DNA from: Bacteroidales bacterium
GTDB taxonomy: Bacteria; Bacteroidota; Bacteroidia; Bacteroidales; UBA3824
Length of the DNA: 64,000 bases
Assembly (NCBI GenBank): GCA_017544805.1
Contig: JAFYDK010000015.1
Location: 6,858-70,857, forward strand
Reading direction: 5' to 3'
Shown here: piece after piece, positions 1 through 64,000 of the stretch
Numbering within the stretch: position 1 is the stretch's first letter
How the letters are laid out: each line of letters opens with the position of its first letter
Notes under the pieces: generated by a model
Told to the model about the DNA's origin: nothing
The model's database searches: none
Seen by the model: only the letters and a program-made list of their open reading frames with translations
Translations under genes and position numbers: made by a program

Positions 1-2204
1 CAGATTGGGAGAAAATTTCAAACAATCAAACCTCAAAATTTGAAGAACTAAAAAACCGCAAAGGACATTGTTCTATTTGGAAACTTGACACAACAAGCAC
101 AGGCATAATCGGCGGCAGCGAAAAAGGTCTTTTTTTAATAGAAAACAACCGCATCGAACTCATTGACGCTAATTCAGAACGAAATATCCGCACTTTTATC
201 CGCCCGAGAGAAAATCCAAACGTTCTTATAGCCGGCGGCGGTTTAGGACTTTCACTTTTTGCAAAAGAAAACGGCAAATGGAATTATAAATCGGGCATTA
301 AAAATTTCAGCGAATATTCGCGTCATATCGTTCAAGACAAAAACGGAGATTTTTGGATTTCGGAAAAAACAAAAGGCATTTTCAGAATAAGGCTCAACAA
401 AAATTACGACAGCGTAATATCATGCGAAACCTTCAACAAAAGTTCGGGTCTAAAGGCAAACATAGAAAATTATCTTTTCAAAGCAAAAGACGAATTAGTT
501 TTTTGCACATTAAACGGTTTTTATAAATATGACAGTTTAACTAATTCAATGAAAGAATTTTCCAAACTTAATTATTTTAACGAAAAACCCGTTGCGGATT
601 TTCTTTATTGCGACGAAAAAAACAATATTTGGATAAAACACATCGAAACCTCGCCGAAAGATTCCGTTACAAAATTCTGGTCGCTTGAAAAACTTGAAAT
701 CCAAGGCGACAGCGTTTCAAAAGTAATAAAAAACAGGTTTATTCCGCTTAGAAACAAAATCAATTCTTTTGTTTCAATCGGCGGTGGTTGTTACATAATC
801 GGCGATAAAGACAGATTCGTGCATTATGACGAAAATATCAAAAAATCTTTTGAAGAGCCTTATCCGGCTTTTATTAGAAGCGTTGAAACAATCAACGGCG
901 ATTCTTTGGTTTTTGAAGGCACTTTTACTGACGAAAATTTAAGAATAGTTTCAAAACAGGAAATACCGATTGTTTTGCCGTACGAATACAACGGACTGAA
1001 ATTTAGTTTTTCGGCGGCTTATTACGAATATCCCGAAAACATTTCATACAAATTCATTTTGGAAAACAACGACAAAGATTGGAGCGATTGGAAAAAAGAA
1101 AACACGAAAGAATATTCCAACCTTTGGCCCGGCACTTATACTTTCAAAGTAAAAGCTATCAACAATTACCTCTGTCAAAGCACGGAAGCAGAAATCACCG
1201 TTAAAATTTTACCGCCATGGTATTTAACATCTTGGGCATTTGTACTTTACGCCATTTTACTTATACTTTTGGTAAAAGCAGTTGTAAAAATCAACATACG
1301 CAGACTTGAACACGAAAAAGAAGTTTTGGAGAAAACCGTAAGCGAACGCACCGCCGAAATCGTAAAACAAAAGGACGAAATCCTAAAGCAAAACAATGAA
1401 ATTCAAAAGCGTAATAATGTCATTACCGAAAAAAATAATGCCATAACAGCAAGTATCCGATATGCAAAACGCATTCAAAAAGCCATGCTGCCTCTGCAAA
1501 ACGATATTGCTCAGGCATTACCGGAACATTTCATTTTGTTCCGTCCAAGAGATATTGTATCAGGAGATTTTTATTGGTTCAAAGAAACTCCCACACATAT
1601 CATAATCACAGCCGTTGATTGCACAGGACACGGTGTCCCGGGAGCATTTATGAGTATGTTAGGCGCAGAAACTTTAACAACAATAGTCAGCAAAGGATTT
1701 TCATCAGCCGCAGAAATTCTCACAAAACAAAACGAATATATCAGAAAAGCATTAAAACAAGAAACTAACAACAATCAAGACGGCATGGATATGGCTCTTT
1801 GTTCTATTGACAAAAAACGCAGAGTCCTGGAATTTGCCGGTGCGATGAATCCTTTGGTTTATATTCAAAACGGTGAACTCAAAAGCATTAAAGCCGATTT
1901 GCAGGGAATAGGCGGGGTTCAATACCATGAAAATTTCCGTTTCACCAAGCATGAAATTCCATTAACAGAGACTCCTACTTGGTTTTATATTTATTCTGAC
2001 GGTTTTGAAGACCAATTCGGGGGCAAAAACCACAAAAAATTCATGTCAAAAAACCTTAAAAAACTTTTGCTCGAAATACATTCAAAGCCGAAAGAAAAAC
2101 AGCGTGAAATTTTAGACAATACAATTGAAGAATGGATACACAGTTCACCTCAAGAAGACAACGAACAAATGGATGATATTTTAATAATAGGATTTTGTAT
2201 CTAA
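1..2204 (+). CDS. Sensor PP2C phosphatase, 5'-truncated by the window edge: beta-propeller/Y_Y_Y periplasmic sensor, TM, coiled coil, SpoIIE/PP2C domain
   Basis: The frame of ORF 549..2204 stays open back to nt 3 (DWEKISNNQ...), so the gene starts upstream of the window. Y_Y_Y-type segment YEYNGLKFSFSAAYYEYPENISYKF...WPGTYTFKVKAIN. One TM (WAFVLYAILLILLV) and a heptad-rich linker. PP2C/SpoIIE motifs RDIVSGDFYWF, AVDCTGHGVPGAFMSMLG and DDILIIGF. Confidence 0.8.
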   Translation, partial: DWEKISNNQTSKFEELKNRKGHCSIWKLDTTSTGIIGGSEKGLFLIENNRIELIDANSERNIRTFIRPRENPNVLIAGGGLGLSLFAKENGKWNYKSGIKNFSEYSRHIVQDKNGDFWISEKTKGIFRIRLNKNYDSVISCETFNKSSGLKANIENYLFKAKDELVFCTLNGFYKYDSLTNSMKEFSKLNYFNEKPVADFLYCDEKNNIWIKHIETSPKDSVTKFWSLEKLEIQGDSVSKVIKNRFIPLRNKINSFVSIGGGCYIIGDKDRFVHYDENIKKSFEEPYPAFIRSVETINGDSLVFEGTFTDENLRIVSKQEIPIVLPYEYNGLKFSFSAAYYEYPENISYKFILENNDKDWSDWKKENTKEYSNLWPGTYTFKVKAINNYLCQSTEAEITVKILPPWYLTSWAFVLYAILLILLVKAVVKINIRRLEHEKEVLEKTVSERTAEIVKQKDEILKQNNEIQKRNNVITEKNNAITASIRYAKRIQKAMLPLQNDIAQALPEHFILFRPRDIVSGDFYWFKETPTHIIITAVDCTGHGVPGAFMSMLGAETLTTIVSKGFSSAAEILTKQNEYIRKALKQETNNNQDGMDMALCSIDKKRRVLEFAGAMNPLVYIQNGELKSIKADLQGIGGVQYHENFRFTKHEIPLTETPTWFYIYSDGFEDQFGGKNHKKFMSKNLKKLLLEIHSKPKEKQREILDNTIEEWIHSSPQEDNEQMDDILIIGFCI

Positions 2205-2262
2205 TTTTTCTTCAAGACATTAATTTTTAATTATTTTTATTTTTTTATTCAAAAAATTGCAC

Positions 2263-2270
2263 TAATTTTG
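2263..2270 (+). promoter_or_regulatory. Bacteroidota -7 promoter box (TAnnTTTG)
   Basis: TAATTTTG about 40 nt upstream of the ATG at 2310. Confidence 0.4.
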
Positions 2271-2309
2271 CGTTCTTACATAGGAATAATGTTTACTTAA
2301 ATTTAGACT

Positions 2310-4334
2310 ATGAAATTCAACTTTAGAAATATTTTATTTGCACTTTTAGCGGGATTTTTGCTTGTAAAAACTACCAATGTTAAAGCTGAAGGCTCAGCTG
2401 AAATTGATAGTTTGATACGCATTGCAGAAAAAGCCCCTGAAGATGAAAAAAGTAAGCATTATGTTAATATATGTTGGAAACTCAGAAATTTTAATCCGGC
2501 TTCTGCTCTTGATTACGGCAAAAAAGCATTAAAATACGCAGAAAAATTCAACGATACGATTCAAATTCTCAAAGCAGAAAGTTTTATCGGAGTATGTTTC
2601 AGAAATTTAAGCGAATACGACTCGGCATTTAAATATTATTCTGAAGGATTGGATTTAGCCACAAAAGTAAACGCCAAAGATCAAATCGCATATTCGCATA
2701 TCAACATGGGAAATCTTTTTCTCTATCACGACGAATACACGAAAGCAAAAACAGAATTGAATCAAGCCTTAGACGTAGCTCAAGAAATTCAGGATTCCTC
2801 GATATTGGGATACATTTACATCAACCTCGGACGCACACATTTGAGCTTGGGACATATAGACTCGGCAACAACATATTTGGAAGAATGTGAAAAAATCCGC
2901 ATCGAAAAGCATGAAGACTGGGACAAAATTGCAACCACAAAAAAATATCTCGGTGATGTGTCAATAGCAAAAAAAGATTTTTCCTCGGCTCTGAAATATT
3001 ACAAAGAGGCTATCAGTAAAGACAACGAAATCAAAGACATAGACCTTTTGAGCGACCTTTACGGCATGATTTCAAGTGCGTACATGGGTTTGAATCAAAA
3101 CGACAGCGCACTTTGTTATGCTCAAAAATGTCTTGAAATTTCGAACCTTTTCGGAATAGATTTTCGCATAAAAAACGCTTATAAATATCTCGGCGATGTT
3201 TATGCAAAAATGGGTAATCTACCAAAAGCCTTTCAACAATACGAAAACGTAATGGCATACGCTGATACATTTCTTAATGCGAGAAAATCCTTCAACATGA
3301 AAAGAATGGAATACCGTCTTGAACAAATCCGAAGAGAAAACGAAATTACAATTCTCAAAAAAGACCAAGAAATCCAAAAATATGTACTTTTGAGTTTTGC
3401 ATTGATTTCTATAATGATTGTCGGAGCTGTTATCTTCTTGATTGTCAGAATTAAGAAGACAAAAAAAATTAACGGTATCCTAAAAGCTCAAAAAGACGAA
3501 ATCTCAGCAAGAAACGAAGAAATTTCCTCACAAAGGGATATTCTGCAAAAACAAAACAAACAACTTGCCGACCAGAAAAAAGAAATTACAGACTCGATAA
3601 ACTATGCTCAACGCATTCAGTTTTCGATGTTGCCGGAAGAAGAAATCTTAAAAAATTATTTCACTGACGGTTTTATTTATTACCGTCCTAAAGACGTTGT
3701 CAGCGGCGACTTCTTCAAAGTCTTTTATGACGAAGATTATTTTATACTTTTGGCGGCAGATTGTACCGGACACGGTGTACCAGGAGCTTTTATGAGTATG
3801 CTCGGCATGACTGCTTTCAACGAAATCGTCGGCAAAGAAGGAGAAAGAAACCCTGCAAAAATTATGAACGCCATGAGAGAGATGATTAAGAAAACCCTAA
3901 AACAAAATATAAAAGACGAAATGAAATCGCAGGACGGTATGGACGCAGCCCTTATAATAATTGACAAAAAAACTAACATACTTTATTATTCGGGTGCTCA
4001 TATTCCGTTCCTTTGTTACAGAGGCGAAGAAGAAATAGTCATAAAACCCGTACACAATCCGGTAGGCGTTTATATCTGCGAACGCCCCTTTGTTACGGAA
4101 GAGCTAAAACTCCAAAAAGGCGATAAAATTTATCTTGCAAGCGACGGCTATCAGTCACAATTCGGCGGCTCAAGCGACCGCGTAATGAAAACCTCAGGCT
4201 ACAGAAAAATCTTAAAAGAAATTCGTTCTTACAATATGAGTTTTCAGAAGAAACTACTTGAAGACAAATTTCTTTCATGGAAAGGCGATACAAAACAGAC
4301 GGACGATGTTTTGGTCGTTGGTTTGGAGGTTTAA
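2310..4334 (+). CDS. Sensor PP2C phosphatase: signal peptide, TPR repeats, TM, coiled coil, SpoIIE/PP2C domain
   Basis: N-terminal signal MKFNFRNILFALLAGFLLVKTTNVKA. Multiple TPR-like units (YYSEGLDLATKV, YYKEAISKD, YAQKCLEIS, YENVMAYAD). TM YVLLSFALISIMIVGAVIFLIV. PP2C motifs KDVVSGDFFKV, AADCTGHGVPGAFMSMLG and DDVLVVGL. The C-terminal half is paralogous to the preceding gene. Confidence 0.8.
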   Translation: MKFNFRNILFALLAGFLLVKTTNVKAEGSAEIDSLIRIAEKAPEDEKSKHYVNICWKLRNFNPASALDYGKKALKYAEKFNDTIQILKAESFIGVCFRNLSEYDSAFKYYSEGLDLATKVNAKDQIAYSHINMGNLFLYHDEYTKAKTELNQALDVAQEIQDSSILGYIYINLGRTHLSLGHIDSATTYLEECEKIRIEKHEDWDKIATTKKYLGDVSIAKKDFSSALKYYKEAISKDNEIKDIDLLSDLYGMISSAYMGLNQNDSALCYAQKCLEISNLFGIDFRIKNAYKYLGDVYAKMGNLPKAFQQYENVMAYADTFLNARKSFNMKRMEYRLEQIRRENEITILKKDQEIQKYVLLSFALISIMIVGAVIFLIVRIKKTKKINGILKAQKDEISARNEEISSQRDILQKQNKQLADQKKEITDSINYAQRIQFSMLPEEEILKNYFTDGFIYYRPKDVVSGDFFKVFYDEDYFILLAADCTGHGVPGAFMSMLGMTAFNEIVGKEGERNPAKIMNAMREMIKKTLKQNIKDEMKSQDGMDAALIIIDKKTNILYYSGAHIPFLCYRGEEEIVIKPVHNPVGVYICERPFVTEELKLQKGDKIYLASDGYQSQFGGSSDRVMKTSGYRKILKEIRSYNMSFQKKLLEDKFLSWKGDTKQTDDVLVVGLEV

Positions 4335-4355
4335 TCATTCAAAAATTTTAATAAA

Positions 4356-5498
4356 GTGAAAAGATGTTTTAAATTAATTTCGGTGTTGCTTTTAGCGGCA
4401 TCGGTTATCAGTTCATGCGGTACAAATACCGCTCAAGAAAAAAGCGAAGGCTTCAAAATTAAACGCGGAACAAATCTCAGTCATTGGCTCTCACAAAGCA
4501 CCGTCAGAGGCGAAGAACGCAAAAATCATATTCAAGAAGATGACTTCGCACGATTGGACAGTTTAGGTTTTGATCACGTAAGAATTCCTATCGACGAAGA
4601 ACAATTTTGGGACGAACAAGGCAACAAATTGCCCGAGGCTTGGAGTCTTCTTAAAAACGCCCTCAACCTTGCACGCAAATACAATATCCGTGCAATAGTA
4701 GACCTTCACATTATCCGTGCGCATTATTTTAACGCGGCAAACGAAGGCGGCAAAAATACGCTTTTTACAGACGAAAAAGCACAGGAAGGTCTTATTAACC
4801 TTTGGGGACAACTTCAAGATTCACTTATAAATTTCTCTACCGATTGGGTAGCATACGAGTTTATGAACGAACCCGTAGCCGAGGAACACGAACAATGGAA
4901 CAACGTTATCGCAAAAGTTCATAAAGCTATCCGCAAACGTGAACCGAACCGTACCTTAGTTATCGGTTCAAACCGTTGGCAAGGTGTTGAAACATTCAAA
5001 TACTTGAAAGTTCCCGAAAACGACAAAAACATTATTCTCAGTTTCCATTATTACAACCCGATGATTGTAACGCATTACGGTGCATGGTGGACCAATTTGA
5101 AAGATTTTCACGGTAAGGTTACTTACCCGGGAATTCCTGTTTCAAAAGAAGTTTATGAGGCTACACCCGATAGTATAAAACCTTTTATTGAGCAATACAC
5201 AACTGAAGAATGGAACAAAGAGAAGATTTATTCTCAAATGAAAGATGCTATTGATGTTGCTAAAAAATACGGTCTGCAACTATTCTGCGGCGAATGGGGA
5301 GTTTATTGCCCCGTTGACAGAGATTTGGCATACGCTTGGACAAAAGATATGCTCCAAGTTTTTGACGAGTTCAACGTAGCATGGACAACTTGGTGTTACG
5401 ATGCAGATTTCGGATTTTGGGATCAAGAAAAACATTGTTTCAAAGACAAACCTTTAGCAGAAATGTTAGGAGGGAAAAAACAAAAAACAAGAAAATAA
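4356..5498 (+). CDS. Glycoside hydrolase family 5 (cellulase/mannanase-type) lipoprotein
   Basis: GTG start 21 nt after the previous stop. Lipoprotein-like signal LLLAASVISSCG. GH5 acid/base motif YEFMNEP and nucleophile motif FCGEWG. Also RGTNLSHWL and HVRIPI. Confidence 0.75.
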   Translation: MKRCFKLISVLLLAASVISSCGTNTAQEKSEGFKIKRGTNLSHWLSQSTVRGEERKNHIQEDDFARLDSLGFDHVRIPIDEEQFWDEQGNKLPEAWSLLKNALNLARKYNIRAIVDLHIIRAHYFNAANEGGKNTLFTDEKAQEGLINLWGQLQDSLINFSTDWVAYEFMNEPVAEEHEQWNNVIAKVHKAIRKREPNRTLVIGSNRWQGVETFKYLKVPENDKNIILSFHYYNPMIVTHYGAWWTNLKDFHGKVTYPGIPVSKEVYEATPDSIKPFIEQYTTEEWNKEKIYSQMKDAIDVAKKYGLQLFCGEWGVYCPVDRDLAYAWTKDMLQVFDEFNVAWTTWCYDADFGFWDQEKHCFKDKPLAEMLGGKKQKTRK

Positions 5499-5519
5499 AA
5501 TAGTAAATAAATAAAGGAA

Positions 5520-7454
5520 ATGCCGAAAAAAGAATTAATAAAAATTCCCGCAATACAATATGCGGTAAATTATTTTTTTGCATTTGCACTTTTTCTTTTG
5601 TGCAGAATTATTTTTATAATAGCTAACAAAGAATATTATAGCGACACGGAATTTTCTCATTTATTGAAACTTATATATGGAGGCTTAAAGTTTGACTTTG
5701 CCTCCATTTTTTACCTTTCGGCAGTAAGTTTTTTTATGATGATAATTCCCATGAAATTCTCTCTAAAAAGCACTTACACGAAAATTGCGAAATATTTTTT
5801 TGTTATTCCCGTTTCCATCGGACTTTTCGCCAATCTTTATGATACGGCAATGTTTCCTTTCAACGGAAGACGCACGAATTTTTCATTTTTCAAAGAGTTT
5901 TCCAACGAAAACAATCTTTTAGGAGTTTTATTGAAAGGTTTTGTGGATTTTTGGCCGCTGACACTTGCCGCCGCCGTAATGATTTTTTGCCTTGTAAAAT
6001 TTTATTACCGTCCGAAAATCAAAGAAGAGGATTTTTTAGATAAAAAATACACTCTTAAAGTACTTCCGATAACATTGCTTTTCATTTATTTTTTCATGGC
6101 AGGTTTAAGGGGTTCGCTCATAATTGATGCCGATCACAGACCTATGAACATGAACAACGCTAACGAATACATAAAGAAAAGTAACGAATCGGCTATCGTA
6201 TTAAACACGCCGTATTGTATTTTGCGCACAGCAGGAAAAATTTCGTTCAGCGACCCCGATTATTTTCCAAAAGACGAACTTGAAACTATTTATACCCCAT
6301 TGCACACACCTAAAAAGGAAAAAGAATTTAAAAAGCTCAACGTCGTAATCTTAATTTTAGAAAGTTTCGGCAAAGAATATTCCGGTTTTTTCAACAATAA
6401 TGAAGGTTATACGCCTTTTTTGGATTCGCTTTATCAACAAGGTCTTTCTTTTAAAAATTCCTTTGCAACGGGCAGAAAATCCATAGATGCAATGCCGAGT
6501 ATTTTAGCAGGCATACCGTATCTGACCGATCATTTCTTTATGGGAATGTATTCTAACAACAAAGTCAATAGCATTGCTTCACTTTTGAAAACAAAAGGTT
6601 ATTATACAGCATTTTATCACGGTGCACCAAACGGCAGCATGGGCTTTTTGAATTTTTCAAAATTAGCCGGTTTTGAGGATTATTACGGCATGACAGAATA
6701 TTGCAACGATACCCGTTTCAATGCAATGAACGATTTTGACGGACATTGGGCAATTTGGGACGAAGAATTTTTGCAATTTTACGCCAAAAGCATGAACGAA
6801 ATACCACAACCCTTTGTAACAGCGTGTTTTACGGCAACATCCCACAATCCGTTCAGAATACCTGAAAAATACAAAGAAAGGTTTCAAGAAGGTCCACAAC
6901 CTATTACAAAATGTATTCAATACACCGACAATGCGATAAGGAATTTTTTCAACACCATGAAAAAATATCCGTGGTACGAAAACACGGTTTTTGTTATAAC
7001 CGCTGACCATACAAATCAGACGTTAAGCCATGAATACACAACCGACAGAAATGTTTTTAAAGTTCCGATTCTGTTTTATCATCCGGGCAGCAATATCAAA
7101 AAGATTTCGCCAAAACTTGTATGTCAAACAGATATAACGCCTTCGATTTTGGATTATCTCGGTTTTGATGAGCCGTATATCGCTTTCGGCAATTCGTTTT
7201 TCTCTCAAACAGACACTTTGGGATATGTCGTAAATTACAGCGAACCGCTTTATCAAATTTCTAAAGGAGAATTTTTCTTGCAGTTTGACGGACAAAAAGA
7301 AACCGGATTTTTTAAACCCGAAACTGACATTTTCTTAAAAGATAACCTCATCGGAACACACAAAGAAGAGGAAGATGAAATGTTAAAACTATTAAAAGCC
7401 GAAATTCAGCAATACCATGAAAGAATGATTGAAAACAGATTAACGGTTCAATAA
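5520..7454 (+). CDS. LTA-synthase/phosphoglycerol-transferase-like sulfatase-superfamily membrane protein
   Basis: About 5 N-terminal TM helices, then an alkaline-phosphatase/sulfatase-type domain (VVILILESFGKEYSG, GRKSIDAMPSILAG, FVITADHT). Confidence 0.7.
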   Translation: MPKKELIKIPAIQYAVNYFFAFALFLLCRIIFIIANKEYYSDTEFSHLLKLIYGGLKFDFASIFYLSAVSFFMMIIPMKFSLKSTYTKIAKYFFVIPVSIGLFANLYDTAMFPFNGRRTNFSFFKEFSNENNLLGVLLKGFVDFWPLTLAAAVMIFCLVKFYYRPKIKEEDFLDKKYTLKVLPITLLFIYFFMAGLRGSLIIDADHRPMNMNNANEYIKKSNESAIVLNTPYCILRTAGKISFSDPDYFPKDELETIYTPLHTPKKEKEFKKLNVVILILESFGKEYSGFFNNNEGYTPFLDSLYQQGLSFKNSFATGRKSIDAMPSILAGIPYLTDHFFMGMYSNNKVNSIASLLKTKGYYTAFYHGAPNGSMGFLNFSKLAGFEDYYGMTEYCNDTRFNAMNDFDGHWAIWDEEFLQFYAKSMNEIPQPFVTACFTATSHNPFRIPEKYKERFQEGPQPITKCIQYTDNAIRNFFNTMKKYPWYENTVFVITADHTNQTLSHEYTTDRNVFKVPILFYHPGSNIKKISPKLVCQTDITPSILDYLGFDEPYIAFGNSFFSQTDTLGYVVNYSEPLYQISKGEFFLQFDGQKETGFFKPETDIFLKDNLIGTHKEEEDEMLKLLKAEIQQYHERMIENRLTVQ

Positions 7455-7518
7455 AACTTTTTTTTTAATTCATATCCGATTTTTTATCTCAGATATTTGC
7501 CGTTAATTAATATTTTTC

Positions 7519-7526
7519 TATTTTTG
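7519..7526 (+). promoter_or_regulatory. Bacteroidota -7 promoter box (TAnnTTTG)
   Basis: TATTTTTG about 39 nt upstream of the ATG at 7565. Confidence 0.4.
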
Positions 7527-7564
7527 TGGTGTAAAAATTACATTTTTAAATTATAATTAATATT

Positions 7565-9538
7565 ATGTTAAAAAAATTACTTTCATTATCGCTGACAACA
7601 GTTTCGGCACTGAGTCTTATGGCACAAGCTCCTGCCGGTGGTAAAAAAATCAGCGACGAACTTATCGGCATATTTTTCGAGGACATCAGTTCTTCGGCAG
7701 ACGGCGGACTTTCTGCAGAAATGGTTCAAAATGGCTCGTTTGAATACAGCCCCATAGAAAGAGACGGCTGGGGTGCAGGCTCTTTTTGGAAATTTATTCG
7801 CCCCGGACATTCGCTCGGATACATCGAACCGCGTCAGCAAAATCCTATTCATCCCAACAATCCTAACTACATGCACGTAAAAGTAGAACGTGTAAAAGAG
7901 TATTACGATTACAAAGGTTGGAAAGGTGCAGGACTTCAAAACGACGGCTTTGAAGGTTTCAGTGTAAAAAAAGGTGCAAAATACGATTTCTCGGCATTTG
8001 TTCGCAATACCGACGGCAAGGAAAAAGAATTTCGCATAGTTTTGGTTGTTCCCGCTCCTTGGGGTCAAGACCCGAAGGCAATTGGCGAGGCTACAATTAA
8101 AGCCTCAGGCAGCGATTGGAAAAAAGAATCTGCTACTATCGAAGTAACAGAAGATTGCAAAAACGCTATTCTCCAAGTTTTGTGTTTGACAGTAGGCGAA
8201 TTTGATATTGATATGGTATCGCTCTATCCTCAAGAGACTTTCAAAGGTCATGGCCTTAGAAAAGACTTGGCTCAGGCTTTGGCAGATTTGAATCCTAAAT
8301 TCATGCGTTTCCCGGGCGGTTGCGTAGTTCACGGCGGCGGCGACGGTTTCTGGAATACTTACCGTTGGAAAAATACTGTTGGACCCAAAGAACAACGTAA
8401 ACCCTTGAAAAACACTTGGGGTTATCATCAATCAATGTCAATCGGATATTTTGAATATTTCCAATTTTGCGAAGACCTTGGAATGCAGCCCGTTCCGATT
8501 TTGCCTTGCGGTGTAAGTTGTCAGGGTACTAACGGTGGTTGGAATATGTGGCCGACACAGGCTCAAGATGCCTGCCCGATGTCAGATATGGACGAATGGA
8601 CACAAGACGCTCTCGACCTTATCGAATGGGCTAACGGCGATGTTAATACCAAATGGGGAAAAGTTCGTGCCGATGCAGGCCATCCAAAACCGTTCAACCT
8701 CAAATATTTAGGAATTGGAAACGAGGAAAAAATCACTCCCGAATTTGAAGAACGTTTCAAATATATGTACGACAAAATCACGGCTAAATATCCTGATATT
8801 GTGATTGTTGGTACAGCAGGCCCGGGTTCTCACAAAGGCAATCCTGACTACGACGAGGGTTGGAAATTTGCTGAAAAAATCGGTCTTCCTATTCTCGACG
8901 AACACTATTACGAACAAAGAGATTATTTCTTGACATCACGTCAGTATGATAGTTATCCGAGAAATCGCAAAACCAAAGTTTATTTGGGCGAATATGCCTC
9001 AAAAGACAAAAAACTTATCGACGCTCTTGCAGAAGGACTTTATCTTTTGCACGTAGAAAAGAATGGCGATGTAGTTGTCATGACATCATACGCCCCCTTA
9101 TTCGCACGTAAAAATGCAACAAATTGGAATCCCGATTTGATTTATTTTGACAACGAAAAGCCTTATCTTACATGTAGTTACTATGTTCAGCAGATGTTCG
9201 GACAATCCTCTGGCGACTATTACTACGGCGATTGCGTAACATTCAACCGCAAAAACGATAATCTTCTTGGTCAATCAGTGGTTTTTGACAGCAAGTCGAA
9301 AAAACTTTACGTAAAAATCTGTAATGCAAGCAGCGAAACCGCTCAAGCAAACATTGATTTAACTAAGTTTAAAATCAAAGGCAATGCTGAAAAAACCGTA
9401 ATTTCCGGCAATCCTATGGACGAGAACAACTACGAAAAACAGCCAATCGTTCCGATTACCGAAAACGTATTGCTCAAAGCAAAAGGCGTAGAAAAAATTG
9501 AACCATACTCAATTACAATGTGGACAATTCAGTTGTAA
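7565..9538 (+). CDS. Alpha-L-arabinofuranosidase, GH51-like, secreted
   Basis: Signal peptide ending MAQA. N-terminal GIFFEDISSSADGGLSAEMVQNGSFE is typical of Bacteroidota GH51. Also FMRFPGGC and the catalytic-region motif YLGIGNEE. About 657 aa. Confidence 0.7.
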   Translation: MLKKLLSLSLTTVSALSLMAQAPAGGKKISDELIGIFFEDISSSADGGLSAEMVQNGSFEYSPIERDGWGAGSFWKFIRPGHSLGYIEPRQQNPIHPNNPNYMHVKVERVKEYYDYKGWKGAGLQNDGFEGFSVKKGAKYDFSAFVRNTDGKEKEFRIVLVVPAPWGQDPKAIGEATIKASGSDWKKESATIEVTEDCKNAILQVLCLTVGEFDIDMVSLYPQETFKGHGLRKDLAQALADLNPKFMRFPGGCVVHGGGDGFWNTYRWKNTVGPKEQRKPLKNTWGYHQSMSIGYFEYFQFCEDLGMQPVPILPCGVSCQGTNGGWNMWPTQAQDACPMSDMDEWTQDALDLIEWANGDVNTKWGKVRADAGHPKPFNLKYLGIGNEEKITPEFEERFKYMYDKITAKYPDIVIVGTAGPGSHKGNPDYDEGWKFAEKIGLPILDEHYYEQRDYFLTSRQYDSYPRNRKTKVYLGEYASKDKKLIDALAEGLYLLHVEKNGDVVVMTSYAPLFARKNATNWNPDLIYFDNEKPYLTCSYYVQQMFGQSSGDYYYGDCVTFNRKNDNLLGQSVVFDSKSKKLYVKICNASSETAQANIDLTKFKIKGNAEKTVISGNPMDENNYEKQPIVPITENVLLKAKGVEKIEPYSITMWTIQL

Positions 9539-9562
9539 TTTTCAAATAACTTTTTAGTTTAA

Positions 9563-9602
9563 AAGAGGTTGTACAAAACATTGAAGTACAACCTCTTTTT
9601 TT
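9563..9602 (+). terminator. Rho-independent terminator after the GH51 gene
   Basis: Stem aagaggttgtac / gtacaacctctt followed by a T-run. Confidence 0.8.
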
Positions 9603-9625
9603 ATTCTGATAATTCAGTATTTTTA

Positions 9626-9633
9626 TATATTTG
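9626..9633 (+). promoter_or_regulatory. Bacteroidota -7 promoter box (TAnnTTTG)
   Basis: TATATTTG about 38 nt upstream of the ATG at 9671. Confidence 0.4.
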
Positions 9634-9670
9634 TACCATCAAACTAAAAAAACTTTTTCAAAAAAAAGAA

Positions 9671-11461
9671 ATGTCACTCAAACAACTTTTCATCAAAATA
9701 ATGCCGTTTGTAAAGCCTTACAAATGGCTTGTCGTTTTAACATTGGTTATGACATTTATCGGGTCGTTGGCAGCACAAGTAAATGCCGTAGTGCTTGATA
9801 AAACCGTAGATGAAGTAAACCGACTATTGCACCTCGAACATTTTCAGTGGAGTCAGGCATCATACGTTATGGTGGTGATTTCGGCGATTCTGCTTGGCAA
9901 AGAGCTTTTGGTACTGCTTATCAATTTCGTTCAAAAATACTACGGTGAAAGAATTAAAGTATTGATTTCTCAAGACTTAGCGGCAGCCGTAATAAAAAGA
10001 GTATTAACTTTTAAAGTGGCGTTTTTCACTCGCGACGAAAACAAGCCGGGCAAAGTTCAAACACGAATTGATCGCGGTGTTGATTTTATCACGATGACAA
10101 TAAAAAACTTTTTCATCGACATTCTGCCTCTCGGCACAAGTGCGGTTTTGGCGTTGGTATTGATGTTTGCCGCAAATTTTTACGTTGGGCTGACGGCATT
10201 GGTAATTGTTCCTATCTACTTTTATGTTACCTACTTACAAGCCGGAAAACTCAAAAATTGGCGCACCAATATGCGAAACTACCGCGAGGCCAAAAGCAAC
10301 GGCATTATGAATATTCTCCAAAGCATCAACGTAATAAAATCCTTCAACAGAGAAGAAATCGAATACAACAAACAGACTAATGTTATCAACAAGCTAACAG
10401 ACAATCAGTTGAGCACACGCAAATATAGTTTTATTTACGACGGTATCAAGACGTTTGTAGAGCAAATCGGTACGGTTTTCATTATTATTTTAACAGCCTA
10501 TCTTGTTTTAACAGACTATCCGGGCATGACAATCGGCAAAATTATGTATCACGTAATGCTTTTTGCAAACGTTACCGCACCAATACGTCAGCTTCACCGC
10601 ATTTACGACGATGTAAACGAGGCTTTGATATATTCTGAAGGCTATTTTGATATACTTGAGGCTAAAGACAGCGAGGAGCAAAGCGGCAGTTACCGTCCTG
10701 AAAAAGTGCGCGGCGATATAGAGATTTCGCACGTTGATTTCACTTATCCCAACGGTTGCAAGGCGTTAACAGATATTAGCATGACAATACCGCACGGCAA
10801 AATCACAGCGTTTGTAGGACTCTCAGGTGCAGGCAAAAGTACCGTTGTAAATCTCCTTGATAAGTTTTACGAACCCCAAAGCGGAACTATTAAAATTGAC
10901 GGCGTAGACATCCGCGAATGGAACACAGAATATCTCAGAGAAAACATCGGTCTTGTGTTGCAGAAAAATCACATTTTTGACGGCACTGTGGAAGAAAATA
11001 TCCGTTACGGACGCCCAGAAGCCACATTTGAAGAAGTTTGCGAGGCTGCCAAAAAAGCTTACATCTACGACATGATAGAAAAAATGCCCGAAGGTTTCAA
11101 CACCAACGCAGCAGACCTTTCCGGCGGACAACAACAGCGCATCGCCATAGCCCGTATGTTTTTGAAAAATCCACCGATTATCTTCCTTGACGAGCCTACG
11201 GCAAGTCTTGATGCCATTGCCACCGAGCAAATCAAAAATGCCATCGATGCTATCAAACAAAACCGCACCGTGGTAATAATTTCACATTCAATATCTCAAA
11301 TTATTGATTCAGAGATGATTTATGCCCTTAACAGCGGACGTGTGGAACAAGGCGGCAAACCCGAAGAGGTTTATAAACAAGGCGGAATTTACAAGAAAAT
11401 TTTCGACGCCTCAGCCCGAAGCCTCAATATTGATAAGATTGTTAAAATGACGGAAGGATAA
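9671..11461 (+). CDS. ABC exporter, fused permease/ATPase (MsbA-like)
   Basis: Six-TM exporter domain, Walker A GLSGAGKST, signature LSGGQQQR, Walker B IIFLDEPT. I prefer the ATG at 9671 (MSLKQLF...) because a TATATTTG -7 box lies at 9626..9633, inside the longer ORF that begins at 9569. Confidence 0.85.
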   Translation: MSLKQLFIKIMPFVKPYKWLVVLTLVMTFIGSLAAQVNAVVLDKTVDEVNRLLHLEHFQWSQASYVMVVISAILLGKELLVLLINFVQKYYGERIKVLISQDLAAAVIKRVLTFKVAFFTRDENKPGKVQTRIDRGVDFITMTIKNFFIDILPLGTSAVLALVLMFAANFYVGLTALVIVPIYFYVTYLQAGKLKNWRTNMRNYREAKSNGIMNILQSINVIKSFNREEIEYNKQTNVINKLTDNQLSTRKYSFIYDGIKTFVEQIGTVFIIILTAYLVLTDYPGMTIGKIMYHVMLFANVTAPIRQLHRIYDDVNEALIYSEGYFDILEAKDSEEQSGSYRPEKVRGDIEISHVDFTYPNGCKALTDISMTIPHGKITAFVGLSGAGKSTVVNLLDKFYEPQSGTIKIDGVDIREWNTEYLRENIGLVLQKNHIFDGTVEENIRYGRPEATFEEVCEAAKKAYIYDMIEKMPEGFNTNAADLSGGQQQRIAIARMFLKNPPIIFLDEPTASLDAIATEQIKNAIDAIKQNRTVVIISHSISQIIDSEMIYALNSGRVEQGGKPEEVYKQGGIYKKIFDASARSLNIDKIVKMTEG

Positions 11462-11485
11462 TTTTTCTCTCGTTAATTCATAATA

Positions 11486-11537
11486 AAAACCTCAACTTTA
11501 AAACCCGACTTCGAGTTTTAAGTTGAGGTTTTATTTT
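11486..11537. terminator. Bidirectional terminator between the convergent ABC exporter and acid phosphatase genes
   Basis: Stem aacctcaactttaaaac / gttttaagttgaggtt (one bulge), flanked by A- and T-runs. Confidence 0.75.
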
Positions 11538-12320
11538 TTATTTCAACACAGCGGTACTCGGTTTGATTTTACCGGCTTTTTTAAGTTTTGCAAATTCATC
11601 TTTAGCTTTTGAGAGTTGTTTTTGAAATGCAGCGTTAGAATGAAGTGCGGCAACAGTAGCAGCTGCCATTATGCGACCTGCCTGAACGTCTGTATCATAA
11701 TGTGCGCCAACAATTTTACGGCTTTCACCTATTTCGTAACCGCGTTTTATGATTTCGTTTTGATGTTCGGGATTGATTTCAGCAAGGATTAACGCCGCAG
11801 CAAATCCGTAGCAACTATGTCCTGAAGGATATGAACCACTGTTACGCATGTGGTCTTCGTTGTCGGGAGTGCTTGTATTATCATTGAAAAATACAAAAGG
11901 ACGAATTCTTTTATAATAATTTTTGGCCTTTTTGGGGGCAATTCCACCTGCATCACGACCAATTGAACGCACAAGCGTAAAAATTTCAGGAGTGTTTTCT
12001 AATGTGATTTGAGTACCGAAAACCTCACCAAAAGCATTGTTCATACCTTGAAGACCATCAAGAGTAGCGTCAGTGATAGCTTTTTCGCCGCGCTCGGTAT
12101 TACGGATACTTTTGCCCCAATAATACTGATATTGGTCGTTAAGAAACTGAACACTATTGAACTCAGGATATACAGGCAAAATATAAAGACTATTAGGAAC
12201 TTCCTCAACCTTCAGATATTCCTGCTGAACGACATCGGTTTTACCGGGAATTGAATTGTTTTGAGCTGATGCACCTGCAACAGAAGCTAACAAGAGCATC
12301 GAAAATAATATCTTTCTCAT
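11538..12320 (-). CDS. Class A (PAP2) non-specific acid phosphatase, secreted
   Basis: Signal peptide ...ASAQ. Tripartite PAP2 motif KRIRPF / PSGHS / SRKIVGAHYDTDV. Confidence 0.85.
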   Translation of the reverse strand: MRKILFSMLLLASVAGASAQNNSIPGKTDVVQQEYLKVEEVPNSLYILPVYPEFNSVQFLNDQYQYYWGKSIRNTERGEKAITDATLDGLQGMNNAFGEVFGTQITLENTPEIFTLVRSIGRDAGGIAPKKAKNYYKRIRPFVFFNDNTSTPDNEDHMRNSGSYPSGHSCYGFAAALILAEINPEHQNEIIKRGYEIGESRKIVGAHYDTDVQAGRIMAAATVAALHSNAAFQKQLSKAKDEFAKLKKAGKIKPSTAVLK

Positions 12321-12350
12321 GTTTTTTTAATTTTGTAATTGTTAATGGTG

Positions 12351-12358
12351 CAAAGATA
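12351..12358 (-). promoter_or_regulatory. Bacteroidota -7 promoter box (TAnnTTTG)
   Basis: The minus strand reads TATCTTTG, about 31 nt upstream of the acid phosphatase start at 12320. Confidence 0.4.
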
Positions 12359-12465
12359 GTATTTCTTTTGTTAAATACAACAAATCTTTTTTCATTCATA
12401 AAATTAAACTATCACCAAAATAAAAAGTCAAAAATAGAAATTTTTTCAAAAAAAAGACTCGAAAC

Positions 12466-13074
12466 ATGAACAAGATTTTAACGTTTGCAACTTGCGCCCT
12501 TCTCGCTGTGGGTATTAACAGTTGCTGCAACAAAAACAGTTGCGAAAAAAATCAATCTGGCACATCATGCCTTGAAGTTATCAAAAACCGCACAAGTATC
12601 CGTCAGTACACTGACCAACCCGTTGAAAAAGAGAAAATAGACCAACTCCTTAGAGCCGGACTTGCAGCCCCCTCTGCCATGAACAAACAGCCGTGGAAAA
12701 TTGTTGCTCTTACCAACAAAGAAAAAATCAAGGAACTCGCAGATTCAACCGGCAAACCGCCAATCGCAAAATCAACACTTACGATAATTGTTTGCGGTGA
12801 TATGACAAAAACTTCCGGCAACGCTGACGACCTTTGGTGGAGTGAAGATTGCGGAGCTGTTACAGAAAACGTTCTTTTAGCAGCCACGGCACAAGGTCTT
12901 GGAGCTGTTTGGTGCGGCACTTGGCCCGATCCAAACCGTTACAACAAAGCACGTCAAGTACTCGGACTTCCTGAAAACCTTGTCCCCTACTCTATGATTG
13001 CAATCGGTTATCCCGGCGAAAACCCGACTCCGAAAGATAAATTCACAGAAGATAATATCATCAGAATAGAATAA
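12466..13074 (+). CDS. Nitroreductase-family flavoprotein with an N-terminal lipoprotein-like export signal
   Basis: IKNRTSIRQYTDQPV...LLRAGLAAPSAMNKQPWKIV is typical of the nitroreductase fold. It is preceded by MNKILTFATCALLAVGINSC and a Cys-rich linker. Confidence 0.75.
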   Translation: MNKILTFATCALLAVGINSCCNKNSCEKNQSGTSCLEVIKNRTSIRQYTDQPVEKEKIDQLLRAGLAAPSAMNKQPWKIVALTNKEKIKELADSTGKPPIAKSTLTIIVCGDMTKTSGNADDLWWSEDCGAVTENVLLAATAQGLGAVWCGTWPDPNRYNKARQVLGLPENLVPYSMIAIGYPGENPTPKDKFTEDNIIRIE

Positions 13075-13092
13075 AATTTTTAATTTTTAATT

Positions 13093-13135
13093 AAAAAAAA
13101 AATGGGCATTTTTAAAAAAAACGCCCATTTTTTTA
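13093..13135. terminator. Bidirectional terminator between the convergent nitroreductase and GH9-like genes
   Basis: Stem aatgggc / gcccatt, flanked by A8-10 and T7 runs. Confidence 0.6.
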
Positions 13136-13137
13136 TT

Positions 13138-15663
13138 CTATCTTTTTCCTAAACTTTCCGCTGCTAATACCAAAAACATATAATTGGTAGACCCGCCACC
13201 AATTACGTATTCTGTTTGTTGCCAAAGATAAGGAAACTTTAAAAGTTCAGGAAAGTCAGGGCGAATCAAACCCGTACCCGAAACCACACCGCCCGGAATG
13301 TACGACCAGTCAGCACGATTTAATCCATAACCTACCGTCGCAGACTCCGCTCCTACTCCAGAGGCAAATGACGCACGGTTTAAACCCGGATGACAACCCA
13401 AAACAAAATTCAAAGCATCAAAAACAGGTTGCGGAGAAAAAATTTCAGGATATTGAGCGGCAAGAAAATAATGTTTTACGCCAAAACTTTGAATATCCCA
13501 ACCCGCGCCCCAAATATTAGGACGATACGGCACTCCGTAAGGATTCTCCGTCGTAGAGACTTTTAGTTTTTCATTATAACCGCTTAAAGCCAAACGAAAA
13601 GCCTTTGAAAACGCTTTATAACGTTTGTCAGTCTGCTTAGAACAATATTTTTCGATTCTCGCCAAATACCAACCGCAAAAACCGATATATTTATCAAGCG
13701 AATCGGTAAGCGTTACGATTTTGTCCAAATACTCTTTGTTTTCAGTGGAAATAAAAAGTTCCGCACAAGCCTGAACCTTTGCAAACAAGGCAAAACCCGT
13801 AACGTTTTTGTTCTGATTATAAACATCTTGCGCAATTTCCAAACAACGTCTTGACAAGGTATCGTTAAACCCTTTCAAAGTACGGTAAGAGGCAGCAAGA
13901 CAAGAGGCCGTAGAAAGTTCTCTAAAAGGATTTTTCTCGGTATAAACTCTGCGGTCATCATTGTTGCCGCAAATATTATCCGTCATGGCTGAAGCATCAC
14001 CGAGCAAAACATATTGACGTAAATTATTACAAATAATACCTCTATAAAGCCGGCCTAACGCATTATAACCGGCAACAATACTCAACGCACCGTTTTCAAT
14101 TTGTTGAAGAATATCGTTTTTACCATCGCCTTGATGAATCTCCACAACACGATTTTGCCAATCAATAGCGGTAACGTCGATTTCGGGTTTAAAACATTCG
14201 TAAGCAAGTGAAAGATTATAACATTCATTGGCTTGCGATTCTATTCTGAGGTCAAAATCGCCGGCATCATGCCAACCACCGACGTTAATTTTTTTAGGAC
14301 TATCGGGAACAAGACCCGGAAAACTTTCCTTCTGGTCATAACCGTCAAAAAGATTTCCCTTCTCAGCCACAAGTGCATCGTCTAAATGACAGGCATCATG
14401 CCAAACTCTGTATTTTTCGTTTACTCTGACATGACACATCTGAACCGGCAAAAAATATTCAATCACAGGTTGCCAAACTCCGCGTTCATAAACATCGTTA
14501 TCTATCTTAAAAACAACGGATTGAGAATCTTTATAAATGATTTTGTAAAGTCCCGGTTGAGTAATTTTAGAGAAATCAAATGTCAAATAATTATAACGCA
14601 AAAATTTGCCCCAAACTTTCGGTTCTTGTTTCAAGACGATTTCCTCGCCCTCGGCCGTAATACGATAAAGAACAGCCTCTTTGACATCAGAATCGCGGCT
14701 GTCGGTTTCAATAATTGCGCATTTGGGTTGATTAGGCAAATAACCTACTTGCGAGGTCTGAATCACGGGAGCATAACGCCATTGACTAACGGTATTAGGT
14801 GTGATTTTCCATTTCAAGACATCGCCTTGTTTGCCAACAGGAAGTTCGCTGCGAAGCACAAACCAACCGTTATTGTGATTCAACCGTCCGTCATAAAGTT
14901 TTAAAGTAGCGAATGGTGATTCTACTGTAATTTTTTTGTACCCGTCGTTAGGACAAAGCACAAATTTATTGCCCTCGGCGTATGGTTTTGCAACAATGTC
15001 ATCGGCAATAAGAGGACTATAACCACTGCCCAAAAACTTCTGTAAATCAACGGTTGAGCCGCCTTTGCCCTCGAAATCACCTTTATATTTGAAAATTGAT
15101 TGAGAGGTTTCAAGCGGAGCATTAGGTTGCTGCGGAAAAATTCCTGATTTATTGTCCATTAACCACGGCTGACCAAACAATTCTCCGGGAAAAAATTCAA
15201 GATTAAAACCAACTTTTCCTTTATACTTTTCAGGAATCGGTCTGTCAATATTAACAGTAACCTCAACGGCAGAGCCTAAAGCCTTGGTCTCAACAGTGTA
15301 ATAAAACACCAAATCGGGATAAACCATAGGATTAAAACCCTTTAAATGCCGGCTCGTATCAGGGAAACACATTTTAGCGGTTATAACATTGTCAGAAACC
15401 TTTCTGTCGATTTTCTTTGGAACGGGTTGCCACTGACCGGGAGTAGGTTCGAGCCTGAGGTCGCCGTTTGTTGCTAAACGCTTACCGTTCATAATGATAC
15501 ACACGCCGCCCTGATGTCCTTCGGGATAATAATCATCAAAACAAGCGATGTCCACACCGTAATTATTAAAACAGCCCGCCTCGTTAATTTTAAATTCTTG
15601 GGCATTAACATTCAATGAATTAAAGATTAATGCCGATAATGCTGATAAAATAAATCTTTTCAT
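13138..15663 (-). CDS. GH9-like glycoside hydrolase with a large N-terminal extension, secreted
   Basis: Signal peptide ...NVNAQ. The GGWHDAGDFDLR motif resembles GGWYDAGD of GH9. C-terminal WQQTEYVIGGGSTNYMF resembles the GH9 NEvA region. 841 aa. Confidence 0.55.
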   Translation of the reverse strand: MKRFILSALSALIFNSLNVNAQEFKINEAGCFNNYGVDIACFDDYYPEGHQGGVCIIMNGKRLATNGDLRLEPTPGQWQPVPKKIDRKVSDNVITAKMCFPDTSRHLKGFNPMVYPDLVFYYTVETKALGSAVEVTVNIDRPIPEKYKGKVGFNLEFFPGELFGQPWLMDNKSGIFPQQPNAPLETSQSIFKYKGDFEGKGGSTVDLQKFLGSGYSPLIADDIVAKPYAEGNKFVLCPNDGYKKITVESPFATLKLYDGRLNHNNGWFVLRSELPVGKQGDVLKWKITPNTVSQWRYAPVIQTSQVGYLPNQPKCAIIETDSRDSDVKEAVLYRITAEGEEIVLKQEPKVWGKFLRYNYLTFDFSKITQPGLYKIIYKDSQSVVFKIDNDVYERGVWQPVIEYFLPVQMCHVRVNEKYRVWHDACHLDDALVAEKGNLFDGYDQKESFPGLVPDSPKKINVGGWHDAGDFDLRIESQANECYNLSLAYECFKPEIDVTAIDWQNRVVEIHQGDGKNDILQQIENGALSIVAGYNALGRLYRGIICNNLRQYVLLGDASAMTDNICGNNDDRRVYTEKNPFRELSTASCLAASYRTLKGFNDTLSRRCLEIAQDVYNQNKNVTGFALFAKVQACAELFISTENKEYLDKIVTLTDSLDKYIGFCGWYLARIEKYCSKQTDKRYKAFSKAFRLALSGYNEKLKVSTTENPYGVPYRPNIWGAGWDIQSFGVKHYFLAAQYPEIFSPQPVFDALNFVLGCHPGLNRASFASGVGAESATVGYGLNRADWSYIPGGVVSGTGLIRPDFPELLKFPYLWQQTEYVIGGGSTNYMFLVLAAESLGKR

Positions 15664-15721
15664 AATATGGTAATTTTTTTAGGCGGGCAATTTAGAAATA
15701 AAAAATCGAAACTACAAGCAT

Positions 15722-15754
15722 AAAAAAAAGCGGAATTAGTTATAACTCCGCTTT
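15722..15754 (-). terminator. Rho-independent terminator after 15785..16387
   Basis: The minus strand reads aaaagcggag...ctccgc-type stem (agcgga/tccgct) followed by T8. Confidence 0.6.
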
Positions 15755-15784
15755 TCATATCTTAAAATCTTTCAAGAAAAAAAA

Positions 15785-16387
15785 TTAGTTGAAATCGTAA
15801 ACGTCAGATACTTTGTCGATGACATAAACCGTAAAACAACCTTTCACAACTTCCGGTCCGCCTTCTTGAGGAACTTCTTTCTTTACAGTACCTGTCATAT
15901 TACCGTAATCGTCATAAGTGTATTCCTCGATGTATTTAACGCTGTTTTTAATTTCAATCATAATTTTTACACTCGTAGATTGTGCGGGCGCAAAGTCAAA
16001 AAACGGGTGAACGTACTGATTCTTCTCATTAAGATAATCCTGAAGACAAGTCGTACCCTTTTTGGGCTCGTTACCTTCCTCCAACTTACCAGGCAAATCA
16101 ATAATCGTTTGATTAGAGTTCAAATCAACGATTTTTACCTGAACCTCGTTGTTGAAAACGGGCGATGCAAAAAACTGCAATCTGTATTCATTACCTTTGG
16201 TAAGTGGTAATACAAATTCATATTTTTTGCCGGAAAAACAAGTAGCACTTTTTGATGCGGTATTGTATCTCCAAGGCTTTTCAGCTTTTCTAAAACTCAA
16301 AAAATCTGCACAATTTTGCGCCTGTGCTGCTATCGGCAGCAATGCTGATATTGCTAAACCGAGTATTATGTTTCTTAACCTTTTCAT
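15785..16387 (-). CDS. Secreted hypothetical protein
   Basis: A 200-aa ORF with the signal peptide MKRLRNIILGLAISALLPIAAQAQ, followed by a minus-strand terminator. I recognise no family. Confidence 0.5.
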   Translation of the reverse strand: MKRLRNIILGLAISALLPIAAQAQNCADFLSFRKAEKPWRYNTASKSATCFSGKKYEFVLPLTKGNEYRLQFFASPVFNNEVQVKIVDLNSNQTIIDLPGKLEEGNEPKKGTTCLQDYLNEKNQYVHPFFDFAPAQSTSVKIMIEIKNSVKYIEEYTYDDYGNMTGTVKKEVPQEGGPEVVKGCFTVYVIDKVSDVYDFN

Positions 16388-16455
16388 ATTCTCTCAATAT
16401 TGTTTTCCTATAAAACGCCGCAATTGTTTTATTATTTTATATTTAAGCGTTTTTT

Positions 16456-17352
16456 TTACTTGTTGGTGATAAGTGCTGTTCTGATCTCGGCCATTCTCTT
16501 TTTTAACAAGTTGAAATTCTCTTCGCTGATTTCAATTTTCTTGCCGCCGCCGATAACTATTGCTCCATCGCTTGTGGTAGTATTTGAGGTTTGCTCCGTA
16601 AATACAACCGATAATTTGTTGTAAGCCTCTTCCAAAGGTTTCAACTGATTGATAGTCTCTTCGATGCCCGGACGAGACTTGTATTGTCCAAGATATGCCA
16701 TAAGACTTTCAAAAACGTTTTTCTCGTCAGCTATCTGCTGAATGTTGAGATCCGTATCAGAAAAACTTTCAATAGAGTTTGTTATAATATACATACATTC
16801 GAGCCAACCGCCTGCCGAAATTTGAGCTATCGTAGCGTTTTTGCCTTGAGATTCAAGTGCTTTTTTGATGTCGATATAAGTATCGTTAGCAATAGCTTTA
16901 AGAGAATCTTTGTCTTCGATGTGTTGGTCTACTCTTGAAGAAAGTTTCTGATTGAAAACGGCTTCCAAACCCAATTTTGAAGAAAGCTCTTTAAGAGTTT
17001 TAAGATATTTTGCAGCATCCTGATACTGACCGTTTACAGCGCAGTATGCCATATCGGCACAATAAACGCCGAAATTTACTTCCTGAGATTTGCTGTCTTG
17101 ATAATTACCTGCGTTTTCGCTCGGATTGAGCAATTGTGAAGAAAATTTCAATTTTTCTGCCGAAAACGCAAAAATATCTTCAGGAGAAGGCAAAAGATAG
17201 AAAGTAGTAGGCTCTTCTACTTGCGCAAATCCGGATTCCTCCTGACCTTGGTTTTGATTTTTATTTTCGCTGCCGCTTCCCGAGCAAGCTTGCAAACTAA
17301 GTAAGGCACTTGCAGCTGCTACCATGCCGAATGCTTTGTAATTAAATTTCAT
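16456..17352 (-). CDS. Hypothetical lipoprotein (predicted helical)
   Basis: The internal start MKFNYKAFGMVAAASALLSLQACSG gives a lipobox. The longer ORF to 17421 adds a non-signal leader. I recognise no family. Confidence 0.5.
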   Translation of the reverse strand: MKFNYKAFGMVAAASALLSLQACSGSGSENKNQNQGQEESGFAQVEEPTTFYLLPSPEDIFAFSAEKLKFSSQLLNPSENAGNYQDSKSQEVNFGVYCADMAYCAVNGQYQDAAKYLKTLKELSSKLGLEAVFNQKLSSRVDQHIEDKDSLKAIANDTYIDIKKALESQGKNATIAQISAGGWLECMYIITNSIESFSDTDLNIQQIADEKNVFESLMAYLGQYKSRPGIEETINQLKPLEEAYNKLSVVFTEQTSNTTTSDGAIVIGGGKKIEISEENFNLLKKRMAEIRTALITNK

Positions 17353-17401
17353 AATTTTTGATAAATTTAAAATTTGAGTTATTTGATTAAACTTCATTGT
17401 A

Positions 17402-17854
17402 TTAAATAAGTTTACTTTCACTATTGCTTTTAGTCCATATAAGTTTTTTGCCGAATCCGAAACGGTTGTCCGTCATCTTCAAAAAATCTATTTCAAGGCT
17501 CAAATATTCGCCCGGAACAGCTACGGCATAGGGAAACCTTTTAAGATAAATTTTCTTAATATCATCAAAAAAATTGCCCGTATGTTTTACGGCTAAAGCT
17601 GTGAATTGTAATCCCTGAATTTTGCCGATTTCATCAGTTTCCAAAACAACAGAACCTGCAACAAAAGGATTTTCAGCGATTTCCAAAGCATGACGCGTAG
17701 AATCGCTGCCTTTTATCACAAAAATGTTTTGTTTTTCGTCGTATGCGTAATAACAATTGCAACAATACGGACGGTTGCCGCAAGAGGTTGCAAGAGTTAA
17801 TACATGATGTGAGTTAATAAACTCAACAATTCTTTTGTCAATGATGTCAGCCAT
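17402..17854 (-). CDS. Pyridoxamine-5'-phosphate-oxidase-like FMN-binding split-barrel protein (YhbP-like)
   Basis: MADIIDKRIVEFINSHHVLTLATSC...PYCCNCYYAYDE...FVIKGSDSTRH resembles the UPF0306/PNPOx-like family. Confidence 0.5.
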   Translation of the reverse strand: MADIIDKRIVEFINSHHVLTLATSCGNRPYCCNCYYAYDEKQNIFVIKGSDSTRHALEIAENPFVAGSVVLETDEIGKIQGLQFTALAVKHTGNFFDDIKKIYLKRFPYAVAVPGEYLSLEIDFLKMTDNRFGFGKKLIWTKSNSESKLI

Positions 17855-17934
17855 CGTCTCTCTTTTTTCAAACCACAAACGTAATTTTTATTCTCAAATA
17901 TTTGGTTTAAAATATCTTTAACAAAACAATAATT

Positions 17935-19929
17935 TTATTCATCACCAAAAGGAATACCAGTTTCTTTGTAATCAGTGCGCACTACTTTGAATTCGGTGCG
18001 GCGGTTAAGCTGATGACATATTTCCTTATCTTGATTATTTTCAAGACGGTTGATGAAATTTTCGTCAAGAACATCGCCTTCTTTGAGGAAGGGATATTTT
18101 CCTGCTATTTTTTTGCTGACTTTCAACGGGTTAGTCTCGCCCATACCTCTTGTGGCAAGTCTATCCTCGCTGATTCCGCGGCTTATAAGGTAATTGACAA
18201 CGGACTGCGCTCTAGCTTGTGAAAGTTCCATATTAGCATCATCAGAACCTCTAAAGTCGGTATTAGCTCTAAGCTCTATCGTAATGGTATTATTTACGTT
18301 GAGAATATCAACCAACAAATCAAGCGATACTTTTGATTCCTCTCTCAAAGTTGCTTGATTGAAATCGTATTCGATATTTTCAATTTCAATAACGTTAGCA
18401 AGGGGAGTCATCAAAATTTCAAGATGCAAAACGGTATTTTCAGTAAGACCTCTTGTTGTTTCTTTTCCGATGCCCTTGAGGTAGCCCGGCTTTTCGGTTA
18501 TAAACATATAATCATTGTTTTCTGTTAATTGAAAACGGAATTTACCGGCATTATCGGTTTTGCCCTCGAGTTGAGTACCGTCAGTAGAAGTCATTTTGAC
18601 CTTAGCATCGGTAACAACAACGGTTGTTTCTTCGTTTTTAACTATGCCTTCGATGCTGACTTGAATCGGAGGAAGATAAAATCCCCAAATATCATCGCTC
18701 CTTGAGCCTTCACGGTTAGAAGAGAAATATCCTCTTTTAAAAGTTTTGAAAAAGCGTATTCCATAATCATCGGCTGAGGAGTTAATAGGATATTTCATGT
18801 TCTCGCACAAATCCTTTCCGTCTTTGTTGTAACATCTAAAAATATCCAAACCGCCCATTCCGCCTCTACCGTTAGAGGAGAAATACAAACTTCCATCGTA
18901 TGCTGCAAAAGGAAAGACCTCATCGCTTTTTGTATTAACAAGAGAACCTAAATTTTGCGGACTTGACCAAGAATTTTTGCCGGTTCTGGTTGCCTTCCAA
19001 ATATCTCTGCCGCCCAAACCGCCTTTAGCATCGGACGAGAAATACAAAGTCTTGCCATCGGGCGAAAGACAAGGATGACCCACTGAAACGCTACTATCAG
19101 CAAAAAGTACAACTTCTTCGGGATTGCCCCAACGGTTTTCTTCAAATTGTGAAACATAAATTTTACAACCTAAAGACTGACCTTTGTAATTTTTGCACGA
19201 GGTATAATACATAGTATTTCCGTCCTCTGTTACAAAAGGTGCGCCTTCGTCAAAAGGAGTATTAACTGCGCCTTCCACTGGTACGGGAAGCGACCATTTG
19301 CCTTTCTTATCCTTTGACGAATAGAATATGTCGGTGTAATAAAATCCTGAATTAGCATTTTTCTCGTTGCCGGTTGCTGCCTCTCTGGCCGAGGTGTAAT
19401 AAATTTCGGTACTATCGGAGCCGAACGAAGGCGAAAAATCAGCCTCCTTATCGTTGAGCCAACGGGCATTCCAAACCTCATAACGGGTCGGAGTTTTTAT
19501 CCATTTCAATGAGGTTTCACAATCCTTTACGCCTTGTTCGCCTCTTGGGTCTTCGGGCATAAGGTCTTGAAACGAACTGTAAAGTGATGAAGCATCCTCA
19601 TAATTGCCTTTCATTTTCATTGCATCGGCCAAATAGAGGGTTGCAAGCGGATTGGAATATTTCGCCTGAACAGCCTTTCTATACCATTTTTCTGCATTAC
19701 GAGCATCGCTCAAATTTCTGCTACATTCTCCAATATAAAAAGAAACCTGCCCTTTTGTAGGCCTGTCTTTGATCTTCGGGAAATATTTTATCAGCATTTC
19801 ACGACATTTCGTGTATTCGCCGCTATTGTAATAAGTCAGAGCCTTATCTACTTTTTTGTTTTGTGCAAAAGACGGTAACGCCGCAAATGCAGCTACCGTC
19901 AACGCCGTTGCTAAAATCAAATTCCGCAT
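17935..19929 (-). CDS. OmpA-family peptidoglycan-associated protein with TPR, TolB-like beta-propeller repeats and a CarboxypepD_reg-like domain
   Basis: Start at MRNLILATALTVAAFAALPSFAQ. Repeated SP..S.DG...YF.S......GG.DI motifs (WD40-like/TolB). C-terminal OmpA domain (LRANTDFRGSDDANMELSQARAQSVVNYL...RLATRGMGE...NRRTEF). Confidence 0.8.
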   Translation of the reverse strand: MRNLILATALTVAAFAALPSFAQNKKVDKALTYYNSGEYTKCREMLIKYFPKIKDRPTKGQVSFYIGECSRNLSDARNAEKWYRKAVQAKYSNPLATLYLADAMKMKGNYEDASSLYSSFQDLMPEDPRGEQGVKDCETSLKWIKTPTRYEVWNARWLNDKEADFSPSFGSDSTEIYYTSAREAATGNEKNANSGFYYTDIFYSSKDKKGKWSLPVPVEGAVNTPFDEGAPFVTEDGNTMYYTSCKNYKGQSLGCKIYVSQFEENRWGNPEEVVLFADSSVSVGHPCLSPDGKTLYFSSDAKGGLGGRDIWKATRTGKNSWSSPQNLGSLVNTKSDEVFPFAAYDGSLYFSSNGRGGMGGLDIFRCYNKDGKDLCENMKYPINSSADDYGIRFFKTFKRGYFSSNREGSRSDDIWGFYLPPIQVSIEGIVKNEETTVVVTDAKVKMTSTDGTQLEGKTDNAGKFRFQLTENNDYMFITEKPGYLKGIGKETTRGLTENTVLHLEILMTPLANVIEIENIEYDFNQATLREESKVSLDLLVDILNVNNTITIELRANTDFRGSDDANMELSQARAQSVVNYLISRGISEDRLATRGMGETNPLKVSKKIAGKYPFLKEGDVLDENFINRLENNQDKEICHQLNRRTEFKVVRTDYKETGIPFGDE

Positions 19930-20099
19930 TTCACAATCTTTTTTATAGTATGTTTCTAAAAAAATAATCAGCAAATATTGTGTTTTTTTTTATCTTTAGA
20001 AAATATTTTTTTACTTTTTTTTAACGAATAAACGTTTTTTTCAAAAAAAAATATTTACTTCGCATTTGTAAAATGTTCGTTATTCAAATCACATTAACA

Positions 20100-22472
20100 A
20101 TGCTGAAAAAACTATTTTTTGCCGCCTTAATACTGATTATTAACGTCTATAACGCTAATTCTCAAGCTATTGAACTCGATTATGGCGACATGGCCAATAT
20201 CGGCGACGGATTCATATATGCCGTAAAACATTTTAAGAATTCTGAAATGACGGTTTCAAAACTCGATGCTATGAACTGGGATATTTCCGGTTTTGAGCCC
20301 GAAAGTTTTGATACTGTGAGATTCTATTCCAAAAATCGCAGTCGCTACGGCAATTTGTTTCCTAATGCAGAGATACTCAAATTTCAAACCAAAAAAAATA
20401 TGGAATTTCTCACCGTGGATTCTTCCAAAATAAAAATGCACGGAATTATCAACGATTATTTAGGATTGAAAGCCACCGTCGTACTTGTTTTTCCGACGGA
20501 ACTCGCACTTTATAAATTTCCTATCAAAGTAGGTAGTTATTTGAATGACAGCATTTCTAAAAAGTTTGTTTCAAGTTACGGTTTAAAACAATATGCCGAT
20601 TCCGTACGCATAGACCTCGACATGAGCAATTATTCCGAATTCGATACCTCAGGCATCATAAAAACTCCCATGGATTCTTACAACACAATCCGAGAAAAAA
20701 ATACCGTTTACAAAAAAATTGTTGCATACAAAAATTCGCGTTTAATGGGTTGGATGCCCGCGCCTGAATTTTCGAGCAAAACGAATCAGATTTTTTACCG
20801 TTGGTTTTCTAAAAAATGCGGAATAGCCGTCATGGAAGCCGAAGCGGATGCAAACGGCAATATCACGACAATACGTTATCAATACCGTCAACCGATGGAA
20901 GTGAGTTTGGAAAAAACTGACGTTAATTGCAAAGGCAAAAATACGGGTTCAATTCAGGTTTTGGTCTCGGGCGGAACACCCGATTATAAATTCCGATGGT
21001 CGAACGGAAAACGCGGCAGAAAACTTGACAGTCTGAAAGCAGGCGTTTATTCCGTAGAAGTAACAGACAGTAAGGGAACTAAAATTACTAAATCCATAGA
21101 AATCACCGAACCCAATGAAGAGTTAAAACTAAAAATTCAAAGCCGCAACATCCGCTGTTACGGCGAACACGATGCAACGTTAAAAGCCGTGGTAACGGGC
21201 GGAACAAAACCATATTACATTGTTTGGTCTGATGATACCGAAGCCGAAGAAATTTCAAACAAAGGTACGGGAGTTTACGGTTGCATAATCCGTGATGCTC
21301 AACGTTGCTTTGTTTGGGACTCCGTTGAAATTACCGCGCCCGATGTTCCGTTGATGTTTTCGCCGAAAGTGGAACATTCGCTTTGCAAATCAAAACCTAA
21401 AGGCGCATTGATTTTTGATGTCAGCGGTGGCGGCAAACCTTACAAATATTTCCTCGAAGACAAAGAAACAACGGAAAAAGCAGAAAACCTTTTAGCTGGA
21501 ACTTACAACATGAAAGTCATCGACAATTGGGGCTGCGAAATCTCACGCACAGCAACAATCCACGAACCAGAGAAAGAGTTAGAGGCTTTAGGCGAAGTCT
21601 CGCACGTTACTTGTTCGGGCGGAGAAAACGGTAGCATCACGATAAAACCTACGGGCGGGACTCCGGGATATAGTTTTCTTTGGAGCAACGATGCCACAAC
21701 CAAAGACATTAAGAATTTATCCTCCGGCGTTTATCGCGTTAAAATTTCCGATTCACATAACTGCGCCATCGAAAAATCTTTCACGATAAACGCCCCGCAA
21801 AACATTTTGAAACTTGATTACGAAATCTCAGATGTTACTTGCAAAAACGGACACAACGGAATTATCCGCGCTAAAGGCTCAGGAGGCTCAGAGCCATACC
21901 TCATTACTTGCAACAACAAACTCAAAGGCGAAAAATTTGAAAACCTCAAAGCTGGAAACTACGATTTAAAATTAACCGATCATAATAATTGCATTATAAT
22001 CGAAACCGTAATAATTTCCGAACCCGAAGAAGAAATGACGGCAGAAATCGAAACCGAAAATTCTCCGTGCAGAGGCAAAGCCTTAGGAAAAATCAGCGTT
22101 AAAGCCGAAAACGGAAAACCGCCTTACCGTTATGTTTGGGAAAACAATCAAACGGGCGAAACCCATGAAAACCTTTCAGCCGGAAATTATTCCGTAAAAG
22201 TTTATGACTCAGGAAATTGCATGGTTGAGAAAAAAGCCGTCATCACTTGGCCAGAAAAAGAACTCTCAGTAGAGGTGAAAACTCAAAAACCCTCATCAGG
22301 AAAAAGCGACGGCTCGGCAATCATTTCCGTCAGCGGCGGAGCAATGCCTTACAATGTTATCTGGGAGGACGGAAACACAGATTTGAACCGAAGAGAAATG
22401 TCAAAAGGAAAATATTCTTTTAAGGTTGAGGACAAAAACGGATGCATTATTGAAAAAAATATAGCATTTTAA
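20100..22472 (+). CDS. Secreted protein with 7 SprB-type repeats
   Basis: Signal MLKKLFFAALILIINVYNANSQ. Seven ~75-aa units of the pattern C.G...G.I.....GG..PY.Y.W...........L.AG.Y.V.V.D..GC (for example CKGKNTGSIQVLVSGGTPDYKFRWSNG). Confidence 0.7.
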   Translation: MLKKLFFAALILIINVYNANSQAIELDYGDMANIGDGFIYAVKHFKNSEMTVSKLDAMNWDISGFEPESFDTVRFYSKNRSRYGNLFPNAEILKFQTKKNMEFLTVDSSKIKMHGIINDYLGLKATVVLVFPTELALYKFPIKVGSYLNDSISKKFVSSYGLKQYADSVRIDLDMSNYSEFDTSGIIKTPMDSYNTIREKNTVYKKIVAYKNSRLMGWMPAPEFSSKTNQIFYRWFSKKCGIAVMEAEADANGNITTIRYQYRQPMEVSLEKTDVNCKGKNTGSIQVLVSGGTPDYKFRWSNGKRGRKLDSLKAGVYSVEVTDSKGTKITKSIEITEPNEELKLKIQSRNIRCYGEHDATLKAVVTGGTKPYYIVWSDDTEAEEISNKGTGVYGCIIRDAQRCFVWDSVEITAPDVPLMFSPKVEHSLCKSKPKGALIFDVSGGGKPYKYFLEDKETTEKAENLLAGTYNMKVIDNWGCEISRTATIHEPEKELEALGEVSHVTCSGGENGSITIKPTGGTPGYSFLWSNDATTKDIKNLSSGVYRVKISDSHNCAIEKSFTINAPQNILKLDYEISDVTCKNGHNGIIRAKGSGGSEPYLITCNNKLKGEKFENLKAGNYDLKLTDHNNCIIIETVIISEPEEEMTAEIETENSPCRGKALGKISVKAENGKPPYRYVWENNQTGETHENLSAGNYSVKVYDSGNCMVEKKAVITWPEKELSVEVKTQKPSSGKSDGSAIISVSGGAMPYNVIWEDGNTDLNRREMSKGKYSFKVEDKNGCIIEKNIAF

Positions 22473-22484
22473 AGAAAAAGTTAT

Positions 22485-22492
22485 TAACTTTG
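22485..22492 (+). promoter_or_regulatory. Bacteroidota -7 promoter box (TAnnTTTG)
   Basis: TAACTTTG about 27 nt upstream of the rdgB ATG at 22519. Confidence 0.45.
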
Positions 22493-22518
22493 CCCGCAAG
22501 AAAAAAAATTTAACTGGT

Positions 22519-23091
22519 ATGGAATTAATTTTTGCGACAGGCAACAGCAACAAAATTGCAGAAGCCCAAGCGATTATAAAAAATCATAAAATACTTTCAC
22601 TCAAGGACATAAACTGTTTTGAGGACATTCCCGAAACGCATGAGACAATTTACGAAAACGCTTTGGAAAAGGCAGAGTACATTTGGAAAAAATACGGAAA
22701 AAGTTGTTTTTCGGACGATACGGGACTTGAAGTAGAAGCATTAGGAGGCAAACCAGGCGTATACTCCGCACGTTATGCCGGTCAGGATAAAAACCCTGAA
22801 AAAAATATGGACAAACTTTTAGAAGAATTGGAAGGAAAAACAAACCGCAAAGCACAGTTTCATACTGAAGTTGTTTTGATTTTAGAAGGAAAAGTTTACA
22901 GCTTCCAAGGTTTTGTTCACGGTGTTATAACAAATGAAAAACGCGGTAGTCACGGATTTGGTTACGACCCGATATTCCTACCCGAGGGTTTCAACAAGAC
23001 GTTAGCAGAACTTAGTTCTGAAGAAAAAAATAAAATTTCACACAGAGGCATGGCTTTAGAAAAAATGGGTCGGTTTTTGTGGGAGTATTAA
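22519..23091 (+). CDS. rdgB: Non-canonical purine NTP pyrophosphatase (RdgB/HAM1 family)
   Basis: FATGNSNKIAEA, SDDTGLEVEALGGKPGVYSARYAG, GFGYDPIF and SHRG motifs. Confidence 0.9.
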   Translation: MELIFATGNSNKIAEAQAIIKNHKILSLKDINCFEDIPETHETIYENALEKAEYIWKKYGKSCFSDDTGLEVEALGGKPGVYSARYAGQDKNPEKNMDKLLEELEGKTNRKAQFHTEVVLILEGKVYSFQGFVHGVITNEKRGSHGFGYDPIFLPEGFNKTLAELSSEEKNKISHRGMALEKMGRFLWEY

Positions 23092-23112
23092 TTCATAAAA
23101 AATTAAGAGAAA

Positions 23113-24213
23113 ATGAGGAACTTTTCAATACTTTGCGTTGATGATAATCCTGTAAATCTGCAACTTTTGGATAGAGCATTCTTTGATGAAGGGTATATCG
23201 TATATATAGCTAAATCAGGACAGCAGGCAATAGAAATTGCAAAAGAAAAAATCCCGGATTTGATACTTTTGGATATTGCAATGCCCGGTATGGATGGTTT
23301 TGCCGTTTTGCAAGAGTTAAGATCAATACCCGAAACCTCTGATATTATCGTAATTTTTGTTACAGCAATCGACGAAAACGAAGAAATGATAAGAGGACTT
23401 TCGCTCGGTGCGGTAGATTATGTGGTAAAACCTATAGATTTCAAGGAATTTTTACCAAAAGTTAGCAACATCTTACAATTAAAAGCGCAAAACGAAATCT
23501 TAAACAAAGAAAAGAACGCAGCTCAAAATATAATGAAAGTTCAGACTAAACTTTATACTTTTACTTTAGATGAACTCATTAACAAATTAACTAACAATGG
23601 CAACGCGTTAGAAAAACTTTCCGAAGAAATTTCCAATACAACCATTAAGACGGAGATAGAAAAAATCAAAACCGATAATGCTTTTGTATTAAACCGTTTG
23701 GAAAAACTTGAAATGCGCTCCAAAATTATCAACAACTCCGTCACGGCAAATTATTCTAAATTCGACCTTGATTTGTTGATAAAAGCAGCCGTAGGAATTT
23801 ACGCTCCTTTGGCAAAACAAAAATCTGTAACAATGATTTACGAGAATCCGGGCAATCATATCGTTTATGCCGACAGAAAACTTATTGAGGTTACAATTGA
23901 CAATCTGCTCTCTAATGCGGTTAAATTTACACCTCACGGAGGCGATATTATAATTGATGCTTCTGATTATCCGGAAAACCCCAAAATATATACTCAAGTA
24001 ACTGTTTACGACACGGGCTCGGGACTCTCGCCGGAACAAGTGTCAACAATTTTCAGCGACGAAAACTTCGTGAAAGACGAAAACGGCAAAAACGGTTTAG
24101 GACTTGGTATCGCATATCATTTCGTAAAACTTTGTAAAGGTAAAATCTGGGTGGAATCAATGCCGGGAATCGGTAGCGATTTCAAATTCATAATTCCCAA
24201 ATCAGAAATATAA
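23113..24213 (+). CDS. Response-regulator receiver fused to a histidine-kinase-type ATPase domain, with no histidine in the DHp region
   Basis: The REC domain is intact (VDDNP, LLDIAMPGMDG, FVTA, VVKP). HATPase N/G boxes are LLSNAVKFTP, DTGSGL and GLGLGIA. The ~110-aa linker contains no His. Confidence 0.75.
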   Translation: MRNFSILCVDDNPVNLQLLDRAFFDEGYIVYIAKSGQQAIEIAKEKIPDLILLDIAMPGMDGFAVLQELRSIPETSDIIVIFVTAIDENEEMIRGLSLGAVDYVVKPIDFKEFLPKVSNILQLKAQNEILNKEKNAAQNIMKVQTKLYTFTLDELINKLTNNGNALEKLSEEISNTTIKTEIEKIKTDNAFVLNRLEKLEMRSKIINNSVTANYSKFDLDLLIKAAVGIYAPLAKQKSVTMIYENPGNHIVYADRKLIEVTIDNLLSNAVKFTPHGGDIIIDASDYPENPKIYTQVTVYDTGSGLSPEQVSTIFSDENFVKDENGKNGLGLGIAYHFVKLCKGKIWVESMPGIGSDFKFIIPKSEI

Positions 24214-24291
24214 CTTCTTGAATTTCAATTTTTTAAGAAAAAACACAAAAAAAGTCGTTTTATTTTTGGTAAAATATTAAAAAAAAACTAT

Positions 24292-24299
24292 TATCTTTG
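24292..24299 (+). promoter_or_regulatory. Bacteroidota -7 promoter box (TAnnTTTG)
   Basis: TATCTTTG about 38 nt upstream of the ATG at 24337. Confidence 0.45.
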
Positions 24300-24336
24300 C
24301 AGACTAAAATAGTTTTTACAAAGAAATCTTAACTTT

Positions 24337-25197
24337 ATGGAGAAGAAAAAAATTTTATTTGTTTCACAAGAAATAACGCCCTATTTGCCGGAAACGCAAA
24401 TGTCAATAATCGGCAGATACCTTCCGCAAGGGATTCAAGAAAAGAAAAAGGAAATAAGGGCTTTCATGCCGCGTTACGGTTCTATCAACGAACGCAGGAA
24501 TATGCTCCATGAAGTAATCCGTCTTTCGGGTATGAACCTCATCATTGACGATACCGATCATTCTTTGATAATAAAAGTGGCTTCGATTCAATCAGCAAGG
24601 ATGCAGGTTTATTTCATCGACAATGAGGATTTTTTTCAACGCAAAGGAATCGTTACCGACAAAGACGGAAAGTATTTTGAGGACAACGATGAGAGAGCAA
24701 TATTTTTTGCACGCGGAGTTTTGGAAACGGTAAAAAAATTGCGTTGGTCACCCGATTTGGTTCATTGCCATGGCTGGATTACCTCGTTAGTACCGCTTTA
24801 TTTGAAAAACGCTTTCAAGGAAGACCCGCTTTTCTCGAAATCAAAAGTAGTATATTCCGTTTATAATGACGACTATCCGGGCTGTTTTCCGAAAAATTTT
24901 GCAAAGAAACTCAAAGTAGACGGTGTTCAAGAAAAAGATTTGGACGTCGTAAGAGAAACTCCCGACTTCGTAAATCTTTCAAAATTAGCAATCAATATGT
25001 CCGATGCCGTAATTTTCGGACACCCTGATATTGCCCCTGCCGTAAAAGAATACACCGAAAAATGCGGCAAACCGTACTTACAATATCACGACATGGACAC
25101 ATACGTTGATGCTTATTCCGATTTTTATGATATGATTTTATCGGAAGGAGCTCCTCAAGAAAACGAGAAAAAGACAAAAAGAAAATCAGCAATTTAG
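24337..25197 (+). CDS. Short Bacteroidota-type glycogen/starch synthase-like protein (GT5 N-terminal domain)
   Basis: KILFVSQEITPYLPET..., LVHCHGWITSLVPLYLK, and the conserved position upstream of DUF4270 and glmS. Confidence 0.65.
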   Translation: MEKKKILFVSQEITPYLPETQMSIIGRYLPQGIQEKKKEIRAFMPRYGSINERRNMLHEVIRLSGMNLIIDDTDHSLIIKVASIQSARMQVYFIDNEDFFQRKGIVTDKDGKYFEDNDERAIFFARGVLETVKKLRWSPDLVHCHGWITSLVPLYLKNAFKEDPLFSKSKVVYSVYNDDYPGCFPKNFAKKLKVDGVQEKDLDVVRETPDFVNLSKLAINMSDAVIFGHPDIAPAVKEYTEKCGKPYLQYHDMDTYVDAYSDFYDMILSEGAPQENEKKTKRKSAI

Positions 25198-25211
25198 AGA
25201 AAGACTACATA

Positions 25212-26513
25212 ATGAAAAACGGTTTTATTTTTGCAGCAGCCTCGTTTGTTGTGTTATCGCTTACAAACGGTTGCGACAACGAAGAAAAAATGGGTGCGGA
25301 TATTATTCCCGCCTCTGATATTGCCGCAATAAAAATTATTGATACCGTTACGGTAAATGCTTATACGGAGAAAGAAAAAGCTTTAGTTTCTTCAAATCAA
25401 AATTATTTGCTTGTCGGAATGATGGAAGACCCTGTCTTCGGACAAACACAAACCTCATTCGCAGCAAAATTTTCAAATACCTCTTACGGCTCTTACAAAG
25501 ATAATGCTATTGTGGACTCAGTAATTTTGAGCCTCGGATTCAATTTAAGTAATCCTTCATACGGCGATACAATAACTGAATGTAACATAGATGTTTATCC
25601 GTTAGAGAAAAAAATTTATTACGACACAACTTATTATTCTGATTTCGACATCAGCGGCTATTTATCGGAAAAACCGGTAGGAAGTTTCAAATTTTCGCCG
25701 CAAAACGCTGAAACGCTGATTAAAACGAAACTCGACGTGGAATACGGCAATAAAATTTTGCAAGCCACACGCGATACGACCTTTGACGAGAATATTTGCG
25801 GATTGTATTTTCTTCCAACAGAAGGAAATTCTATTATGAGATTCTCATATTCAAGCTCTTACACCGGCTATACGGTTTATTATCATCTGCCCGATGAAGA
25901 AGATAACCCACGCAACGTTTCGTATTCAATTGCAAACGACGATGCAAGAATCAATCTCATAAAACACGATTATTCTTCAACTACGTTTAATAATGATTTT
26001 TTCAATACTGAAACGGAAAATCAATACGCTTATCTTCAATCGCTTGTAGGAACAAAGATAAGATTGGATTTTCCGAATTTGAAAGAATTGAATAAAAACA
26101 ATCTCAACGGGAAATATTATACGATTTTAAGGGCTCAACTAATTGCGCCGTTAGCGGAAAACCAAGTAAGCCAAGAAGAGAGTTTTCCTGCTATACCCTC
26201 ACTCGTTTGTGTAGGCAGCATAGAGGGTGAAGATAATACTTTTTATTTTCCGGAATATTTAAAAACGCAAAACTACGTTACTACCATAGTACCGATTAGT
26301 ATTGACGAAAAGAATCATCAGTATAGCATAAATTTAACGGCAAGAATTGTCGATATGCTAAAAACATACTCTTTGGGTTCAACGCCGAAATATTCTGTGT
26401 ATCTCTATCCGGCAAATCCTGTTACGGATTTCAGCCGGAGCATTATTAATACTAATAAACATTCTGACAAGCCTATGCGACTTGTTGTAGAATATATAAC
26501 TTACGAAAAATAA
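25212..26513 (+). CDS. DUF4270-like lipoprotein
   Basis: Lipobox SLTNGC. 433 aa. Sits between the glycogen-synthase-like gene and glmS, as is usual in Bacteroidales. The family label comes from memory of this gene order. Confidence 0.5.
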   Translation: MKNGFIFAAASFVVLSLTNGCDNEEKMGADIIPASDIAAIKIIDTVTVNAYTEKEKALVSSNQNYLLVGMMEDPVFGQTQTSFAAKFSNTSYGSYKDNAIVDSVILSLGFNLSNPSYGDTITECNIDVYPLEKKIYYDTTYYSDFDISGYLSEKPVGSFKFSPQNAETLIKTKLDVEYGNKILQATRDTTFDENICGLYFLPTEGNSIMRFSYSSSYTGYTVYYHLPDEEDNPRNVSYSIANDDARINLIKHDYSSTTFNNDFFNTETENQYAYLQSLVGTKIRLDFPNLKELNKNNLNGKYYTILRAQLIAPLAENQVSQEESFPAIPSLVCVGSIEGEDNTFYFPEYLKTQNYVTTIVPISIDEKNHQYSINLTARIVDMLKTYSLGSTPKYSVYLYPANPVTDFSRSIINTNKHSDKPMRLVVEYITYEK

Positions 26514-26552
26514 TAACCATTAACATTAATTAATTTATACTAAGAAAAAACT

Positions 26553-28394
26553 ATGTGCGGAATTGTTGGCTATATAGGAGGCAAAGAAGTTTATCCTATA
26601 CTAATTGATGGTCTTAAAAGACTGGAATACAGAGGTTACGACTCTTCAGGAGTTGCAGTTTTCTGCGCAAACGTGCCTCACATTTACAAAGTAAAAGGTA
26701 AAATTTCGGATTTGGAAAGATTCATCGGTGATAATCCTAAAAAAGGAACTCTCGGAATCGGACATACCCGTTGGGCAACGCACGGCGAGCCTAACGATAT
26801 AAATGCTCACCCGCATATCTCAATGAAGGGCAAATTTGTAATCGTTCACAACGGTATCATCGAAAACTATGCAACTCTGAAGAAAAAACTCGTTAATAGA
26901 GGTTATACTTTTAAATCCGAAACCGATACCGAAGTTTTGGCAAACCTCATTGAATATATTTACGAGTTCGGAAAAGTTTCAGCAACGGACGCCGTAAGAT
27001 TTGCTTTGAACAAGGTTCAAGGAGCATACGGAATTGCCGTTATCTGTACTGATGAATGTGATAAATTAATTGTTGCAAGAAATTCAAGTCCTCTTGTTAT
27101 CGGTGTAGGCGAAAAAGAGTTTTATGTCGGCTCCGATGCTACTCCTTTCGTTCAGTACACTAACAACGTCATCTATCTTGACAACGAAAATATGGCGGTT
27201 TTGACACGTAACGGCAAAGTCGATATTAAAACCATTAAGAACGACGTTATAAAGCCCGAAATTCAAACCGTAGACCTCAATTTTGACGAAATAGAAAAAG
27301 GCGGCTATTCACATTTTATGTTGAAAGAAATTTACGAACAGCCGAAATCCATAAGCGATACTATCCGCGGACGTGTAGATTTAACTCACAATTCTATCGT
27401 TTTAGGAGGTTTGATGCCGGTAATGTCCAAGATTATGAACGCAAGAAGAATCATAATCGTAGGCTGCGGAACAAGTTGGCACGCCGGAATTATGGGCGAA
27501 TACCTTTTTGAAGAGTATTCACGCATACCCGTAGAAGTGGAATACGCCTCTGAATTCCGTTACAGAGATCCCGTTATCAATTCTGACGATGTAGTAATCG
27601 CTATCTCGCAATCCGGCGAAACGGCTGACACTTTGGCCGCCGTAAAACTCGCAAAAGAAAAAGGCGCAACAGTAATCGGTATTTGTAACGTTGTAGGTTC
27701 AAGTATTTCAAGAGAAACACACGCCGGAGTTTATACTCATGCCGGTCCTGAAATCGGTGTTGCAAGTACAAAAGCTTTTACGGCGCAAGTTATGGTTTTG
27801 GCGATGATGGCTCTCTCTATCGGAAAAGCAAAATATAATATCGCTCCCGAAATGTACATGAGCCTTTTGAACGAACTTATCACCGTTCCGCAAAAAATAG
27901 AAGAATTTTTGGAAAAACCCGACCAAGTCAAAAAAATTGCCGAACTTTACAAAAATTCGCCAAATTTCATCTATTTAGGACGCGGTTGCTATTATCCGAT
28001 AGCACTTGAAGGAGCACTTAAATTAAAAGAGATAAGTTACATTCATGCAACGGGTTATCCGGCAGCAGAAATGAAACACGGACCTATCGCTTTAATTGAT
28101 AACAAAATGCCTGTTGTCGTAATTGCAGCAAACCGCCGCGGTTATGACAAAATCGTAAACAACGTTCAAGAAGTAAAAGCCCGCAAAGGTATTATTATCG
28201 CTATCGTACGCGAAGGCGATGAAACAATATCAAAAATGGCTGACCACGTTATTGAAGTACCAAAATTTACGACAGCTATCGGTGCATTAATAACGATAAT
28301 TCCTTTGCAACTTCTAAGTTATTACATAGCCGTAATGAGAGGTTGCAACGTTGATCAACCGAGAAATTTAGCTAAATCAGTAACAGTAGAATAA
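26553..28394 (+). CDS. glmS: Glutamine--fructose-6-phosphate aminotransferase
   Basis: N-terminal MCGIVGY nucleophile, two SIS domains (GCGTSWHAG, SQSGETADT), C-terminal NLAKSVTVE. Confidence 0.97.
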   Translation: MCGIVGYIGGKEVYPILIDGLKRLEYRGYDSSGVAVFCANVPHIYKVKGKISDLERFIGDNPKKGTLGIGHTRWATHGEPNDINAHPHISMKGKFVIVHNGIIENYATLKKKLVNRGYTFKSETDTEVLANLIEYIYEFGKVSATDAVRFALNKVQGAYGIAVICTDECDKLIVARNSSPLVIGVGEKEFYVGSDATPFVQYTNNVIYLDNENMAVLTRNGKVDIKTIKNDVIKPEIQTVDLNFDEIEKGGYSHFMLKEIYEQPKSISDTIRGRVDLTHNSIVLGGLMPVMSKIMNARRIIIVGCGTSWHAGIMGEYLFEEYSRIPVEVEYASEFRYRDPVINSDDVVIAISQSGETADTLAAVKLAKEKGATVIGICNVVGSSISRETHAGVYTHAGPEIGVASTKAFTAQVMVLAMMALSIGKAKYNIAPEMYMSLLNELITVPQKIEEFLEKPDQVKKIAELYKNSPNFIYLGRGCYYPIALEGALKLKEISYIHATGYPAAEMKHGPIALIDNKMPVVVIAANRRGYDKIVNNVQEVKARKGIIIAIVREGDETISKMADHVIEVPKFTTAIGALITIIPLQLLSYYIAVMRGCNVDQPRNLAKSVTVE

Positions 28395-28413
28395 TCTTTT
28401 TAAAACAAACACC

Positions 28414-29337
28414 ATGAAAAAACTTACTAATCTGCTCCTGATGTTTTTGCTGTTATCAACAATAGCGTGTGATCCGTCAGATGACAATGAAGACAACGAG
28501 AAAGTAGAAACAGAAGAATTTTTCACTCCGGGCGACAAGAAAGTTGGTCTTGTACTCAGCGGAGGCGGAGCAAAAGGCGCAGTAGAAATCGGTGCACTCA
28601 AAGTAATAGAACGCAACAACATAAAAGTAGACTATATTTCAGGTACAAGTATAGGTTCAATAATGGGCGCGCTCTATTCTGCCGGATATACAGCTCAAGA
28701 ATTGGAGGATTTTTTCTCGTCGCTTGATAAGGAAGAAGCTAAAAAAAGTTCTGTAATCAGAGAAATTGTCGGCAAATTACTGGAGGCCAAAGGCGTTTCT
28801 ACATTTAGTGATTTAAAAATTCCTTTCCGCTGCGTAACCGCCGATACCAAAGAATTAAAAGAAGTTGTTCTTTCGGAAGGTTCTGTACTTGAGGCCGTTA
28901 TGGCATCCTCTGCAATTCCGTACATTTACGATAACGTAAAAATCGACGGTCATACATACGTTGACGGTGGTTTTTACAACAATCTCCCCGTAGATGTTGT
29001 TTTGGATATGGGCGCAGAATACACTATCGTAGTAGACCTACGTCAAGATGGTGAATCGTTTGTACCACCGGAGTTGGAACCCGCAGTTAAGGCACTCCTC
29101 AAACTGCCGCACACCTCAGAAACAATACTCGGAGAGGCAAGGGAACTTGTTAAAGTATATTATGACACCCGCCCCGACTTAGAAAAATACGAGAACAACA
29201 AAACTCATGCTAACAATTACATACATCCCGATTTAACCGGTTTTAACGCATTGAGTTTCGGAGAGGATAATGTTAAAAAAATGGTGGAAATCGGTGAAAA
29301 AACCGCTGAAATTAAATTAATAATACCTCAAGAATAG
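28414..29337 (+). CDS. Patatin-like phospholipase, exported
   Basis: Signal/lipobox LLLSTIAC. Oxyanion GLVLSGGGAKG, serine motif GTSIGS, and the catalytic Asp in YVDGGF. Confidence 0.85.
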   Translation: MKKLTNLLLMFLLLSTIACDPSDDNEDNEKVETEEFFTPGDKKVGLVLSGGGAKGAVEIGALKVIERNNIKVDYISGTSIGSIMGALYSAGYTAQELEDFFSSLDKEEAKKSSVIREIVGKLLEAKGVSTFSDLKIPFRCVTADTKELKEVVLSEGSVLEAVMASSAIPYIYDNVKIDGHTYVDGGFYNNLPVDVVLDMGAEYTIVVDLRQDGESFVPPELEPAVKALLKLPHTSETILGEARELVKVYYDTRPDLEKYENNKTHANNYIHPDLTGFNALSFGEDNVKKMVEIGEKTAEIKLIIPQE

Positions 29338-29363
29338 TTTTTTTATTAATTTCCACAAAAACT

Positions 29364-29419
29364 TAAAAAAAATCCGGTTATACCCGCAACATTATGGATA
29401 TAGCCGGATTTTTTTTTAT
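29364..29419. terminator. Bidirectional terminator between the patatin gene and 29432..30154
   Basis: Stem aatccggttata / tatagccggatt (one G-U pair), flanked by A8 and T9 runs. Confidence 0.75.
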
Positions 29420-29431
29420 TTTAAACCTATT

Positions 29432-30154
29432 TTATTTCAAACCTTTCCATTCACCTTTAATCTGCTGACATTGTGTATAAAACGAAGGACAATTATTCAT
29501 TTTGTATAATCCTAATTCTTCGTCATCTTCAAACATCACAATTTCGCATTGACGCTGATGAGTATCCCAACCGCCGCCAAGGACGTACATATAGTATACC
29601 GTTCCGTATTTTGGGAAAGTCATCGGTTTGATACCGTTAGCACTGCCCTGACATTTAATCGTATAAGGCTCTGTCGGAGCATAAGAATTGGTTCTGATAG
29701 CTCCGTCCATTAATGCCGCCGGAATATAACGTTGAGAATAACTTCCGTAATTTCCGAAACGGTCTTTGAGAATATTCAAAACCGAAGATACATTGTTAGG
29801 AGTGTTAATAAGGCGGATACATTTTTCTCCGACGGTTTTGTCCCTGCCATACATCTCCATTGCCATTATCATCATTGCAGCAGTGCCGTTGATATGTTTA
29901 CCGAGAAACTCCTTGTAAACTTTTTCAAATTCGGCATAATCGGAAGGAATGTTTGAAAAAACAACCTCGTTGAAATCTGAAGTCGTGATTTTATCCTTTT
30001 TAAAATCGCCCTTGACTTGATACGTATGTTCGCCGTAACGGTAAACATCGCCGTCAGAAGTTTTTTCCAAAGAAGTCGGAATTTCTGAAGCGTTAGTAAA
30101 AGCCATGCTCAAAATTGCTGCAAAAGCTATAAAAATCAAAAATAATCTTTTCAT
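29432..30154 (-). CDS. Secreted hypothetical protein
   Basis: A 240-aa ORF with a signal peptide (MKRLFLIFIAFAAILSMAFTNA), its own CAAATATA promoter box and a convergent terminator. I recognise no family. Confidence 0.5.
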   Translation of the reverse strand: MKRLFLIFIAFAAILSMAFTNASEIPTSLEKTSDGDVYRYGEHTYQVKGDFKKDKITTSDFNEVVFSNIPSDYAEFEKVYKEFLGKHINGTAAMMIMAMEMYGRDKTVGEKCIRLINTPNNVSSVLNILKDRFGNYGSYSQRYIPAALMDGAIRTNSYAPTEPYTIKCQGSANGIKPMTFPKYGTVYYMYVLGGGWDTHQRQCEIVMFEDDEELGLYKMNNCPSFYTQCQQIKGEWKGLK

Positions 30155-30198
30155 TTTTTTAGATAGTTTTAATTAGAAAATATTAGTTACTTTTGGGA

Positions 30199-30206
30199 CA
30201 AATATA
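30199..30206 (-). promoter_or_regulatory. Bacteroidota -7 promoter box (TAnnTTTG)
   Basis: The minus strand reads TATATTTG, about 45 nt upstream of the start at 30154. Confidence 0.35.
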
Positions 30207-30265
30207 AACAATAATTATTGAAAATCTAAAAAATTATGTTTTAAATAAAAAATTGTCGTTCACTT

Positions 30266-30306
30266 TAAAAAAAAACGTTGACTCATATTTTTAAGTCAAC
30301 GCTTTT
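30266..30306 (-). terminator. Rho-independent terminator after the esterase/nucleotidase fusion gene
   Basis: Stem cgttgact / agtcaacg, with a T-run on the minus strand (A9 on the plus strand). Confidence 0.65.
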
Positions 30307-30331
30307 TATGATAAAACACTCCCCGATGTAC

Positions 30332-31417
30332 TTAATTTATATGCTGAAAAAATTCCATAATATCGTCCCATGTTTTGTACGGGGCTTGTCCAAATTGCAG
30401 AAAACCGCCCATAAACTCATTTGCACCGTTATAAATGCGGTCATCAATCAGATAATCCCCGTAATTCAAATTTTTGTGATGCGATAAAATCAAACGGCGA
30501 AATGACGGCACACCTAACCATTTTTTTACCCATTGTAATTTGTCAGACCAAGCGGACGGATTAGCAAAAGGCGCACTCGAAAGAATATACGTATCGTATT
30601 TCAACGACAATGTCCTAAACGCTTTTACCGCACTCGGCATAGGCTCAAGCCTTGAAAAATAACCCGGAATATCCCAAATATGACCTTCATATTGTTTTAA
30701 CTCAGCATCCGTACATTTGTGAACCCCGTTATGAAAATCCACCAAAGTATCGTCCAAATCAATATAAAGAATTTGCCGCTGATAGTTGTTTAATTTATCG
30801 TCAATCCAATGAATCACGGGAATAACCGAATTTTGCAAAATGCTGTCGTTAAGACGGTGTTCGCCGTCAAAAGTTATTGCGTTCATATATTTTCCGGCAA
30901 ACATATCAAAAGTATGAACAAGCGGATCTTTGTCGCCAAAAAGTCCGTAAACAAGTGTTCTGTGTTCCTCAACGGAAATGTTTGAAAAACTGTTTTTCAT
31001 CACTTGTTTGAACTCGTCCATAATGTCCTGATTAACCCAAAACTCAGTTTGACCGTCTTGACGGGGATTGAGCCATTTTTGTTTTCCCAAGCCGTGAAGA
31101 GATTTCAATGTATCGCCAATCTGAAAGGCGGGATTAACAAGTATTCGGTAAAAACCGTATAACTGTTCGGCATAAAAACCGCCCATTGAAGTTCCGATTA
31201 TTAAATCAGGCTTTTGTTCGTCGCAGATTTTATGCAACAAATCCATGGCTTGAAGCGGACTTACAGGCAAATCAGGAGCAATAATTTCGGCATTAGGCAA
31301 CAAAATTCTAAGGCTTTTAACCGTTCCGCTTGCACCCGAAGAGGCAAAGCCGTGAACATACAAAATTTTTCTTCCCGACATCATTTCGGGATATTGTAAA
31401 TAGTTTTGGTTTTCCAT
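30332..31417 (-). CDS. Fusion protein: YqiA-like alpha/beta-hydrolase esterase (N) plus 5'(3')-deoxyribonucleotidase-like HAD domain (C)
   Basis: N-terminal ILYVHGFASSGASG...IIGTSMGGFYA (UPF0227/YqiA-type). C-terminal ILYIDLDDTLVDF (HAD motif I DxDxT) ...LIDD. Confidence 0.6.
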   Translation of the reverse strand: MENQNYLQYPEMMSGRKILYVHGFASSGASGTVKSLRILLPNAEIIAPDLPVSPLQAMDLLHKICDEQKPDLIIGTSMGGFYAEQLYGFYRILVNPAFQIGDTLKSLHGLGKQKWLNPRQDGQTEFWVNQDIMDEFKQVMKNSFSNISVEEHRTLVYGLFGDKDPLVHTFDMFAGKYMNAITFDGEHRLNDSILQNSVIPVIHWIDDKLNNYQRQILYIDLDDTLVDFHNGVHKCTDAELKQYEGHIWDIPGYFSRLEPMPSAVKAFRTLSLKYDTYILSSAPFANPSAWSDKLQWVKKWLGVPSFRRLILSHHKNLNYGDYLIDDRIYNGANEFMGGFLQFGQAPYKTWDDIMEFFQHIN

Positions 31418-31440
31418 TTTTCTTCTTTTAACTACTTTCG

Positions 31441-31448
31441 CAAATTTA
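31441..31448 (-). promoter_or_regulatory. Bacteroidota -7 promoter box (TAnnTTTG)
   Basis: The minus strand reads TAAATTTG, about 24 nt upstream of the start at 31417. A second candidate (TATATTTG) lies at 31461..31468. Confidence 0.35.
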
Positions 31449-31503
31449 ATAATAAAAGGTCAAATATACAATAAAAAAAATTTTCAGATAAAATTCTTTT
31501 TTT

Positions 31504-31511
31504 TACCTTTG
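31504..31511 (+). promoter_or_regulatory. Bacteroidota -7 promoter box (TAnnTTTG)
   Basis: TACCTTTG about 33 nt upstream of the ATG at 31544. Confidence 0.45.
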
Positions 31512-31543
31512 CCCGATAGACTTTAACAAATATTAATAGAAAA

Positions 31544-33388
31544 ATGAAAAAATTAACTGCCCTTGTCCTATCATTAGGAGCAATGATTAATACCACAGAA
31601 ATCCTTGCGCAAGAAAATTATGATGAAGAAAAACACCAATACGGACTTGTATCAGAAGAGCCTGTCATAGAACATCGTGCTGACAGAGTTTTAATATTTC
31701 CGCAAAGAATGGCTCTAAACGATGACATTTCCGTCATGGATCTTTTAATGATGTTTCCGGAGGCACTCTCCCGCAATTACGAAAACCTTGATGACCGTTA
31801 TGTAGTCCGCGTAGAAAACTACAATTACGAGGCTGACATAAGAATTTTTCTCTCAACCCTAAAAGCCAAATACGTTGAAAAAATTCAAGTCTGCGACAAC
31901 CCCGATGTTATGAAAGGAAGAAAAAACCTCGGCGGGGTTATTGACATCAACATGGTAAGAGGCGCATTAGAAAAAGATGTTTATATCGGCGGCGAATGTA
32001 ATACAAGAGGTCTTAAACATGCCCCAATCGCAAACGTAATTTACGGAAACGGAAAGACAGATGTTCTGCTTACGGCAAGTTTAACCGATGATTCCCGTTT
32101 AGGAAACTACAATGCCACCTCACGTTGCGCAGTCAAAATCAACACTGCACTCAACGAAAACCACAATTTGATGTACGATATTGCCGCTCGTTACGGACAC
32201 AGCTCTTGGGATGGTTTCACAGATTCAAGATTTTACGGCGGACAAATTCAATATGACGGAATTTTCAACGAAAAAGGAACGATGCTGACAGTCTCTGCCG
32301 ATGTGGAATATTACGATGACGGCTTTGTTTCACAATCATCAGAGCCACTGGCTAATTCACAACGCAACAAAGAAGTTTGGCAAGTCTATATCGTGGAGCT
32401 CAACACTCCTATTGCTGAGGGTTTGGACCTTTGCGCAGGTTGGGAAGGCGATTATGCTAACACTAATCTTAACTTCAAACAACAACTCGCTTTAAGCAAC
32501 ATAGAAAGACAAGACATCGCCACGGCCTTCCAATTAAAAGATTTAACTAATGATTTCGCAGTAAAAGACCGCTTTGAAACTTACAACAACGACGCTTATT
32601 TACAATTCGATTATTCCAAAGGACCTTGGTCATTTTCTGTTGGCGACCGCGTTATGTTTTTCCATTACGGTTACAAAAACGACATCAACGATACAAAAGA
32701 AAAAAATAATCCCGCCTATAATCTGGCAGTGGCAAGTGCCATTCTAAAACCCAATTATCACCATCAAATTCAAGGAGCATATTACAGACGTTTTGTAACG
32801 CCTAACTCTTACGATACTCACAATTATCTGCATTTTGATACTGACGGCAAAAGCATTACAACAGGAAATCCTAATCTTGATTATCAACCGGCTGACGTTT
32901 ACCGCGTTTCGTACACTTATACCTGTCAAAAAATATGGGCTTCGATTATCGGACGCTATATTGATACTCATGATATTGTTATCGACACGGAAAATACTTT
33001 CAAAGACATTCCCGTTGCAACATGGACAAACGACAAAGCCTCTTGCGGCATTACCAATATCGACGCGAGCCTTACATTTACGCAAGGAGCTTTAACACTT
33101 GTTTGCGGCGGAAGTTTCTACAACAAGAATTATCACAAAGAAAATCTTTCATACGGTTATGCACGTCTTGCTCCGTCATTACGCTTACCCGGAAAATGGA
33201 AATTTGAGGCTCAAGCACTTTGGTGCAGCGACAAAACTTTAGAAAAAATTACGACTGACAGCAATTTTTACGGAATGTTATCGGCACAAAAAACATTCGG
33301 AGAACATCTGAGTTTTGCAGCTCAATGGCATGATATATTTTGCGAAGATTTAAGCACAGTAAATTTTAGACTTCTATATTATTTTTAA
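31544..33388 (+). CDS. Outer-membrane beta-barrel protein (TonB-dependent-receptor-like/OMP_b-brl_3-like)
   Basis: Signal ...ILAQ. Long alternating beta-strand pattern rich in Y/G/N/D. C-terminal ...FRLLYYF with a terminal Phe. Confidence 0.5.
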   Translation: MKKLTALVLSLGAMINTTEILAQENYDEEKHQYGLVSEEPVIEHRADRVLIFPQRMALNDDISVMDLLMMFPEALSRNYENLDDRYVVRVENYNYEADIRIFLSTLKAKYVEKIQVCDNPDVMKGRKNLGGVIDINMVRGALEKDVYIGGECNTRGLKHAPIANVIYGNGKTDVLLTASLTDDSRLGNYNATSRCAVKINTALNENHNLMYDIAARYGHSSWDGFTDSRFYGGQIQYDGIFNEKGTMLTVSADVEYYDDGFVSQSSEPLANSQRNKEVWQVYIVELNTPIAEGLDLCAGWEGDYANTNLNFKQQLALSNIERQDIATAFQLKDLTNDFAVKDRFETYNNDAYLQFDYSKGPWSFSVGDRVMFFHYGYKNDINDTKEKNNPAYNLAVASAILKPNYHHQIQGAYYRRFVTPNSYDTHNYLHFDTDGKSITTGNPNLDYQPADVYRVSYTYTCQKIWASIIGRYIDTHDIVIDTENTFKDIPVATWTNDKASCGITNIDASLTFTQGALTLVCGGSFYNKNYHKENLSYGYARLAPSLRLPGKWKFEAQALWCSDKTLEKITTDSNFYGMLSAQKTFGEHLSFAAQWHDIFCEDLSTVNFRLLYYF

Positions 33389-33412
33389 TTTTTAACTAAA
33401 CACGAAATAATC

Positions 33413-34204
33413 ATGAATCAAAAAAAATTGATTTACGCAAGTATTGCATTTTTCATTATTGCATTATTAACGGATTGTTCGTCAGATAAAGATGGCAAAG
33501 TCCGTGATTTTGAGCAACTTTCCGGGAAAAAAATAGTTGTTCAAGAAGGTACGACGTTTGATGAAATATTCAAGGAGAAGTACCCTTCGTACAACGTAAC
33601 CCGAGTACCGACTTTTTTTGATATTTATAAAAAACTCGTATCAGGAGAAGCAGACTACGGTATTGACGAAGACGTTACAGCAACGGTAGTTCTTGCCGGC
33701 GGCTTGTCGATAGATACGACTTATGCTAATACACCTGCTGTTCCGATGGGTGCAATCTTCAACAAAAGCAACACAGAATTGAAAAAAAAATTCAATGAGT
33801 TTATCACGGAATTGGACAACAGCGGAAAACTCAACGAAATCCGCCAAAAATGGTTTTCAACGACAATGCCGTCCTCACTCCCCGTTCCTGAGGCTCAAAC
33901 AAAATCAGGAACTCCTTTGACAATAGTCATGGAAGGAGATTATCCGCCTTTCAATTTAATGGTTGGCGATAAAATTTCGGGTTTTGAAGTAGAATTAGCC
34001 ACTTTATTTGCCGACCAAATAAAACGCCCGATAAAATTTGAAAAAATGAACTTTGCTGACATTATTCCGTATATTGAAAAAGGAAAAGCCGATATGTCAT
34101 TGTCGGGTTTTTCAATCACCGAAGAACGCGCTAAAATTATCGATTTTTCAAAACCCTATAATAATACTTACACACTCGTAGTTTCGCTCAGAAAAGGGAA
34201 ATAA
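33413..34204 (+). CDS. Family-3 solute-binding protein, apparently circularly permuted, lipoprotein
   Basis: Residues ~36-150 (GKKIVVQEGTTFDEI...ADYGIDED...NEIRQKWFS) match the C-terminal two thirds of SBP_bac_3. Residues ~165-263 (LTIVMEGDYPPFN...ISGFEVELA...GKADMSLSGFSITEERAKIIDFSKPY) match its N-terminal third. Confidence 0.6.
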   Translation: MNQKKLIYASIAFFIIALLTDCSSDKDGKVRDFEQLSGKKIVVQEGTTFDEIFKEKYPSYNVTRVPTFFDIYKKLVSGEADYGIDEDVTATVVLAGGLSIDTTYANTPAVPMGAIFNKSNTELKKKFNEFITELDNSGKLNEIRQKWFSTTMPSSLPVPEAQTKSGTPLTIVMEGDYPPFNLMVGDKISGFEVELATLFADQIKRPIKFEKMNFADIIPYIEKGKADMSLSGFSITEERAKIIDFSKPYNNTYTLVVSLRKGK

Positions 34205-34209
34205 GAGGC

Positions 34210-34245
34210 AAAAAAGAGCCGTATTTATTACGGCTCTTTTTCTTT
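34210..34245. terminator. Bidirectional terminator between the SBP gene and the T9SS-CTD gene
   Basis: Stem agagccgta / tacggctct, flanked by A6 and T5. Confidence 0.75.
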
Positions 34246-34249
34246 TCTT

Positions 34250-34987
34250 TTATAAATCTTTAGCTAACATAATTATTCCGGAAACTTTTTTCGGAGAATT
34301 GTTTTCCAAATAGTTCATAACATAAAAATAAGTTCCAAACAAACAATTCCCGCCATCCCATTTAAAATCAGGATTTTCAGAAGAATAAACTCTCTTACCG
34401 CTACGGGAAAAAATATCAATTCTAAAAGACTGAGGTTTGTAATTATAACTTAAATGAAACAAATCATTTTTACCGTCGCCGTTAGGAGTAAAAATATTAG
34501 GAACGTAAAGTTTTAATTCCTCAACGATTTCTCCTGGTTCGGGTTCAGGGTCTGGTTCAGGTTCCGGGTCGATATTCGGTTCAGGTTCGGGTTCAGGCTC
34601 TGGTTCGGGATTTGGTTCGGGTGTCGGATCTGTTCCCGGGTCAGGACGAGGTTCAGGTATAACATGCTTTTGTTCGTCCTTTACCTCAAACTTAACTGTC
34701 GTAATATGATTGCACCCCAAAAAGTTTTCCTCGAAATCAAAAACATACGAACCTGCTTCAAGAAATTTCAGCGACATCATACCGCTGTTCATATCGAATT
34801 TATCAACGATTTCATATTTTCCGCCGCTAATATAATTACATGAAAATTCAGACTGCTTCTTATCCGCAAAACCGCTGATAGAGAGTTTTACGGTTTCATC
34901 TTTAACAAGGCTCAAAACAACATCCTGAGCCATAGAAACGAAAGACATTAAAAGCAATAAAACAAATGCAATAACAGATTTTTTCAT
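34250..34987 (-). CDS. Secreted protein with a (PE)n linker and a T9SS type-B (CHU_C, gliding-motility-associated) C-terminal sorting domain
   Basis: Signal ...[31 protein letters not shown]... linker. C-terminal [17 protein letters not shown]...WDGG...GTYFYV. Confidence 0.8.
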
Positions 34988-34990
34988 AAA

Positions 34991-35608
34991 TTATTTCTTT
35001 AAGATTTCAACTATTTTCAATGGTTTCAGTATAGGAAGAATTTCCGCCTCATTGTCCTTGTCGGGAGAAAAATCGCAGAAAGAATCTTTTATTTTCGTGA
35101 TTTTGTATTTTCCTTCCGCATTAGGCAGTTCGTATTCGGTTTCGGAAGTTTTAAAACTTTGTTCAGAACCGTCATCTAAAGTATAAAAAATTTCAAAAGG
35201 AGCATTACCAGAAGAAATAATTTTAAGCGGTTCACCAAAGCAGACCATAGAGTTATCAAAGCTCACGGAAGGATTTTCTTTTATTTCCAAAGAATAAACA
35301 ATAGTCTCTGAAGTACATTTAGTATCGGGATTTTCGCCGTAAACGGTTATTTTTCCCTTACCTTGAGAATCAGCCCATTTTACCGAAATCTCGTTGCCAG
35401 TAATATCGTCTGATTTACTTCCGATAACAATCCCGCCCGTAACAGACCAATGATAAACAATATCATCTTCAGGGTCTTCAACAGCATAATTTTTTGTTTG
35501 AGAGGTACAAACGTTTTTCAACTTCAGTTTCAAGTCCTCCGTTTGCGAATTTGCAATGCCGAAACAAAGCATCGACAAAAATGTTAAAAGCAATTTTTTT
35601 TTCATCAT
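34991..35608 (-). CDS. Secreted protein: PKD-like module plus a ~90-aa Ig-like module shared with the next gene
   Basis: Signal ...IANSQ. C....Y.V......YHWSVTGG.I.......I.V.W pattern. C-terminal NAPFEIFYTLDDGSEQSFKTSETEYELP...KYKITKIKDSFC is paralogous to the C-terminus of 35691..37058. Confidence 0.6.
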   Translation of the reverse strand: MMKKKLLLTFLSMLCFGIANSQTEDLKLKLKNVCTSQTKNYAVEDPEDDIVYHWSVTGGIVIGSKSDDITGNEISVKWADSQGKGKITVYGENPDTKCTSETIVYSLEIKENPSVSFDNSMVCFGEPLKIISSGNAPFEIFYTLDDGSEQSFKTSETEYELPNAEGKYKITKIKDSFCDFSPDKDNEAEILPILKPLKIVEILKK

Positions 35609-35638
35609 ACATTAATTTTTTTTAGGGTATTCACGCCT

Positions 35639-35693
35639 CAAAAATATATAAAAAATTCTTTAGAAAAAATACCCCAAAAGGGTAATTTTTTTA
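35639..35693 (-). repeat. 55-bp perfect direct repeat, copy 1: promoter box plus palindrome upstream of 34991..35608
   Basis: caaaaatatataaaaaattctttagaaaaaataccccaaaagggtaattttttta is identical to 38175..38229. On the minus strand it carries TATTTTTG (a TAnnTTTG -7 box, + coordinates 35639..35646, 31 nt before the ATG) and the palindrome ACCCTTTTGGGGT. Confidence 0.85.
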
Positions 35694-37058
35694 GTTTTTT
35701 TCGATGATTTTCGGAACACTAATATCGGGAAAAACTTCTATTTCATTGTTTTTTTGCGGAAAAAATTCGCACATTGCATCTTTAGCTCTCGTAATTTGAT
35801 ATTTACCCAGAACACATTCCAAAACATATTCTTTTTTTGATGTTTTAAAACTTTTTTCTTGACCGTCAAGAGTATAAAAAACTTCAAACGGAGCTGTACC
35901 CGAAAGAGTTATTTTTAGTGACGCTACGTTACAAACTGAAGCATTATCAAATTCAGCTCGGGCATTACAAGTCTGATAATCTTTATACCTCGAAATACGA
36001 GGAAAAAAAGAAATATCCAAACAATCCGATTGAATTATTTCTTTCAATATATTACCAGTTTCTATACCGTCAAGAACAATTATAAAATCAGCATTTTGGT
36101 AGTGTACATATAATTTACCATCAACTCCCATCGCCATTTCCCAACAACGATTACAAACTCTATCGTTTTCATTCGGCAAATCATAAACTATTTCAGGATT
36201 CTCAAGTTTAAAATCAAAATTTTCATCATATCTAAACCCTTTCAATTTATTGTCATCAATAATTAGAAAATATTTATCAGTTTTTGAAAACGCCATACTA
36301 TTGAATTTGTTAGTTTCAAATCGGTGAGCTATAGAAAGTTTTCCGCTATTTTTGTCAAAATTAAGTACATATACTATATCATAAATCGTAGCAATAATTT
36401 TCGAATTATCCAAAGAATGCTCTATAACATACGAATGAGTCATCTTACTAAAAAAACCATCTAATATAACATCAGAAGTTTGCCAAAGAACACACCCGTC
36501 TGGCAAAAGTTTAAATACTTTAATTTTATCTCCACAACAAGCAATAAGAGATATAAAATTATCCAAATGAAGAATATCAATAAAAAAACTATAATAAACA
36601 TCATCATATATATATTCATTTTCAAAATTACCATATTTATCAAATTTATAAACACATAATTCACCTTTTCCATTAAAATAGAATGGAACAAAAGCAATAT
36701 AATATCCCCCTTGAGGTAATTTAGCACCAATCACATTTTTTACATAAGGACATTTATATGATACAATTGTTTCTCCCTTGAAATTTTTTATCATAAAACT
36801 ATTTAATTTTTTGTCCGCATATCCGTAAAGAAGCATTTCGCCATTATCATCAGAAATTGTTACTGTATGACCATATAATATACCCGTAGCCATTTCCTCA
36901 TTTTTATTACAAATTATTGTTGCCGGAGAAGTATTAAAATTCAAAACCGTACCACCTGGAAATAACCAATTATTATATTCCTGCGCATTAACATTCACGG
37001 AATGAAAAATGACTGCAATAAAAATTGCAGTCATAAAAAAAATATTTAGTCCGTTCAT
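35691..37058 (-). CDS. Secreted protein: beta-propeller-like N-domain plus the shared ~90-aa Ig-like module
   Basis: I prefer the start MNGLNIFFMTAIFIAVIFHSVNVNAQ (cat at 37056..37058). After the signal comes EYNNWLFPGGTVLNFN, the kind of motif that opens many T9SS adhesins. C-terminal GTAPFEVFYTLDGQEKSFKTSKKEYVLE...KYQITRAKDAMC. Very AT-rich coding sequence. Confidence 0.55.
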   Translation of the reverse strand: MNGLNIFFMTAIFIAVIFHSVNVNAQEYNNWLFPGGTVLNFNTSPATIICNKNEEMATGILYGHTVTISDDNGEMLLYGYADKKLNSFMIKNFKGETIVSYKCPYVKNVIGAKLPQGGYYIAFVPFYFNGKGELCVYKFDKYGNFENEYIYDDVYYSFFIDILHLDNFISLIACCGDKIKVFKLLPDGCVLWQTSDVILDGFFSKMTHSYVIEHSLDNSKIIATIYDIVYVLNFDKNSGKLSIAHRFETNKFNSMAFSKTDKYFLIIDDNKLKGFRYDENFDFKLENPEIVYDLPNENDRVCNRCWEMAMGVDGKLYVHYQNADFIIVLDGIETGNILKEIIQSDCLDISFFPRISRYKDYQTCNARAEFDNASVCNVASLKITLSGTAPFEVFYTLDGQEKSFKTSKKEYVLECVLGKYQITRAKDAMCEFFPQKNNEIEVFPDISVPKIIEKN

Positions 37059-37203
37059 ATTCACTCTATTTATATTGAGGTTCAAATACATAACGAATAG
37101 AATATCCGTACTGATTCCAATGCAGAGCGTTAATAAACGCCACGTAATTATAATCATCATTATAATCTACCTCCAAAGGAAAATGATCCGGGTCATTTGC
37201 GAT

Positions 37204-38088
37204 TCAAGTACTAAGCCAAATATAGCCAACTTCATTTAAACCCGTATACCAACCATTTATCCAAGTATCCCAAGCCCATTTAGGCTGTTGCCCTGTATTT
37301 CTCAAACCTGCAAGAGTATGCTCACCACGCTCATAATCATAGTCGTCATCAGAACCTTCCAATCCTCCGATAAAAACATCATAATAATACAAAGGGAAAT
37401 CATAATTGCCATGCCCCGGAGATAATTCATTATCATCAATTGTATAACCGTTATACGGCATATTTCCTATTCCATCACATTCTATGATATCACAGACATC
37501 TTGAAAAGAAAGAATTTTAGCCGCAACCGGCAATTTTGTATCAAATAACTTATTAGTCGGATTATCTTTATCATAAACATGTAATTTCATTGATATTTTT
37601 TTGGCAAGCGCATTAGCAGAATTCCACGTATAAAGTCTTCCGTACTTTTTAACATAGGATTCATCATCGGCATAAGCCCAACACGCAGTATCTAATTTCA
37701 CATCCAAATTGTCAATCATTACATAAAAATATTTCCCTGGTTCTGATTTTCTATCAACTCTTAATACTTTATAACTATAATTTTTCTTTTTATAGGTAAA
37801 TTTTATAGTATCAATAAGTTTATAATCATTCGGAAAATATTCATTTAAACTCGCATAATAGGTTGCTTCATCAACCAATATTCCTTTCGACAATGATTTT
37901 TTCCTCGGCGGAATAGATAATTTCCATTCCATTCTTTTACCATCAATAGTCAAAACGGAATCAACATTAACATAACTGCTCGTAAAATTTTCTTCAGAAA
38001 TTTTTACTTCTTCCTCTTGGCACGAAATACCGCACAGTATTGCAAACATCAAAACTGCAAATGCTGAAAACAAATAATTTTTTCTCAT
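37204..38088 (-). CDS. Lipoprotein with a FISUMP-like (Fibrobacter succinogenes major paralogous) domain
   Basis: Lipobox AILCGISC. YGRLYTWNSA resembles the yGrLYnW core. C-terminal LAGLRNTG...GYIWLST resembles the domain end. Tentative assignment. Confidence 0.45.
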   Translation of the reverse strand: MRKNYLFSAFAVLMFAILCGISCQEEEVKISEENFTSSYVNVDSVLTIDGKRMEWKLSIPPRKKSLSKGILVDEATYYASLNEYFPNDYKLIDTIKFTYKKKNYSYKVLRVDRKSEPGKYFYVMIDNLDVKLDTACWAYADDESYVKKYGRLYTWNSANALAKKISMKLHVYDKDNPTNKLFDTKLPVAAKILSFQDVCDIIECDGIGNMPYNGYTIDDNELSPGHGNYDFPLYYYDVFIGGLEGSDDDYDYERGEHTLAGLRNTGQQPKWAWDTWINGWYTGLNEVGYIWLST

Positions 38089-38174
38089 CGTTTTTTTTAA
38101 TTAAAATTTAGTAATAAAAAAACTTTCTGCGCAAAAAGTATTTTTACGGAAACTATTTATAAAAATCCGCACCC

Positions 38175-38229
38175 CAAAAATATATAAAAAATTCTTTAGA
38201 AAAAATACCCCAAAAGGGTAATTTTTTTA
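38175..38229 (-). repeat. 55-bp perfect direct repeat, copy 2: promoter box plus palindrome upstream of 37204..38088
   Basis: Identical to 35639..35693 (55/55). The -7 box lies at + coordinates 38175..38182, about 87 nt before the start at 38088. Confidence 0.85.
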
Positions 38230-38378
38230 TAAAAATCCAAGACATTTTTTTTACCATAAAATAAAAAAATAATATCCCGCTTTCTTTAACATCTTCCCCA
38301 CCCTACTTCAATAAAAGTTTTTTCATTGAAACCAAAACAAGATATTAATTCCTCAAAAAATATTTAAAAGTTTGAATA

Positions 38379-40199
38379 TCAATCATTTGAATCCTTATGA
38401 AAGTATTCATAAACTTTTTGAGCTTTAGACAAATCCACTACTTTATTCAGTTCTAAGAGCGATGCGGCGGAAACAGCGTTCACAGAACCGAACTCAGAAA
38501 GCAATTTTGCGATTGTTTTATCGCCGATGCCGTCAATATCCTCCAAGACGGAATGAATCATTCCTTTTGATCGTTTGTTTCTGTGAAACGTTATACAAAA
38601 TCTATGAGCCTCGTCCCTTAAATGTTGAATAACCTTCAACGTCGGGGAATTCTTATCCAAATATAGCGGAATGTTATCTTCGGGGAAAAATATTTCTTCC
38701 AAACGTTTAGCAATTCCTATCAAAGCTATTTTCGGATAAAGTCCGAGAGCTTTCAAAGTTTCGTAAGCGCAACGCAACTGACCTTTACCTCCGTCCACGA
38801 TTACAAGCTGTGGCAAAGGTTTACCTTCATCATGCAAACGTTTGTAACGTCTAAAAACAACTTCCCGCATCGTAGCGAAATCATCAGGACCTTCCACGGT
38901 CTTAACATTAAACAGCCTATAATCTCTTTTGTATGGTTTTCCGTTTCTAAAGACCACGCATGACGAAACAGGATTTGTACCTTGAATATTTGAATTATCA
39001 AAACATTCAATATGTCTTGGCTCAACATCGAGTTGCAAATCCTTCTGCATTGTTTTCATCAAATTATTAACGCTCTTATCAGGGTCAATCAGCGAGCGTT
39101 GTTTTTGTTGCTCGGCCATAAAAAGTTTGCAGTTTCTTTCTGACCATTCCAAGAGTTGTTTTTTATCACCTGTTTTAGGAACGGTAATTTTATAATCGTT
39201 AAAACCAAAATCAACGTCAAAAGGCAAAATCAATTCATCCGCTTTGTCGCCGATATTCAAATCAGAAAAATGAATATCCGCCATAGCGGTCAAAAGAATA
39301 TCTTTTTTATCTTCATCCACCTTAGCTTTTATCTCCCTCGTAAAAGACCGCAAAATCAAACTTTGCGATACTTTCATAAAATTGACATAATAAAAATCGT
39401 CTACAGCATCATACAAAATAGAAAAAACCTCTACAGTATTCGGCACATTAACGGAGATAACATTTTTAGCATGATAAGAAATTAAAACATCATATTTCTC
39501 CTTTATTTCCTGAGCCTTTTCAAACTCCATTTTTTCGGCTAATTCCGCCATCTGAGAGCGCATCATACTGATAACTTCCGCAGTTTTACCATTAAGAATT
39601 TTTCTGACGGTCGCAATATACTCGTTATATTTTTCTTTACTAACCTGACCAATACAAGGAGCACAACAGTTTTTTATATGATAATCCAAACAAACGTCAT
39701 ATTTTCCATTCTTAACAAGTTGTTCTGTCATAGGCGTTCTACACGTCCTTAAATGAAACAACCTCCTAAACATATCCAAAACATTACGCATCACAACAAC
39801 CGAAGTATAAGGACCAAAATACATCCCCTCCCCTGCTATTCTCTTTCTCGTAAAATAAACCCTCGGATAATCCTCGTTAGAAATACAAATCCACGGATAC
39901 GTCTTATCATCCTTCAACAAAATATTATACCTCGGCTGAAACTGCTTAATCAACTTATTCTCCAACAACAAAGCATCAGTCTCCGTATCAACACAAATAT
40001 GCAAAACATCAACAATATGCCTTACTAAAATAGCAGTTTTACCAACTTGATTTTTCTCACGAAAATAAGAAGAAACTCTATTTCGCAGATTTTTCGCCTT
40101 ACCAACATAAATAACAGTACCGTTTTTGTCCAAAAAATTATAAACACCAGGACTAAACGGTAAAGTCTTTACTTTATATTCCAACGTATTTTTATCCAT
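38379..40199 (-). CDS. uvrC: Excinuclease ABC subunit C
   Basis: GIY-YIG motif GVYNFLDKNGTVIYVGKAKNLRNRVSSY, UvrBC-interaction region, endonuclease domain, C-terminal (HhH)2 IDGIGDKTIAKLL. Confidence 0.95.
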   Translation of the reverse strand: MDKNTLEYKVKTLPFSPGVYNFLDKNGTVIYVGKAKNLRNRVSSYFREKNQVGKTAILVRHIVDVLHICVDTETDALLLENKLIKQFQPRYNILLKDDKTYPWICISNEDYPRVYFTRKRIAGEGMYFGPYTSVVVMRNVLDMFRRLFHLRTCRTPMTEQLVKNGKYDVCLDYHIKNCCAPCIGQVSKEKYNEYIATVRKILNGKTAEVISMMRSQMAELAEKMEFEKAQEIKEKYDVLISYHAKNVISVNVPNTVEVFSILYDAVDDFYYVNFMKVSQSLILRSFTREIKAKVDEDKKDILLTAMADIHFSDLNIGDKADELILPFDVDFGFNDYKITVPKTGDKKQLLEWSERNCKLFMAEQQKQRSLIDPDKSVNNLMKTMQKDLQLDVEPRHIECFDNSNIQGTNPVSSCVVFRNGKPYKRDYRLFNVKTVEGPDDFATMREVVFRRYKRLHDEGKPLPQLVIVDGGKGQLRCAYETLKALGLYPKIALIGIAKRLEEIFFPEDNIPLYLDKNSPTLKVIQHLRDEAHRFCITFHRNKRSKGMIHSVLEDIDGIGDKTIAKLLSEFGSVNAVSAASLLELNKVVDLSKAQKVYEYFHKDSND

Positions 40200-40217
40200 T
40201 TCTTTTAATGTTATTAT

Positions 40218-40373
40218 CGCTCGCCGCGGGGCGTTCCCTTTTGAAAAAGGGAACCGGAAAACTTTTAGGAAACATGAATTTGGAATGCCTTTAAGGGCAT
40301 TCCAAATTCATATTTCTTTAAAAGTTCTTTGGTTCTTTCTTTCAAGAAAGAACAGCCCCCGCGGCTTGAGCGG
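40218..40373 (-). repeat. 156-nt GC-rich modular palindromic element, copy A (MITE-like or structured-RNA-like)
   Basis: Base-by-base comparison gives: 40218..40267 is the reverse complement of 56606..56655 (50/50), and 40321..40373 is the reverse complement of 56500..56552 (53/53). The central 53 nt (40268..40320) is an unrelated near-perfect palindrome, ATGAATTTGGAATGCC/GGCATTCCAAATTCAT. Confidence 0.9.
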
Positions 40374-42009
40374 CAGTAATTACATCAACGAATTGAAAAT
40401 CGTTGACATTAAATAAACCTTTATCGGTTATTTTGAGTTTAGGGATTACGGGCAGAGCCATAAACGCGAGAGTCATGAATGGAGCTGTAAGTTTGCAACC
40501 GAGGGCTTTTATTAGAATTGAGAGGCTTGAGTATTTCTGAGCTGCAGCCTGACAAGAAGTATCGGTCATAATACCTCCGATTTTGAGTTGCATATCGAAA
40601 ATATTTTGACCTGTTACAACTGCGAGCCCACCTTTGTTTGAGATTATTCTATTAATACATTTAACAATAGAACTATCATCAACGCCTACGCAAATTATAT
40701 TATGACTATCATGTGCAACACAGCTTCCTATTGCTCCGAATTTCAAACCAAATCCGTTAATAAAACCTATCGCGGGTTTTGAATTTAAATTATATCGGTT
40801 AAGACAAACAATTTTTAAAATATCTTTTTTTACATCAGACACTATTTTTTCGTCTTTTATCTCTAAGTTTCCCGTGAAACTTTCCGTAAAAAGTTCTTTA
40901 TCTATAACTTTTATAACACGAACTTTGTCGGTTTTTGATTTAATTTCAATATCAGACGTCTTAATTTTCTTACAATTAAAATTATTTATAGGCTTGTTGT
41001 CTGTTACTTCAAAAAACTTCTTTTTGTCTTTTATGAGAGTTTTTCCATCAATAACAACCTCTAAAATGTTAAAATTTTTAATATCATCAACAATAACAAA
41101 ATCCGCAGAATCGTCTTTTTGAAGTAATCCGACATTAAGATTATAATGCTTTATAGGATTAAGAGTAGCGGCTCTTAAAACATCAAAAAAATCGTACCCC
41201 TCTCCTACTAACGTTTTAACCCGCTCAAATAAATATCCTTTCATTAAATCATCAGGATGAAAATCATCACTACAAAGCATCAATTTTTCGGGTGATTCTT
41301 TGAATAAAGGAGCAAGAGCATTGAGATTTTTAGCAGCAGAACCTTCCCTAATTTGGATTTTCATGCCGTATTTTATCTTCTCTCGAGCCTCTTCTAATGT
41401 CATACATTCGTGATCGGTAGATATTCCGGCAGCAGCATATTGTTTAACTTGCGCCTCAGAAATAGCAGGAGCATGACCATCAATAGGCTTATTAAGCTCT
41501 TTTGCGGCGTTAATTTTAGCAACAACTTCCTTATCGTTATTCAAAACACCAACAAAATTCATCATTTCAGAAAGACAAACAACATTGTCCTTCTTTAAAA
41601 GTTTTTTCACACTTTCAGCATTAAGTATTGCTCCTGAAGTTTCAAAACTTGTAGAAGGCACACATGAAGGCACCCCGAAAAATATTTTCATCGGTGAAAG
41701 TGCGGCATCTTTTAGCATAAAATTAAAGCCGTCTTCACCGCATACATTTGAGATTTCATGAGGATCTGTAACAACGGCAACAACGCCGTGCTGCAATGCC
41801 ACCTCAGCGAAACGTTGCGGTGTTACCATACTACTCTCAATATGAATATGAGAATCCACAAGACCGGGCAATATAAACTTAGAAGATTGCACATCGCATT
41901 TTTCTATCTTTTTTATAACTCCGTCCTCAACAAAAATCTTTCCCTGAAAGATTTCTTTATTCACAACATCAACAATATTTCCACTATACTCCATCACAAT
42001 TGCCTCCAT
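40342..42009 (-). CDS. ade: Adenine deaminase
   Basis: Amidohydrolase metal motif LPGLVDSHIHIESSM. DGHAP, TDHE, about 555 aa. The last 10 codons and the stop lie inside repeat element A. Confidence 0.85.
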   Translation of the reverse strand: MEAIVMEYSGNIVDVVNKEIFQGKIFVEDGVIKKIEKCDVQSSKFILPGLVDSHIHIESSMVTPQRFAEVALQHGVVAVVTDPHEISNVCGEDGFNFMLKDAALSPMKIFFGVPSCVPSTSFETSGAILNAESVKKLLKKDNVVCLSEMMNFVGVLNNDKEVVAKINAAKELNKPIDGHAPAISEAQVKQYAAAGISTDHECMTLEEAREKIKYGMKIQIREGSAAKNLNALAPLFKESPEKLMLCSDDFHPDDLMKGYLFERVKTLVGEGYDFFDVLRAATLNPIKHYNLNVGLLQKDDSADFVIVDDIKNFNILEVVIDGKTLIKDKKKFFEVTDNKPINNFNCKKIKTSDIEIKSKTDKVRVIKVIDKELFTESFTGNLEIKDEKIVSDVKKDILKIVCLNRYNLNSKPAIGFINGFGLKFGAIGSCVAHDSHNIICVGVDDSSIVKCINRIISNKGGLAVVTGQNIFDMQLKIGGIMTDTSCQAAAQKYSSLSILIKALGCKLTAPFMTLAFMALPVIPKLKITDKGLFNVNDFQFVDVITAAQAAGAVLS

Positions 42010-42094
42010 TTTTTTTAAAGTTTCTATTCACAAAACCAACACCATCAAAACAAAAAGTGTAAATATAAAATTCTTTTTCTCTCAAAAGAAAAAT

Positions 42095-43951
42095 TTATCG
42101 TCCTAAATATATCAAAAGCGTATTGATATCAGCAGGGCTAACACCGGGAATTCTTGAAGCCTGACCAATCGTTTTCGGCTTAATACGTGCTAATTTTTGA
42201 CGACATTCCGTTGATAAAGAAAGTATAGAAGCAAAATCCAAACCATCAGGTATTGTTACATAATCCAAACGGGATAATTTTTCAGCGGTTGCCTCTTCCC
42301 TGTCAATATAACCCTGATACTTAATTTTTATTTCCGCAGACTCTATTTCGTATCTATCAAAACGCTTCAAAAACGGAAATAAATCTTTTAATTCTTCCAA
42401 ATTAACTTCCGTTCTCAAAATTATCGCACTCAATTTATTACCTTGAGTGAGCGGTTTTCCACCTTTTTGTTGGATATAACCATTAATTCTATCACAAGAA
42501 ACAGAAGTATTTTTACAATATTCCAATATTTTTTCAACATTTTGTTTCTTATTTTGATAGAAATCATAACGTTCTTTATCAGCCAACCCAAGACCAAAAC
42601 CCTTCTCAGTAAGCCTTTCATCAGCATTATCTTGCCTTAAAAGTATACGATATTCCGATCTCGAAGTAAACATCCTATAAGGCTCATCAACACCTTTAGT
42701 CACTAAGTCATCAATTAAAACACCAATATAAGCATCTTTCCTTGACAAAATAAACTCTTTGTTTCCCGTGAAACTTAGTGCAGCATTCAATCCTGCCATC
42801 AAACCTTGACACGCTGCTTCCTCGTAACCAGTTGTTCCGTTTACTTGTCCAGCAAAATAAACGCCCTTAATTACCTTTGACTCTAATGTATGATACAGCT
42901 GTGTAGGATCAAAATAGTCGTATTCTATAGCATAACCCGGACGGAAAATTTTCGCTTTTTCCAAGCCCGGAATAAGTCTAATTGCAGCATACTGAACTTC
43001 AAATGGTAATGAAGAAGAAAATCCGTTAAGATAATACTCACACGTATCAGTACCCTCCGGCTCTAAAAAAACAGGATGTGATTGTTTGTCAGCAAAGGTA
43101 ACGATTTTTGTTTCCACTGACGGGCAATATCTCGGTCCTGTAGATTTTATAGTACCATTAAACAAGGGAGAGCGATCAAAACCCTTACGTAATTCATCAT
43201 GAACCTTAGGATTAGTATAAGAAATATAACATTTTCTCTGTGGCAAACGTTCAATTTTATGTGCCATAAACGAGAAAGAATCGGGATTTTCATCACCATC
43301 TTGAGGTGTCATCGCCGAAAAATCTATCGTTCTACCGTCAATTCTCGCAGGTGTACCAGTCTTCATCCTCGAGGTTTTAACACCCGCTTTAAGCAAAGCT
43401 TCAGTTAAACCACGAGCAGGAATCTCCCCTATCCTACCGCCGACAGCTTGATTTTCGCCAACGTGCATCAATCCATTTAAGAATGTTCCTGCTGTAATAA
43501 CAACCTTTTTACATTTAAATTTCACACCAAAAACTGTTTCAACGCCTTGAATTTCGCCATTTTCAACTTCAATATTTTTGACCGTATCTTGCCAAAAATA
43601 TAAATTCGGTACTTTTTCAAGCAACATTCTCCAATTAATCGAGAACTTCGTTCTATCACATTGCGACCTCGGCGACCACATTGCAGGACCTTTTGAGCGG
43701 TTCAACATTCTAAATTGTATCGAACTCATATCCGTAACAACACCCGTTAAACCACCAAGAGCATCAATTTCACGTACAATTTGCCCTTTAGCAATACCAC
43801 CAATAGCAGGATTACAAGACATCTGAGCAAATTTTGTCATATCCATCGTAATAAGCAAGGTCTTAACACCAAGCCTTGCAGCAGCATACGCAGCCTCACA
43901 GCCTGCATGTCCCGCACCAACAACGATTATATCATATTCTTCAATCATCAT
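42095..43951 (-). CDS. mnmG: tRNA uridine-5-carboxymethylaminomethyl synthesis enzyme MnmG (GidA)
   Basis: YDIIVVGAGHAGCEAA FAD motif, GQMSCNPAIGG-like SCNPAIGGIAKG, and conservation along the full length. Confidence 0.97.
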   Translation of the reverse strand: MMIEEYDIIVVGAGHAGCEAAYAAARLGVKTLLITMDMTKFAQMSCNPAIGGIAKGQIVREIDALGGLTGVVTDMSSIQFRMLNRSKGPAMWSPRSQCDRTKFSINWRMLLEKVPNLYFWQDTVKNIEVENGEIQGVETVFGVKFKCKKVVITAGTFLNGLMHVGENQAVGGRIGEIPARGLTEALLKAGVKTSRMKTGTPARIDGRTIDFSAMTPQDGDENPDSFSFMAHKIERLPQRKCYISYTNPKVHDELRKGFDRSPLFNGTIKSTGPRYCPSVETKIVTFADKQSHPVFLEPEGTDTCEYYLNGFSSSLPFEVQYAAIRLIPGLEKAKIFRPGYAIEYDYFDPTQLYHTLESKVIKGVYFAGQVNGTTGYEEAACQGLMAGLNAALSFTGNKEFILSRKDAYIGVLIDDLVTKGVDEPYRMFTSRSEYRILLRQDNADERLTEKGFGLGLADKERYDFYQNKKQNVEKILEYCKNTSVSCDRINGYIQQKGGKPLTQGNKLSAIILRTEVNLEELKDLFPFLKRFDRYEIESAEIKIKYQGYIDREEATAEKLSRLDYVTIPDGLDFASILSLSTECRQKLARIKPKTIGQASRIPGVSPADINTLLIYLGR

Positions 43952-44376
43952 TTTCTAAACTTCTTCTCAAAAATATCAATATAAAAATCTTCTTTCTTAT
44001 GAATTTCTTCCTCCAATTCATCAGTTACATCATCATAACCTATCAAATGCAACACTCCATGAATCATAACACGTAAAAGTTCTGTTTCACGTAAAACTTT
44101 AAACTTTTCTGCATTATCCAAGATTCTATCATAACTAATAAACAAATCACCTGAAATTATATCGTCTTTTACATAATCAAACGTAATAATATCGGTATAA
44201 TAATCGTGATTTAGATATTGTTTATTCATATTCCAAAGATACTCATCGGAGCAGAAAATATAAGAAATATTACCTAATTCCTTATTTTCATTCCGAATTG
44301 TATATTCAATCCAGTTTCTTAATAAAGAATTATCCGGTAATTTAAATTCAATATCTTCAAAATTAAAGTCAATCAT
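43948..44376 (-). CDS. ybeY: rRNA maturation endoribonuclease YbeY
   Basis: Zinc motif HGVLHLIGYDD. 142 aa. 4-nt overlap with mnmG. Confidence 0.9.
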   Translation of the reverse strand: MIDFNFEDIEFKLPDNSLLRNWIEYTIRNENKELGNISYIFCSDEYLWNMNKQYLNHDYYTDIITFDYVKDDIISGDLFISYDRILDNAEKFKVLRETELLRVMIHGVLHLIGYDDVTDELEEEIHKKEDFYIDIFEKKFRK

Positions 44377-44382
44377 TATATC

Positions 44383-44790
44383 TTAAAGCAATTTAAAACC
44401 CATTTTAATCCTTGAACCATTATCCAAAAATTCAACTTTATCAGCAAGGTTTTTAATTAAAAATACTCCCCTACCCGAATCTTTTTCGATATTCTCAGGT
44501 AAAGTCGGATCAGGTAAGTTTTCATAATCAAATCCCTCCCCGCTATCTTTCACTACAACAACCAACTCGTCGTCGGCAATATAAGCAGTAACAGTAACAG
44601 GTTTCGCGGTATCATTTTTATTGCCATAAACAACAGCATTTTTTACCGCTTCAATTGTAGCAATCAAAATATTGCCATAAACTTCTTCAGAAATATTATA
44701 TTCTGTGCATACAGAATCAATAAATTTCTCCACAGAAGAAATTTTTTCGAGATTAGAACCGAATGATAATGACGTTTTCATGTGAAACAT
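44383..44790 (-). CDS. RsbW/SpoIIAB-like anti-sigma-factor serine kinase (HATPase_c_2)
   Basis: N-box IEAVKNAVVYG, G1 DSGEGF, G2 GRGVFLIKNL. About 132-135 aa. The start may be the MKTSL Met at 44781. Confidence 0.7.
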   Translation of the reverse strand: MFHMKTSLSFGSNLEKISSVEKFIDSVCTEYNISEEVYGNILIATIEAVKNAVVYGNKNDTAKPVTVTAYIADDELVVVVKDSGEGFDYENLPDPTLPENIEKDSGRGVFLIKNLADKVEFLDNGSRIKMGFKLL

Positions 44791-44797
44791 TTTTATA

Positions 44798-47700
44798 TTA
44801 TTCTATATTTTGCAAATATTCACTGTACTTATTTTGATAAAATAAGTTTAAATTCAATACGGGAGAATTAAGAAATTCTTTCGTACCAAACTTTTTGAAT
44901 TTGAGCTTCAAGTCTTCTTTTGATTGTTGCTGTAAATCTGACGCTTGCTTACTTTCGCGTTTTTCATCATATTCTTGTTGCTTCTCGGCCGTCTCAAGAT
45001 CCAATAATTTATTAAATATGGCATTTTGACGGTCGATAAGCGACTTGTTAATATTACGATTAACAATATCGCGTTTAGAATCTTCCATAAGTTGATTCAT
45101 TTGATTGAGTAATTGCTGCTGTTTTGGTGTATTACCACCTTGATTTTGCAACTGCTGCAATTGCTGCTGCAACATCTCCATTTTTTTCAACGATTGCACT
45201 AATTGCTGATTCTTCGGAGTATCACCCTTTTGTAGCTGCTGTAACATCTTTTGCAACATATCTTTCAACGATTGCTGTTGATTTTTCATCTGCTGCATAT
45301 TTTGCTGACGCTCCGCCATTTGTTTCTTATTTTTTGAAGAGTTTCTTGAAGAATTTTCTTGCGAAGAAGATGACTGCGACTGACTCTGTTGATTCTGCAT
45401 TTGATCTTGAATTTCAGAAAACAAAAGAGATAAATCATTAAAACCAACCAAAACATTATGCTGATAACGCAAAGCATCACTCTTATGATTTTCATTCAAT
45501 TCACCCTCAATTTTTCCAAGATACGAATTAATATCCGAAATTTTCTCATAAACAGTATGTCCTAACGAAGGCTCACGATTTGCAAGAGCATAAATAGAAT
45601 CCACAACCAGAGAAAAATCCTTTTTTATTTCAATTTGCTTAGGTATAGAAGCACCAAGATAATTAGAACCTGTTTTAACAGTATTCATCACATCCTCCTG
45701 AGCAAACGAAAGCGTAAGTAAATTATCCAAAATTTGACGAATATCATTAATATTCTCCTGATTTTTCTTCTGTCCGTTTTGCTGCTGAAGTCCTTGCATT
45801 TCATTTGACATTTGCTCTAAATCATCAGCCGTATCTTGCATTTGCTCTTGAAGTTGTCTATTATCAGACTTTGTTTCACGTGAATCTGTTTTATTAGACT
45901 CATCACCGTTATTATTTTGATTATTTTCATCATTAAAATCTGATTTAGTATCACTTTTTTGTGAGTTTTTATCATTAGATTTTTCGTTTTTAAAATCAGA
46001 TTTTTGATTTTTATCTATTTTGTTTTGTTCAAAAAGTTCGTTTAATTTATCAGATTCGCTATTTAATTCATTTTTGATTTCCTCGAACTTTTGTTCCAAT
46101 TGCGGAATATCCAATTTATTTTCGCCTAATTCCTCGTTTTGATTTTGGAGATTTTTATAATTATCTTTTTCTTGTTCAAAACGCTGTTTAATACTCTCTA
46201 AATCGTTAGAAAGTTGCTCTTTCTGTGCATCAGAAAGTTTGTTTGGTTCAGACAATTGCTTGGAAACATCACTCAAATCTTTAGATAAGTTCAACATCTC
46301 ATTAGAAATGTTTTGAAGCTTATTCTCGATGTTAAACATTTTCATTAGCGTATTATTTCTATCTAATTGCTCGGAAATCTGATTGTAATCAAATTTTAAA
46401 TCCTGAACATTCTCACGCATCGTTTTTTCTGACAGTTTTTTTGCTAATTCACTAATTTCGTCCATTAGTTTTTTAATATCGTCAGTCAATAATTGATCCC
46501 ATAATTCTTGTAATTGCTGTTGTTTTTTCTGTAATTCCTCGTTTTCCTCAGACGATAATTGATTTTCAAAAGCATTTTTAAACTTATTATCTTCAGAAAT
46601 TTCTTCCAAAAGACTCTTTAGTTTATCTTGCTTATTCATTAAATTATCAAGTTTGAGTTTCTTTTCCCATTCCGACAAATTTTTATTAGCAGCCACCGAT
46701 TTTTGAAAATCATTCAAATCGTTATTTAATTCTCTCAAAAGCGATTGCGCTTTTTCAACTTTATCAACCATCGAAGACTGAAGATTATCTATTCTATCCT
46801 GTTTTTCTTGATCTGAAACCGCCGTATAAACAGAATAAGACGTCTTAGAAGACTTAAATCCGGAAATATTATCATTATCCCTAACCTCAAAATAATAAGA
46901 AACCGTTTTTTTAAGATTAGAAAAATCATAATAAAAGAAAAAATCCTGAGAAAGACTCTCATTAAAATCAATTTTCTCAAAATGTAATTTTTCCGGCTCG
47001 TCAGGGTCAAAATACACAAAATTCAAAGAATAAAAACCATAATCATCTGAAATATGACCTGAAAAATACAAGGCATTTGCAACTGTAGAGTCTACAGCAG
47101 AAACAACTTGAATAGTCGGATAATAATCCGGAATAAGGTTCACGTGAAACAATTCAGATGTCTGATTATAAGAATTTTCTCCATCAATAACAAAATTGTA
47201 ATCAAAGCTCTTTTTGGCGGTTTTTTCGATGCGAATTTCGTTATTTTTTAAACTAACATCTACCTTGGAAGAATCAGCAAAAAACTGAAAATTTTTAACG
47301 GAAGAAATCTCGTAATTCCAAACAATTTTAGAGCCAAAAGGAACTGTTAAATCGCCTGTATTTTCAAATTCCTCACTGCTGATTTTGGTGTATGAAGGCG
47401 GTAAAACCTGAACAGACGAACGCAAAATCTGAGGCTTTTGAAAAACTTCAATACCAAAATTTTCAGAACGGTAAAGCGAATAATTTACGTGAAAATTCAA
47501 ATTTGAATTCAAGTTCTTTAAATTGTAAGAATAATAACCCGCAGAGTCAGAATTCATTCTAACAGAAAAATCCTCACCGGAAAGATACACGTCCCTTAAA
47601 ACATCAGGACCGTCAATCTTAACTAAAACTAAAAAATCTTCACCGGCAGCACACTGCAAATTATCGCTTAAAAGCGAAAAAGTATACGGATTCTCTTTTT

Positions 47701-48271
47701 CGTAATAAGTCGAATAATCCATAAAACGTGTTGCGCCTTGACGAATTCTATTAGAAAACGACCAACTCAAAACAAGCAACAAACCCAAAATTGTTAAAGA
47801 CTGTATCAAAAAGCGAGTCGTTCGCTTAAAATCAATCGCCGTAGTAAAATTCCACGGGGAAATTTTATCAATTTTTTGATTAATAGCAGCAATCAACAAT
47901 TCGGATTTGGAGTCATCAAGCGAATTTAATTGCAAAATATTTGTTAAAACACCGTTAGAATCGTTGAAATAACGCGAAATTATATCCGAAGCCTCCTGAT
48001 AACTTAAATACGGAATCAGTTTGAAAATTTTCAGAACAGGTATCAAAATAAAGAAAACAAAGACCGATAAAAACAAAAACAGAGCAAAATAAAACAAAAT
48101 TGTCTTTACCGAAGGCTGCATAAACGAAAATCCCTCCACCATAAAAAGCGTAAATACCGATACGGAAAATATCAGCACAAACAATAAAACTCCCGTTATT
48201 ATCCTATTTGAATAAAATTTTCGGATAAAATCGTTGAGTTTAGCCTCTATGACAGAAAAATTCGATTTCAT
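44798..48271 (-). CDS. Large membrane-anchored protein with a giant Q/N/E/K-rich coiled coil (DUF4175-like)
   Basis: N-terminal TM helices (VLLFVLIFSVSVFTLFMV, ILFYFALFLFLSVFVFFILIPV), a beta-rich middle region and ~600 aa of low-complexity coiled coil. ATGA overlap with the upstream M23 gene. The DUF label is from memory. Confidence 0.6.
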   Translation of the reverse strand: MKSNFSVIEAKLNDFIRKFYSNRIITGVLLFVLIFSVSVFTLFMVEGFSFMQPSVKTILFYFALFLFLSVFVFFILIPVLKIFKLIPYLSYQEASDIISRYFNDSNGVLTNILQLNSLDDSKSELLIAAINQKIDKISPWNFTTAIDFKRTTRFLIQSLTILGLLLVLSWSFSNRIRQGATRFMDYSTYYEKENPYTFSLLSDNLQCAAGEDFLVLVKIDGPDVLRDVYLSGEDFSVRMNSDSAGYYSYNLKNLNSNLNFHVNYSLYRSENFGIEVFQKPQILRSSVQVLPPSYTKISSEEFENTGDLTVPFGSKIVWNYEISSVKNFQFFADSSKVDVSLKNNEIRIEKTAKKSFDYNFVIDGENSYNQTSELFHVNLIPDYYPTIQVVSAVDSTVANALYFSGHISDDYGFYSLNFVYFDPDEPEKLHFEKIDFNESLSQDFFFYYDFSNLKKTVSYYFEVRDNDNISGFKSSKTSYSVYTAVSDQEKQDRIDNLQSSMVDKVEKAQSLLRELNNDLNDFQKSVAANKNLSEWEKKLKLDNLMNKQDKLKSLLEEISEDNKFKNAFENQLSSEENEELQKKQQQLQELWDQLLTDDIKKLMDEISELAKKLSEKTMRENVQDLKFDYNQISEQLDRNNTLMKMFNIENKLQNISNEMLNLSKDLSDVSKQLSEPNKLSDAQKEQLSNDLESIKQRFEQEKDNYKNLQNQNEELGENKLDIPQLEQKFEEIKNELNSESDKLNELFEQNKIDKNQKSDFKNEKSNDKNSQKSDTKSDFNDENNQNNNGDESNKTDSRETKSDNRQLQEQMQDTADDLEQMSNEMQGLQQQNGQKKNQENINDIRQILDNLLTLSFAQEDVMNTVKTGSNYLGASIPKQIEIKKDFSLVVDSIYALANREPSLGHTVYEKISDINSYLGKIEGELNENHKSDALRYQHNVLVGFNDLSLLFSEIQDQMQNQQSQSQSSSSQENSSRNSSKNKKQMAERQQNMQQMKNQQQSLKDMLQKMLQQLQKGDTPKNQQLVQSLKKMEMLQQQLQQLQNQGGNTPKQQQLLNQMNQLMEDSKRDIVNRNINKSLIDRQNAIFNKLLDLETAEKQQEYDEKRESKQASDLQQQSKEDLKLKFKKFGTKEFLNSPVLNLNLFYQNKYSEYLQNIE

Positions 48272-49383
48272 TTTTTATCTTTATCTACGTTTCTAATTAG
48301 CCAATAATACGGATTTTGCGCTTTGGAATCGTGCCAAATCTGAAAATTAAACACGCTGTTTTTGCTTTGAGTATCAAAACCGCCAATCGTATCTTCCTTT
48401 TCTAATTCGTCGCCGACAGAAACTTTTATATGATCAAGCCCGGAATAAACCGTAAAATACGTTCCGTGCCTAACTATAACAGAATATTTATTCTGCGGCA
48501 AAATTACAATTTTTGTTACCGTTCCGTTATAAACACATCTGACCTTAGCCTGAGAAGGCACGCAAAAGTCCAAACCGTCGTTTCTAACAGTTACTTTCTC
48601 GTAAACCGGGTGCTTAGATTCGCCGAAATATTTAATTATAACAGCCTTATGCACCGGCCAAATCAAATAACCTTTCTGAACTTCAAATAATGCCGAAAGC
48701 CTATCAGACTCTGTTTTTATAGGAGCTAAAGCCGATGTACCGATAGAATCAAGATTGTTTTTAAGAATTTCACGTGAAATTTCTCCATTCTTGTTCTGCG
48801 AAAAATTCTTAGCAATCAAATTCCGCGAGGTACTATAACGCTTTATAAACGACTGCTCAACGCCCAATTTCTCCGCCAAATTATTTTTCTTGGCCTTAAT
48901 AGAATCTAACTTCTCAACGGTAGCAACAATTTCCGCTTTCAAAGCATTTATCCTTTTAATTTTCTTTAAGCGGTAATCTTTAAGCCACTTAATATAAAGA
49001 AATTGCCTATACGTTTTATAAAGGTTGTCAAACGAAAAAATATCAAAATTCTGATACATTTTGTCACGCAACCTCCAAGCCGTTATAATAAGCGATTTAT
49101 AAATCTCCTTCTCATAATCCAACTGAGAATTAAGCCGTTGAAAAAACAATTCATTGTTATAAATGTCTTTATCAACCTGCTCAATCTGAAATTTTAACTT
49201 CGATATAACAGAATTCTTCAAATCCAACTGTCTGTCCAAAATACTAAGCGACAAATCAGTATCATTAATATCCGTTAATCCCGTTAAAACACTGTCCAAA
49301 TACGCTGTCTGCTCCTCTAAACCGACCTGCGCTTTAGAACTCATACAAAACAAAACTAAAACAATTACAAATATTTTTCTCAT
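48268..49383 (-). CDS. EnvC-like murein hydrolase activator: coiled coil plus a degenerate M23/LytM domain
   Basis: Signal ...SSKAQ. A long coiled coil. The LytM region VRNDGLDFCVP...VIVRHGTYFTVYSGL...GDELEKEDTIGG has Asn where the first catalytic His would be, and YSGL instead of Y.HL. Confidence 0.7.
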   Translation of the reverse strand: MRKIFVIVLVLFCMSSKAQVGLEEQTAYLDSVLTGLTDINDTDLSLSILDRQLDLKNSVISKLKFQIEQVDKDIYNNELFFQRLNSQLDYEKEIYKSLIITAWRLRDKMYQNFDIFSFDNLYKTYRQFLYIKWLKDYRLKKIKRINALKAEIVATVEKLDSIKAKKNNLAEKLGVEQSFIKRYSTSRNLIAKNFSQNKNGEISREILKNNLDSIGTSALAPIKTESDRLSALFEVQKGYLIWPVHKAVIIKYFGESKHPVYEKVTVRNDGLDFCVPSQAKVRCVYNGTVTKIVILPQNKYSVIVRHGTYFTVYSGLDHIKVSVGDELEKEDTIGGFDTQSKNSVFNFQIWHDSKAQNPYYWLIRNVDKDKK

Positions 49384-49447
49384 TTCTTCATTTTTTCATT
49401 TTCACTTATAGTTTTCCTCCTTTTATTAAAATAAAGGAAAAATCCGA

Positions 49448-50287
49448 CTAAAATTCAAAAGGTTTATAAGTAGAGGGAATCGTTAAAGGATATTGCAACG
49501 CCTTACCAAAAACTGCTTTTTGATAATCAAACGCTACGGAAAAATCCGTGCCCTGACCTTCAAAAACAACCTGGAAAGGCAAAAGATGTCCACCAAAATC
49601 TTTCAAATCAGCGTATCTTATTTTAATACCTTTCTGCGACTGCACAGTAACCGCCACATTCTCCTCCACCCTATTCTTTTGGGTAGAAAGCGTTATTTTA
49701 TTAATCATCGAATAATTCTGAGCAAACTTTTCACCCGATGATAAAATCAATTTTTCACTCTGCTCTTCAGGCGTAAAATATGAAAGATTTTCAACCGAAT
49801 TTTTCGGAAACAAGAAAAACTTATTCAAAAATACCGATTGCAAAATATCAAAGTCAAAATCCACGGGAAAAAACTTTTTCAAAACCGAATAATCGCCTTT
49901 GAAATATTGATTTTTGAGTTTAACAACAGCAAAAACTGAATCCTTCGTAAATTTTGCCCGAGCTATTTCAAGTCCGAATGCCTTTATATAAAGCCACATC
50001 AAAGAATCATTCGCCATACGTAACGTACCTGAACCAGAGACATTTTTGTCCGGCAACTGAAGTTTTAAATCAAACTTTATCTCAACAGTAGAAAACGTAT
50101 CTTGATTAAGATACATATCCTTTGCTTTAAGATATAAAGGACTGCTTAAATCAACACCCGTATCCGAAGAAACCGTAACGTTTTGCTTATTGTCATGATT
50201 ATTATCAGCCTTCTTTTTGCCTTTACACGAAGACAAAAACAAAAGCGGAATCACAACAAAAAATACTATTCTAAAAAAATATTTCAT
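49448..50287 (-). CDS. DUF4292-like (LolB-fold-like) lipoprotein
   Basis: Lipobox LFLSSC. 279 aa. Sits between the TPR gene and the M23 gene, as in other Bacteroidota. The label comes from this gene order. Confidence 0.5.
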   Translation of the reverse strand: MKYFFRIVFFVVIPLLFLSSCKGKKKADNNHDNKQNVTVSSDTGVDLSSPLYLKAKDMYLNQDTFSTVEIKFDLKLQLPDKNVSGSGTLRMANDSLMWLYIKAFGLEIARAKFTKDSVFAVVKLKNQYFKGDYSVLKKFFPVDFDFDILQSVFLNKFFLFPKNSVENLSYFTPEEQSEKLILSSGEKFAQNYSMINKITLSTQKNRVEENVAVTVQSQKGIKIRYADLKDFGGHLLPFQVVFEGQGTDFSVAFDYQKAVFGKALQYPLTIPSTYKPFEF

Positions 50288-50298
50288 ATCCTAAATTA

Positions 50299-51987
50299 TT
50301 ATTTACAATTTCTAATTTTAGCATCAATAGTTTCTTTATCAGAGCCGTAACTCAATGACAAAGACCAAAACGAAACGGCTCTTTCACAATCACCCGCCTT
50401 TTGAAAAATATCTCCCGCAAGTTCAAACGTGTAATATTTTTTCATAGCATTGAGCGAATTGGACTTCTCGATAAAGTATTGAGCCGATTTCAAATCTCCG
50501 GTTCTAAACATATAAAACGCGTAAACATAATGAAAGTAATAATTAAAATTATCAAAAGCAACGCATTGTTTTATAATCGTTTGAGCAAGAGGCAAATCCT
50601 TTTTAGAATCAACCAAATAATAAGCATATTGAGCCAAAATATTATAATCGGAATGATTAAGATTATAATATTGCTGAAAACACTTAAAAGCATCGTCCGT
50701 TTTTCCTATCTTATAATTATAAACGCCAGAATAAAAATAAAACAGATTTGCAGCATCCGTCATTTCGATTCCAAAATCCCTGGCTTGAGAAAGCATATCC
50801 TCAGCAGAGGAAAAATCCTTCAAATTCATAAAGGCAACCGCTGAATACAACATCACCTCAACTTGAGCAGGAAAATATTCTTCAGCATCTTCGACAGCAG
50901 ATTTCAAACTCCTAAAATCTTCAGTCATAACATAAACCTTGAAAATTTTTCTCCAAAGCGAAAAATCAGATTTGTCGATTTTAGTACAAAGCCTCAAGAC
51001 CTCGGCGGCTTTGTCATAATTTTCTATGACCATCAAAAAATCCGCATACGAAGACAAGACTTCAAAATTTTCCCCGGAAGTTTTCAAAACAGCATCGTAA
51101 AGCTCGGAAACTTTTTCCTCCGAAAAATTTTCCGAATTCATAACTATGTCTTGAATGATTGAAATCTTCTCTTTAGTTGAAATTTCCTCGCTACGAAAAG
51201 ACTCAATGAGATTTTGATAGAAACATTCCGTCTGGGCAGTCGCACGACAGAAATAAGCCTGAGCGAGATATGACAAAGGATTTTTGTCATCAATACTTTT
51301 CATTTTTTTCAGAACTGATTGAGCCTTAGATATTTGGGAAGTCGATAAATAGAAGTCCTCCAACATTCCAAGATAAGACAAATTAGACGAATCTGTCAAA
51401 AGTATTTTACAAAATTCATTCTCCATTGCGTCAAACTTATTTTGACGGCGGAAAATGTCAATTTTTTTCAAACTAAGGTCAAAATCATAACCGTAAATCT
51501 CTTCAATCTTATTAAGTGTAAAAATCGCACTCGAAAATTTATTAAACTGCGTATAAAAATTTACCAACCGCAAATAATCTTGATAAGTCGGATTTTTTTG
51601 AATCAGCTTTTCATAAATTTTCAAAGCCTCAGAATAATTGTTGGTCGTCTCGTAAACTGTTGCTAAAAAAACATTGTACCAATAATTGTCAGGTTGAAGT
51701 TTCACAGCCGAGATTGCAAAATTCATTGCTGCATCAAAGTCCTTGTAATTGTAATAAATTCTCGCAAGTTGAAAATTTGCCGCAGCAGAATTAGGATTTA
51801 GTTTCAAACATGAATTATATGCGGACAAAGCTTTTTCAGGCTGACCTTTCAAGAGGAAAATGTCAGCCTGCGACAAAAAGTTCTTGAATTCAACTTCATC
51901 AGGAACTTTTTGCTCAATGTTTTTCTGCGCATCAACTTTAGAAAAAACAAATATAAGCAGTATAATAAAAAAAAGTTTCATAATCAC
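50299..51987 (-). CDS. Secreted tetratricopeptide-repeat protein
   Basis: Signal ...KVDAQ. Repeated A..Y...L...P....A...LA..Y units throughout. Confidence 0.75.
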   Translation of the reverse strand: MIMKLFFIILLIFVFSKVDAQKNIEQKVPDEVEFKNFLSQADIFLLKGQPEKALSAYNSCLKLNPNSAAANFQLARIYYNYKDFDAAMNFAISAVKLQPDNYWYNVFLATVYETTNNYSEALKIYEKLIQKNPTYQDYLRLVNFYTQFNKFSSAIFTLNKIEEIYGYDFDLSLKKIDIFRRQNKFDAMENEFCKILLTDSSNLSYLGMLEDFYLSTSQISKAQSVLKKMKSIDDKNPLSYLAQAYFCRATAQTECFYQNLIESFRSEEISTKEKISIIQDIVMNSENFSEEKVSELYDAVLKTSGENFEVLSSYADFLMVIENYDKAAEVLRLCTKIDKSDFSLWRKIFKVYVMTEDFRSLKSAVEDAEEYFPAQVEVMLYSAVAFMNLKDFSSAEDMLSQARDFGIEMTDAANLFYFYSGVYNYKIGKTDDAFKCFQQYYNLNHSDYNILAQYAYYLVDSKKDLPLAQTIIKQCVAFDNFNYYFHYVYAFYMFRTGDLKSAQYFIEKSNSLNAMKKYYTFELAGDIFQKAGDCERAVSFWSLSLSYGSDKETIDAKIRNCK

Positions 51988-52019
51988 TACCGCATATTAA
52001 CGCAAGTTTATAATTCTCA

Positions 52020-52027
52020 CAAAATTA
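52020..52027 (-). promoter_or_regulatory. Bacteroidota -7 promoter box (TAnnTTTG), candidate promoter of the TPR-to-mnmG operon
   Basis: The minus strand reads TAATTTTG, about 33 nt upstream of the start at 51987. Confidence 0.4.
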
Positions 52028-52254
52028 CAAATAAATCGGCATTTATAAAAAATAATTTTTCAGTTTTAAGAAAAAATATCAATTAATAACACGACAAAAC
52101 AATTTTCTTTCCCCAAAAGAAACAAACTTTATTAAACAAAAGTATAGACAAAACAATGATAACCCCAAAATAATATTCATAGATAAATGATTAAAGCAAA
52201 ATAATTTAACACACCAAATCTCAAGTTTTTTTTGAGAATAAAAAACGCCGATAA

Positions 52255-52686
52255 TCACACACCGGTATGACCGAAACCGCCCGCTCCCCTATCCGATTCA
52301 TTAAGATTTTCAACTTCCAAAAATTCAATATGTTCAAATCTTTGAATTACCATCTGACAAATCCTATCACCGCTGCGAATAGTAAAATCTGAATCAGAAA
52401 GATTAATCAAAATGACTTTTATTTCACCTCTGTAATCAGCATCAATAGTTCCGGGCGAGTTCAAAACAGTAATTCCGTTCTTCAAAGCAAGCCCCGAACG
52501 CGGACGAATCTGCGCCTCATAACCCTCAGGCAATTCCAAAAACAATCCCGTAGGAACTAAAACTCTCTGTAACGGTCTCAAAATCAAATCATTATCTAAA
52601 TCCGCACATAAATCCAAACCAGATGAATATGGAGTTTTGTATTCGGGTAACTGATTTTTCGACTTGTTAATAACTTTTATCTGCAT
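52255..52686 (-). CDS. dut: dUTP diphosphatase
   Basis: Start at MQIKVINK (cat at 52684..52686; a CAAAAATA -7 box lies 22 nt upstream, inside the longer ORF). Motifs [31 protein letters not shown]. Confidence 0.95.
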
Positions 52687-52707
52687 AATTGTCAATATTT
52701 TAATACA

Positions 52708-52715
52708 CAAAAATA
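52708..52715 (-). promoter_or_regulatory. Bacteroidota -7 promoter box (TAnnTTTG)
   Basis: The minus strand reads TATTTTTG, about 22 nt upstream of the dut start at 52686. Confidence 0.4.
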
Positions 52716-52752
52716 ATAATAAAATCCACAGCAAAAAACATCTGCGCCGTTT

Positions 52753-52818
52753 TTATCAACAAAATTTTATCAACAATATAAAATACTGATATTTAATCAA
52801 TTACAAAAGTTATCAACA
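52753..52818. promoter_or_regulatory. Three TTATCAACA DnaA-box-like sites upstream of dut
   Basis: Exact TTATCAACA at 52753..52761, 52767..52775 and 52810..52818, in the 135-nt spacer between the flippase stop and the dut start. Confidence 0.45.
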
Positions 52819-52821
52819 TAA

Positions 52822-54300
52822 TTAACGTTTAAATTTGTGCATAAGCTTAGCAAACATCGGTCCCAAATTCTCTCTCTTGAAAACCACGCCTGCAAAAATC
52901 ATAAGCAGCAAAGTATTAACAATAATCTCCCAAACCAACTCAAGCTCTTTTGTAAAACATGATACAAAGTAAAGAACGGCCGCCAAAGAGGTATACAATA
53001 TCATATTCTTGAAATCATAATCGCAAACAAGATATTTTTTTCCCCATAAAAACGTAATTATCAACATTATAAGATAACAAGCCACATTCGCAACCGCGCA
53101 TGAAACATAACCGTACAAGGGAACGAAAATATAATTCAAAACAATAGTTACCACCGCACCGATTATAAAAATATAAATTCCGTAAACCGTTTTGGAATTC
53201 AATTTATACCAAAACGACTGCAAATAAACCAATCCGACCAACAAATGCCCTATTAAAAGGAAAGGGACAACTTTTAAGCCCGACCAGTATGATGAATCAA
53301 CAAAATACTTAATCACGTTTAAATAGAACATAATCCCCAAAAAAATGAATAATCCAAAGGTCAGTAAATATTTATTTACTTTTGCAAACAAATCGTTGAA
53401 ATCTACAGACCCCTTGTTAGAAAAGAAAAACGGATCGGCCGAATACCTGAAACACTGAATAAACAAGGTCATCAAAACGGCAATTTTAGCATTAGCACCG
53501 TAAATACCTAATTCGCTGAGAATATAACTGTTAGCATCTGTTATAGAATCAGGAACGGTATAAAAAAACTTTATGGAAACTCTGTCAAAAAACTCGTTAA
53601 TCATTCCCGCCAAACCCGAAACCAAAAGCGGTAAAGAATAAACAAGCATATTTTTCAACAATGCAAAGTCAAAACTATATTTAACTTTGAAAAATTCAGG
53701 CACGAAAAGCAAAAGCGTTAAAAGACTTGCCATAAAATTCGCCAAAAAGACATATCCAACACCAAAATTTTCGTCATAATATCCGGTTTTAGGCAGATAC
53801 AAGATAAAAAACAAATTCAAACCAATATTAACACAAATATTAATGAGCTTAAAAATACCGAATTTCAAAGCTTTGTTCTGTTGTCTTAACCGTGCAAAAG
53901 GAATGGAGGTAAAAGCGTCCAAAGCGAGAATTATCACAAAAAGCGAAATATAATTTTCATGGGTTTGATAATTCAAAATTTCAGCAATCTGTCCCGAAAA
54001 AAGAAGCCCGGCAATTACAAAAACTGAACTCGTTATAAATAAGGAAGTTGCAGCAGTAGAAAATACTTTGTCGGGATTATTTTGCGTTTTGGAAAAATAA
54101 AAATATCCGGTTTCCATACCGTAAGTTAAAAGAATCATCAAAAATGTAACATAAGTATACATTTCGGTTATAATTCCGTACTCCGAAGGCACGAAAACGC
54201 GGGTGTAAAGCGGAACTAACAAATAATTTAAAAGCCGTCCCACAATAGAACTCAAACCGTAAATAAAAGTCTGAGATGCAAGTTGTTTAATTTTGCCCAT
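52822..54300 (-). CDS. MOP-superfamily polysaccharide/lipid-linked-oligosaccharide flippase (Wzx/MurJ-like)
   Basis: About 14 predicted TM helices across 492 aa. Start at MGKIKQLASQ, supported by a CAAAAGTA box at 54322..54329. Confidence 0.6.
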   Translation of the reverse strand: MGKIKQLASQTFIYGLSSIVGRLLNYLLVPLYTRVFVPSEYGIITEMYTYVTFLMILLTYGMETGYFYFSKTQNNPDKVFSTAATSLFITSSVFVIAGLLFSGQIAEILNYQTHENYISLFVIILALDAFTSIPFARLRQQNKALKFGIFKLINICVNIGLNLFFILYLPKTGYYDENFGVGYVFLANFMASLLTLLLFVPEFFKVKYSFDFALLKNMLVYSLPLLVSGLAGMINEFFDRVSIKFFYTVPDSITDANSYILSELGIYGANAKIAVLMTLFIQCFRYSADPFFFSNKGSVDFNDLFAKVNKYLLTFGLFIFLGIMFYLNVIKYFVDSSYWSGLKVVPFLLIGHLLVGLVYLQSFWYKLNSKTVYGIYIFIIGAVVTIVLNYIFVPLYGYVSCAVANVACYLIMLIITFLWGKKYLVCDYDFKNMILYTSLAAVLYFVSCFTKELELVWEIIVNTLLLMIFAGVVFKRENLGPMFAKLMHKFKR

Positions 54301-54321
54301 AATCCTCTGAATTTTTAGCGG

Positions 54322-54329
54322 CAAAAGTA
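54322..54329 (-). promoter_or_regulatory. Bacteroidota -7 promoter box (TAnnTTTG)
   Basis: The minus strand reads TACTTTTG, about 22 nt upstream of the flippase start at 54300. Confidence 0.4.
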
Positions 54330-54388
54330 CGATTTTTTTTTCTGCAAAAAAAATGTTTCCTTTGCAAAAAAAATTATCAGTAAAAGAG

Positions 54389-55111
54389 ATGAAAAAGATT
54401 TATATCTTATTGTTAATCACAGCATTAGGACTAAAAGCAAATGCACAGAAAAAATGGGATTTTGAACTCGGTGCAGGTTTTTCGCAAAACTCCGGAAACG
54501 TTGAAAACATGTCGGCAAAAAATTATGCAGAACTTCAGCGCAACGACAGTGTAATTTCGGGCGAGATAAATTACAAATTCGTATATCAAAGAGAAGACGA
54601 AAAAGAAACAAACAAAGGTTTTAACTCAGGTCTAAAATTGGATTTGTATCAGTACGGACGCTGGTCACCGTTCATAGCCATTGAAACTCTAACCAACAAA
54701 TACAAAGGTTACGACTTGAAAATGAGTGCATTAACAGGTGCTAAATACAGAATTTTCACAAAAGAGAGCATCTGCGATTATTCACTGAGCATAGCATTGG
54801 TTTATGACAACGTGGATTACACGCCGGAAGAAAATCAACTTGACAGAGAGGTTTTAAGACTTTCAGTAAGGCCGAAAATAAAACAGAAAATCGGAGAAAA
54901 TTTTTCGATTGTTCACAACACGTTTTATCAGCCCTCCTTAAAAGATTTTTCGGATTACATAGTAACCTCTATCACGAAACTTTCGTCAAAAATAAGTTCA
55001 AGGGTTTTTCTTGACGTAAATTTCAATTACGAATACCGCAGCAAGCTCCCGACAGAGGATTACAAACATTATGACATCAGCACTGATGTCTCATTAAAAC
55101 TGAAATTTTAA
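54389..55111 (+). CDS. Outer-membrane beta-barrel protein (DUF481/YdiY-like)
   Basis: Start at MKKIYILLLITALGLKANAQ. Alternating beta pattern. C-terminal DVSLKLKF with a terminal Phe. Confidence 0.45.
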   Translation: MKKIYILLLITALGLKANAQKKWDFELGAGFSQNSGNVENMSAKNYAELQRNDSVISGEINYKFVYQREDEKETNKGFNSGLKLDLYQYGRWSPFIAIETLTNKYKGYDLKMSALTGAKYRIFTKESICDYSLSIALVYDNVDYTPEENQLDREVLRLSVRPKIKQKIGENFSIVHNTFYQPSLKDFSDYIVTSITKLSSKISSRVFLDVNFNYEYRSKLPTEDYKHYDISTDVSLKLKF

Positions 55112-55129
55112 TTTTTACTTTTTTATATT

Positions 55130-55400
55130 TTTTATAATCATAATTATAATTATCTCCATTATTTTCATAATTATAATTATGATTTTTTGCTTTTATAATT
55201 TTTATAATAATGATTATGATTTTTTGCTTTTATAATTTTTATTATGATTTTTATTTTATAATTTTTATAATAATGATTATGAATTTTTACTTTTATAATT
55301 TTTATAATAATGATTATGAATTTTTTACTTTTATAATTTTTATAATAATGATTATGATTTTTTATTTTTATGATTTTTATAATAATGATTATGAATTTTT
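55130..55400. repeat. AT-only tandem repeat, about 7-8 copies of a 37-38-bp unit (candidate DNA-unwinding element of oriC)
   Basis: The core ATAATAATGATTATGA recurs at 55204, 55267, 55304, 55342 and 55379, with spacings of 63, 37, 38 and 37 nt (the 63-nt gap holds a truncated copy). A variant ATAATTATAATTATGA lies at 55167. Unit sequence: cttttataatttttataataatgattatgattttttg. Confidence 0.85.
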
Positions 55401-55539
55401 TATTTCTGTGATTATAAAAACCATTATCACGAATTTTATTTTTATAAAAATCATAAAAAGTTTTTTCTCCTCTATAAAAATTCCCCAAAAATCACCACCC
55501 TTCTTCGCTAAAAATAAAAATAATATATTTTTTAAATAT

Positions 55540-55900
55540 TTTTTTGATGATTATTATTACTTGTTGATAGTGTTGATAACTTTTTTGGTTATTTTTGCAA
55601 AGTGTAATTATTAACACTCATTCACTTTTTTCAACAGATAATGTTGATAACTAAATGCTGATTTTTAATGACTTACATAAGTTATCAACACTATCAACAA
55701 CTTTCGCTGTTGATGTTTATTGTTGATAAACTTTTTCTCGAAAGTGTTGAAAAAAATGTTGATTTGTTTGTTGAATCCTGTGGATAAACAGAAAAGAAAT
55801 GTTGATAATTTTTATTTTTAATGTACTTTTGCACATTATCAACACTTTTTAAACACTTGTTCAACACACTATCAACATACTATGTTGATAACTTTTGTAA
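55540..55900. other. Candidate chromosomal replication origin: DnaA-box cluster
   Basis: One perfect TGTGGATAA at 55779..55787. Seven exact TGTTGATAA/TTATCAACA (one mismatch to consensus) at 55571, 55642, 55682, 55721, 55800, 55836 and 55883. Three CTATCAACA-type boxes at 55562, 55691 and 55869. Further degenerate TGTTGAnnn copies. All lie in a 945-bp gene-free gap. Confidence 0.6.
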
Positions 55901-56056
55901 GTTGCTAAAAATCACAGTGTTAATATGTTTAAAACTGGTGTTAAAAAAAACGCTAAATGTGTAGTTTTCAGTACATTAGCATTAATTGTACTCTAAACAG
56001 TTATTAACATTATCGAAAAAAATTATAAAAAGTATTATAAATTAATTTATAAACGT

Positions 56057-56497
56057 ATGAAAATCAATAAATTATTTATGGCATCTGACCATGCCGGCTA
56101 TGAGTTGAAACTCTTTTTAAAAGATTATTTAGTAAAAAAAGGTTTTGTTGTGGAAGACCTCGGCACTAATTCTGCCGATAGCTGCGACTACGCAGACTAC
56201 GCTCACCCCCTTGCTGAAAACGTTGAAAAAAATCCCGAATTCTACGGTATAACTATCTGCGGAAGCGGTAACGGTATCTCTATCACCGCTAACAAACATC
56301 AGGGTATTCGCGCAGCTCTGTGTTGGAATAAAGAAATTTCACGCCTCGCCCGCGCTCACAACAACGCTAACGTATTGTCTTTGCCCGCTCGCTTTATCTC
56401 TAAAGACGAAGCCGTAGAAATACTTGAGGCTTTCTTGAACACCGAATTTGAAGGTGGCAGACATCAACGCAGAATAGAAAAAATTCCGGTGAAGTAA
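56057..56497 (+). CDS. rpiB: Ribose-5-phosphate isomerase B
   Basis: MASDHAGYELK, CGSGNGISITANK, RAHNNANVLSLPARF, GGRHQRRI. Confidence 0.93.
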   Translation: MKINKLFMASDHAGYELKLFLKDYLVKKGFVVEDLGTNSADSCDYADYAHPLAENVEKNPEFYGITICGSGNGISITANKHQGIRAALCWNKEISRLARAHNNANVLSLPARFISKDEAVEILEAFLNTEFEGGRHQRRIEKIPVK

Positions 56498-56499
56498 GA

Positions 56500-56655
56500 C
56501 CGCTCAAGCCGCGGGGGCTGTTCTTTCTTGAAAGAAAGAACCAAAGAACTTTGTGAGATATTAATTAGGGAAAGCCTTTTGGGGCTTTCCCTAATTAATA
56601 TCTCTTAAAAGTTTTCCGGTTCCCTTTTTCAAAAGGGAACGCCCCGCGGCGAGCG
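56500..56655 (+). repeat. 156-nt GC-rich modular palindromic element, copy B
   Basis: Left arm ccgctcaagccgcgggggctg + hairpin ttctttctt/aagaaagaa + ccaaagaacttt. Central 53-nt cassette with a 22-bp perfect stem, GAGATATTAATTAGGGAAAGCC/GGCTTTCCCTAATTAATATCTC. Right arm taaaagttttccgg + hairpin ttccctttt/aaaagggaa + cgccccgcggcgagcg. Confidence 0.9.
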
Positions 56656-56995
56656 TCATAACTCCGCAAATCGCTCCTATGCTGTCTGCGAGCATATCGA
56701 AATAATCGAATCCGCGCCATGGTATAAAGTATTGAATTATTTCGATTAGGATACCGTAAACAGTTCCAATTAAAATGATTTTTATTTTATCGGAGGTTTT
56801 GAGAATCTTTTTTTCAAATCCTATTAATGCTGATAAGATGAAAAAAATGCCGAAATGGACTATTTTGTCAGCGTGCGGAATATGAAATTTTGTAGGGTCT
56901 TCATCGTGAGGAAGATCTACTTTTATGGTGCAGCCGATAAGCATTATCACTGCCCATATAATACTGAATTTGTAATTTTTAATTTTGTTTAACAT
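56591..56995 (-). CDS. VanZ-family membrane protein
   Basis: Start at MLNKIKNYKFSIIWAV. Four TM helices. HFGIFFILS and the D..AD..G-type end DMLADSIGAICG. The last ~21 codons and the stop lie inside repeat element B. Confidence 0.65.
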   Translation of the reverse strand: MLNKIKNYKFSIIWAVIMLIGCTIKVDLPHDEDPTKFHIPHADKIVHFGIFFILSALIGFEKKILKTSDKIKIILIGTVYGILIEIIQYFIPWRGFDYFDMLADSIGAICGVMTLAAGRSLLKKGTGKLLRDIN

Positions 56996-58127
56996 GTCGG
57001 GACTGTATGTGCACATTCCTTTTTGTGTAAGGAAATGCGGTTATTGCGATTTTTATTCCGTTAAATGCGGCAAAGATAATCATTTTATAGCTGTGTTTAT
57101 GAAAAATATAGTTAAAGAAATTATATTAAAATCGTATCTTTTTGAAAACGAAACGATTCAGACAATATATTTCGGCGGCGGGACACCCTCTATCCTACCC
57201 TTTGAAATGATTGAAACTATTTTTAATACAATTCGTGATAATTATAAGCTTTCTGAAAATTTGGAATGTACGATTGAGATTAATCCTGAACACGCTACGG
57301 AGGAATACTTTTCTGCTTTGAAAAATTCCGGATTTATAAACCGTTTGTCGGCGGGGTTTCAGGCGATGGACGACCAGGGCTTGAAATACCTTGGCAGAAA
57401 TCATTCTGTAAAAGATAATTATCGATATTTGAATTTATGTGAAAAATACGGTTTTGATAATTTTTCCGTTGATTATATTTTCGGTTATGAAATATTGACG
57501 GAAAAGGAAATTGAGAAGAGCATGAAGTTTTTTGCTGATAAAAAAATCCCGCATATTTCGGCTTATAGTCTTGGTATTGAAGATAATACGATTTTTTATA
57601 AAAAACTTTTGAGCGGAAAGATTCATAAGCCTGATGATGAGTTTTTTTTGCGTCAGTTCCGTTTAGTTCATTCCTTGTTGGAATCTCAAGGGTATAATCA
57701 TTATGAGATTTCCAATTATTCTTTACCTGAAAAACATTCCCGTCATAATTCTAATTATTGGGATTTTGTTCCGTATTTGGGTTTTGGTCCTTCGGCACAT
57801 TCGTATTATAATAATTCACGGTCTTGGAACAGCTGCCGCTTGCCTGAGTATTTTCAACAGATAGACGAGCAAAAACTTTTTGAGGAAAACGAGGTTTTAA
57901 CGCCGACAGATATTTTCAACGAAAAGATTATGTTAGGGCTCAGAACGAGTAAAGGGCTTAATATTTCTGCTTTAAAAAGCTGTTTTCCTCTGTTTTTTGA
58001 TAGTTTTATAAAAAAAGTTAAAAGTAGAGAATTTGTTGAATATTTTGAGCTTAATTCTAATTATTTGAAATTAAATTTAGATGGAATTTTCATTTCTGAT
58101 TATATAATTTCGGAATTGTTTGAATAA
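56994..58127 (+). CDS. hemW: Radical-SAM HemN-like protein (heme chaperone HemW family)
   Basis: YVHIPFCVRKCGYCDF (CxxxCxxC), IYFGGGTPS, C-terminal HemN_C-like region. The start is probably MSGLYVH at 56994. Confidence 0.85.
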   Translation: MSGLYVHIPFCVRKCGYCDFYSVKCGKDNHFIAVFMKNIVKEIILKSYLFENETIQTIYFGGGTPSILPFEMIETIFNTIRDNYKLSENLECTIEINPEHATEEYFSALKNSGFINRLSAGFQAMDDQGLKYLGRNHSVKDNYRYLNLCEKYGFDNFSVDYIFGYEILTEKEIEKSMKFFADKKIPHISAYSLGIEDNTIFYKKLLSGKIHKPDDEFFLRQFRLVHSLLESQGYNHYEISNYSLPEKHSRHNSNYWDFVPYLGFGPSAHSYYNNSRSWNSCRLPEYFQQIDEQKLFEENEVLTPTDIFNEKIMLGLRTSKGLNISALKSCFPLFFDSFIKKVKSREFVEYFELNSNYLKLNLDGIFISDYIISELFE

Positions 58128-58128
58128 T

Positions 58129-58175
58129 AAAAAAAAGCACCTGCAAAAATACTTATTATCGCAGGTGTTGGAAAA
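58129..58175 (-). terminator. Terminator after the porin gene; it also lies directly after the hemW stop
   Basis: Stem gcacctgc / gcaggtg. A T8 run follows the hairpin on the minus strand. Confidence 0.6.
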
Positions 58176-58196
58176 AAATAATTAGTTTGTTGAGAT

Positions 58197-58844
58197 TTAG
58201 AAATTGTAACCAATATTTATCATAAAACAATGATTGAAATTATTTGGTCTATCAAACGAGTATAGTCCAACTTCGTATGCTGCACCAAAGTAAAAATTAT
58301 GAAAATTAATTCCGCAACCTAAATTCACACCCCAATCAAAACGTTTGAATTTATTTTCTTTAAACGGATAAACTTTTTCATAAACTGGATAAAACTTACC
58401 GTCAGATGCAAGGTTACTACCTACTTCTGTCTTATAACAACTTGAAACTCCGTATGCAAAATAAAAGCCGGCTTGTAGTTCTAATCCTATTTTTTCAGTT
58501 AAATTTTTCTGTAAAACAACTAACGAAGGTGTTTCTAAATAGTTTAACGAAGTATTCCATTCACTATGGTCAGGAAAATTTTCTCCTTTCATAGAATAAT
58601 AAATACCGGGACGAAGCACTACATTGTCATTTATTTTTATATTTGCTATTACTCCAAAATTTGCCGCACTTCTATTTTCCGAAGATTCATTATGCGGAAT
58701 AAATGATGCTACATTTGATAAATTATAACCTGCTCTTATACCAAAAGTTAAACTTCCGTTATAAGAATTTCCTTCTTGTGCAATTCCTGAGGTAATACCA
58801 CAAAGGAAAATTGCAAATAATAATGCTAATCTTTTCATATTCAA
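58197..58844 (-). CDS. Small outer-membrane beta-barrel (porin-family/OmpW-OmpA-like barrel)
   Basis: Signal ...GIAQ. Alternating aromatic/Gly beta pattern. C-terminal MINIGYNF. Confidence 0.6.
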   Translation of the reverse strand: MNMKRLALLFAIFLCGITSGIAQEGNSYNGSLTFGIRAGYNLSNVASFIPHNESSENRSAANFGVIANIKINDNVVLRPGIYYSMKGENFPDHSEWNTSLNYLETPSLVVLQKNLTEKIGLELQAGFYFAYGVSSCYKTEVGSNLASDGKFYPVYEKVYPFKENKFKRFDWGVNLGCGINFHNFYFGAAYEVGLYSFDRPNNFNHCFMINIGYNF

Positions 58845-59154
58845 ATATTATTAATATTTTAATTGTTAAAAATTTAAATTTCATTTTTTGACATTGTGAA
58901 TATAAGAATTTCCAGAGGTTGAAAGCAAGCGTTTTTTATTGTTTTTTCCGATAGTGATTATTGGTTTAACGAATTAGGCACTTGTCAGCTTATATTACCG
59001 TGGGGGCATACCCACGGCACAATGCGTATTAAAATGCCCAAAAACATTAGGTTTATTTATTGAGAACATCTTTTTTATGTTTTAAAAAAAAGCTGTTTAT
59101 TTTGAGTTTTACGCCATTTTTATTGAAAAAGTTATCGGTATAAGTTAATCGGCG

Positions 59155-59229
59155 GTTTTGAGTTTAAATGGAATTTTTAGGGCCTTAATTTGAATTTTTA
59201 TTTTCGATTATATAATTTCAGAATTCTTC
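59155..59229 (+). pseudogene. Relic of the hemW 3' end
   Basis: This segment translates as VLSLNGIFRALI*IFIFDYIISEFF. The authentic hemW C-terminus is LKLNLDGIFISDYIISELFE*. The DNA core gattatataatttc[a/g]gaatt is shared with 58104..58125. There is an in-frame TGA at 59191. A strong terminator follows. Confidence 0.6.
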
Positions 59230-59253
59230 TTATTTTATGCAAATTATGCAAAC

Positions 59254-59292
59254 AAAAAAGCCTTACAGGTTCCGAGCTGTAAGGCTTTTTTT
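59254..59292. terminator. Strong hairpin terminator directly after the hemW relic
   Basis: Stem aagccttacag / ctgtaaggctt, preceded by A6 and followed by T7. Confidence 0.7.
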
Positions 59293-59565
59293 CTTTAAAT
59301 TGAACTATCATTTTTAATTTAAACGTCAAGTTTTTTTTCTATAGACAACCCTCCTTTTTTGTTTTCAGTGGTTAGACAATCTTGTTATTTTTTTTGTGCG
59401 CTAAACAAATATTTGTTTGTTATCTGATAACGACACAAAAGTATAAAATAATTATTATATAACCAAATTTTTTAGCACCTTTTTTTTACTTTTTTTGAAA
59501 AAAAATACCGTAAAAATTTATTGTTGTTTAAATGTAGAATATTGTTAATTATAATTTACTCTAAA

Positions 59566-59598
59566 AAACACAAAAAAGGCGGATAAAAATATCCGCCC
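59566..59598 (-). terminator. Rho-independent terminator after cysS
   Basis: Stem ggcggat / atccgcc. The minus strand continues into a T-run (plus-strand caaaaaag). Confidence 0.7.
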
Positions 59599-59631
59599 GA
59601 ATCATAAACTAGAAAAAATTAAATTAATTTA

Positions 59632-61095
59632 TTAAAAACTCCATTCGTATCCTGTTTTTGTGTCTTTTATCTTCACTCCTGCCCTATTGAGCTCGTCGCG
59701 AAGTTTGTCAGAAAGCGCGTAATTCTTTTCACTTTTTGCTTGTTGTCTTAACTGCTGAATCATATCTACGAGTGATCCAATGATTTCGCTATTATCAGAC
59801 TTTTCTTCTTCGGCTCTAAGACCGAGAATTTCAAAACACAAATCATTATAGAGTTTTTTCAGTTCGTTTAAGTCGGCCTCATTGAGGCTTTCTTTGCCGT
59901 CTTTTATGAGATTTATGTGTTTAACGCCCTCAAAAAGATGTGAAATCATTACCGGCGTGTTAAAATCGTCATTTATTGCGTCAAAACATTTTTCTTTGAA
60001 TTCTGACACTGAGAATGACGATGTTTTGCCCGGCGTAAGTGTTTCTAACGCTTTTACGGCTGAAAGAAGTTTTTCAAGACCTTTTTCTGAAGCCTGCAAA
60101 GCCTCGTTAGAGAAATCCAACGTTGAGCGGTAGTGCGCTTGAAGGATAAAGAATCTAACCGTCATCGGCGAATACGGTTGTTCCAAAAGTTCATGTTCGC
60201 CTGCAAAAAATTGTTCCAAAGTCATAGCGTTGCCCAAAGACTTACCCATTTTTTTGCCGTTGATGGTTATCATGTTGTTATGAACCCAATATTTAACGGC
60301 ATCATGACCTAACGCTCCAACCGATTGTGCGATTTCACATTCGTGATGCGGAAACTGTAAATCCATGCCGCCGCCGTGAATGTCAAAATATTCGCCTAAA
60401 TACTTGGTACTCATGGCAGTACATTCGAGATGCCAACCCGGAAAACCTTCACTCCATTTGCTCGGCCAGTGCATGATGTGTGCCGGTGAAGCCTTTTTCC
60501 AAAGCGCGAAATCACATTGATTTCGTTTTTCGTCCTGACCGTCAAGCGTGCGCGTCTTCTCCAAAAGGTCTTCAACGTTTCTGCCTGAAAGTTTGCCGTA
60601 ACGGTATTTCTCTGCGTATTTCTTTATGTCGAAATATACGGAACCGTTAGATTCGTAAGCATAACCGTTTGCCAAAATCTTGTCGATAAGTTGCTGCTGT
60701 TCAATGATATGGCCTGAAGCGTGCGGTTCGATTGACGGTGGCAAACAATTCAAAAGCCTCATGTTTTTGTGATAATCTTCTGTGTAAGTCTGAACGACTT
60801 CCATGGGTTCGAGGTTTTCGAGTTTTGCTTTTTTAGCGATTTTGTCGTCGCCCTCGTCTGCATCGTGTTCAAGATGTCCGACATCGGTAATGTTTCTAAC
60901 ATAGCGAACTTTATATCCGAGATAACGTAAATATCTGAAAATCAAGTCAAAAGTTACAGCAGGGCGAGCATGACCGAGATGTGCCGGACCATAAACTGTT
61001 GGTCCGCAAACATACATTCCTACGTAGGGAGGATTTATCGGTTCAAATTTTTGCGTTGTTCTTGTTAACGAATTATAAATTAATAAGTTACTCAT
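59632..61095 (-). CDS. cysS: Cysteine--tRNA ligase
   Basis: HIGH motif (GPAHLGHAR) and KMSKS motif (KMGKSLGN). Zinc-site Cys residues ([22 protein letters not shown]). Confidence 0.97.
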
Positions 61096-61119
61096 TATAA
61101 AAAAATTGTATTAAACATT

Positions 61120-62064
61120 CTATTTTTCTATTATCCTGACAATTCTGCCGTTTTCGTATACGGCAACTTTTATCAGATCGCCTTTGGAGTTGTAGTAATA
61201 ACGTTTTCCGTTTTGGAGAACGCCTCTGATAAAATCTCCTTCGCGTTCAAGTTTTTTGTCAAGAGTGTATATTTTGTGATAACCTGTACCGGTAAAAGTT
61301 GCAAGAACCGTTTGTTCGGATTTTTCTTCAAGTTTTTTCTCCGGCTTTTTGTTTGAATTATTGTCAGCCACAACGATTTCTTTGCCTTTGTCGTGATAAG
61401 TTTTCGACGATACGGCATCGTAAATACCATTGTTGTATACGATTTCGGCTTTAAGCGAGCCGCTTTCGTAATACTCTTTGGCAATTCCATTGATTTTTCC
61501 GTGTTTAAACTGACTCTCGCACCTTAAATTGCCGCTGTCATAATATTCAGCCACAAGACCTTGCGCCAAACCGCCTTCCCAATAGCCGGACATCGTGATT
61601 TTACCGTTTTCGGAATAATAACGCTGCTGACCGGAACGTAATGTGTTTTCATCGTAATTGAGTTCTTTGGCTATTTTGCCGTTGCTGTAAAAAAACTTGT
61701 ACTCTCCTACCCAACCGATTCTGTTCCAAGTTCCTTGTTCTGAAACGTTTCCGTTTTCATAAAACAACTGCGCATAGCCGAATGGAACGTTATTTACGTA
61801 TGTAATACTGCTTTTTTTGTTACCGTTTCTGTAATATTCCGTCCAAACGCCTTGACGTTTACCGTCAGTATATTTTCCGATACAAGCCACCTTGGTCTGT
61901 AGCGTATCATAATAATACACCCACAAACCTTGTTTCAAATTATTGGTATCCACGCAGTTAATTACAGAATCTTTTGGAATCTGCTGCGCTGTAACGATGT
62001 TAGTCAGAAATAGGATTATGACCATCGTTAATACCGTTTTCAATAAATTTGAAGTCGTTGTCAT
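61120..62064 (-). CDS. Secreted MORN-repeat-variant protein (YwqK-like repeats)
   Basis: Signal ...NIVTAQ. About 8 repeats of G.W..YY..G.......Y.NG...G. Confidence 0.65.
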   Translation of the reverse strand: MTTTSNLLKTVLTMVIILFLTNIVTAQQIPKDSVINCVDTNNLKQGLWVYYYDTLQTKVACIGKYTDGKRQGVWTEYYRNGNKKSSITYVNNVPFGYAQLFYENGNVSEQGTWNRIGWVGEYKFFYSNGKIAKELNYDENTLRSGQQRYYSENGKITMSGYWEGGLAQGLVAEYYDSGNLRCESQFKHGKINGIAKEYYESGSLKAEIVYNNGIYDAVSSKTYHDKGKEIVVADNNSNKKPEKKLEEKSEQTVLATFTGTGYHKIYTLDKKLEREGDFIRGVLQNGKRYYYNSKGDLIKVAVYENGRIVRIIEK

Positions 62065-62124
62065 TGTAAACTATTATAAAATTTTTCACAATTTTCCATC
62101 AATATTTTATACGGAAAAACCGTG

Positions 62125-64000
62125 TTATTGGTTGCAAAATTGATCTATTAATTTTTGTGCACTTGGATAGTTTTTTTGGACTGCTAAATGAAAATCTTCG
62201 CACGCCTCTTCCTTTTGGTCTATATTCGCCGAGTATATTCCGCGTAGATAATGATAATATCCGTTTTTCGGATTCAATTCTATACATCGTGAAATATCTT
62301 CTCGAGCCAAAAGTAGATATTCCTTACGTTTTTTCGGTTCGATATCCCCTATCGCCCTATACGTAATGGCGCGGTTGAAATGCGCTCCTTCGTTTGCTGT
62401 ATCCAATTCTATGGATCTTGCAAAATCTTTTAATGCTAAGTCGTACTGTTTCAGACCGTTATAAGCTAAACCGCGGTTAGAATATGCTGATGCGTTATCG
62501 GGATTTTTTTCCATATACGTATTGAAATCTTCAATCGAACGGGTGAAATCTCCGTATTTTCCGTAAGCCACTCCCCTATTTATGTATACGTCGTAGAGAG
62601 TCGGATTCAAATCCAAAGCTCTTTGGTAGTCGCTTAAAGCTAACGCAAAGTAATACGTACATGAATCTTTGTTAATGTTAGTGAACCTTTCGGAATACAA
62701 ATCGTAAATCGCTGCCCTACTCTGGAACGCCGGCGCGAAGTTCAAATCGTAGGTCAAAGCCTTAGAAAAGTCATTTAAAGCTGACTTTTCGTAAGTTGTA
62801 TCTGAGGTTAATTCAAAAACATCGTTTTCAGCCAATCCCCTATTGTAAAAAGCATGCGTATAATCGGGTTTATTCTTAATTCCCTGCGTAAAACAATCTA
62901 TTGCAAGCTTTTTATTTTTAAGATATTCGCTATCGTCTTTCTTTTTGAGAGTTGAGTCTGCCATCATGTTGATATAACTGCCGAGATTGTTCCAACCTAT
63001 AACGGCTTCAGGATACTTTTCAACGCAGTCTGACCATAGTGTACGGCTGTTTTGCCATACTTTTTCGCGGTTTACTGTCATAATACAAAGCATAATAGCA
63101 TAAACAGCGAAAATTCCGTATAAAAGTTTTTCGCTATTTTTGTACTTAGTTATCAGTAAATCAAGCAGATACGCCATTAAAACCGATAATCCTACCGACG
63201 GAATGTACGAATATCTGTCAGCATACATTGCACTACCTACGGGGATAAACTGCAATAACAGAGCTATATTGACGATAAAAAACATCAATCCGAAGGTGAA
63301 AATTTTATCTTTTTTGTACATAAAGAAGTTCAAGAGTATCACGGCGATAAACACAGGAACCGTAAGCCAATATATAACCGGAACTGTGCGGTTCAAAATA
63401 TCGGGGTAGGGGTAGAGGCAGGCTAATTTTACCGGTAAAATAAACCGTAAAATGTATTGTAAAAATCCGTTGCTACCGAATGCAATCCTCTGATACACTT
63501 CATATTGGTCTGTTTCAGCGAGTGCCGTCGAAGCTGCTTGCGCTTTCACCGAAATAAGACCGAAAATTATGGAGATTATAAAGAACGGAATCTTATTGAT
63601 ATGCGTTTTTACCTTCAAATAGTCCTCTGTTAAGAAATAATCTACGAGAAAAAGAGTTATTGTTAATGACACAGCTTGTCCCTTAGATAACGCACTCAAA
63701 ATGAAGATGATAACAGATAGTATATAAAACATTACATTATGTCGCTTTTTATAGAGAATATAGCAATATAGCGACAAAAAGTAAAACATTGTATAAAGAA
63801 CGTCTTTTCTTTCTGCAATCCACGTTACGCTTTCTACGTGCAGGGTATGAATTCCGAACAAAAGTGCAATAACGATAGGGTAGAGGCGTTTGTTAAATAG
63901 TTGATAAAAAACAAGATAGACCAAAAAACACGATATCAAATGCAGTGTGATGTTAATTATGATATACGTGTAGGGGAGGACTCTGCCGTTAGCACCGATT
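62125..64000 (-). CDS. TMTC/GT39-like polytopic membrane protein with C-terminal TPR repeats; its N-terminus lies beyond the window
   Basis: The frame stays open from 63939 to the window end (...NGRVLPYTYIIINITLHLISCF). Multiple TM helices. ADRYSYIPSVGL motif. C-terminal TPR units (AFYNRGLA, VYINRGVAYGK, AYSNRGLAY, AHFNRAITY). Confidence 0.6.
   Translation of the reverse strand, partial: IGANGRVLPYTYIIINITLHLISCFLVYLVFYQLFNKRLYPIVIALLFGIHTLHVESVTWIAERKDVLYTMFYFLSLYCYILYKKRHNVMFYILSVIIFILSALSKGQAVSLTITLFLVDYFLTEDYLKVKTHINKIPFFIISIIFGLISVKAQAASTALAETDQYEVYQRIAFGSNGFLQYILRFILPVKLACLYPYPDILNRTVPVIYWLTVPVFIAVILLNFFMYKKDKIFTFGLMFFIVNIALLLQFIPVGSAMYADRYSYIPSVGLSVLMAYLLDLLITKYKNSEKLLYGIFAVYAIMLCIMTVNREKVWQNSRTLWSDCVEKYPEAVIGWNNLGSYINMMADSTLKKKDDSEYLKNKKLAIDCFTQGIKNKPDYTHAFYNRGLAENDVFELTSDTTYEKSALNDFSKALTYDLNFAPAFQSRAAIYDLYSERFTNINKDSCTYYFALALSDYQRALDLNPTLYDVYINRGVAYGKYGDFTRSIEDFNTYMEKNPDNASAYSNRGLAYNGLKQYDLALKDFARSIELDTANEGAHFNRAITYRAIGDIEPKKRKEYLLLAREDISRCIELNPKNGYYHYLRGIYSANIDQKEEACEDFHLAVQKNYPSAQKLIDQFCNQ

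Follow-up and report, generated by a model that had tools for sequence, protein, structure and literature searches.

The junction between ade and uvrC in an uncultured Bacteroidales bacterium of the rumen carries a 156-nt nested palindrome, and the question is whether this structure belongs to the operon or is a repeat that has been inserted there. The window is the whole stretch of DNA that was analysed, 64,000 nt in length, and the palindrome, hereafter copy A, lies on its minus strand. Copy A is most probably a member of a dispersed, non-coding, non-autonomous family of palindromic insertions, MITE- or REPIN-like, that is moved in trans, and we assign a probability of roughly 0.65 to this reading. 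Comparison of its copies shows that it is a dispersed repeat and not a regulator specific to this locus. As far as found, the family is undescribed, with no exact-sequence or keyword match in the literature and none in Rfam 15.

Copy A is non-coding and small by the limit of about 600 bp for MITEs, the only ORFs that cross its 156 nt being the run-on ends of the adjoining genes. On the minus strand from 40373 to 40218, the a-end outer arm is followed by hairpin 1, an inner segment and the cassette, and then by a second inner segment, hairpin 2 and the b-end outer arm (CCGCTCAAGCCGCGGGGGCT / GTTCTTTCTTGAAAGAAAGAAC / CAAAGAACTTT / 53-nt cassette / TAAAAGTTTTCCG / GTTCCCTTTTTCAAAAGGGAAC / GCCCCGCGGCGAGCG; Table 1). 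The original prediction gave the element the limits 40218-40373 and a length of 156 nt, both of which are correct, and every module that it listed is present, including the two 9-bp hairpins, TTCTTTCTT/AAGAAAGAA and TTCCCTTTT/AAAAGGGAA. The imperfect outer arms, 15-21 nt long with the termini CCGCTC...GAGCG(G), are terminal inverted repeats. A third half-site, AAAGAAC, lies in the CAAAGAACTTT segment as a direct repeat of the 3' half of hairpin 1, and its counterpart in the b arm, GGAAAAC, is carried by CGGAAAACTTTTA on the plus strand. The cassette contains the 16-nt inverted repeat ATGAATTTGGAATGCC, at 40274-40289 on the plus strand and 40296-40311 on the minus strand, with both arms exact. 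Its sequence is found in copy A alone, and its only relation to the cassettes of other copies is by changes in one half that are matched by compensating changes in the other. The description of copy A as a GC-rich block holds for the outer arms, with a GC content of 81% and 94%, but not for the interior (32%), and the whole element has 44.9% compared with 36.0% in the window. Copy A is found in identical form on three further metagenome contigs of the same species.

Table 1 Features of the two element copies and of their adjoining genes in the window
Feature	Position	Strand	Remark
Element copy A	40218..40373	-	Repeat comparison, folding, composition
a-end outer GC arm CCGCTCAAGCCGCGGGGGCT	40354..40373	-	Pairs with 40218-40232
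Hairpin 1, type a, GTTCTTTCTT-GA-AAGAAAGAAC	40332..40353	-	Perfect local palindrome
a-arm inner segment CAAAGAACTTT	40321..40331	-	
Central 53-nt cassette ATGAATTTGGAATGCC / GGCATTCCAAATTCAT	40268..40320	-	Perfect palindrome, loop CTTAAA
b-arm inner segment TAAAAGTTTTCCG (- strand), CGGAAAACTTTTA (+ strand)	40255..40267	-	
Hairpin 2, type b, GTTCCCTTTT-TC-AAAAGGGAAC	40233..40254	-	Perfect local palindrome
b-end outer GC arm GCCCCGCGGCGAGCG (- strand)	40218..40232	-	Ends 18 nt before uvrC ATG
ade (adenine deaminase) ORF	40342..42009	-	Last 10 codons and stop element-derived
uvrC	38379..40199	-	Start overlaps ade stop in relatives without the element
Element copy B, 156 nt	56500..56655	+	Window BLAST
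rpiB	56057..56497	+	Stop 2 nt before copy B a-end
vanZ-like ORF	56591..57016	-	Last ~21 codons (56591-56655) element sequence

The ends of the adjoining genes bear on how the element came to lie at this junction. The a-end outer arm lies within the ade ORF and codes for part of a foreign Ade tail, and the ade stop codon TGA (40344-40342) is located inside hairpin 1. The last 10 Ade codons, AAQAAGAVLS, and the stop (together 40342-40371) are read from the a-end of the element. Ade homologues of relatives end near ...FVDVI, and the Ade protein of the window has 10 foreign residues more. In relatives at about 70% Ade identity, ade and uvrC overlap, by ATGA (L024) or TAATG (L027). The element had been taken to fill the ade-uvrC spacer. 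It does lie between the two genes, but it is not mere spacer, because the 3' end of ade is element sequence; relatives have no ade-uvrC spacer at all. In the sister species represented by the goat-rumen MAG RGIG1595, the whole element at this junction is inverted and carries a different cassette, and the Ade tail, RSPRGVPFCKREPENF and stop, is read from the b-end.

The name copy A had implied further copies, and these exist, both in the window and in other MAGs. Copy B has the same arms as copy A, identical over 53 + 50 nt, around a cassette (56553-56605) of a different 53-nt sequence that is again a perfect palindrome. It is placed between the rpiB stop codon (56497) and the vanZ-like ORF. 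In relatives with 84-88% RpiB identity, the convergent rpiB and vanZ stops are 0-3 nt apart in 5 of 6 loci and 25 nt apart in one. The native last ~13 residues of VanZ-like proteins in these relatives are swapped in the window for 21 element-encoded residues. Because ade and uvrC overlap and the rpiB and vanZ stops abut in relatives, copies A and B both appear to be insertions into gene junctions with almost no spacer, the empty sites being known only from relatives about 12-30% diverged at the protein level. Both insertions replaced native ORF ends, those of Ade and VanZ. The genes around the copies are ybeY-mnmG-ade-uvrC for copy A and rpiB/vanZ/radical-SAM for copy B.

Fourteen independent Bacteroidales loci, with genes called by a simple ORF heuristic, comprise 8 convergent, 6 co-directional and 0 divergent gene pairs. 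In each of the 14, one or more adjoining ORFs stop inside the element or no more than a few nucleotides from it. Where a following gene is present, its start codon lies 17-21 nt past the terminus of the element. Inspection of about 38 ends and comparison of two empty sites revealed no target-site duplication and no conserved target motif or consensus. The flanks of the element are often inverted rather than direct repeats.

Reference genomes searched with a degenerate pattern of the arm contain 20 matching loci. At least 13 of these are in RGIG1595, whose DNA is 89.7-95.0% identical to the window over two shared regions. The other loci are in RGIG1614, RGIG6747, Tb.RUG.530 and a Hadza 'uncultured Eubacteriales' MAG. 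Multiple dispersed copies and presence or absence between genomes are both seen. The copies have three to four types of outer stem, CCGCTCAAGCCGCGGGGGCTG, CCGCTCGCCGCGGGG(G)CG, CGCCTCATGCCGGCGGGGCAG and a hybrid. The local hairpins are AT-rich, perfect and 9-10 bp long, have the form GTTC...GAAC, and are of type a (GTTCTTTCTT..AAGAAAGAAC), type b (GTTCCCTTTT..AAAAGGGAAC) or a T-rich variant. Each hairpin is followed by C and a third RRARAAC half-site (AAAGAAC or GGAAAAC). The central cassettes are of at least five types, and all but one are near-perfect palindromes of 17-35 bp. Outer-arm, hairpin and cassette types are freely combined between copies. In some RGIG1595 copies, both ends are extended by a further outer module that contains small covarying hairpins (CACTACC/GGTAGTG, CACTGCC/GGCAGTG and CACAGCC/GGCTGTG). 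A 650-nt structured insert in the 'Eubacteriales' MAG was considered as a large ornate RNA and rejected, as it is a mosaic of many different repeated hairpin modules.

The arms and the parts between them differ in their rate of change. Arm identity between the window and RGIG1595 is 100% for copy B (L005) and 100% and 96% at the copy A locus (L006). The arms are thus better conserved than the flanking genes, which at 89.7-95.0% identity are 5-10% diverged. Such nearly identical arms between diverged flanks imply constraint or concerted evolution. Copies with the same a-to-b order of the arms have either CCTAAA or its complement TTTAGG as the central loop, and hairpin 1 mostly has the loop TGAA, which is flipped to TTCA in two copies (L022 and L091). 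By inversion, cassette exchange and loop flips, the element changes more rapidly than the sequence around it, with its hairpin arms remaining constant. Contigs join across element copies, by which assembly can be misled.

The arm is found well beyond Bacteroidales. A metagenome search with the arm found at least 120 loci, and among the matches listed almost all are in contigs of 57-72% GC. This high-GC form has the arm GTTCTTTTTTGAAAAAAAGAACCAAAAAACTTTT, a variable centre of 40-60 nt and a mirrored second arm, often CTTC...GAAG, and its outer arms are purine-rich and pyrimidine-rich. About half of the high-GC arms listed are single, without a partner. One locus (L144) has an exact Bacteroidales-type a arm joined to a high-GC-type arm, and another (L032) has an exact a arm inside 67.5% GC DNA. 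Because of this hybrid and this exact arm, the Bacteroidales and high-GC families are continuous. The conserved 33-nt arm, which consists of the GTTC-N14-GAAC hairpin and the third RRARAAC half-site, also occurs, identical or nearly so, in a Clostridia-type MAG, in high-GC environmental bacteria (an Acetobacteraceae plasmid among them) and in one Microviridae genome. A cultured carrier is Pseudoroseomonas cervicalis (Acetobacteraceae), in which the element lies between one stop codon and the next ribosome-binding site. The hairpin arm module is conserved in at least three phyla.

A plasmid search found the high-GC relative on two Pseudoroseomonas plasmids and no Bacteroidales element on any plasmid, and its E. 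coli match was rejected as low-complexity chance. Both Bacteroidales arm types are absent from IMG/VR, and the T-rich arm occurs there in 37 high-GC contigs. Among 50,697 GenBank phage records, the arm is present in one, a cattle-derived Microviridae genome whose non-coding region holds half an element with a Bacteroidales-like GC outer arm. A phage origin was rejected, as the IMG/VR copies are ordinary intergenic ones and a single GenBank phage carries half an element.

The fetched loci have no transposase, RAYT or recombinase adjoining any copy. A regular-expression search for the HUH...Y motif in 1.18 Mb of fetched loci found no ORF, and all-against-all clustering of 3,449 ORFs from 140 loci gave no recurrent neighbour family other than housekeeping genes. 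Pfam detects no transposase or recombinase among the annotated genes of the window, including 30 window proteins. The same 1.18 Mb holds no cognate autonomous insertion sequence with the same ends. No full-length parent element was found. Facing arm pairs 0.8-4 kb apart enclose leuB-, cysK-, thyX-, rlmN-like and similar genes; the idea of an autonomous parent among the enclosed genes was rejected because these are housekeeping genes only.

These results bear on whether the element is a classical MITE, that is, a deletion derivative of an insertion sequence with a DDE transposase, whose CCGCTC...GAGCGG ends are recognised as double-stranded DNA and whose hairpins are incidental. Copy A resembles a MITE in its small size, lack of coding sequence, multiple copies and inverted termini, and in that relatives have empty sites. 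MITE families are often common in their ends and different inside. However, a target-site duplication is present at 0 of about 38 ends. The outer arms are the least conserved part, with three to four types in Bacteroidales and purine-rich substitutes in high-GC relatives, and the part conserved across phyla is the subterminal hairpins. No full-length element was found either, and arm pairs separated by 0.8-4 kb have nothing but housekeeping genes between them. A classical MITE is thus improbable.

The folding of copy A is far more stable than expected from its composition, as the check by comparison with shuffled sequence indicates. The 191-nt region folds as RNA at -95.6 kcal/mol compared with -41.9 +/- 4.1 kcal/mol for shuffled sequences (z = -13.2), and 0 of 200 shuffles folds as well. 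The RNA of the opposite (plus) strand gives z = -12.7, and the single-stranded DNA folds at -55.9 kcal/mol with z = -9.9. The original prediction of a multi-hairpin four-way junction agrees with the minimum-energy fold of copy A as single-stranded DNA. As RNA, the junction (-88.3 kcal/mol) comes within 2 kcal/mol of a single long rod (-90.1 kcal/mol), but the rod is marginally more stable.

Covariation distinguishes between the two folds. Arms of 45 two-armed elements were aligned (alignment A3), with members chosen for hairpins that are perfect palindromes of 22 nt, a property of 49 of 70 two-armed elements. Both local hairpins are 100% paired in the 45 members, partly by construction, whereas the covariation is not. 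Within the local hairpins, compensatory changes replace one pair with another at the closing position (GC, CG or UA) and at three or four further positions (UA or CG). If these columns are instead paired between the two arms, as the rod would need, no compensatory change is seen, 25 of the 45 elements have a mismatch at the closing pair, and every shuffle scores higher than the observed cross-arm pairing. The local-hairpin covariation and the minimum-energy fold of the single-stranded DNA support the cloverleaf-like four-way junction, and not the single rod, as the conserved fold. A less biased anchor, the 5' half of the hairpin and the inner segment only, gave 229 arms, of which 213 have perfect 9-bp stems. 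Their pairs comprise 2042 Watson-Crick, 10 G-T and 9 other mismatches, with no RNA-type wobble excess. Because the stems are perfect and show no excess of G-U, a constraint on both DNA strands fits better than selection on RNA, and the stem constraint is symmetric on the two strands.

The transcribed strand gives no sign of a terminator or promoter. The prediction that the element is not a simple terminator, and that no T-run follows it, holds on the minus strand, where the region 40200-40373 has no T-run or terminator-like site; terminator-like matches are on the plus strand only, and the sequence after copy A is ATAATAAC. An intrinsic terminator is rejected, since the minus strand has no GC stem with a U-run. 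As had been noted, 18 nt separate the end of the element from the uvrC ATG at 40199. The TAnnTTTG box said to be missing between the element and uvrC is absent from the whole of the minus strand from 38728 to 42416, and a promoter function is rejected on this basis. Two options had been offered for uvrC, read-through of the structure or a start inside it, and no promoter box lies in or after the element. An internal uvrC promoter is unlikely because the orthologous element of RGIG1595 is inverted and has a different cassette. Since uvrC lacks its own promoter box and the orientation of the element is not conserved, read-through from upstream is the simplest reading for uvrC expression.

Known RNA families do not account for copy A. 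Rfam 15 gives zero matches at gathering thresholds in the whole window, and across 22 related loci it gives tRNAs only. E-value scans of the element and of its long version (L008) below thresholds return only generic long-hairpin and miRNA-precursor noise, and ARAGORN finds no tRNA or tmRNA in the window. The element is thus rejected as an Rfam RNA family, as no covariance model scores at the gathering threshold. This agrees with the earlier statement that it belongs to no named family, with which full-text sequence searches are also consistent.

A host-selected cis-acting RNA that punctuates operons, as a stabiliser of the upstream mRNA, an RNase III site or a device for tuning downstream uvrC, would fit several of these observations. 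The element is in all cases co-transcribed with the 3' end of one gene or more and is absent from divergent promoter regions, its RNA is extremely stable, its stems show compensatory changes and its arm is conserved across phyla. However, sister species have both orientations at one locus, with different cassettes, and the perfect Watson-Crick stems show no G-U excess. Moreover, relatives lack the element and have overlapping genes, and the insertions damage ORF ends. Such an RNA is therefore quite improbable. A folded single-stranded DNA recombination site of attC, Xer or phage-attachment type, or a scar left by an element that integrates, for example a single-stranded DNA phage, and not itself transposable, matches the imperfect palindrome of 100-160 nt with its variable centre, bulged outer stem and AAC/GTT-ended boxes, its location, which immediately follows stop codons and leaves about 18 nt to the next start codon, and the half element in the non-coding region of a Microviridae genome, but is very improbable in view of its GTTYYYY / RRRRAAC boxes in place of the GTTRRRY / RYYYAAC cores of attC, neighbours that are housekeeping genes and not cassette arrays, a window with no integrase or recombinase, and an arm present in only 1 of 50,697 phage records.

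For a palindromic insertion moved in trans, the following mechanism is proposed. The arm half-sites GTTCYYT / ARRGAAC / RRARAAC are predicted to be the binding module of a trans-acting protein encoded elsewhere. The element would most likely be recognised as folded single-stranded DNA or as a four-way junction in cruciform DNA, in the manner of the hairpin-recognising HUH/Y1 enzymes of the RAYT/TnpA type. Template switching or gene conversion within or between palindromes may keep the stems perfect and flip the loops. At the ade-uvrC junction, the element would be carried passively in the transcript, with uvrC expressed by read-through. Its stable RNA structure is probably a REP/BIME-like barrier to 3'-exonucleases or a processing site, and the insertion has probably also broken a former translational coupling between ade and uvrC.

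The conservation of the arm leaves room for other interpretations. A selfish MITE would not usually have a 33-nt arm that stays identical from one phylum to another, and this identity could mean a conserved cellular function. A further and rather doubtful interpretation is that the arm is the recognition module of a cross-phyla enzyme that acts on folded single-stranded DNA, inserts four-way-junction elements at gene ends and lets the cassette swap or flip. If so, the family would be a new class of hairpin-guided mobile element, not another MITE.

A palindromic insertion explains the odd 'spacer' and the two aberrant protein C-termini in this uncultured rumen bacterium. The element is also a recognisable marker, and it can mislead gene calling since ORFs run into it. 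The overlapping ade/uvrC pair, split by a structure of -90 kcal/mol in either orientation, is a natural experiment on the influence of such structures on operon expression in Bacteroidota. An AT-rich hairpin module across at least three phyla suggests that there is a mobilising or binding protein so far unlinked to these sequences, and the insertions into junctions with almost no spacer, the absence of target duplications and the flipping of perfect palindromes also suggest such a protein. Identification of the cognate protein would extend knowledge of mobile DNA that works through hairpins and single strands beyond IS200/IS605 and REP-RAYT.

Among known systems, a close comparison is with REPINs and REP-BIMEs, which are mobilised by Y1 transposases of the RAYT kind (TnpA-REP, PF01797; Bertels & Rainey 2011, PMC3116915; Quentin et al. 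2018, PMC6006769). Most occurrences of RAYT/TnpA-Y1 subclass 2.6 are in Bacteroidetes, where long 'atypical' palindromes adjoin its members, providing a precedent (PMC6006769), and the REP table of the same paper has no sequence resembling the element arms. Like REPINs, the element is non-coding and extragenic, has two inverted hairpin units around a spacer that form a long hairpin, is a mosaic of modules with no target-site duplication, and lies at gene 3' ends, transcribed within operons. Singlets and doublets coexist in its high-GC relatives, as they do for REPINs. In contrast to REPINs, its hairpins are AT-rich GTTC...GAAC structures with no GTAG/GTGG (or CGTC) foot; they begin with GTTC, CTTC or TTTC, and the preceding bases are variable. 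Each arm has a third half-site, and the four-way junction results from an additional outer stem rich in GC and from a large central palindrome that can be exchanged. Furthermore, the fetched loci of the element have no RAYT gene, and its arms cross phyla, whereas REPIN-RAYT systems are lineage-specific and vertically inherited.

The bacterial MITEs, such as Correia/NEMIS, RUP, Nezha and the Rickettsia palindromic elements, are similar in their length of 100-200 bp, inverted termini, many dispersed copies and co-transcription with adjoining genes. ORF ends can be lengthened or changed by Correia and Rickettsia palindromic elements, as they are by the present element. However, it has no target-site duplication and no parent insertion sequence in the fetched loci, its conserved part is the subterminal hairpins and not the termini, and its central cassette is variable yet perfectly palindromic. 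Every characterised insertion is at a gene junction with almost no spacer, which also differs from MITEs.

Integron attC sites, for example the Vibrio cholerae repeats, are 60-140 nt long and imperfectly palindromic, with bulged bases and a centre that varies; they work as folded single strands and sit between a stop codon and the next start. The element shares this form, but its core boxes are RRRRAAC / GTTYYYY instead of RYYYAAC ... GTTRRRY, it has no integrase or cassette array, and its neighbours are core housekeeping genes. A likeness of form only, with no relationship proposed, is seen with the inverted terminal repeats of parvoviruses (AAV). In these repeats, small palindromes nested in a larger one produce a branched hairpin, which occurs in flip and flop orientations. 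They are eukaryotic viral telomeres and not chromosomal bacterial repeats, and the analogy illustrates only how a loop can be inverted by replication or repair through a hairpin. Set beside these systems, the element represents a family that, as far as found, is undescribed but belongs to a known kind, that of palindromic repeats resembling REPINs or MITEs. Its unusual traits are a four-way architecture with a swappable palindromic cassette, insertion exactly at gene ends, no target duplications and an arm that crosses phyla.

A hybrid element (L144, around 4866-5000) joins an exact Bacteroidales-type a arm to the 24-nt hairpin arm of the type found in high-GC contigs, and a second locus (L052, 5810-5877) carries two arms arranged tail to tail. 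These two loci show that modules have been exchanged across both sub-families. Arms are also found singly in high-GC DNA. In the metagenome contig L095, 12.7 kb of DNA contains three elements with both arms, along with two solitary arms; these copies lie at 1194-9515. The solitary arms point towards each other from either side of one FAD-oxidoreductase gene, each within about 12-35 nt of a gene boundary.

Several copies in RGIG1595, the goat-rumen sister species of the window organism, are extended at both ends by an extra outer module of roughly 32 nt (the second copy of L007, and L011, L016, L017 and L021). This module follows the pattern CAATGAT...CAC-stem-loop-stem-GTGA(A/G)TG, and its small hairpins covary from copy to copy. 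The elements that contain it are thus five-hairpin composites of about 220 nt. In another MAG, Tb.RUG.530, one element (L019) links the left-hand flank of an RGIG1595 locus to the right-hand flank of a different one (L009 and L015). The explanation is either that copies recombined or that the assembly is chimeric at the repeat.

The a arm also occurs in a Hadza MAG assigned to uncultured Eubacteriales (CAKSUT01; about 50% GC; L008 at 4380-5030, L013 and L023), in which intergenic regions form a dense mosaic of many differing repeated hairpin modules. The a arm is merely one of these modules, and a 650-nt stretch of the mosaic folds with a z-score of -10. CAKSUT01 looks like a genome exceptionally rich in repeats.

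The 840-bp segment of the window listed with the outer-membrane protein gene below has no counterpart in the RGIG1595 contig that is orthologous here, and hence represents an insertion or deletion separating the two sister species. The tandem-repeat array before rpiB, the gene directly preceding copy B, yields spurious Ile-, Lys- and Asn-rich ORFs on both strands. GC skew is strongly negative (-0.13 to -0.29) from about 36000 to 54000, coinciding with an uninterrupted run of minus-strand genes, and returns to about 0 past 54 kb.

Additional features of the window
Feature	Position	Strand	Remark
Beta-barrel outer-membrane protein gene, 215 aa	58197-58844	-	carried by 840-bp segment 58205-59047
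AT-rich tandem-repeat array, periods ~37, 75 and 100 nt	55161-55437		945-nt gap upstream of rpiB

Among 50,697 phage records, an element-type arm was found in one only, that of a Microviridae sp. from cattle blood (L151; MG945182.1). The genome of this phage is single-stranded DNA, and its main non-coding region (5790-5960) contains a half element, made up of AAAAGTTTTTTGGTTCTTTTTTTCAAAAAAGAAC and the GC outer arm TGCCGCCCGC, beside a GC-rich hairpin. The microvirus could serve the element as a vector or be its target, or could offer a clue to a mechanism involving single-stranded DNA.

Follow-up and report, generated by a model that had tools for sequence, protein, structure and literature searches.

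Mosaic Palindromic Repeats, Probably of a REPIN/BIME-Like Kind, at Gene 3′ Ends in Rumen Bacteroidales

Results

Location and Anatomy of Copies A and B

The window, a stretch of 64,000 nucleotides from a Bacteroidales bacterium, carries two complete copies of a 156-nt element. Copy B (56500–56655, plus strand) lies between rpiB (56057–56497, plus strand) and a vanZ-like gene (56591–56944, minus strand), and was characterized by alignment to copy A, folding and strain comparison. As originally predicted, it begins 2 nt downstream of the rpiB stop codon (56495–56497). The final 21 codons of the vanZ-like gene and its stop codon (TLAAGRSLLKKGTGKLLRDIN plus stop) are copy B sequence. Copy A (40218–40373, minus strand) lies between the adenine deaminase gene ade (40342–42009, minus strand), whose final 10 codons and stop codon fall within the element, and uvrC (38379–40199, minus strand), whose start codon is found 18 nt past it.

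Copy B is composed of seven modules on the plus strand. The left end module T of type a (CCGCTCAAGCCGCGGGGGCT, 56500–56519) holds a small CCGC/GCGG hairpin and is followed by the palindrome P1 (GTTCTTTCTTGAAAGAAAGAAC, that is, GTTCTTTCTT GA AAGAAAGAAC; 56520–56541) and the junction J1 (CAAAGAACTTTG, 56542–56553), which is an A-rich run leading into the base of the core stem. The core (56554–56606) is variant B of type I. It is followed by the junction J2′ (AAAAGTTTTCCG, 56607–56618), the palindrome P2 (GTTCCCTTTTTCAAAAGGGAAC, that is, GTTCCCTTTT TC AAAAGGGAAC; 56619–56640) and the right end module T′ of type b (GCCCCGCGGCGAGCG, 56641–56655). The core forms a perfect 22-bp stem (56555–56576 with 56583–56604) around a loop at 56577–56582, and each arm has its own perfect 22-nt palindrome, with only mirrored changes separating P1 from P2; both features had been predicted and were confirmed. 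In copy A, the same order was read on the minus strand: T(a) (40373–40354), P1 (40353–40332), J1 (40331–40320), a diverged type I core (40319–40267) whose stem contains one G-U pair (A-C on the other strand), J2′ (40266–40255), P2 (40254–40233) and T′(b) (40232–40218).

Copy B and the reverse complement of 40218–40373 agree without a mismatch in 53 nt on the left and 50 nt on the right, in agreement with the original prediction, and the 53-nt centers differ. The centers had been described as unrelated apart from the base of the stem, and this description did not hold. When the half-stems are aligned, 17 of 21 positions match and two 1-nt gaps are needed; an equally good alignment was obtained in 9 of 2000 shuffles for the left halves and 3 of 2000 for the right halves. 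GGAAnGCC, ATAT and AATT are common to both cores besides the stem base, and every difference between them is mirrored in the opposite half of the stem. Judged by this alignment, the two cores are related, with A a diverged form of B.

Several other repeats were observed in the window. A 65-nt direct repeat (35629–35693 and 38165–38229, 94% identical) contains AAAAAATACCC-CAAAA-GGGTAATTTTTTT, an A-run, hairpin and T-run, just past the stop codons of a gene encoding 489 amino acids and of uvrC, and has the look of a second terminator-like module that is repeated in this genome. Inside an ORF at 34250–34987 (minus strand), the 12-nt sequence GGTTCNGGNTCN is repeated in tandem at least seven times (34536–34655) and would encode a short low-complexity peptide repeat. 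Upstream of rpiB, extremely AT-rich overlapping direct repeats with spacings of 9, 19, 26–28, and 37–38 nt occupy 55121–55415, which is covered by spurious ORFs only. Around rpiB, direct and inverted copies of a roughly 50-nt AT-rich motif (TTATCAACA...TGATTTTTAAT), 74–88% alike, were found in intergenic DNA at 52767–52826, 55653–55698, and 55881–55934, possibly representing a regulatory or repeat motif that they share.

A Family Assembled From Shuffled Modules

Scanning genomes at one per species yielded 49 loci. The MAG RGIG1595 from goat abomasum, which belongs to the species of the window (RpiB 100% and UvrC 96% identical), contained at least 17 elements in 16 loci, with shuffled ends, and further loci came from four other rumen Bacteroidales MAGs. 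The basic unit of about 48 nt comprises J, P (the perfect 22-nt palindrome) and T (the GC-rich end, a small GC hairpin), and the Bacteroidales element consists of two units, inverted, around a core hairpin. When oriented alike, all Bacteroidales doublets read T-P1-J1-core-J2′-P2-T′, where P1 may be a TTTTTT variant. The P-J sequence holds repeated GTTC/AAAGAAC heptamers and A-runs, and J-core-J′ reads as an A-rich segment, CTTTT-stem-AAAAG and a T-rich segment.

Core type I (GAGATAT...GGGAAAGCC) occurs in several variants, including B and the diverged A. Type II is 75 nt long, type III is composite and non-palindromic, a short form was also found, and the element at locus L027 has no core. The four T variants (a, b, c, and d) differ in their small stems, where pairs are swapped (CCGC/GCGG vs. 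CGCC/GGCG), and combine freely with the inner part; at L030 and L048, for example, identical ends enclose an inner part in opposite orientations. Some copies bear additional outer hairpins (CAC...GTG), and single units and T-P-T′ minimal forms were also seen (L027 and Clostridia). The build is combinatorial: four T types and about six cores are combined with three or four P/J types and, in some copies, outer hairpins.

The predicted constant scaffold with a variable core was borne out at the level of the family, with the same P-J arms around about six distinct core types in one MAG, and the arms were also found around unrelated cores in Alphaproteobacteria and viral contigs. The predicted hypervariability of the core was not: each core type recurs at several loci, and core A, a diverged form of B, was confined to the ade locus among all fetched loci.

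Folding and Covariation of the Stems

Copies A and B fold far beyond chance (z = −12 as RNA and −11.7 as DNA; 0 of 200 shuffles as stable). The minimum-energy RNA fold of copy B is a single long hairpin of −94.0 kcal/mol, and a four-way junction with local P hairpins is 1.8 kcal/mol worse. With DNA parameters, for single-stranded DNA, the four-way junction is the minimum-energy fold. As read from the sequence, a long duplex of P1 with P2 has 6 of 22 positions non-Watson-Crick, and each local palindrome is perfect. The predicted precedence of local stems over one long inter-arm duplex is supported by the covariation of P described below and by the DNA minimum, but as RNA the long hairpin is ahead by about 2 kcal/mol.

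Among 33 distinct units, which represent only three or four P types and so reflect few independent events, the P stem was 99.7% Watson-Crick paired, and 4 of its 10 pairs had changed on both sides and none on one side only. No G-U intermediates were found in 330 cells. The mirrored differences had been taken as compensatory changes and as a sign of selection on the local stems. The mirroring was confirmed, but mirrored changes of this strictly Watson-Crick kind are explained equally well by templated correction of the palindromes and by selection. Since exchange between inverted repeats would keep the stems perfect, “compensatory” change need not mean selection on the fold. Furthermore, on either strand the stems form perfect palindromes, which points to the DNA level.

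Position Relative to Genes

Nearly all of the Bacteroidales elements (28 of 29) overlapped a stop codon or lay within about 45 nt of one, and none of the 29 sat between two 5′ ends. Many of them occupied the entire gap of a convergent gene pair. In tandem gene pairs the next start codon followed 14–18 nt past the element, so that a complete terminator is impossible at these sites. A simple terminator consensus scan did not call copy B, and called core A on the antisense strand only. Several contigs terminated inside an element.

Insertion, Persistence and Rearrangement in Place

Copy B was present in 10 of 10 strains with identical RpiB. In relatives with 82–88% RpiB identity, the stop codons of rpiB and vanZ were 0–25 nt apart, the element was absent and the VanZ tails were native. 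Related species also had no ade between mnmG and uvrC; their mnmG is directly followed by uvrC, so the block of ade and element is an insertion in the lineage of the window. The insertion was noted at 40342–42095 of the window, in comparison with L078–L083; the distance from mnmG to uvrC in the related species is 21–33 nt, and the palindromic element lies at the uvrC-side border of the block.

Two alleles with nearly identical flanks, differing in orientation and core, were found at the ade locus. The allele of the window (core A) was shared by L060–L062, while L022 and L073–L076 carried an allele that is inverted, has a B-type core and differs in its junction bases. The orientation of the element to its upstream gene, predicted to be fixed, was thus reversed among near-identical strains. 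Simple in-place inversion was rejected for these alleles since the junction bases differ (ACTG/AT vs. GATGAT/ATATA).

In five species, a type III element was kept in the gap from the same 444-aa gene to folD, and its arm pair and core had been inverted independently of each other. The P stems of these elements were identical and the J junctions differed at one position, compared with 87–95% identity in the adjacent gene end. Loops were found to flip as well. The core B loop (56577–56582 in the window; L001–L010, about 80 nt past the rpiB stop) read TTTTGG, TTTTGA or CCAAAA depending on the strain, and the flip of TTTTGG to its reverse complement CCAAAA leaves the stem unchanged. P loops also flipped between orthologues, e.g., L053 and L056. 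These results showed that whole elements land on or beside stop codons, persist across species and are rearranged in place.

In one strain (L005, 3444–5086), an IS4/IS5-type transposase pair (DUF772 and DDE_Tnp_1) was observed just downstream of a hemN-like gene. It is not in the window and is unrelated to the palindromic element.

Modules Beyond the Bacteroidales

Single units were found in Clostridia (Acutalibacteraceae and others) at 13 or more loci of three MAGs (8, 4, and 1 loci), and 13 of them were identical at 48 of 48 nt. They lay 5–25 nt past the stop codons of unrelated housekeeping genes, on the strand of the gene and upstream of an intrinsic terminator. Convergent neighbors carried one unit each, in opposite orientations at pairs less than 1 kb apart, so the orientation follows transcription and not replication. 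Two variant units were also on the sense strand, and the variant P was compensated (GTTAC...GTAAC). A transposase between paired units (L011 and L043) was considered and rejected, the genes there being ordinary convergent genes. The terminators downstream of the unit fell into a few repeated types, GGTCACGGA..., ACGGCAG..., CACCGYC...GGCGGTG, and AGCAGGTGTT... (L011, L036, L038, and L043; L012 and L057; L014 and L037; L023 and L059), of which the CACCGCC type is similar to the outer hairpins found on long Bacteroidales copies.

The unit was embedded in larger intergenic mosaics in Hadza “Eubacteriales” MAGs. These intergenic regions of several hundred nt (L017, L025, L028, L034, L040, and L058) consist almost entirely of short repeated modules, including TTGACAATTGACGA repeats, ACGAGAGCCGCTCGCCGC and small hairpins, and the mosaic is much richer than that of the window.

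When copy B was compared by BLAST with plasmids and with phages, a single weak match came from each set, leading to doublets in Pseudoroseomonas and a half element in a Microviridae record; a match to an Enterococcus plasmid was discarded as low-complexity. Two Pseudoroseomonas cervicalis plasmids carried P-J-core-J′-P′ doublets with GC-rich cores between genes, and the layout of A-run, hairpin and T-run was clearest in L092 and L094 (A6...T5-6). The 6.6-kb Microviridae sp. record MG945182.1 from cattle blood, marked UNVERIFIED, has its half element in a non-coding stretch (L091, 659–790), where P-J (GTTCTTTTTTGAAAAAAAGAACCAAAAAACTTTT) is followed by a GC-rich hairpin.

P-J doublets were detected with a J-P pattern search on 39 IMG/VR viral contigs of 54–72% GC, and a T-P pattern gave 0 matches on viral contigs. 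The doublets followed the stop codon of one gene and preceded the next gene's ribosome-binding site, and in L133, the sole viral contig with ORFs listed, the flanking genes look like phage tail/baseplate genes as judged by eye. Their cores were 40–61 nt long and mostly folded no better than shuffles. A metagenome scan with a J-P pattern whose J part was one base too long returned 7 variant copies on GC-rich contigs, a number that is no measure of abundance. A P-J sequence of 33–34 nt is common to the AT-rich Bacteroidales and to hosts with 54–72% GC, and all hosts are MAGs or contigs except for the Pseudoroseomonas plasmids.

Discussion

The Favored Reading

We favor, with moderate confidence, the reading that copies A and B are dispersed, non-autonomous mosaic palindromic repeats of a REPIN/BIME-like kind, which probably serve as a 3′-end hairpin or partial terminator. 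In anatomy, copy number, placement at 3′ ends, persistence and mosaic construction, the family corresponds to REP/REPIN/BIME-type repeats. REP-type repeats have a palindromic unit of 20–40 nt in many extragenic copies, and here a 22-nt P lies within a 48-nt unit; two inverted units are likewise joined in one hairpin (−94 kcal/mol, z = −12). Because its modules are also present in plasmids, phage contigs and bacteria that are not related to the host, the element is to be regarded as a new relative of these repeats, not as a unique device.

The feet of P differ from those of the two large REP superfamilies, with neither GTAG nor CGTC at either foot; P starts with GTTC and ends with GAAC, and T reads CGCTCGCCGCGGGG. 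The original prediction had suggested looking for an associated RAYT or IS gene with the same termini, and none was seen in the fetched loci; a crude search for the HuH...Y motif gave no HUH/Y1 gene in the window or the 133 loci (1.04 Mb in total). With the foot absent, no RAYT found in the fetched loci and modules that cross phyla, membership in the REP/REPIN class is not established. Searches of literature full texts with sequence strings from the element gave no match, and keyword searches returned general REP/REPIN papers only.

The most likely route to the flips of loop, core and arms would be recombination or template switching between the inverted repeats of the element itself, and such exchange would also maintain every stem as a perfect Watson-Crick palindrome. 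The mover is probably an enzyme that recognizes hairpins in single-stranded DNA, such as a RAYT or IS200-like HUH transposase encoded once elsewhere. When transcribed, the element probably forms a 3′-end or intercistronic hairpin block, and would then be a partial bidirectional terminator and a barrier to 3′ exonucleases, as has been reported for the REPs of Escherichia coli. We infer that the elements probably tune expression at gene 3′ ends. They also rewrite protein C-termini (ade and VanZ) and break assemblies, and the shuffling and flipping of palindromic modules in place mimics compensatory evolution. Annotation pipelines should recognize these elements.

Alternative Explanations

A structured RNA of the 3′ UTR was among the original suggestions and is plausible as such. 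The 13 identical and two variant Clostridia units are all in sense orientation and come after the stop codon and ahead of the terminator, the arms at the folD locus are more conserved than the neighboring coding sequence, and the P stem covaries. As an account of the whole family, it would hold that selection acts on the RNA hairpins of a cis-acting element that might bind protein or control decay, with copy number and mobility of secondary importance; we consider this unlikely. The stem changes are strictly Watson-Crick with no G-U in 330 cells, both orientations occur at one Bacteroidales locus, and insertion destroys native gene C-termini. Moreover, no Rfam family matched the window at the gathering threshold, and below it only miRNA-precursor and plastid psbA 3′-UTR models appeared, none of them real.

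A more novel idea, which we consider unlikely, concerns the arm of about 34 nt formed by P and J, which is nearly identical in Bacteroidota, Clostridia, Alphaproteobacteria, plasmids and phage contigs. It would be the handle of an undescribed, broadly transferable system that installs and maintains a variable cassette of fixed length (about 40–75 nt) precisely in the gap from a stop codon to the following gene. Such a system could be a mobile modular terminator and 3′-UTR device, or else a new guild of hairpin-recognizing transposases could use it as their substrate, and the differences among cassettes would then be functional.

An improbable alternative is a DNA platform at gene ends that binds gyrase, a nucleoid protein or some other conserved chromosomal protein, a role that has been proposed for BIMEs. 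It would explain why an AT-rich P-J module is near-identical across phyla, even in hosts of 54–72% GC, and it is consistent with the position of elements between convergent or closely packed genes and with the repeated GTTC/AAAGAAC heptamers and A-runs. On the other hand, no known binding consensus was recognized on inspection, no protein could be assigned, and horizontal transfer explains the distribution equally well.

Of the three original explanations, a MITE-like repeat came closest. A classical MITE, the deletion derivative of an IS with a DDE transposase and terminal inverted repeats, would have the terminal inverted repeats, the small size, the many dispersed copies and the presence/absence differences between species seen here. 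We nevertheless hold it quite improbable. About 20 junctions inspected by eye showed no direct target duplication, although the empty sites have diverged too far for exact junctions to be read, and neither a parent nor any other full-length IS with the termini of the element was seen in the fetched loci; in addition, single units and T-P-T′ minimal forms exist, and the ends are shuffled among copies.

The attC R-box consensus is R″ RYYYAAC ... R′ GTTRRRY. A site-specific recombinase site, either attC-like or a small invertible switch, was also among the original suggestions and is most improbable despite the location directly after ORFs, the conserved ends with a variable center, the cassette-like insertion of ade and element between mnmG and uvrC and the cores in both orientations: the P ends (GTTCYYY/RRRGAAC) misfit that consensus, copies are scattered singly at housekeeping genes with no arrays, no integrase or invertase was found among the called genes beside the two loci of the window or their orthologues, and 4–6 nt loops flip inside perfect stems, which is impossible for a recombinase. 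The attC, invertible-switch, CRISPR-like and retron readings were rejected on anatomy.

Comparison With Known Systems

The present element and the attC sites of integrons have several traits in common: both are imperfect palindromes located immediately behind an ORF, their ends are conserved while the central structure varies, and both fold as single-stranded DNA. Unlike attC sites, the present element departs from the R-box consensus, forms no cassette arrays, had no integrase among the genes called beside it and is scattered among housekeeping genes.

In the neisserial intergenic mosaic elements (NIMEs), dRS3 repeats flank variable RS segments; NIMEs occur in arrays, and dRS3 is a target of phage integration. 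NIMEs and Correia elements resemble the present family in having constant short inverted repeats around variable segments of similar length, in intergenic DNA and many copies. However, there is no sequence similarity, and neither arrays nor phage integration were seen here.

The BIMEs of enterobacteria are mosaics of the REP variants Y and Z and other short motifs. They are likewise assembled from a few motifs with alternating palindromic units, between genes and at operon 3′ ends, for which roles in stabilization and termination have been reported (bioRxiv 10.64898/2026.03.23.713779). Their sequences are unrelated to those found here, and their arrangement is tandem whereas the present one is nested and symmetric.

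REPINs are also inverted doublets of short palindromic units that form a long hairpin (Bertels and Rainey, 2011, PMC3116915; PMC3337134), and they are extragenic, dispersed, numerous, persistent at orthologous loci and often at gene 3′ ends. GTAG or CGTC feet define two large REP superfamilies (PMC3733652), and the element of the window has neither, with no RAYT found so far. Here, extra modules (T, J, and outer hairpins) flank the units, and a long core hairpin, which comes in several types, takes the place of a short spacer. REP ends can supply stop codons (PMC3733652), and one REP acts as a partial terminator and mRNA stabilizer (bioRxiv 10.64898/2026.03.23.713779). In Bacteroidetes, RAYTs (TnpA(REP)) of subclass 2.6 are flanked by genome-repeated “atypical secondary structures” (PMC6006769), which share with the present element the host phylum, the multi-copy hairpins and a non-canonical REP form; the text of that study gives no comparable sequences, so the link is a lead only. 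By published accounts, REPINs are passed on vertically and are specific to a lineage, whereas the modules found here are common to Bacteroidota, Clostridia, Alphaproteobacteria and viral contigs, and sharing across phyla, plasmids and phage contigs is therefore unexpected. With the present family, REP/REPIN/BIME-type repeats would extend to uncultured rumen Bacteroidales and gut Clostridia.
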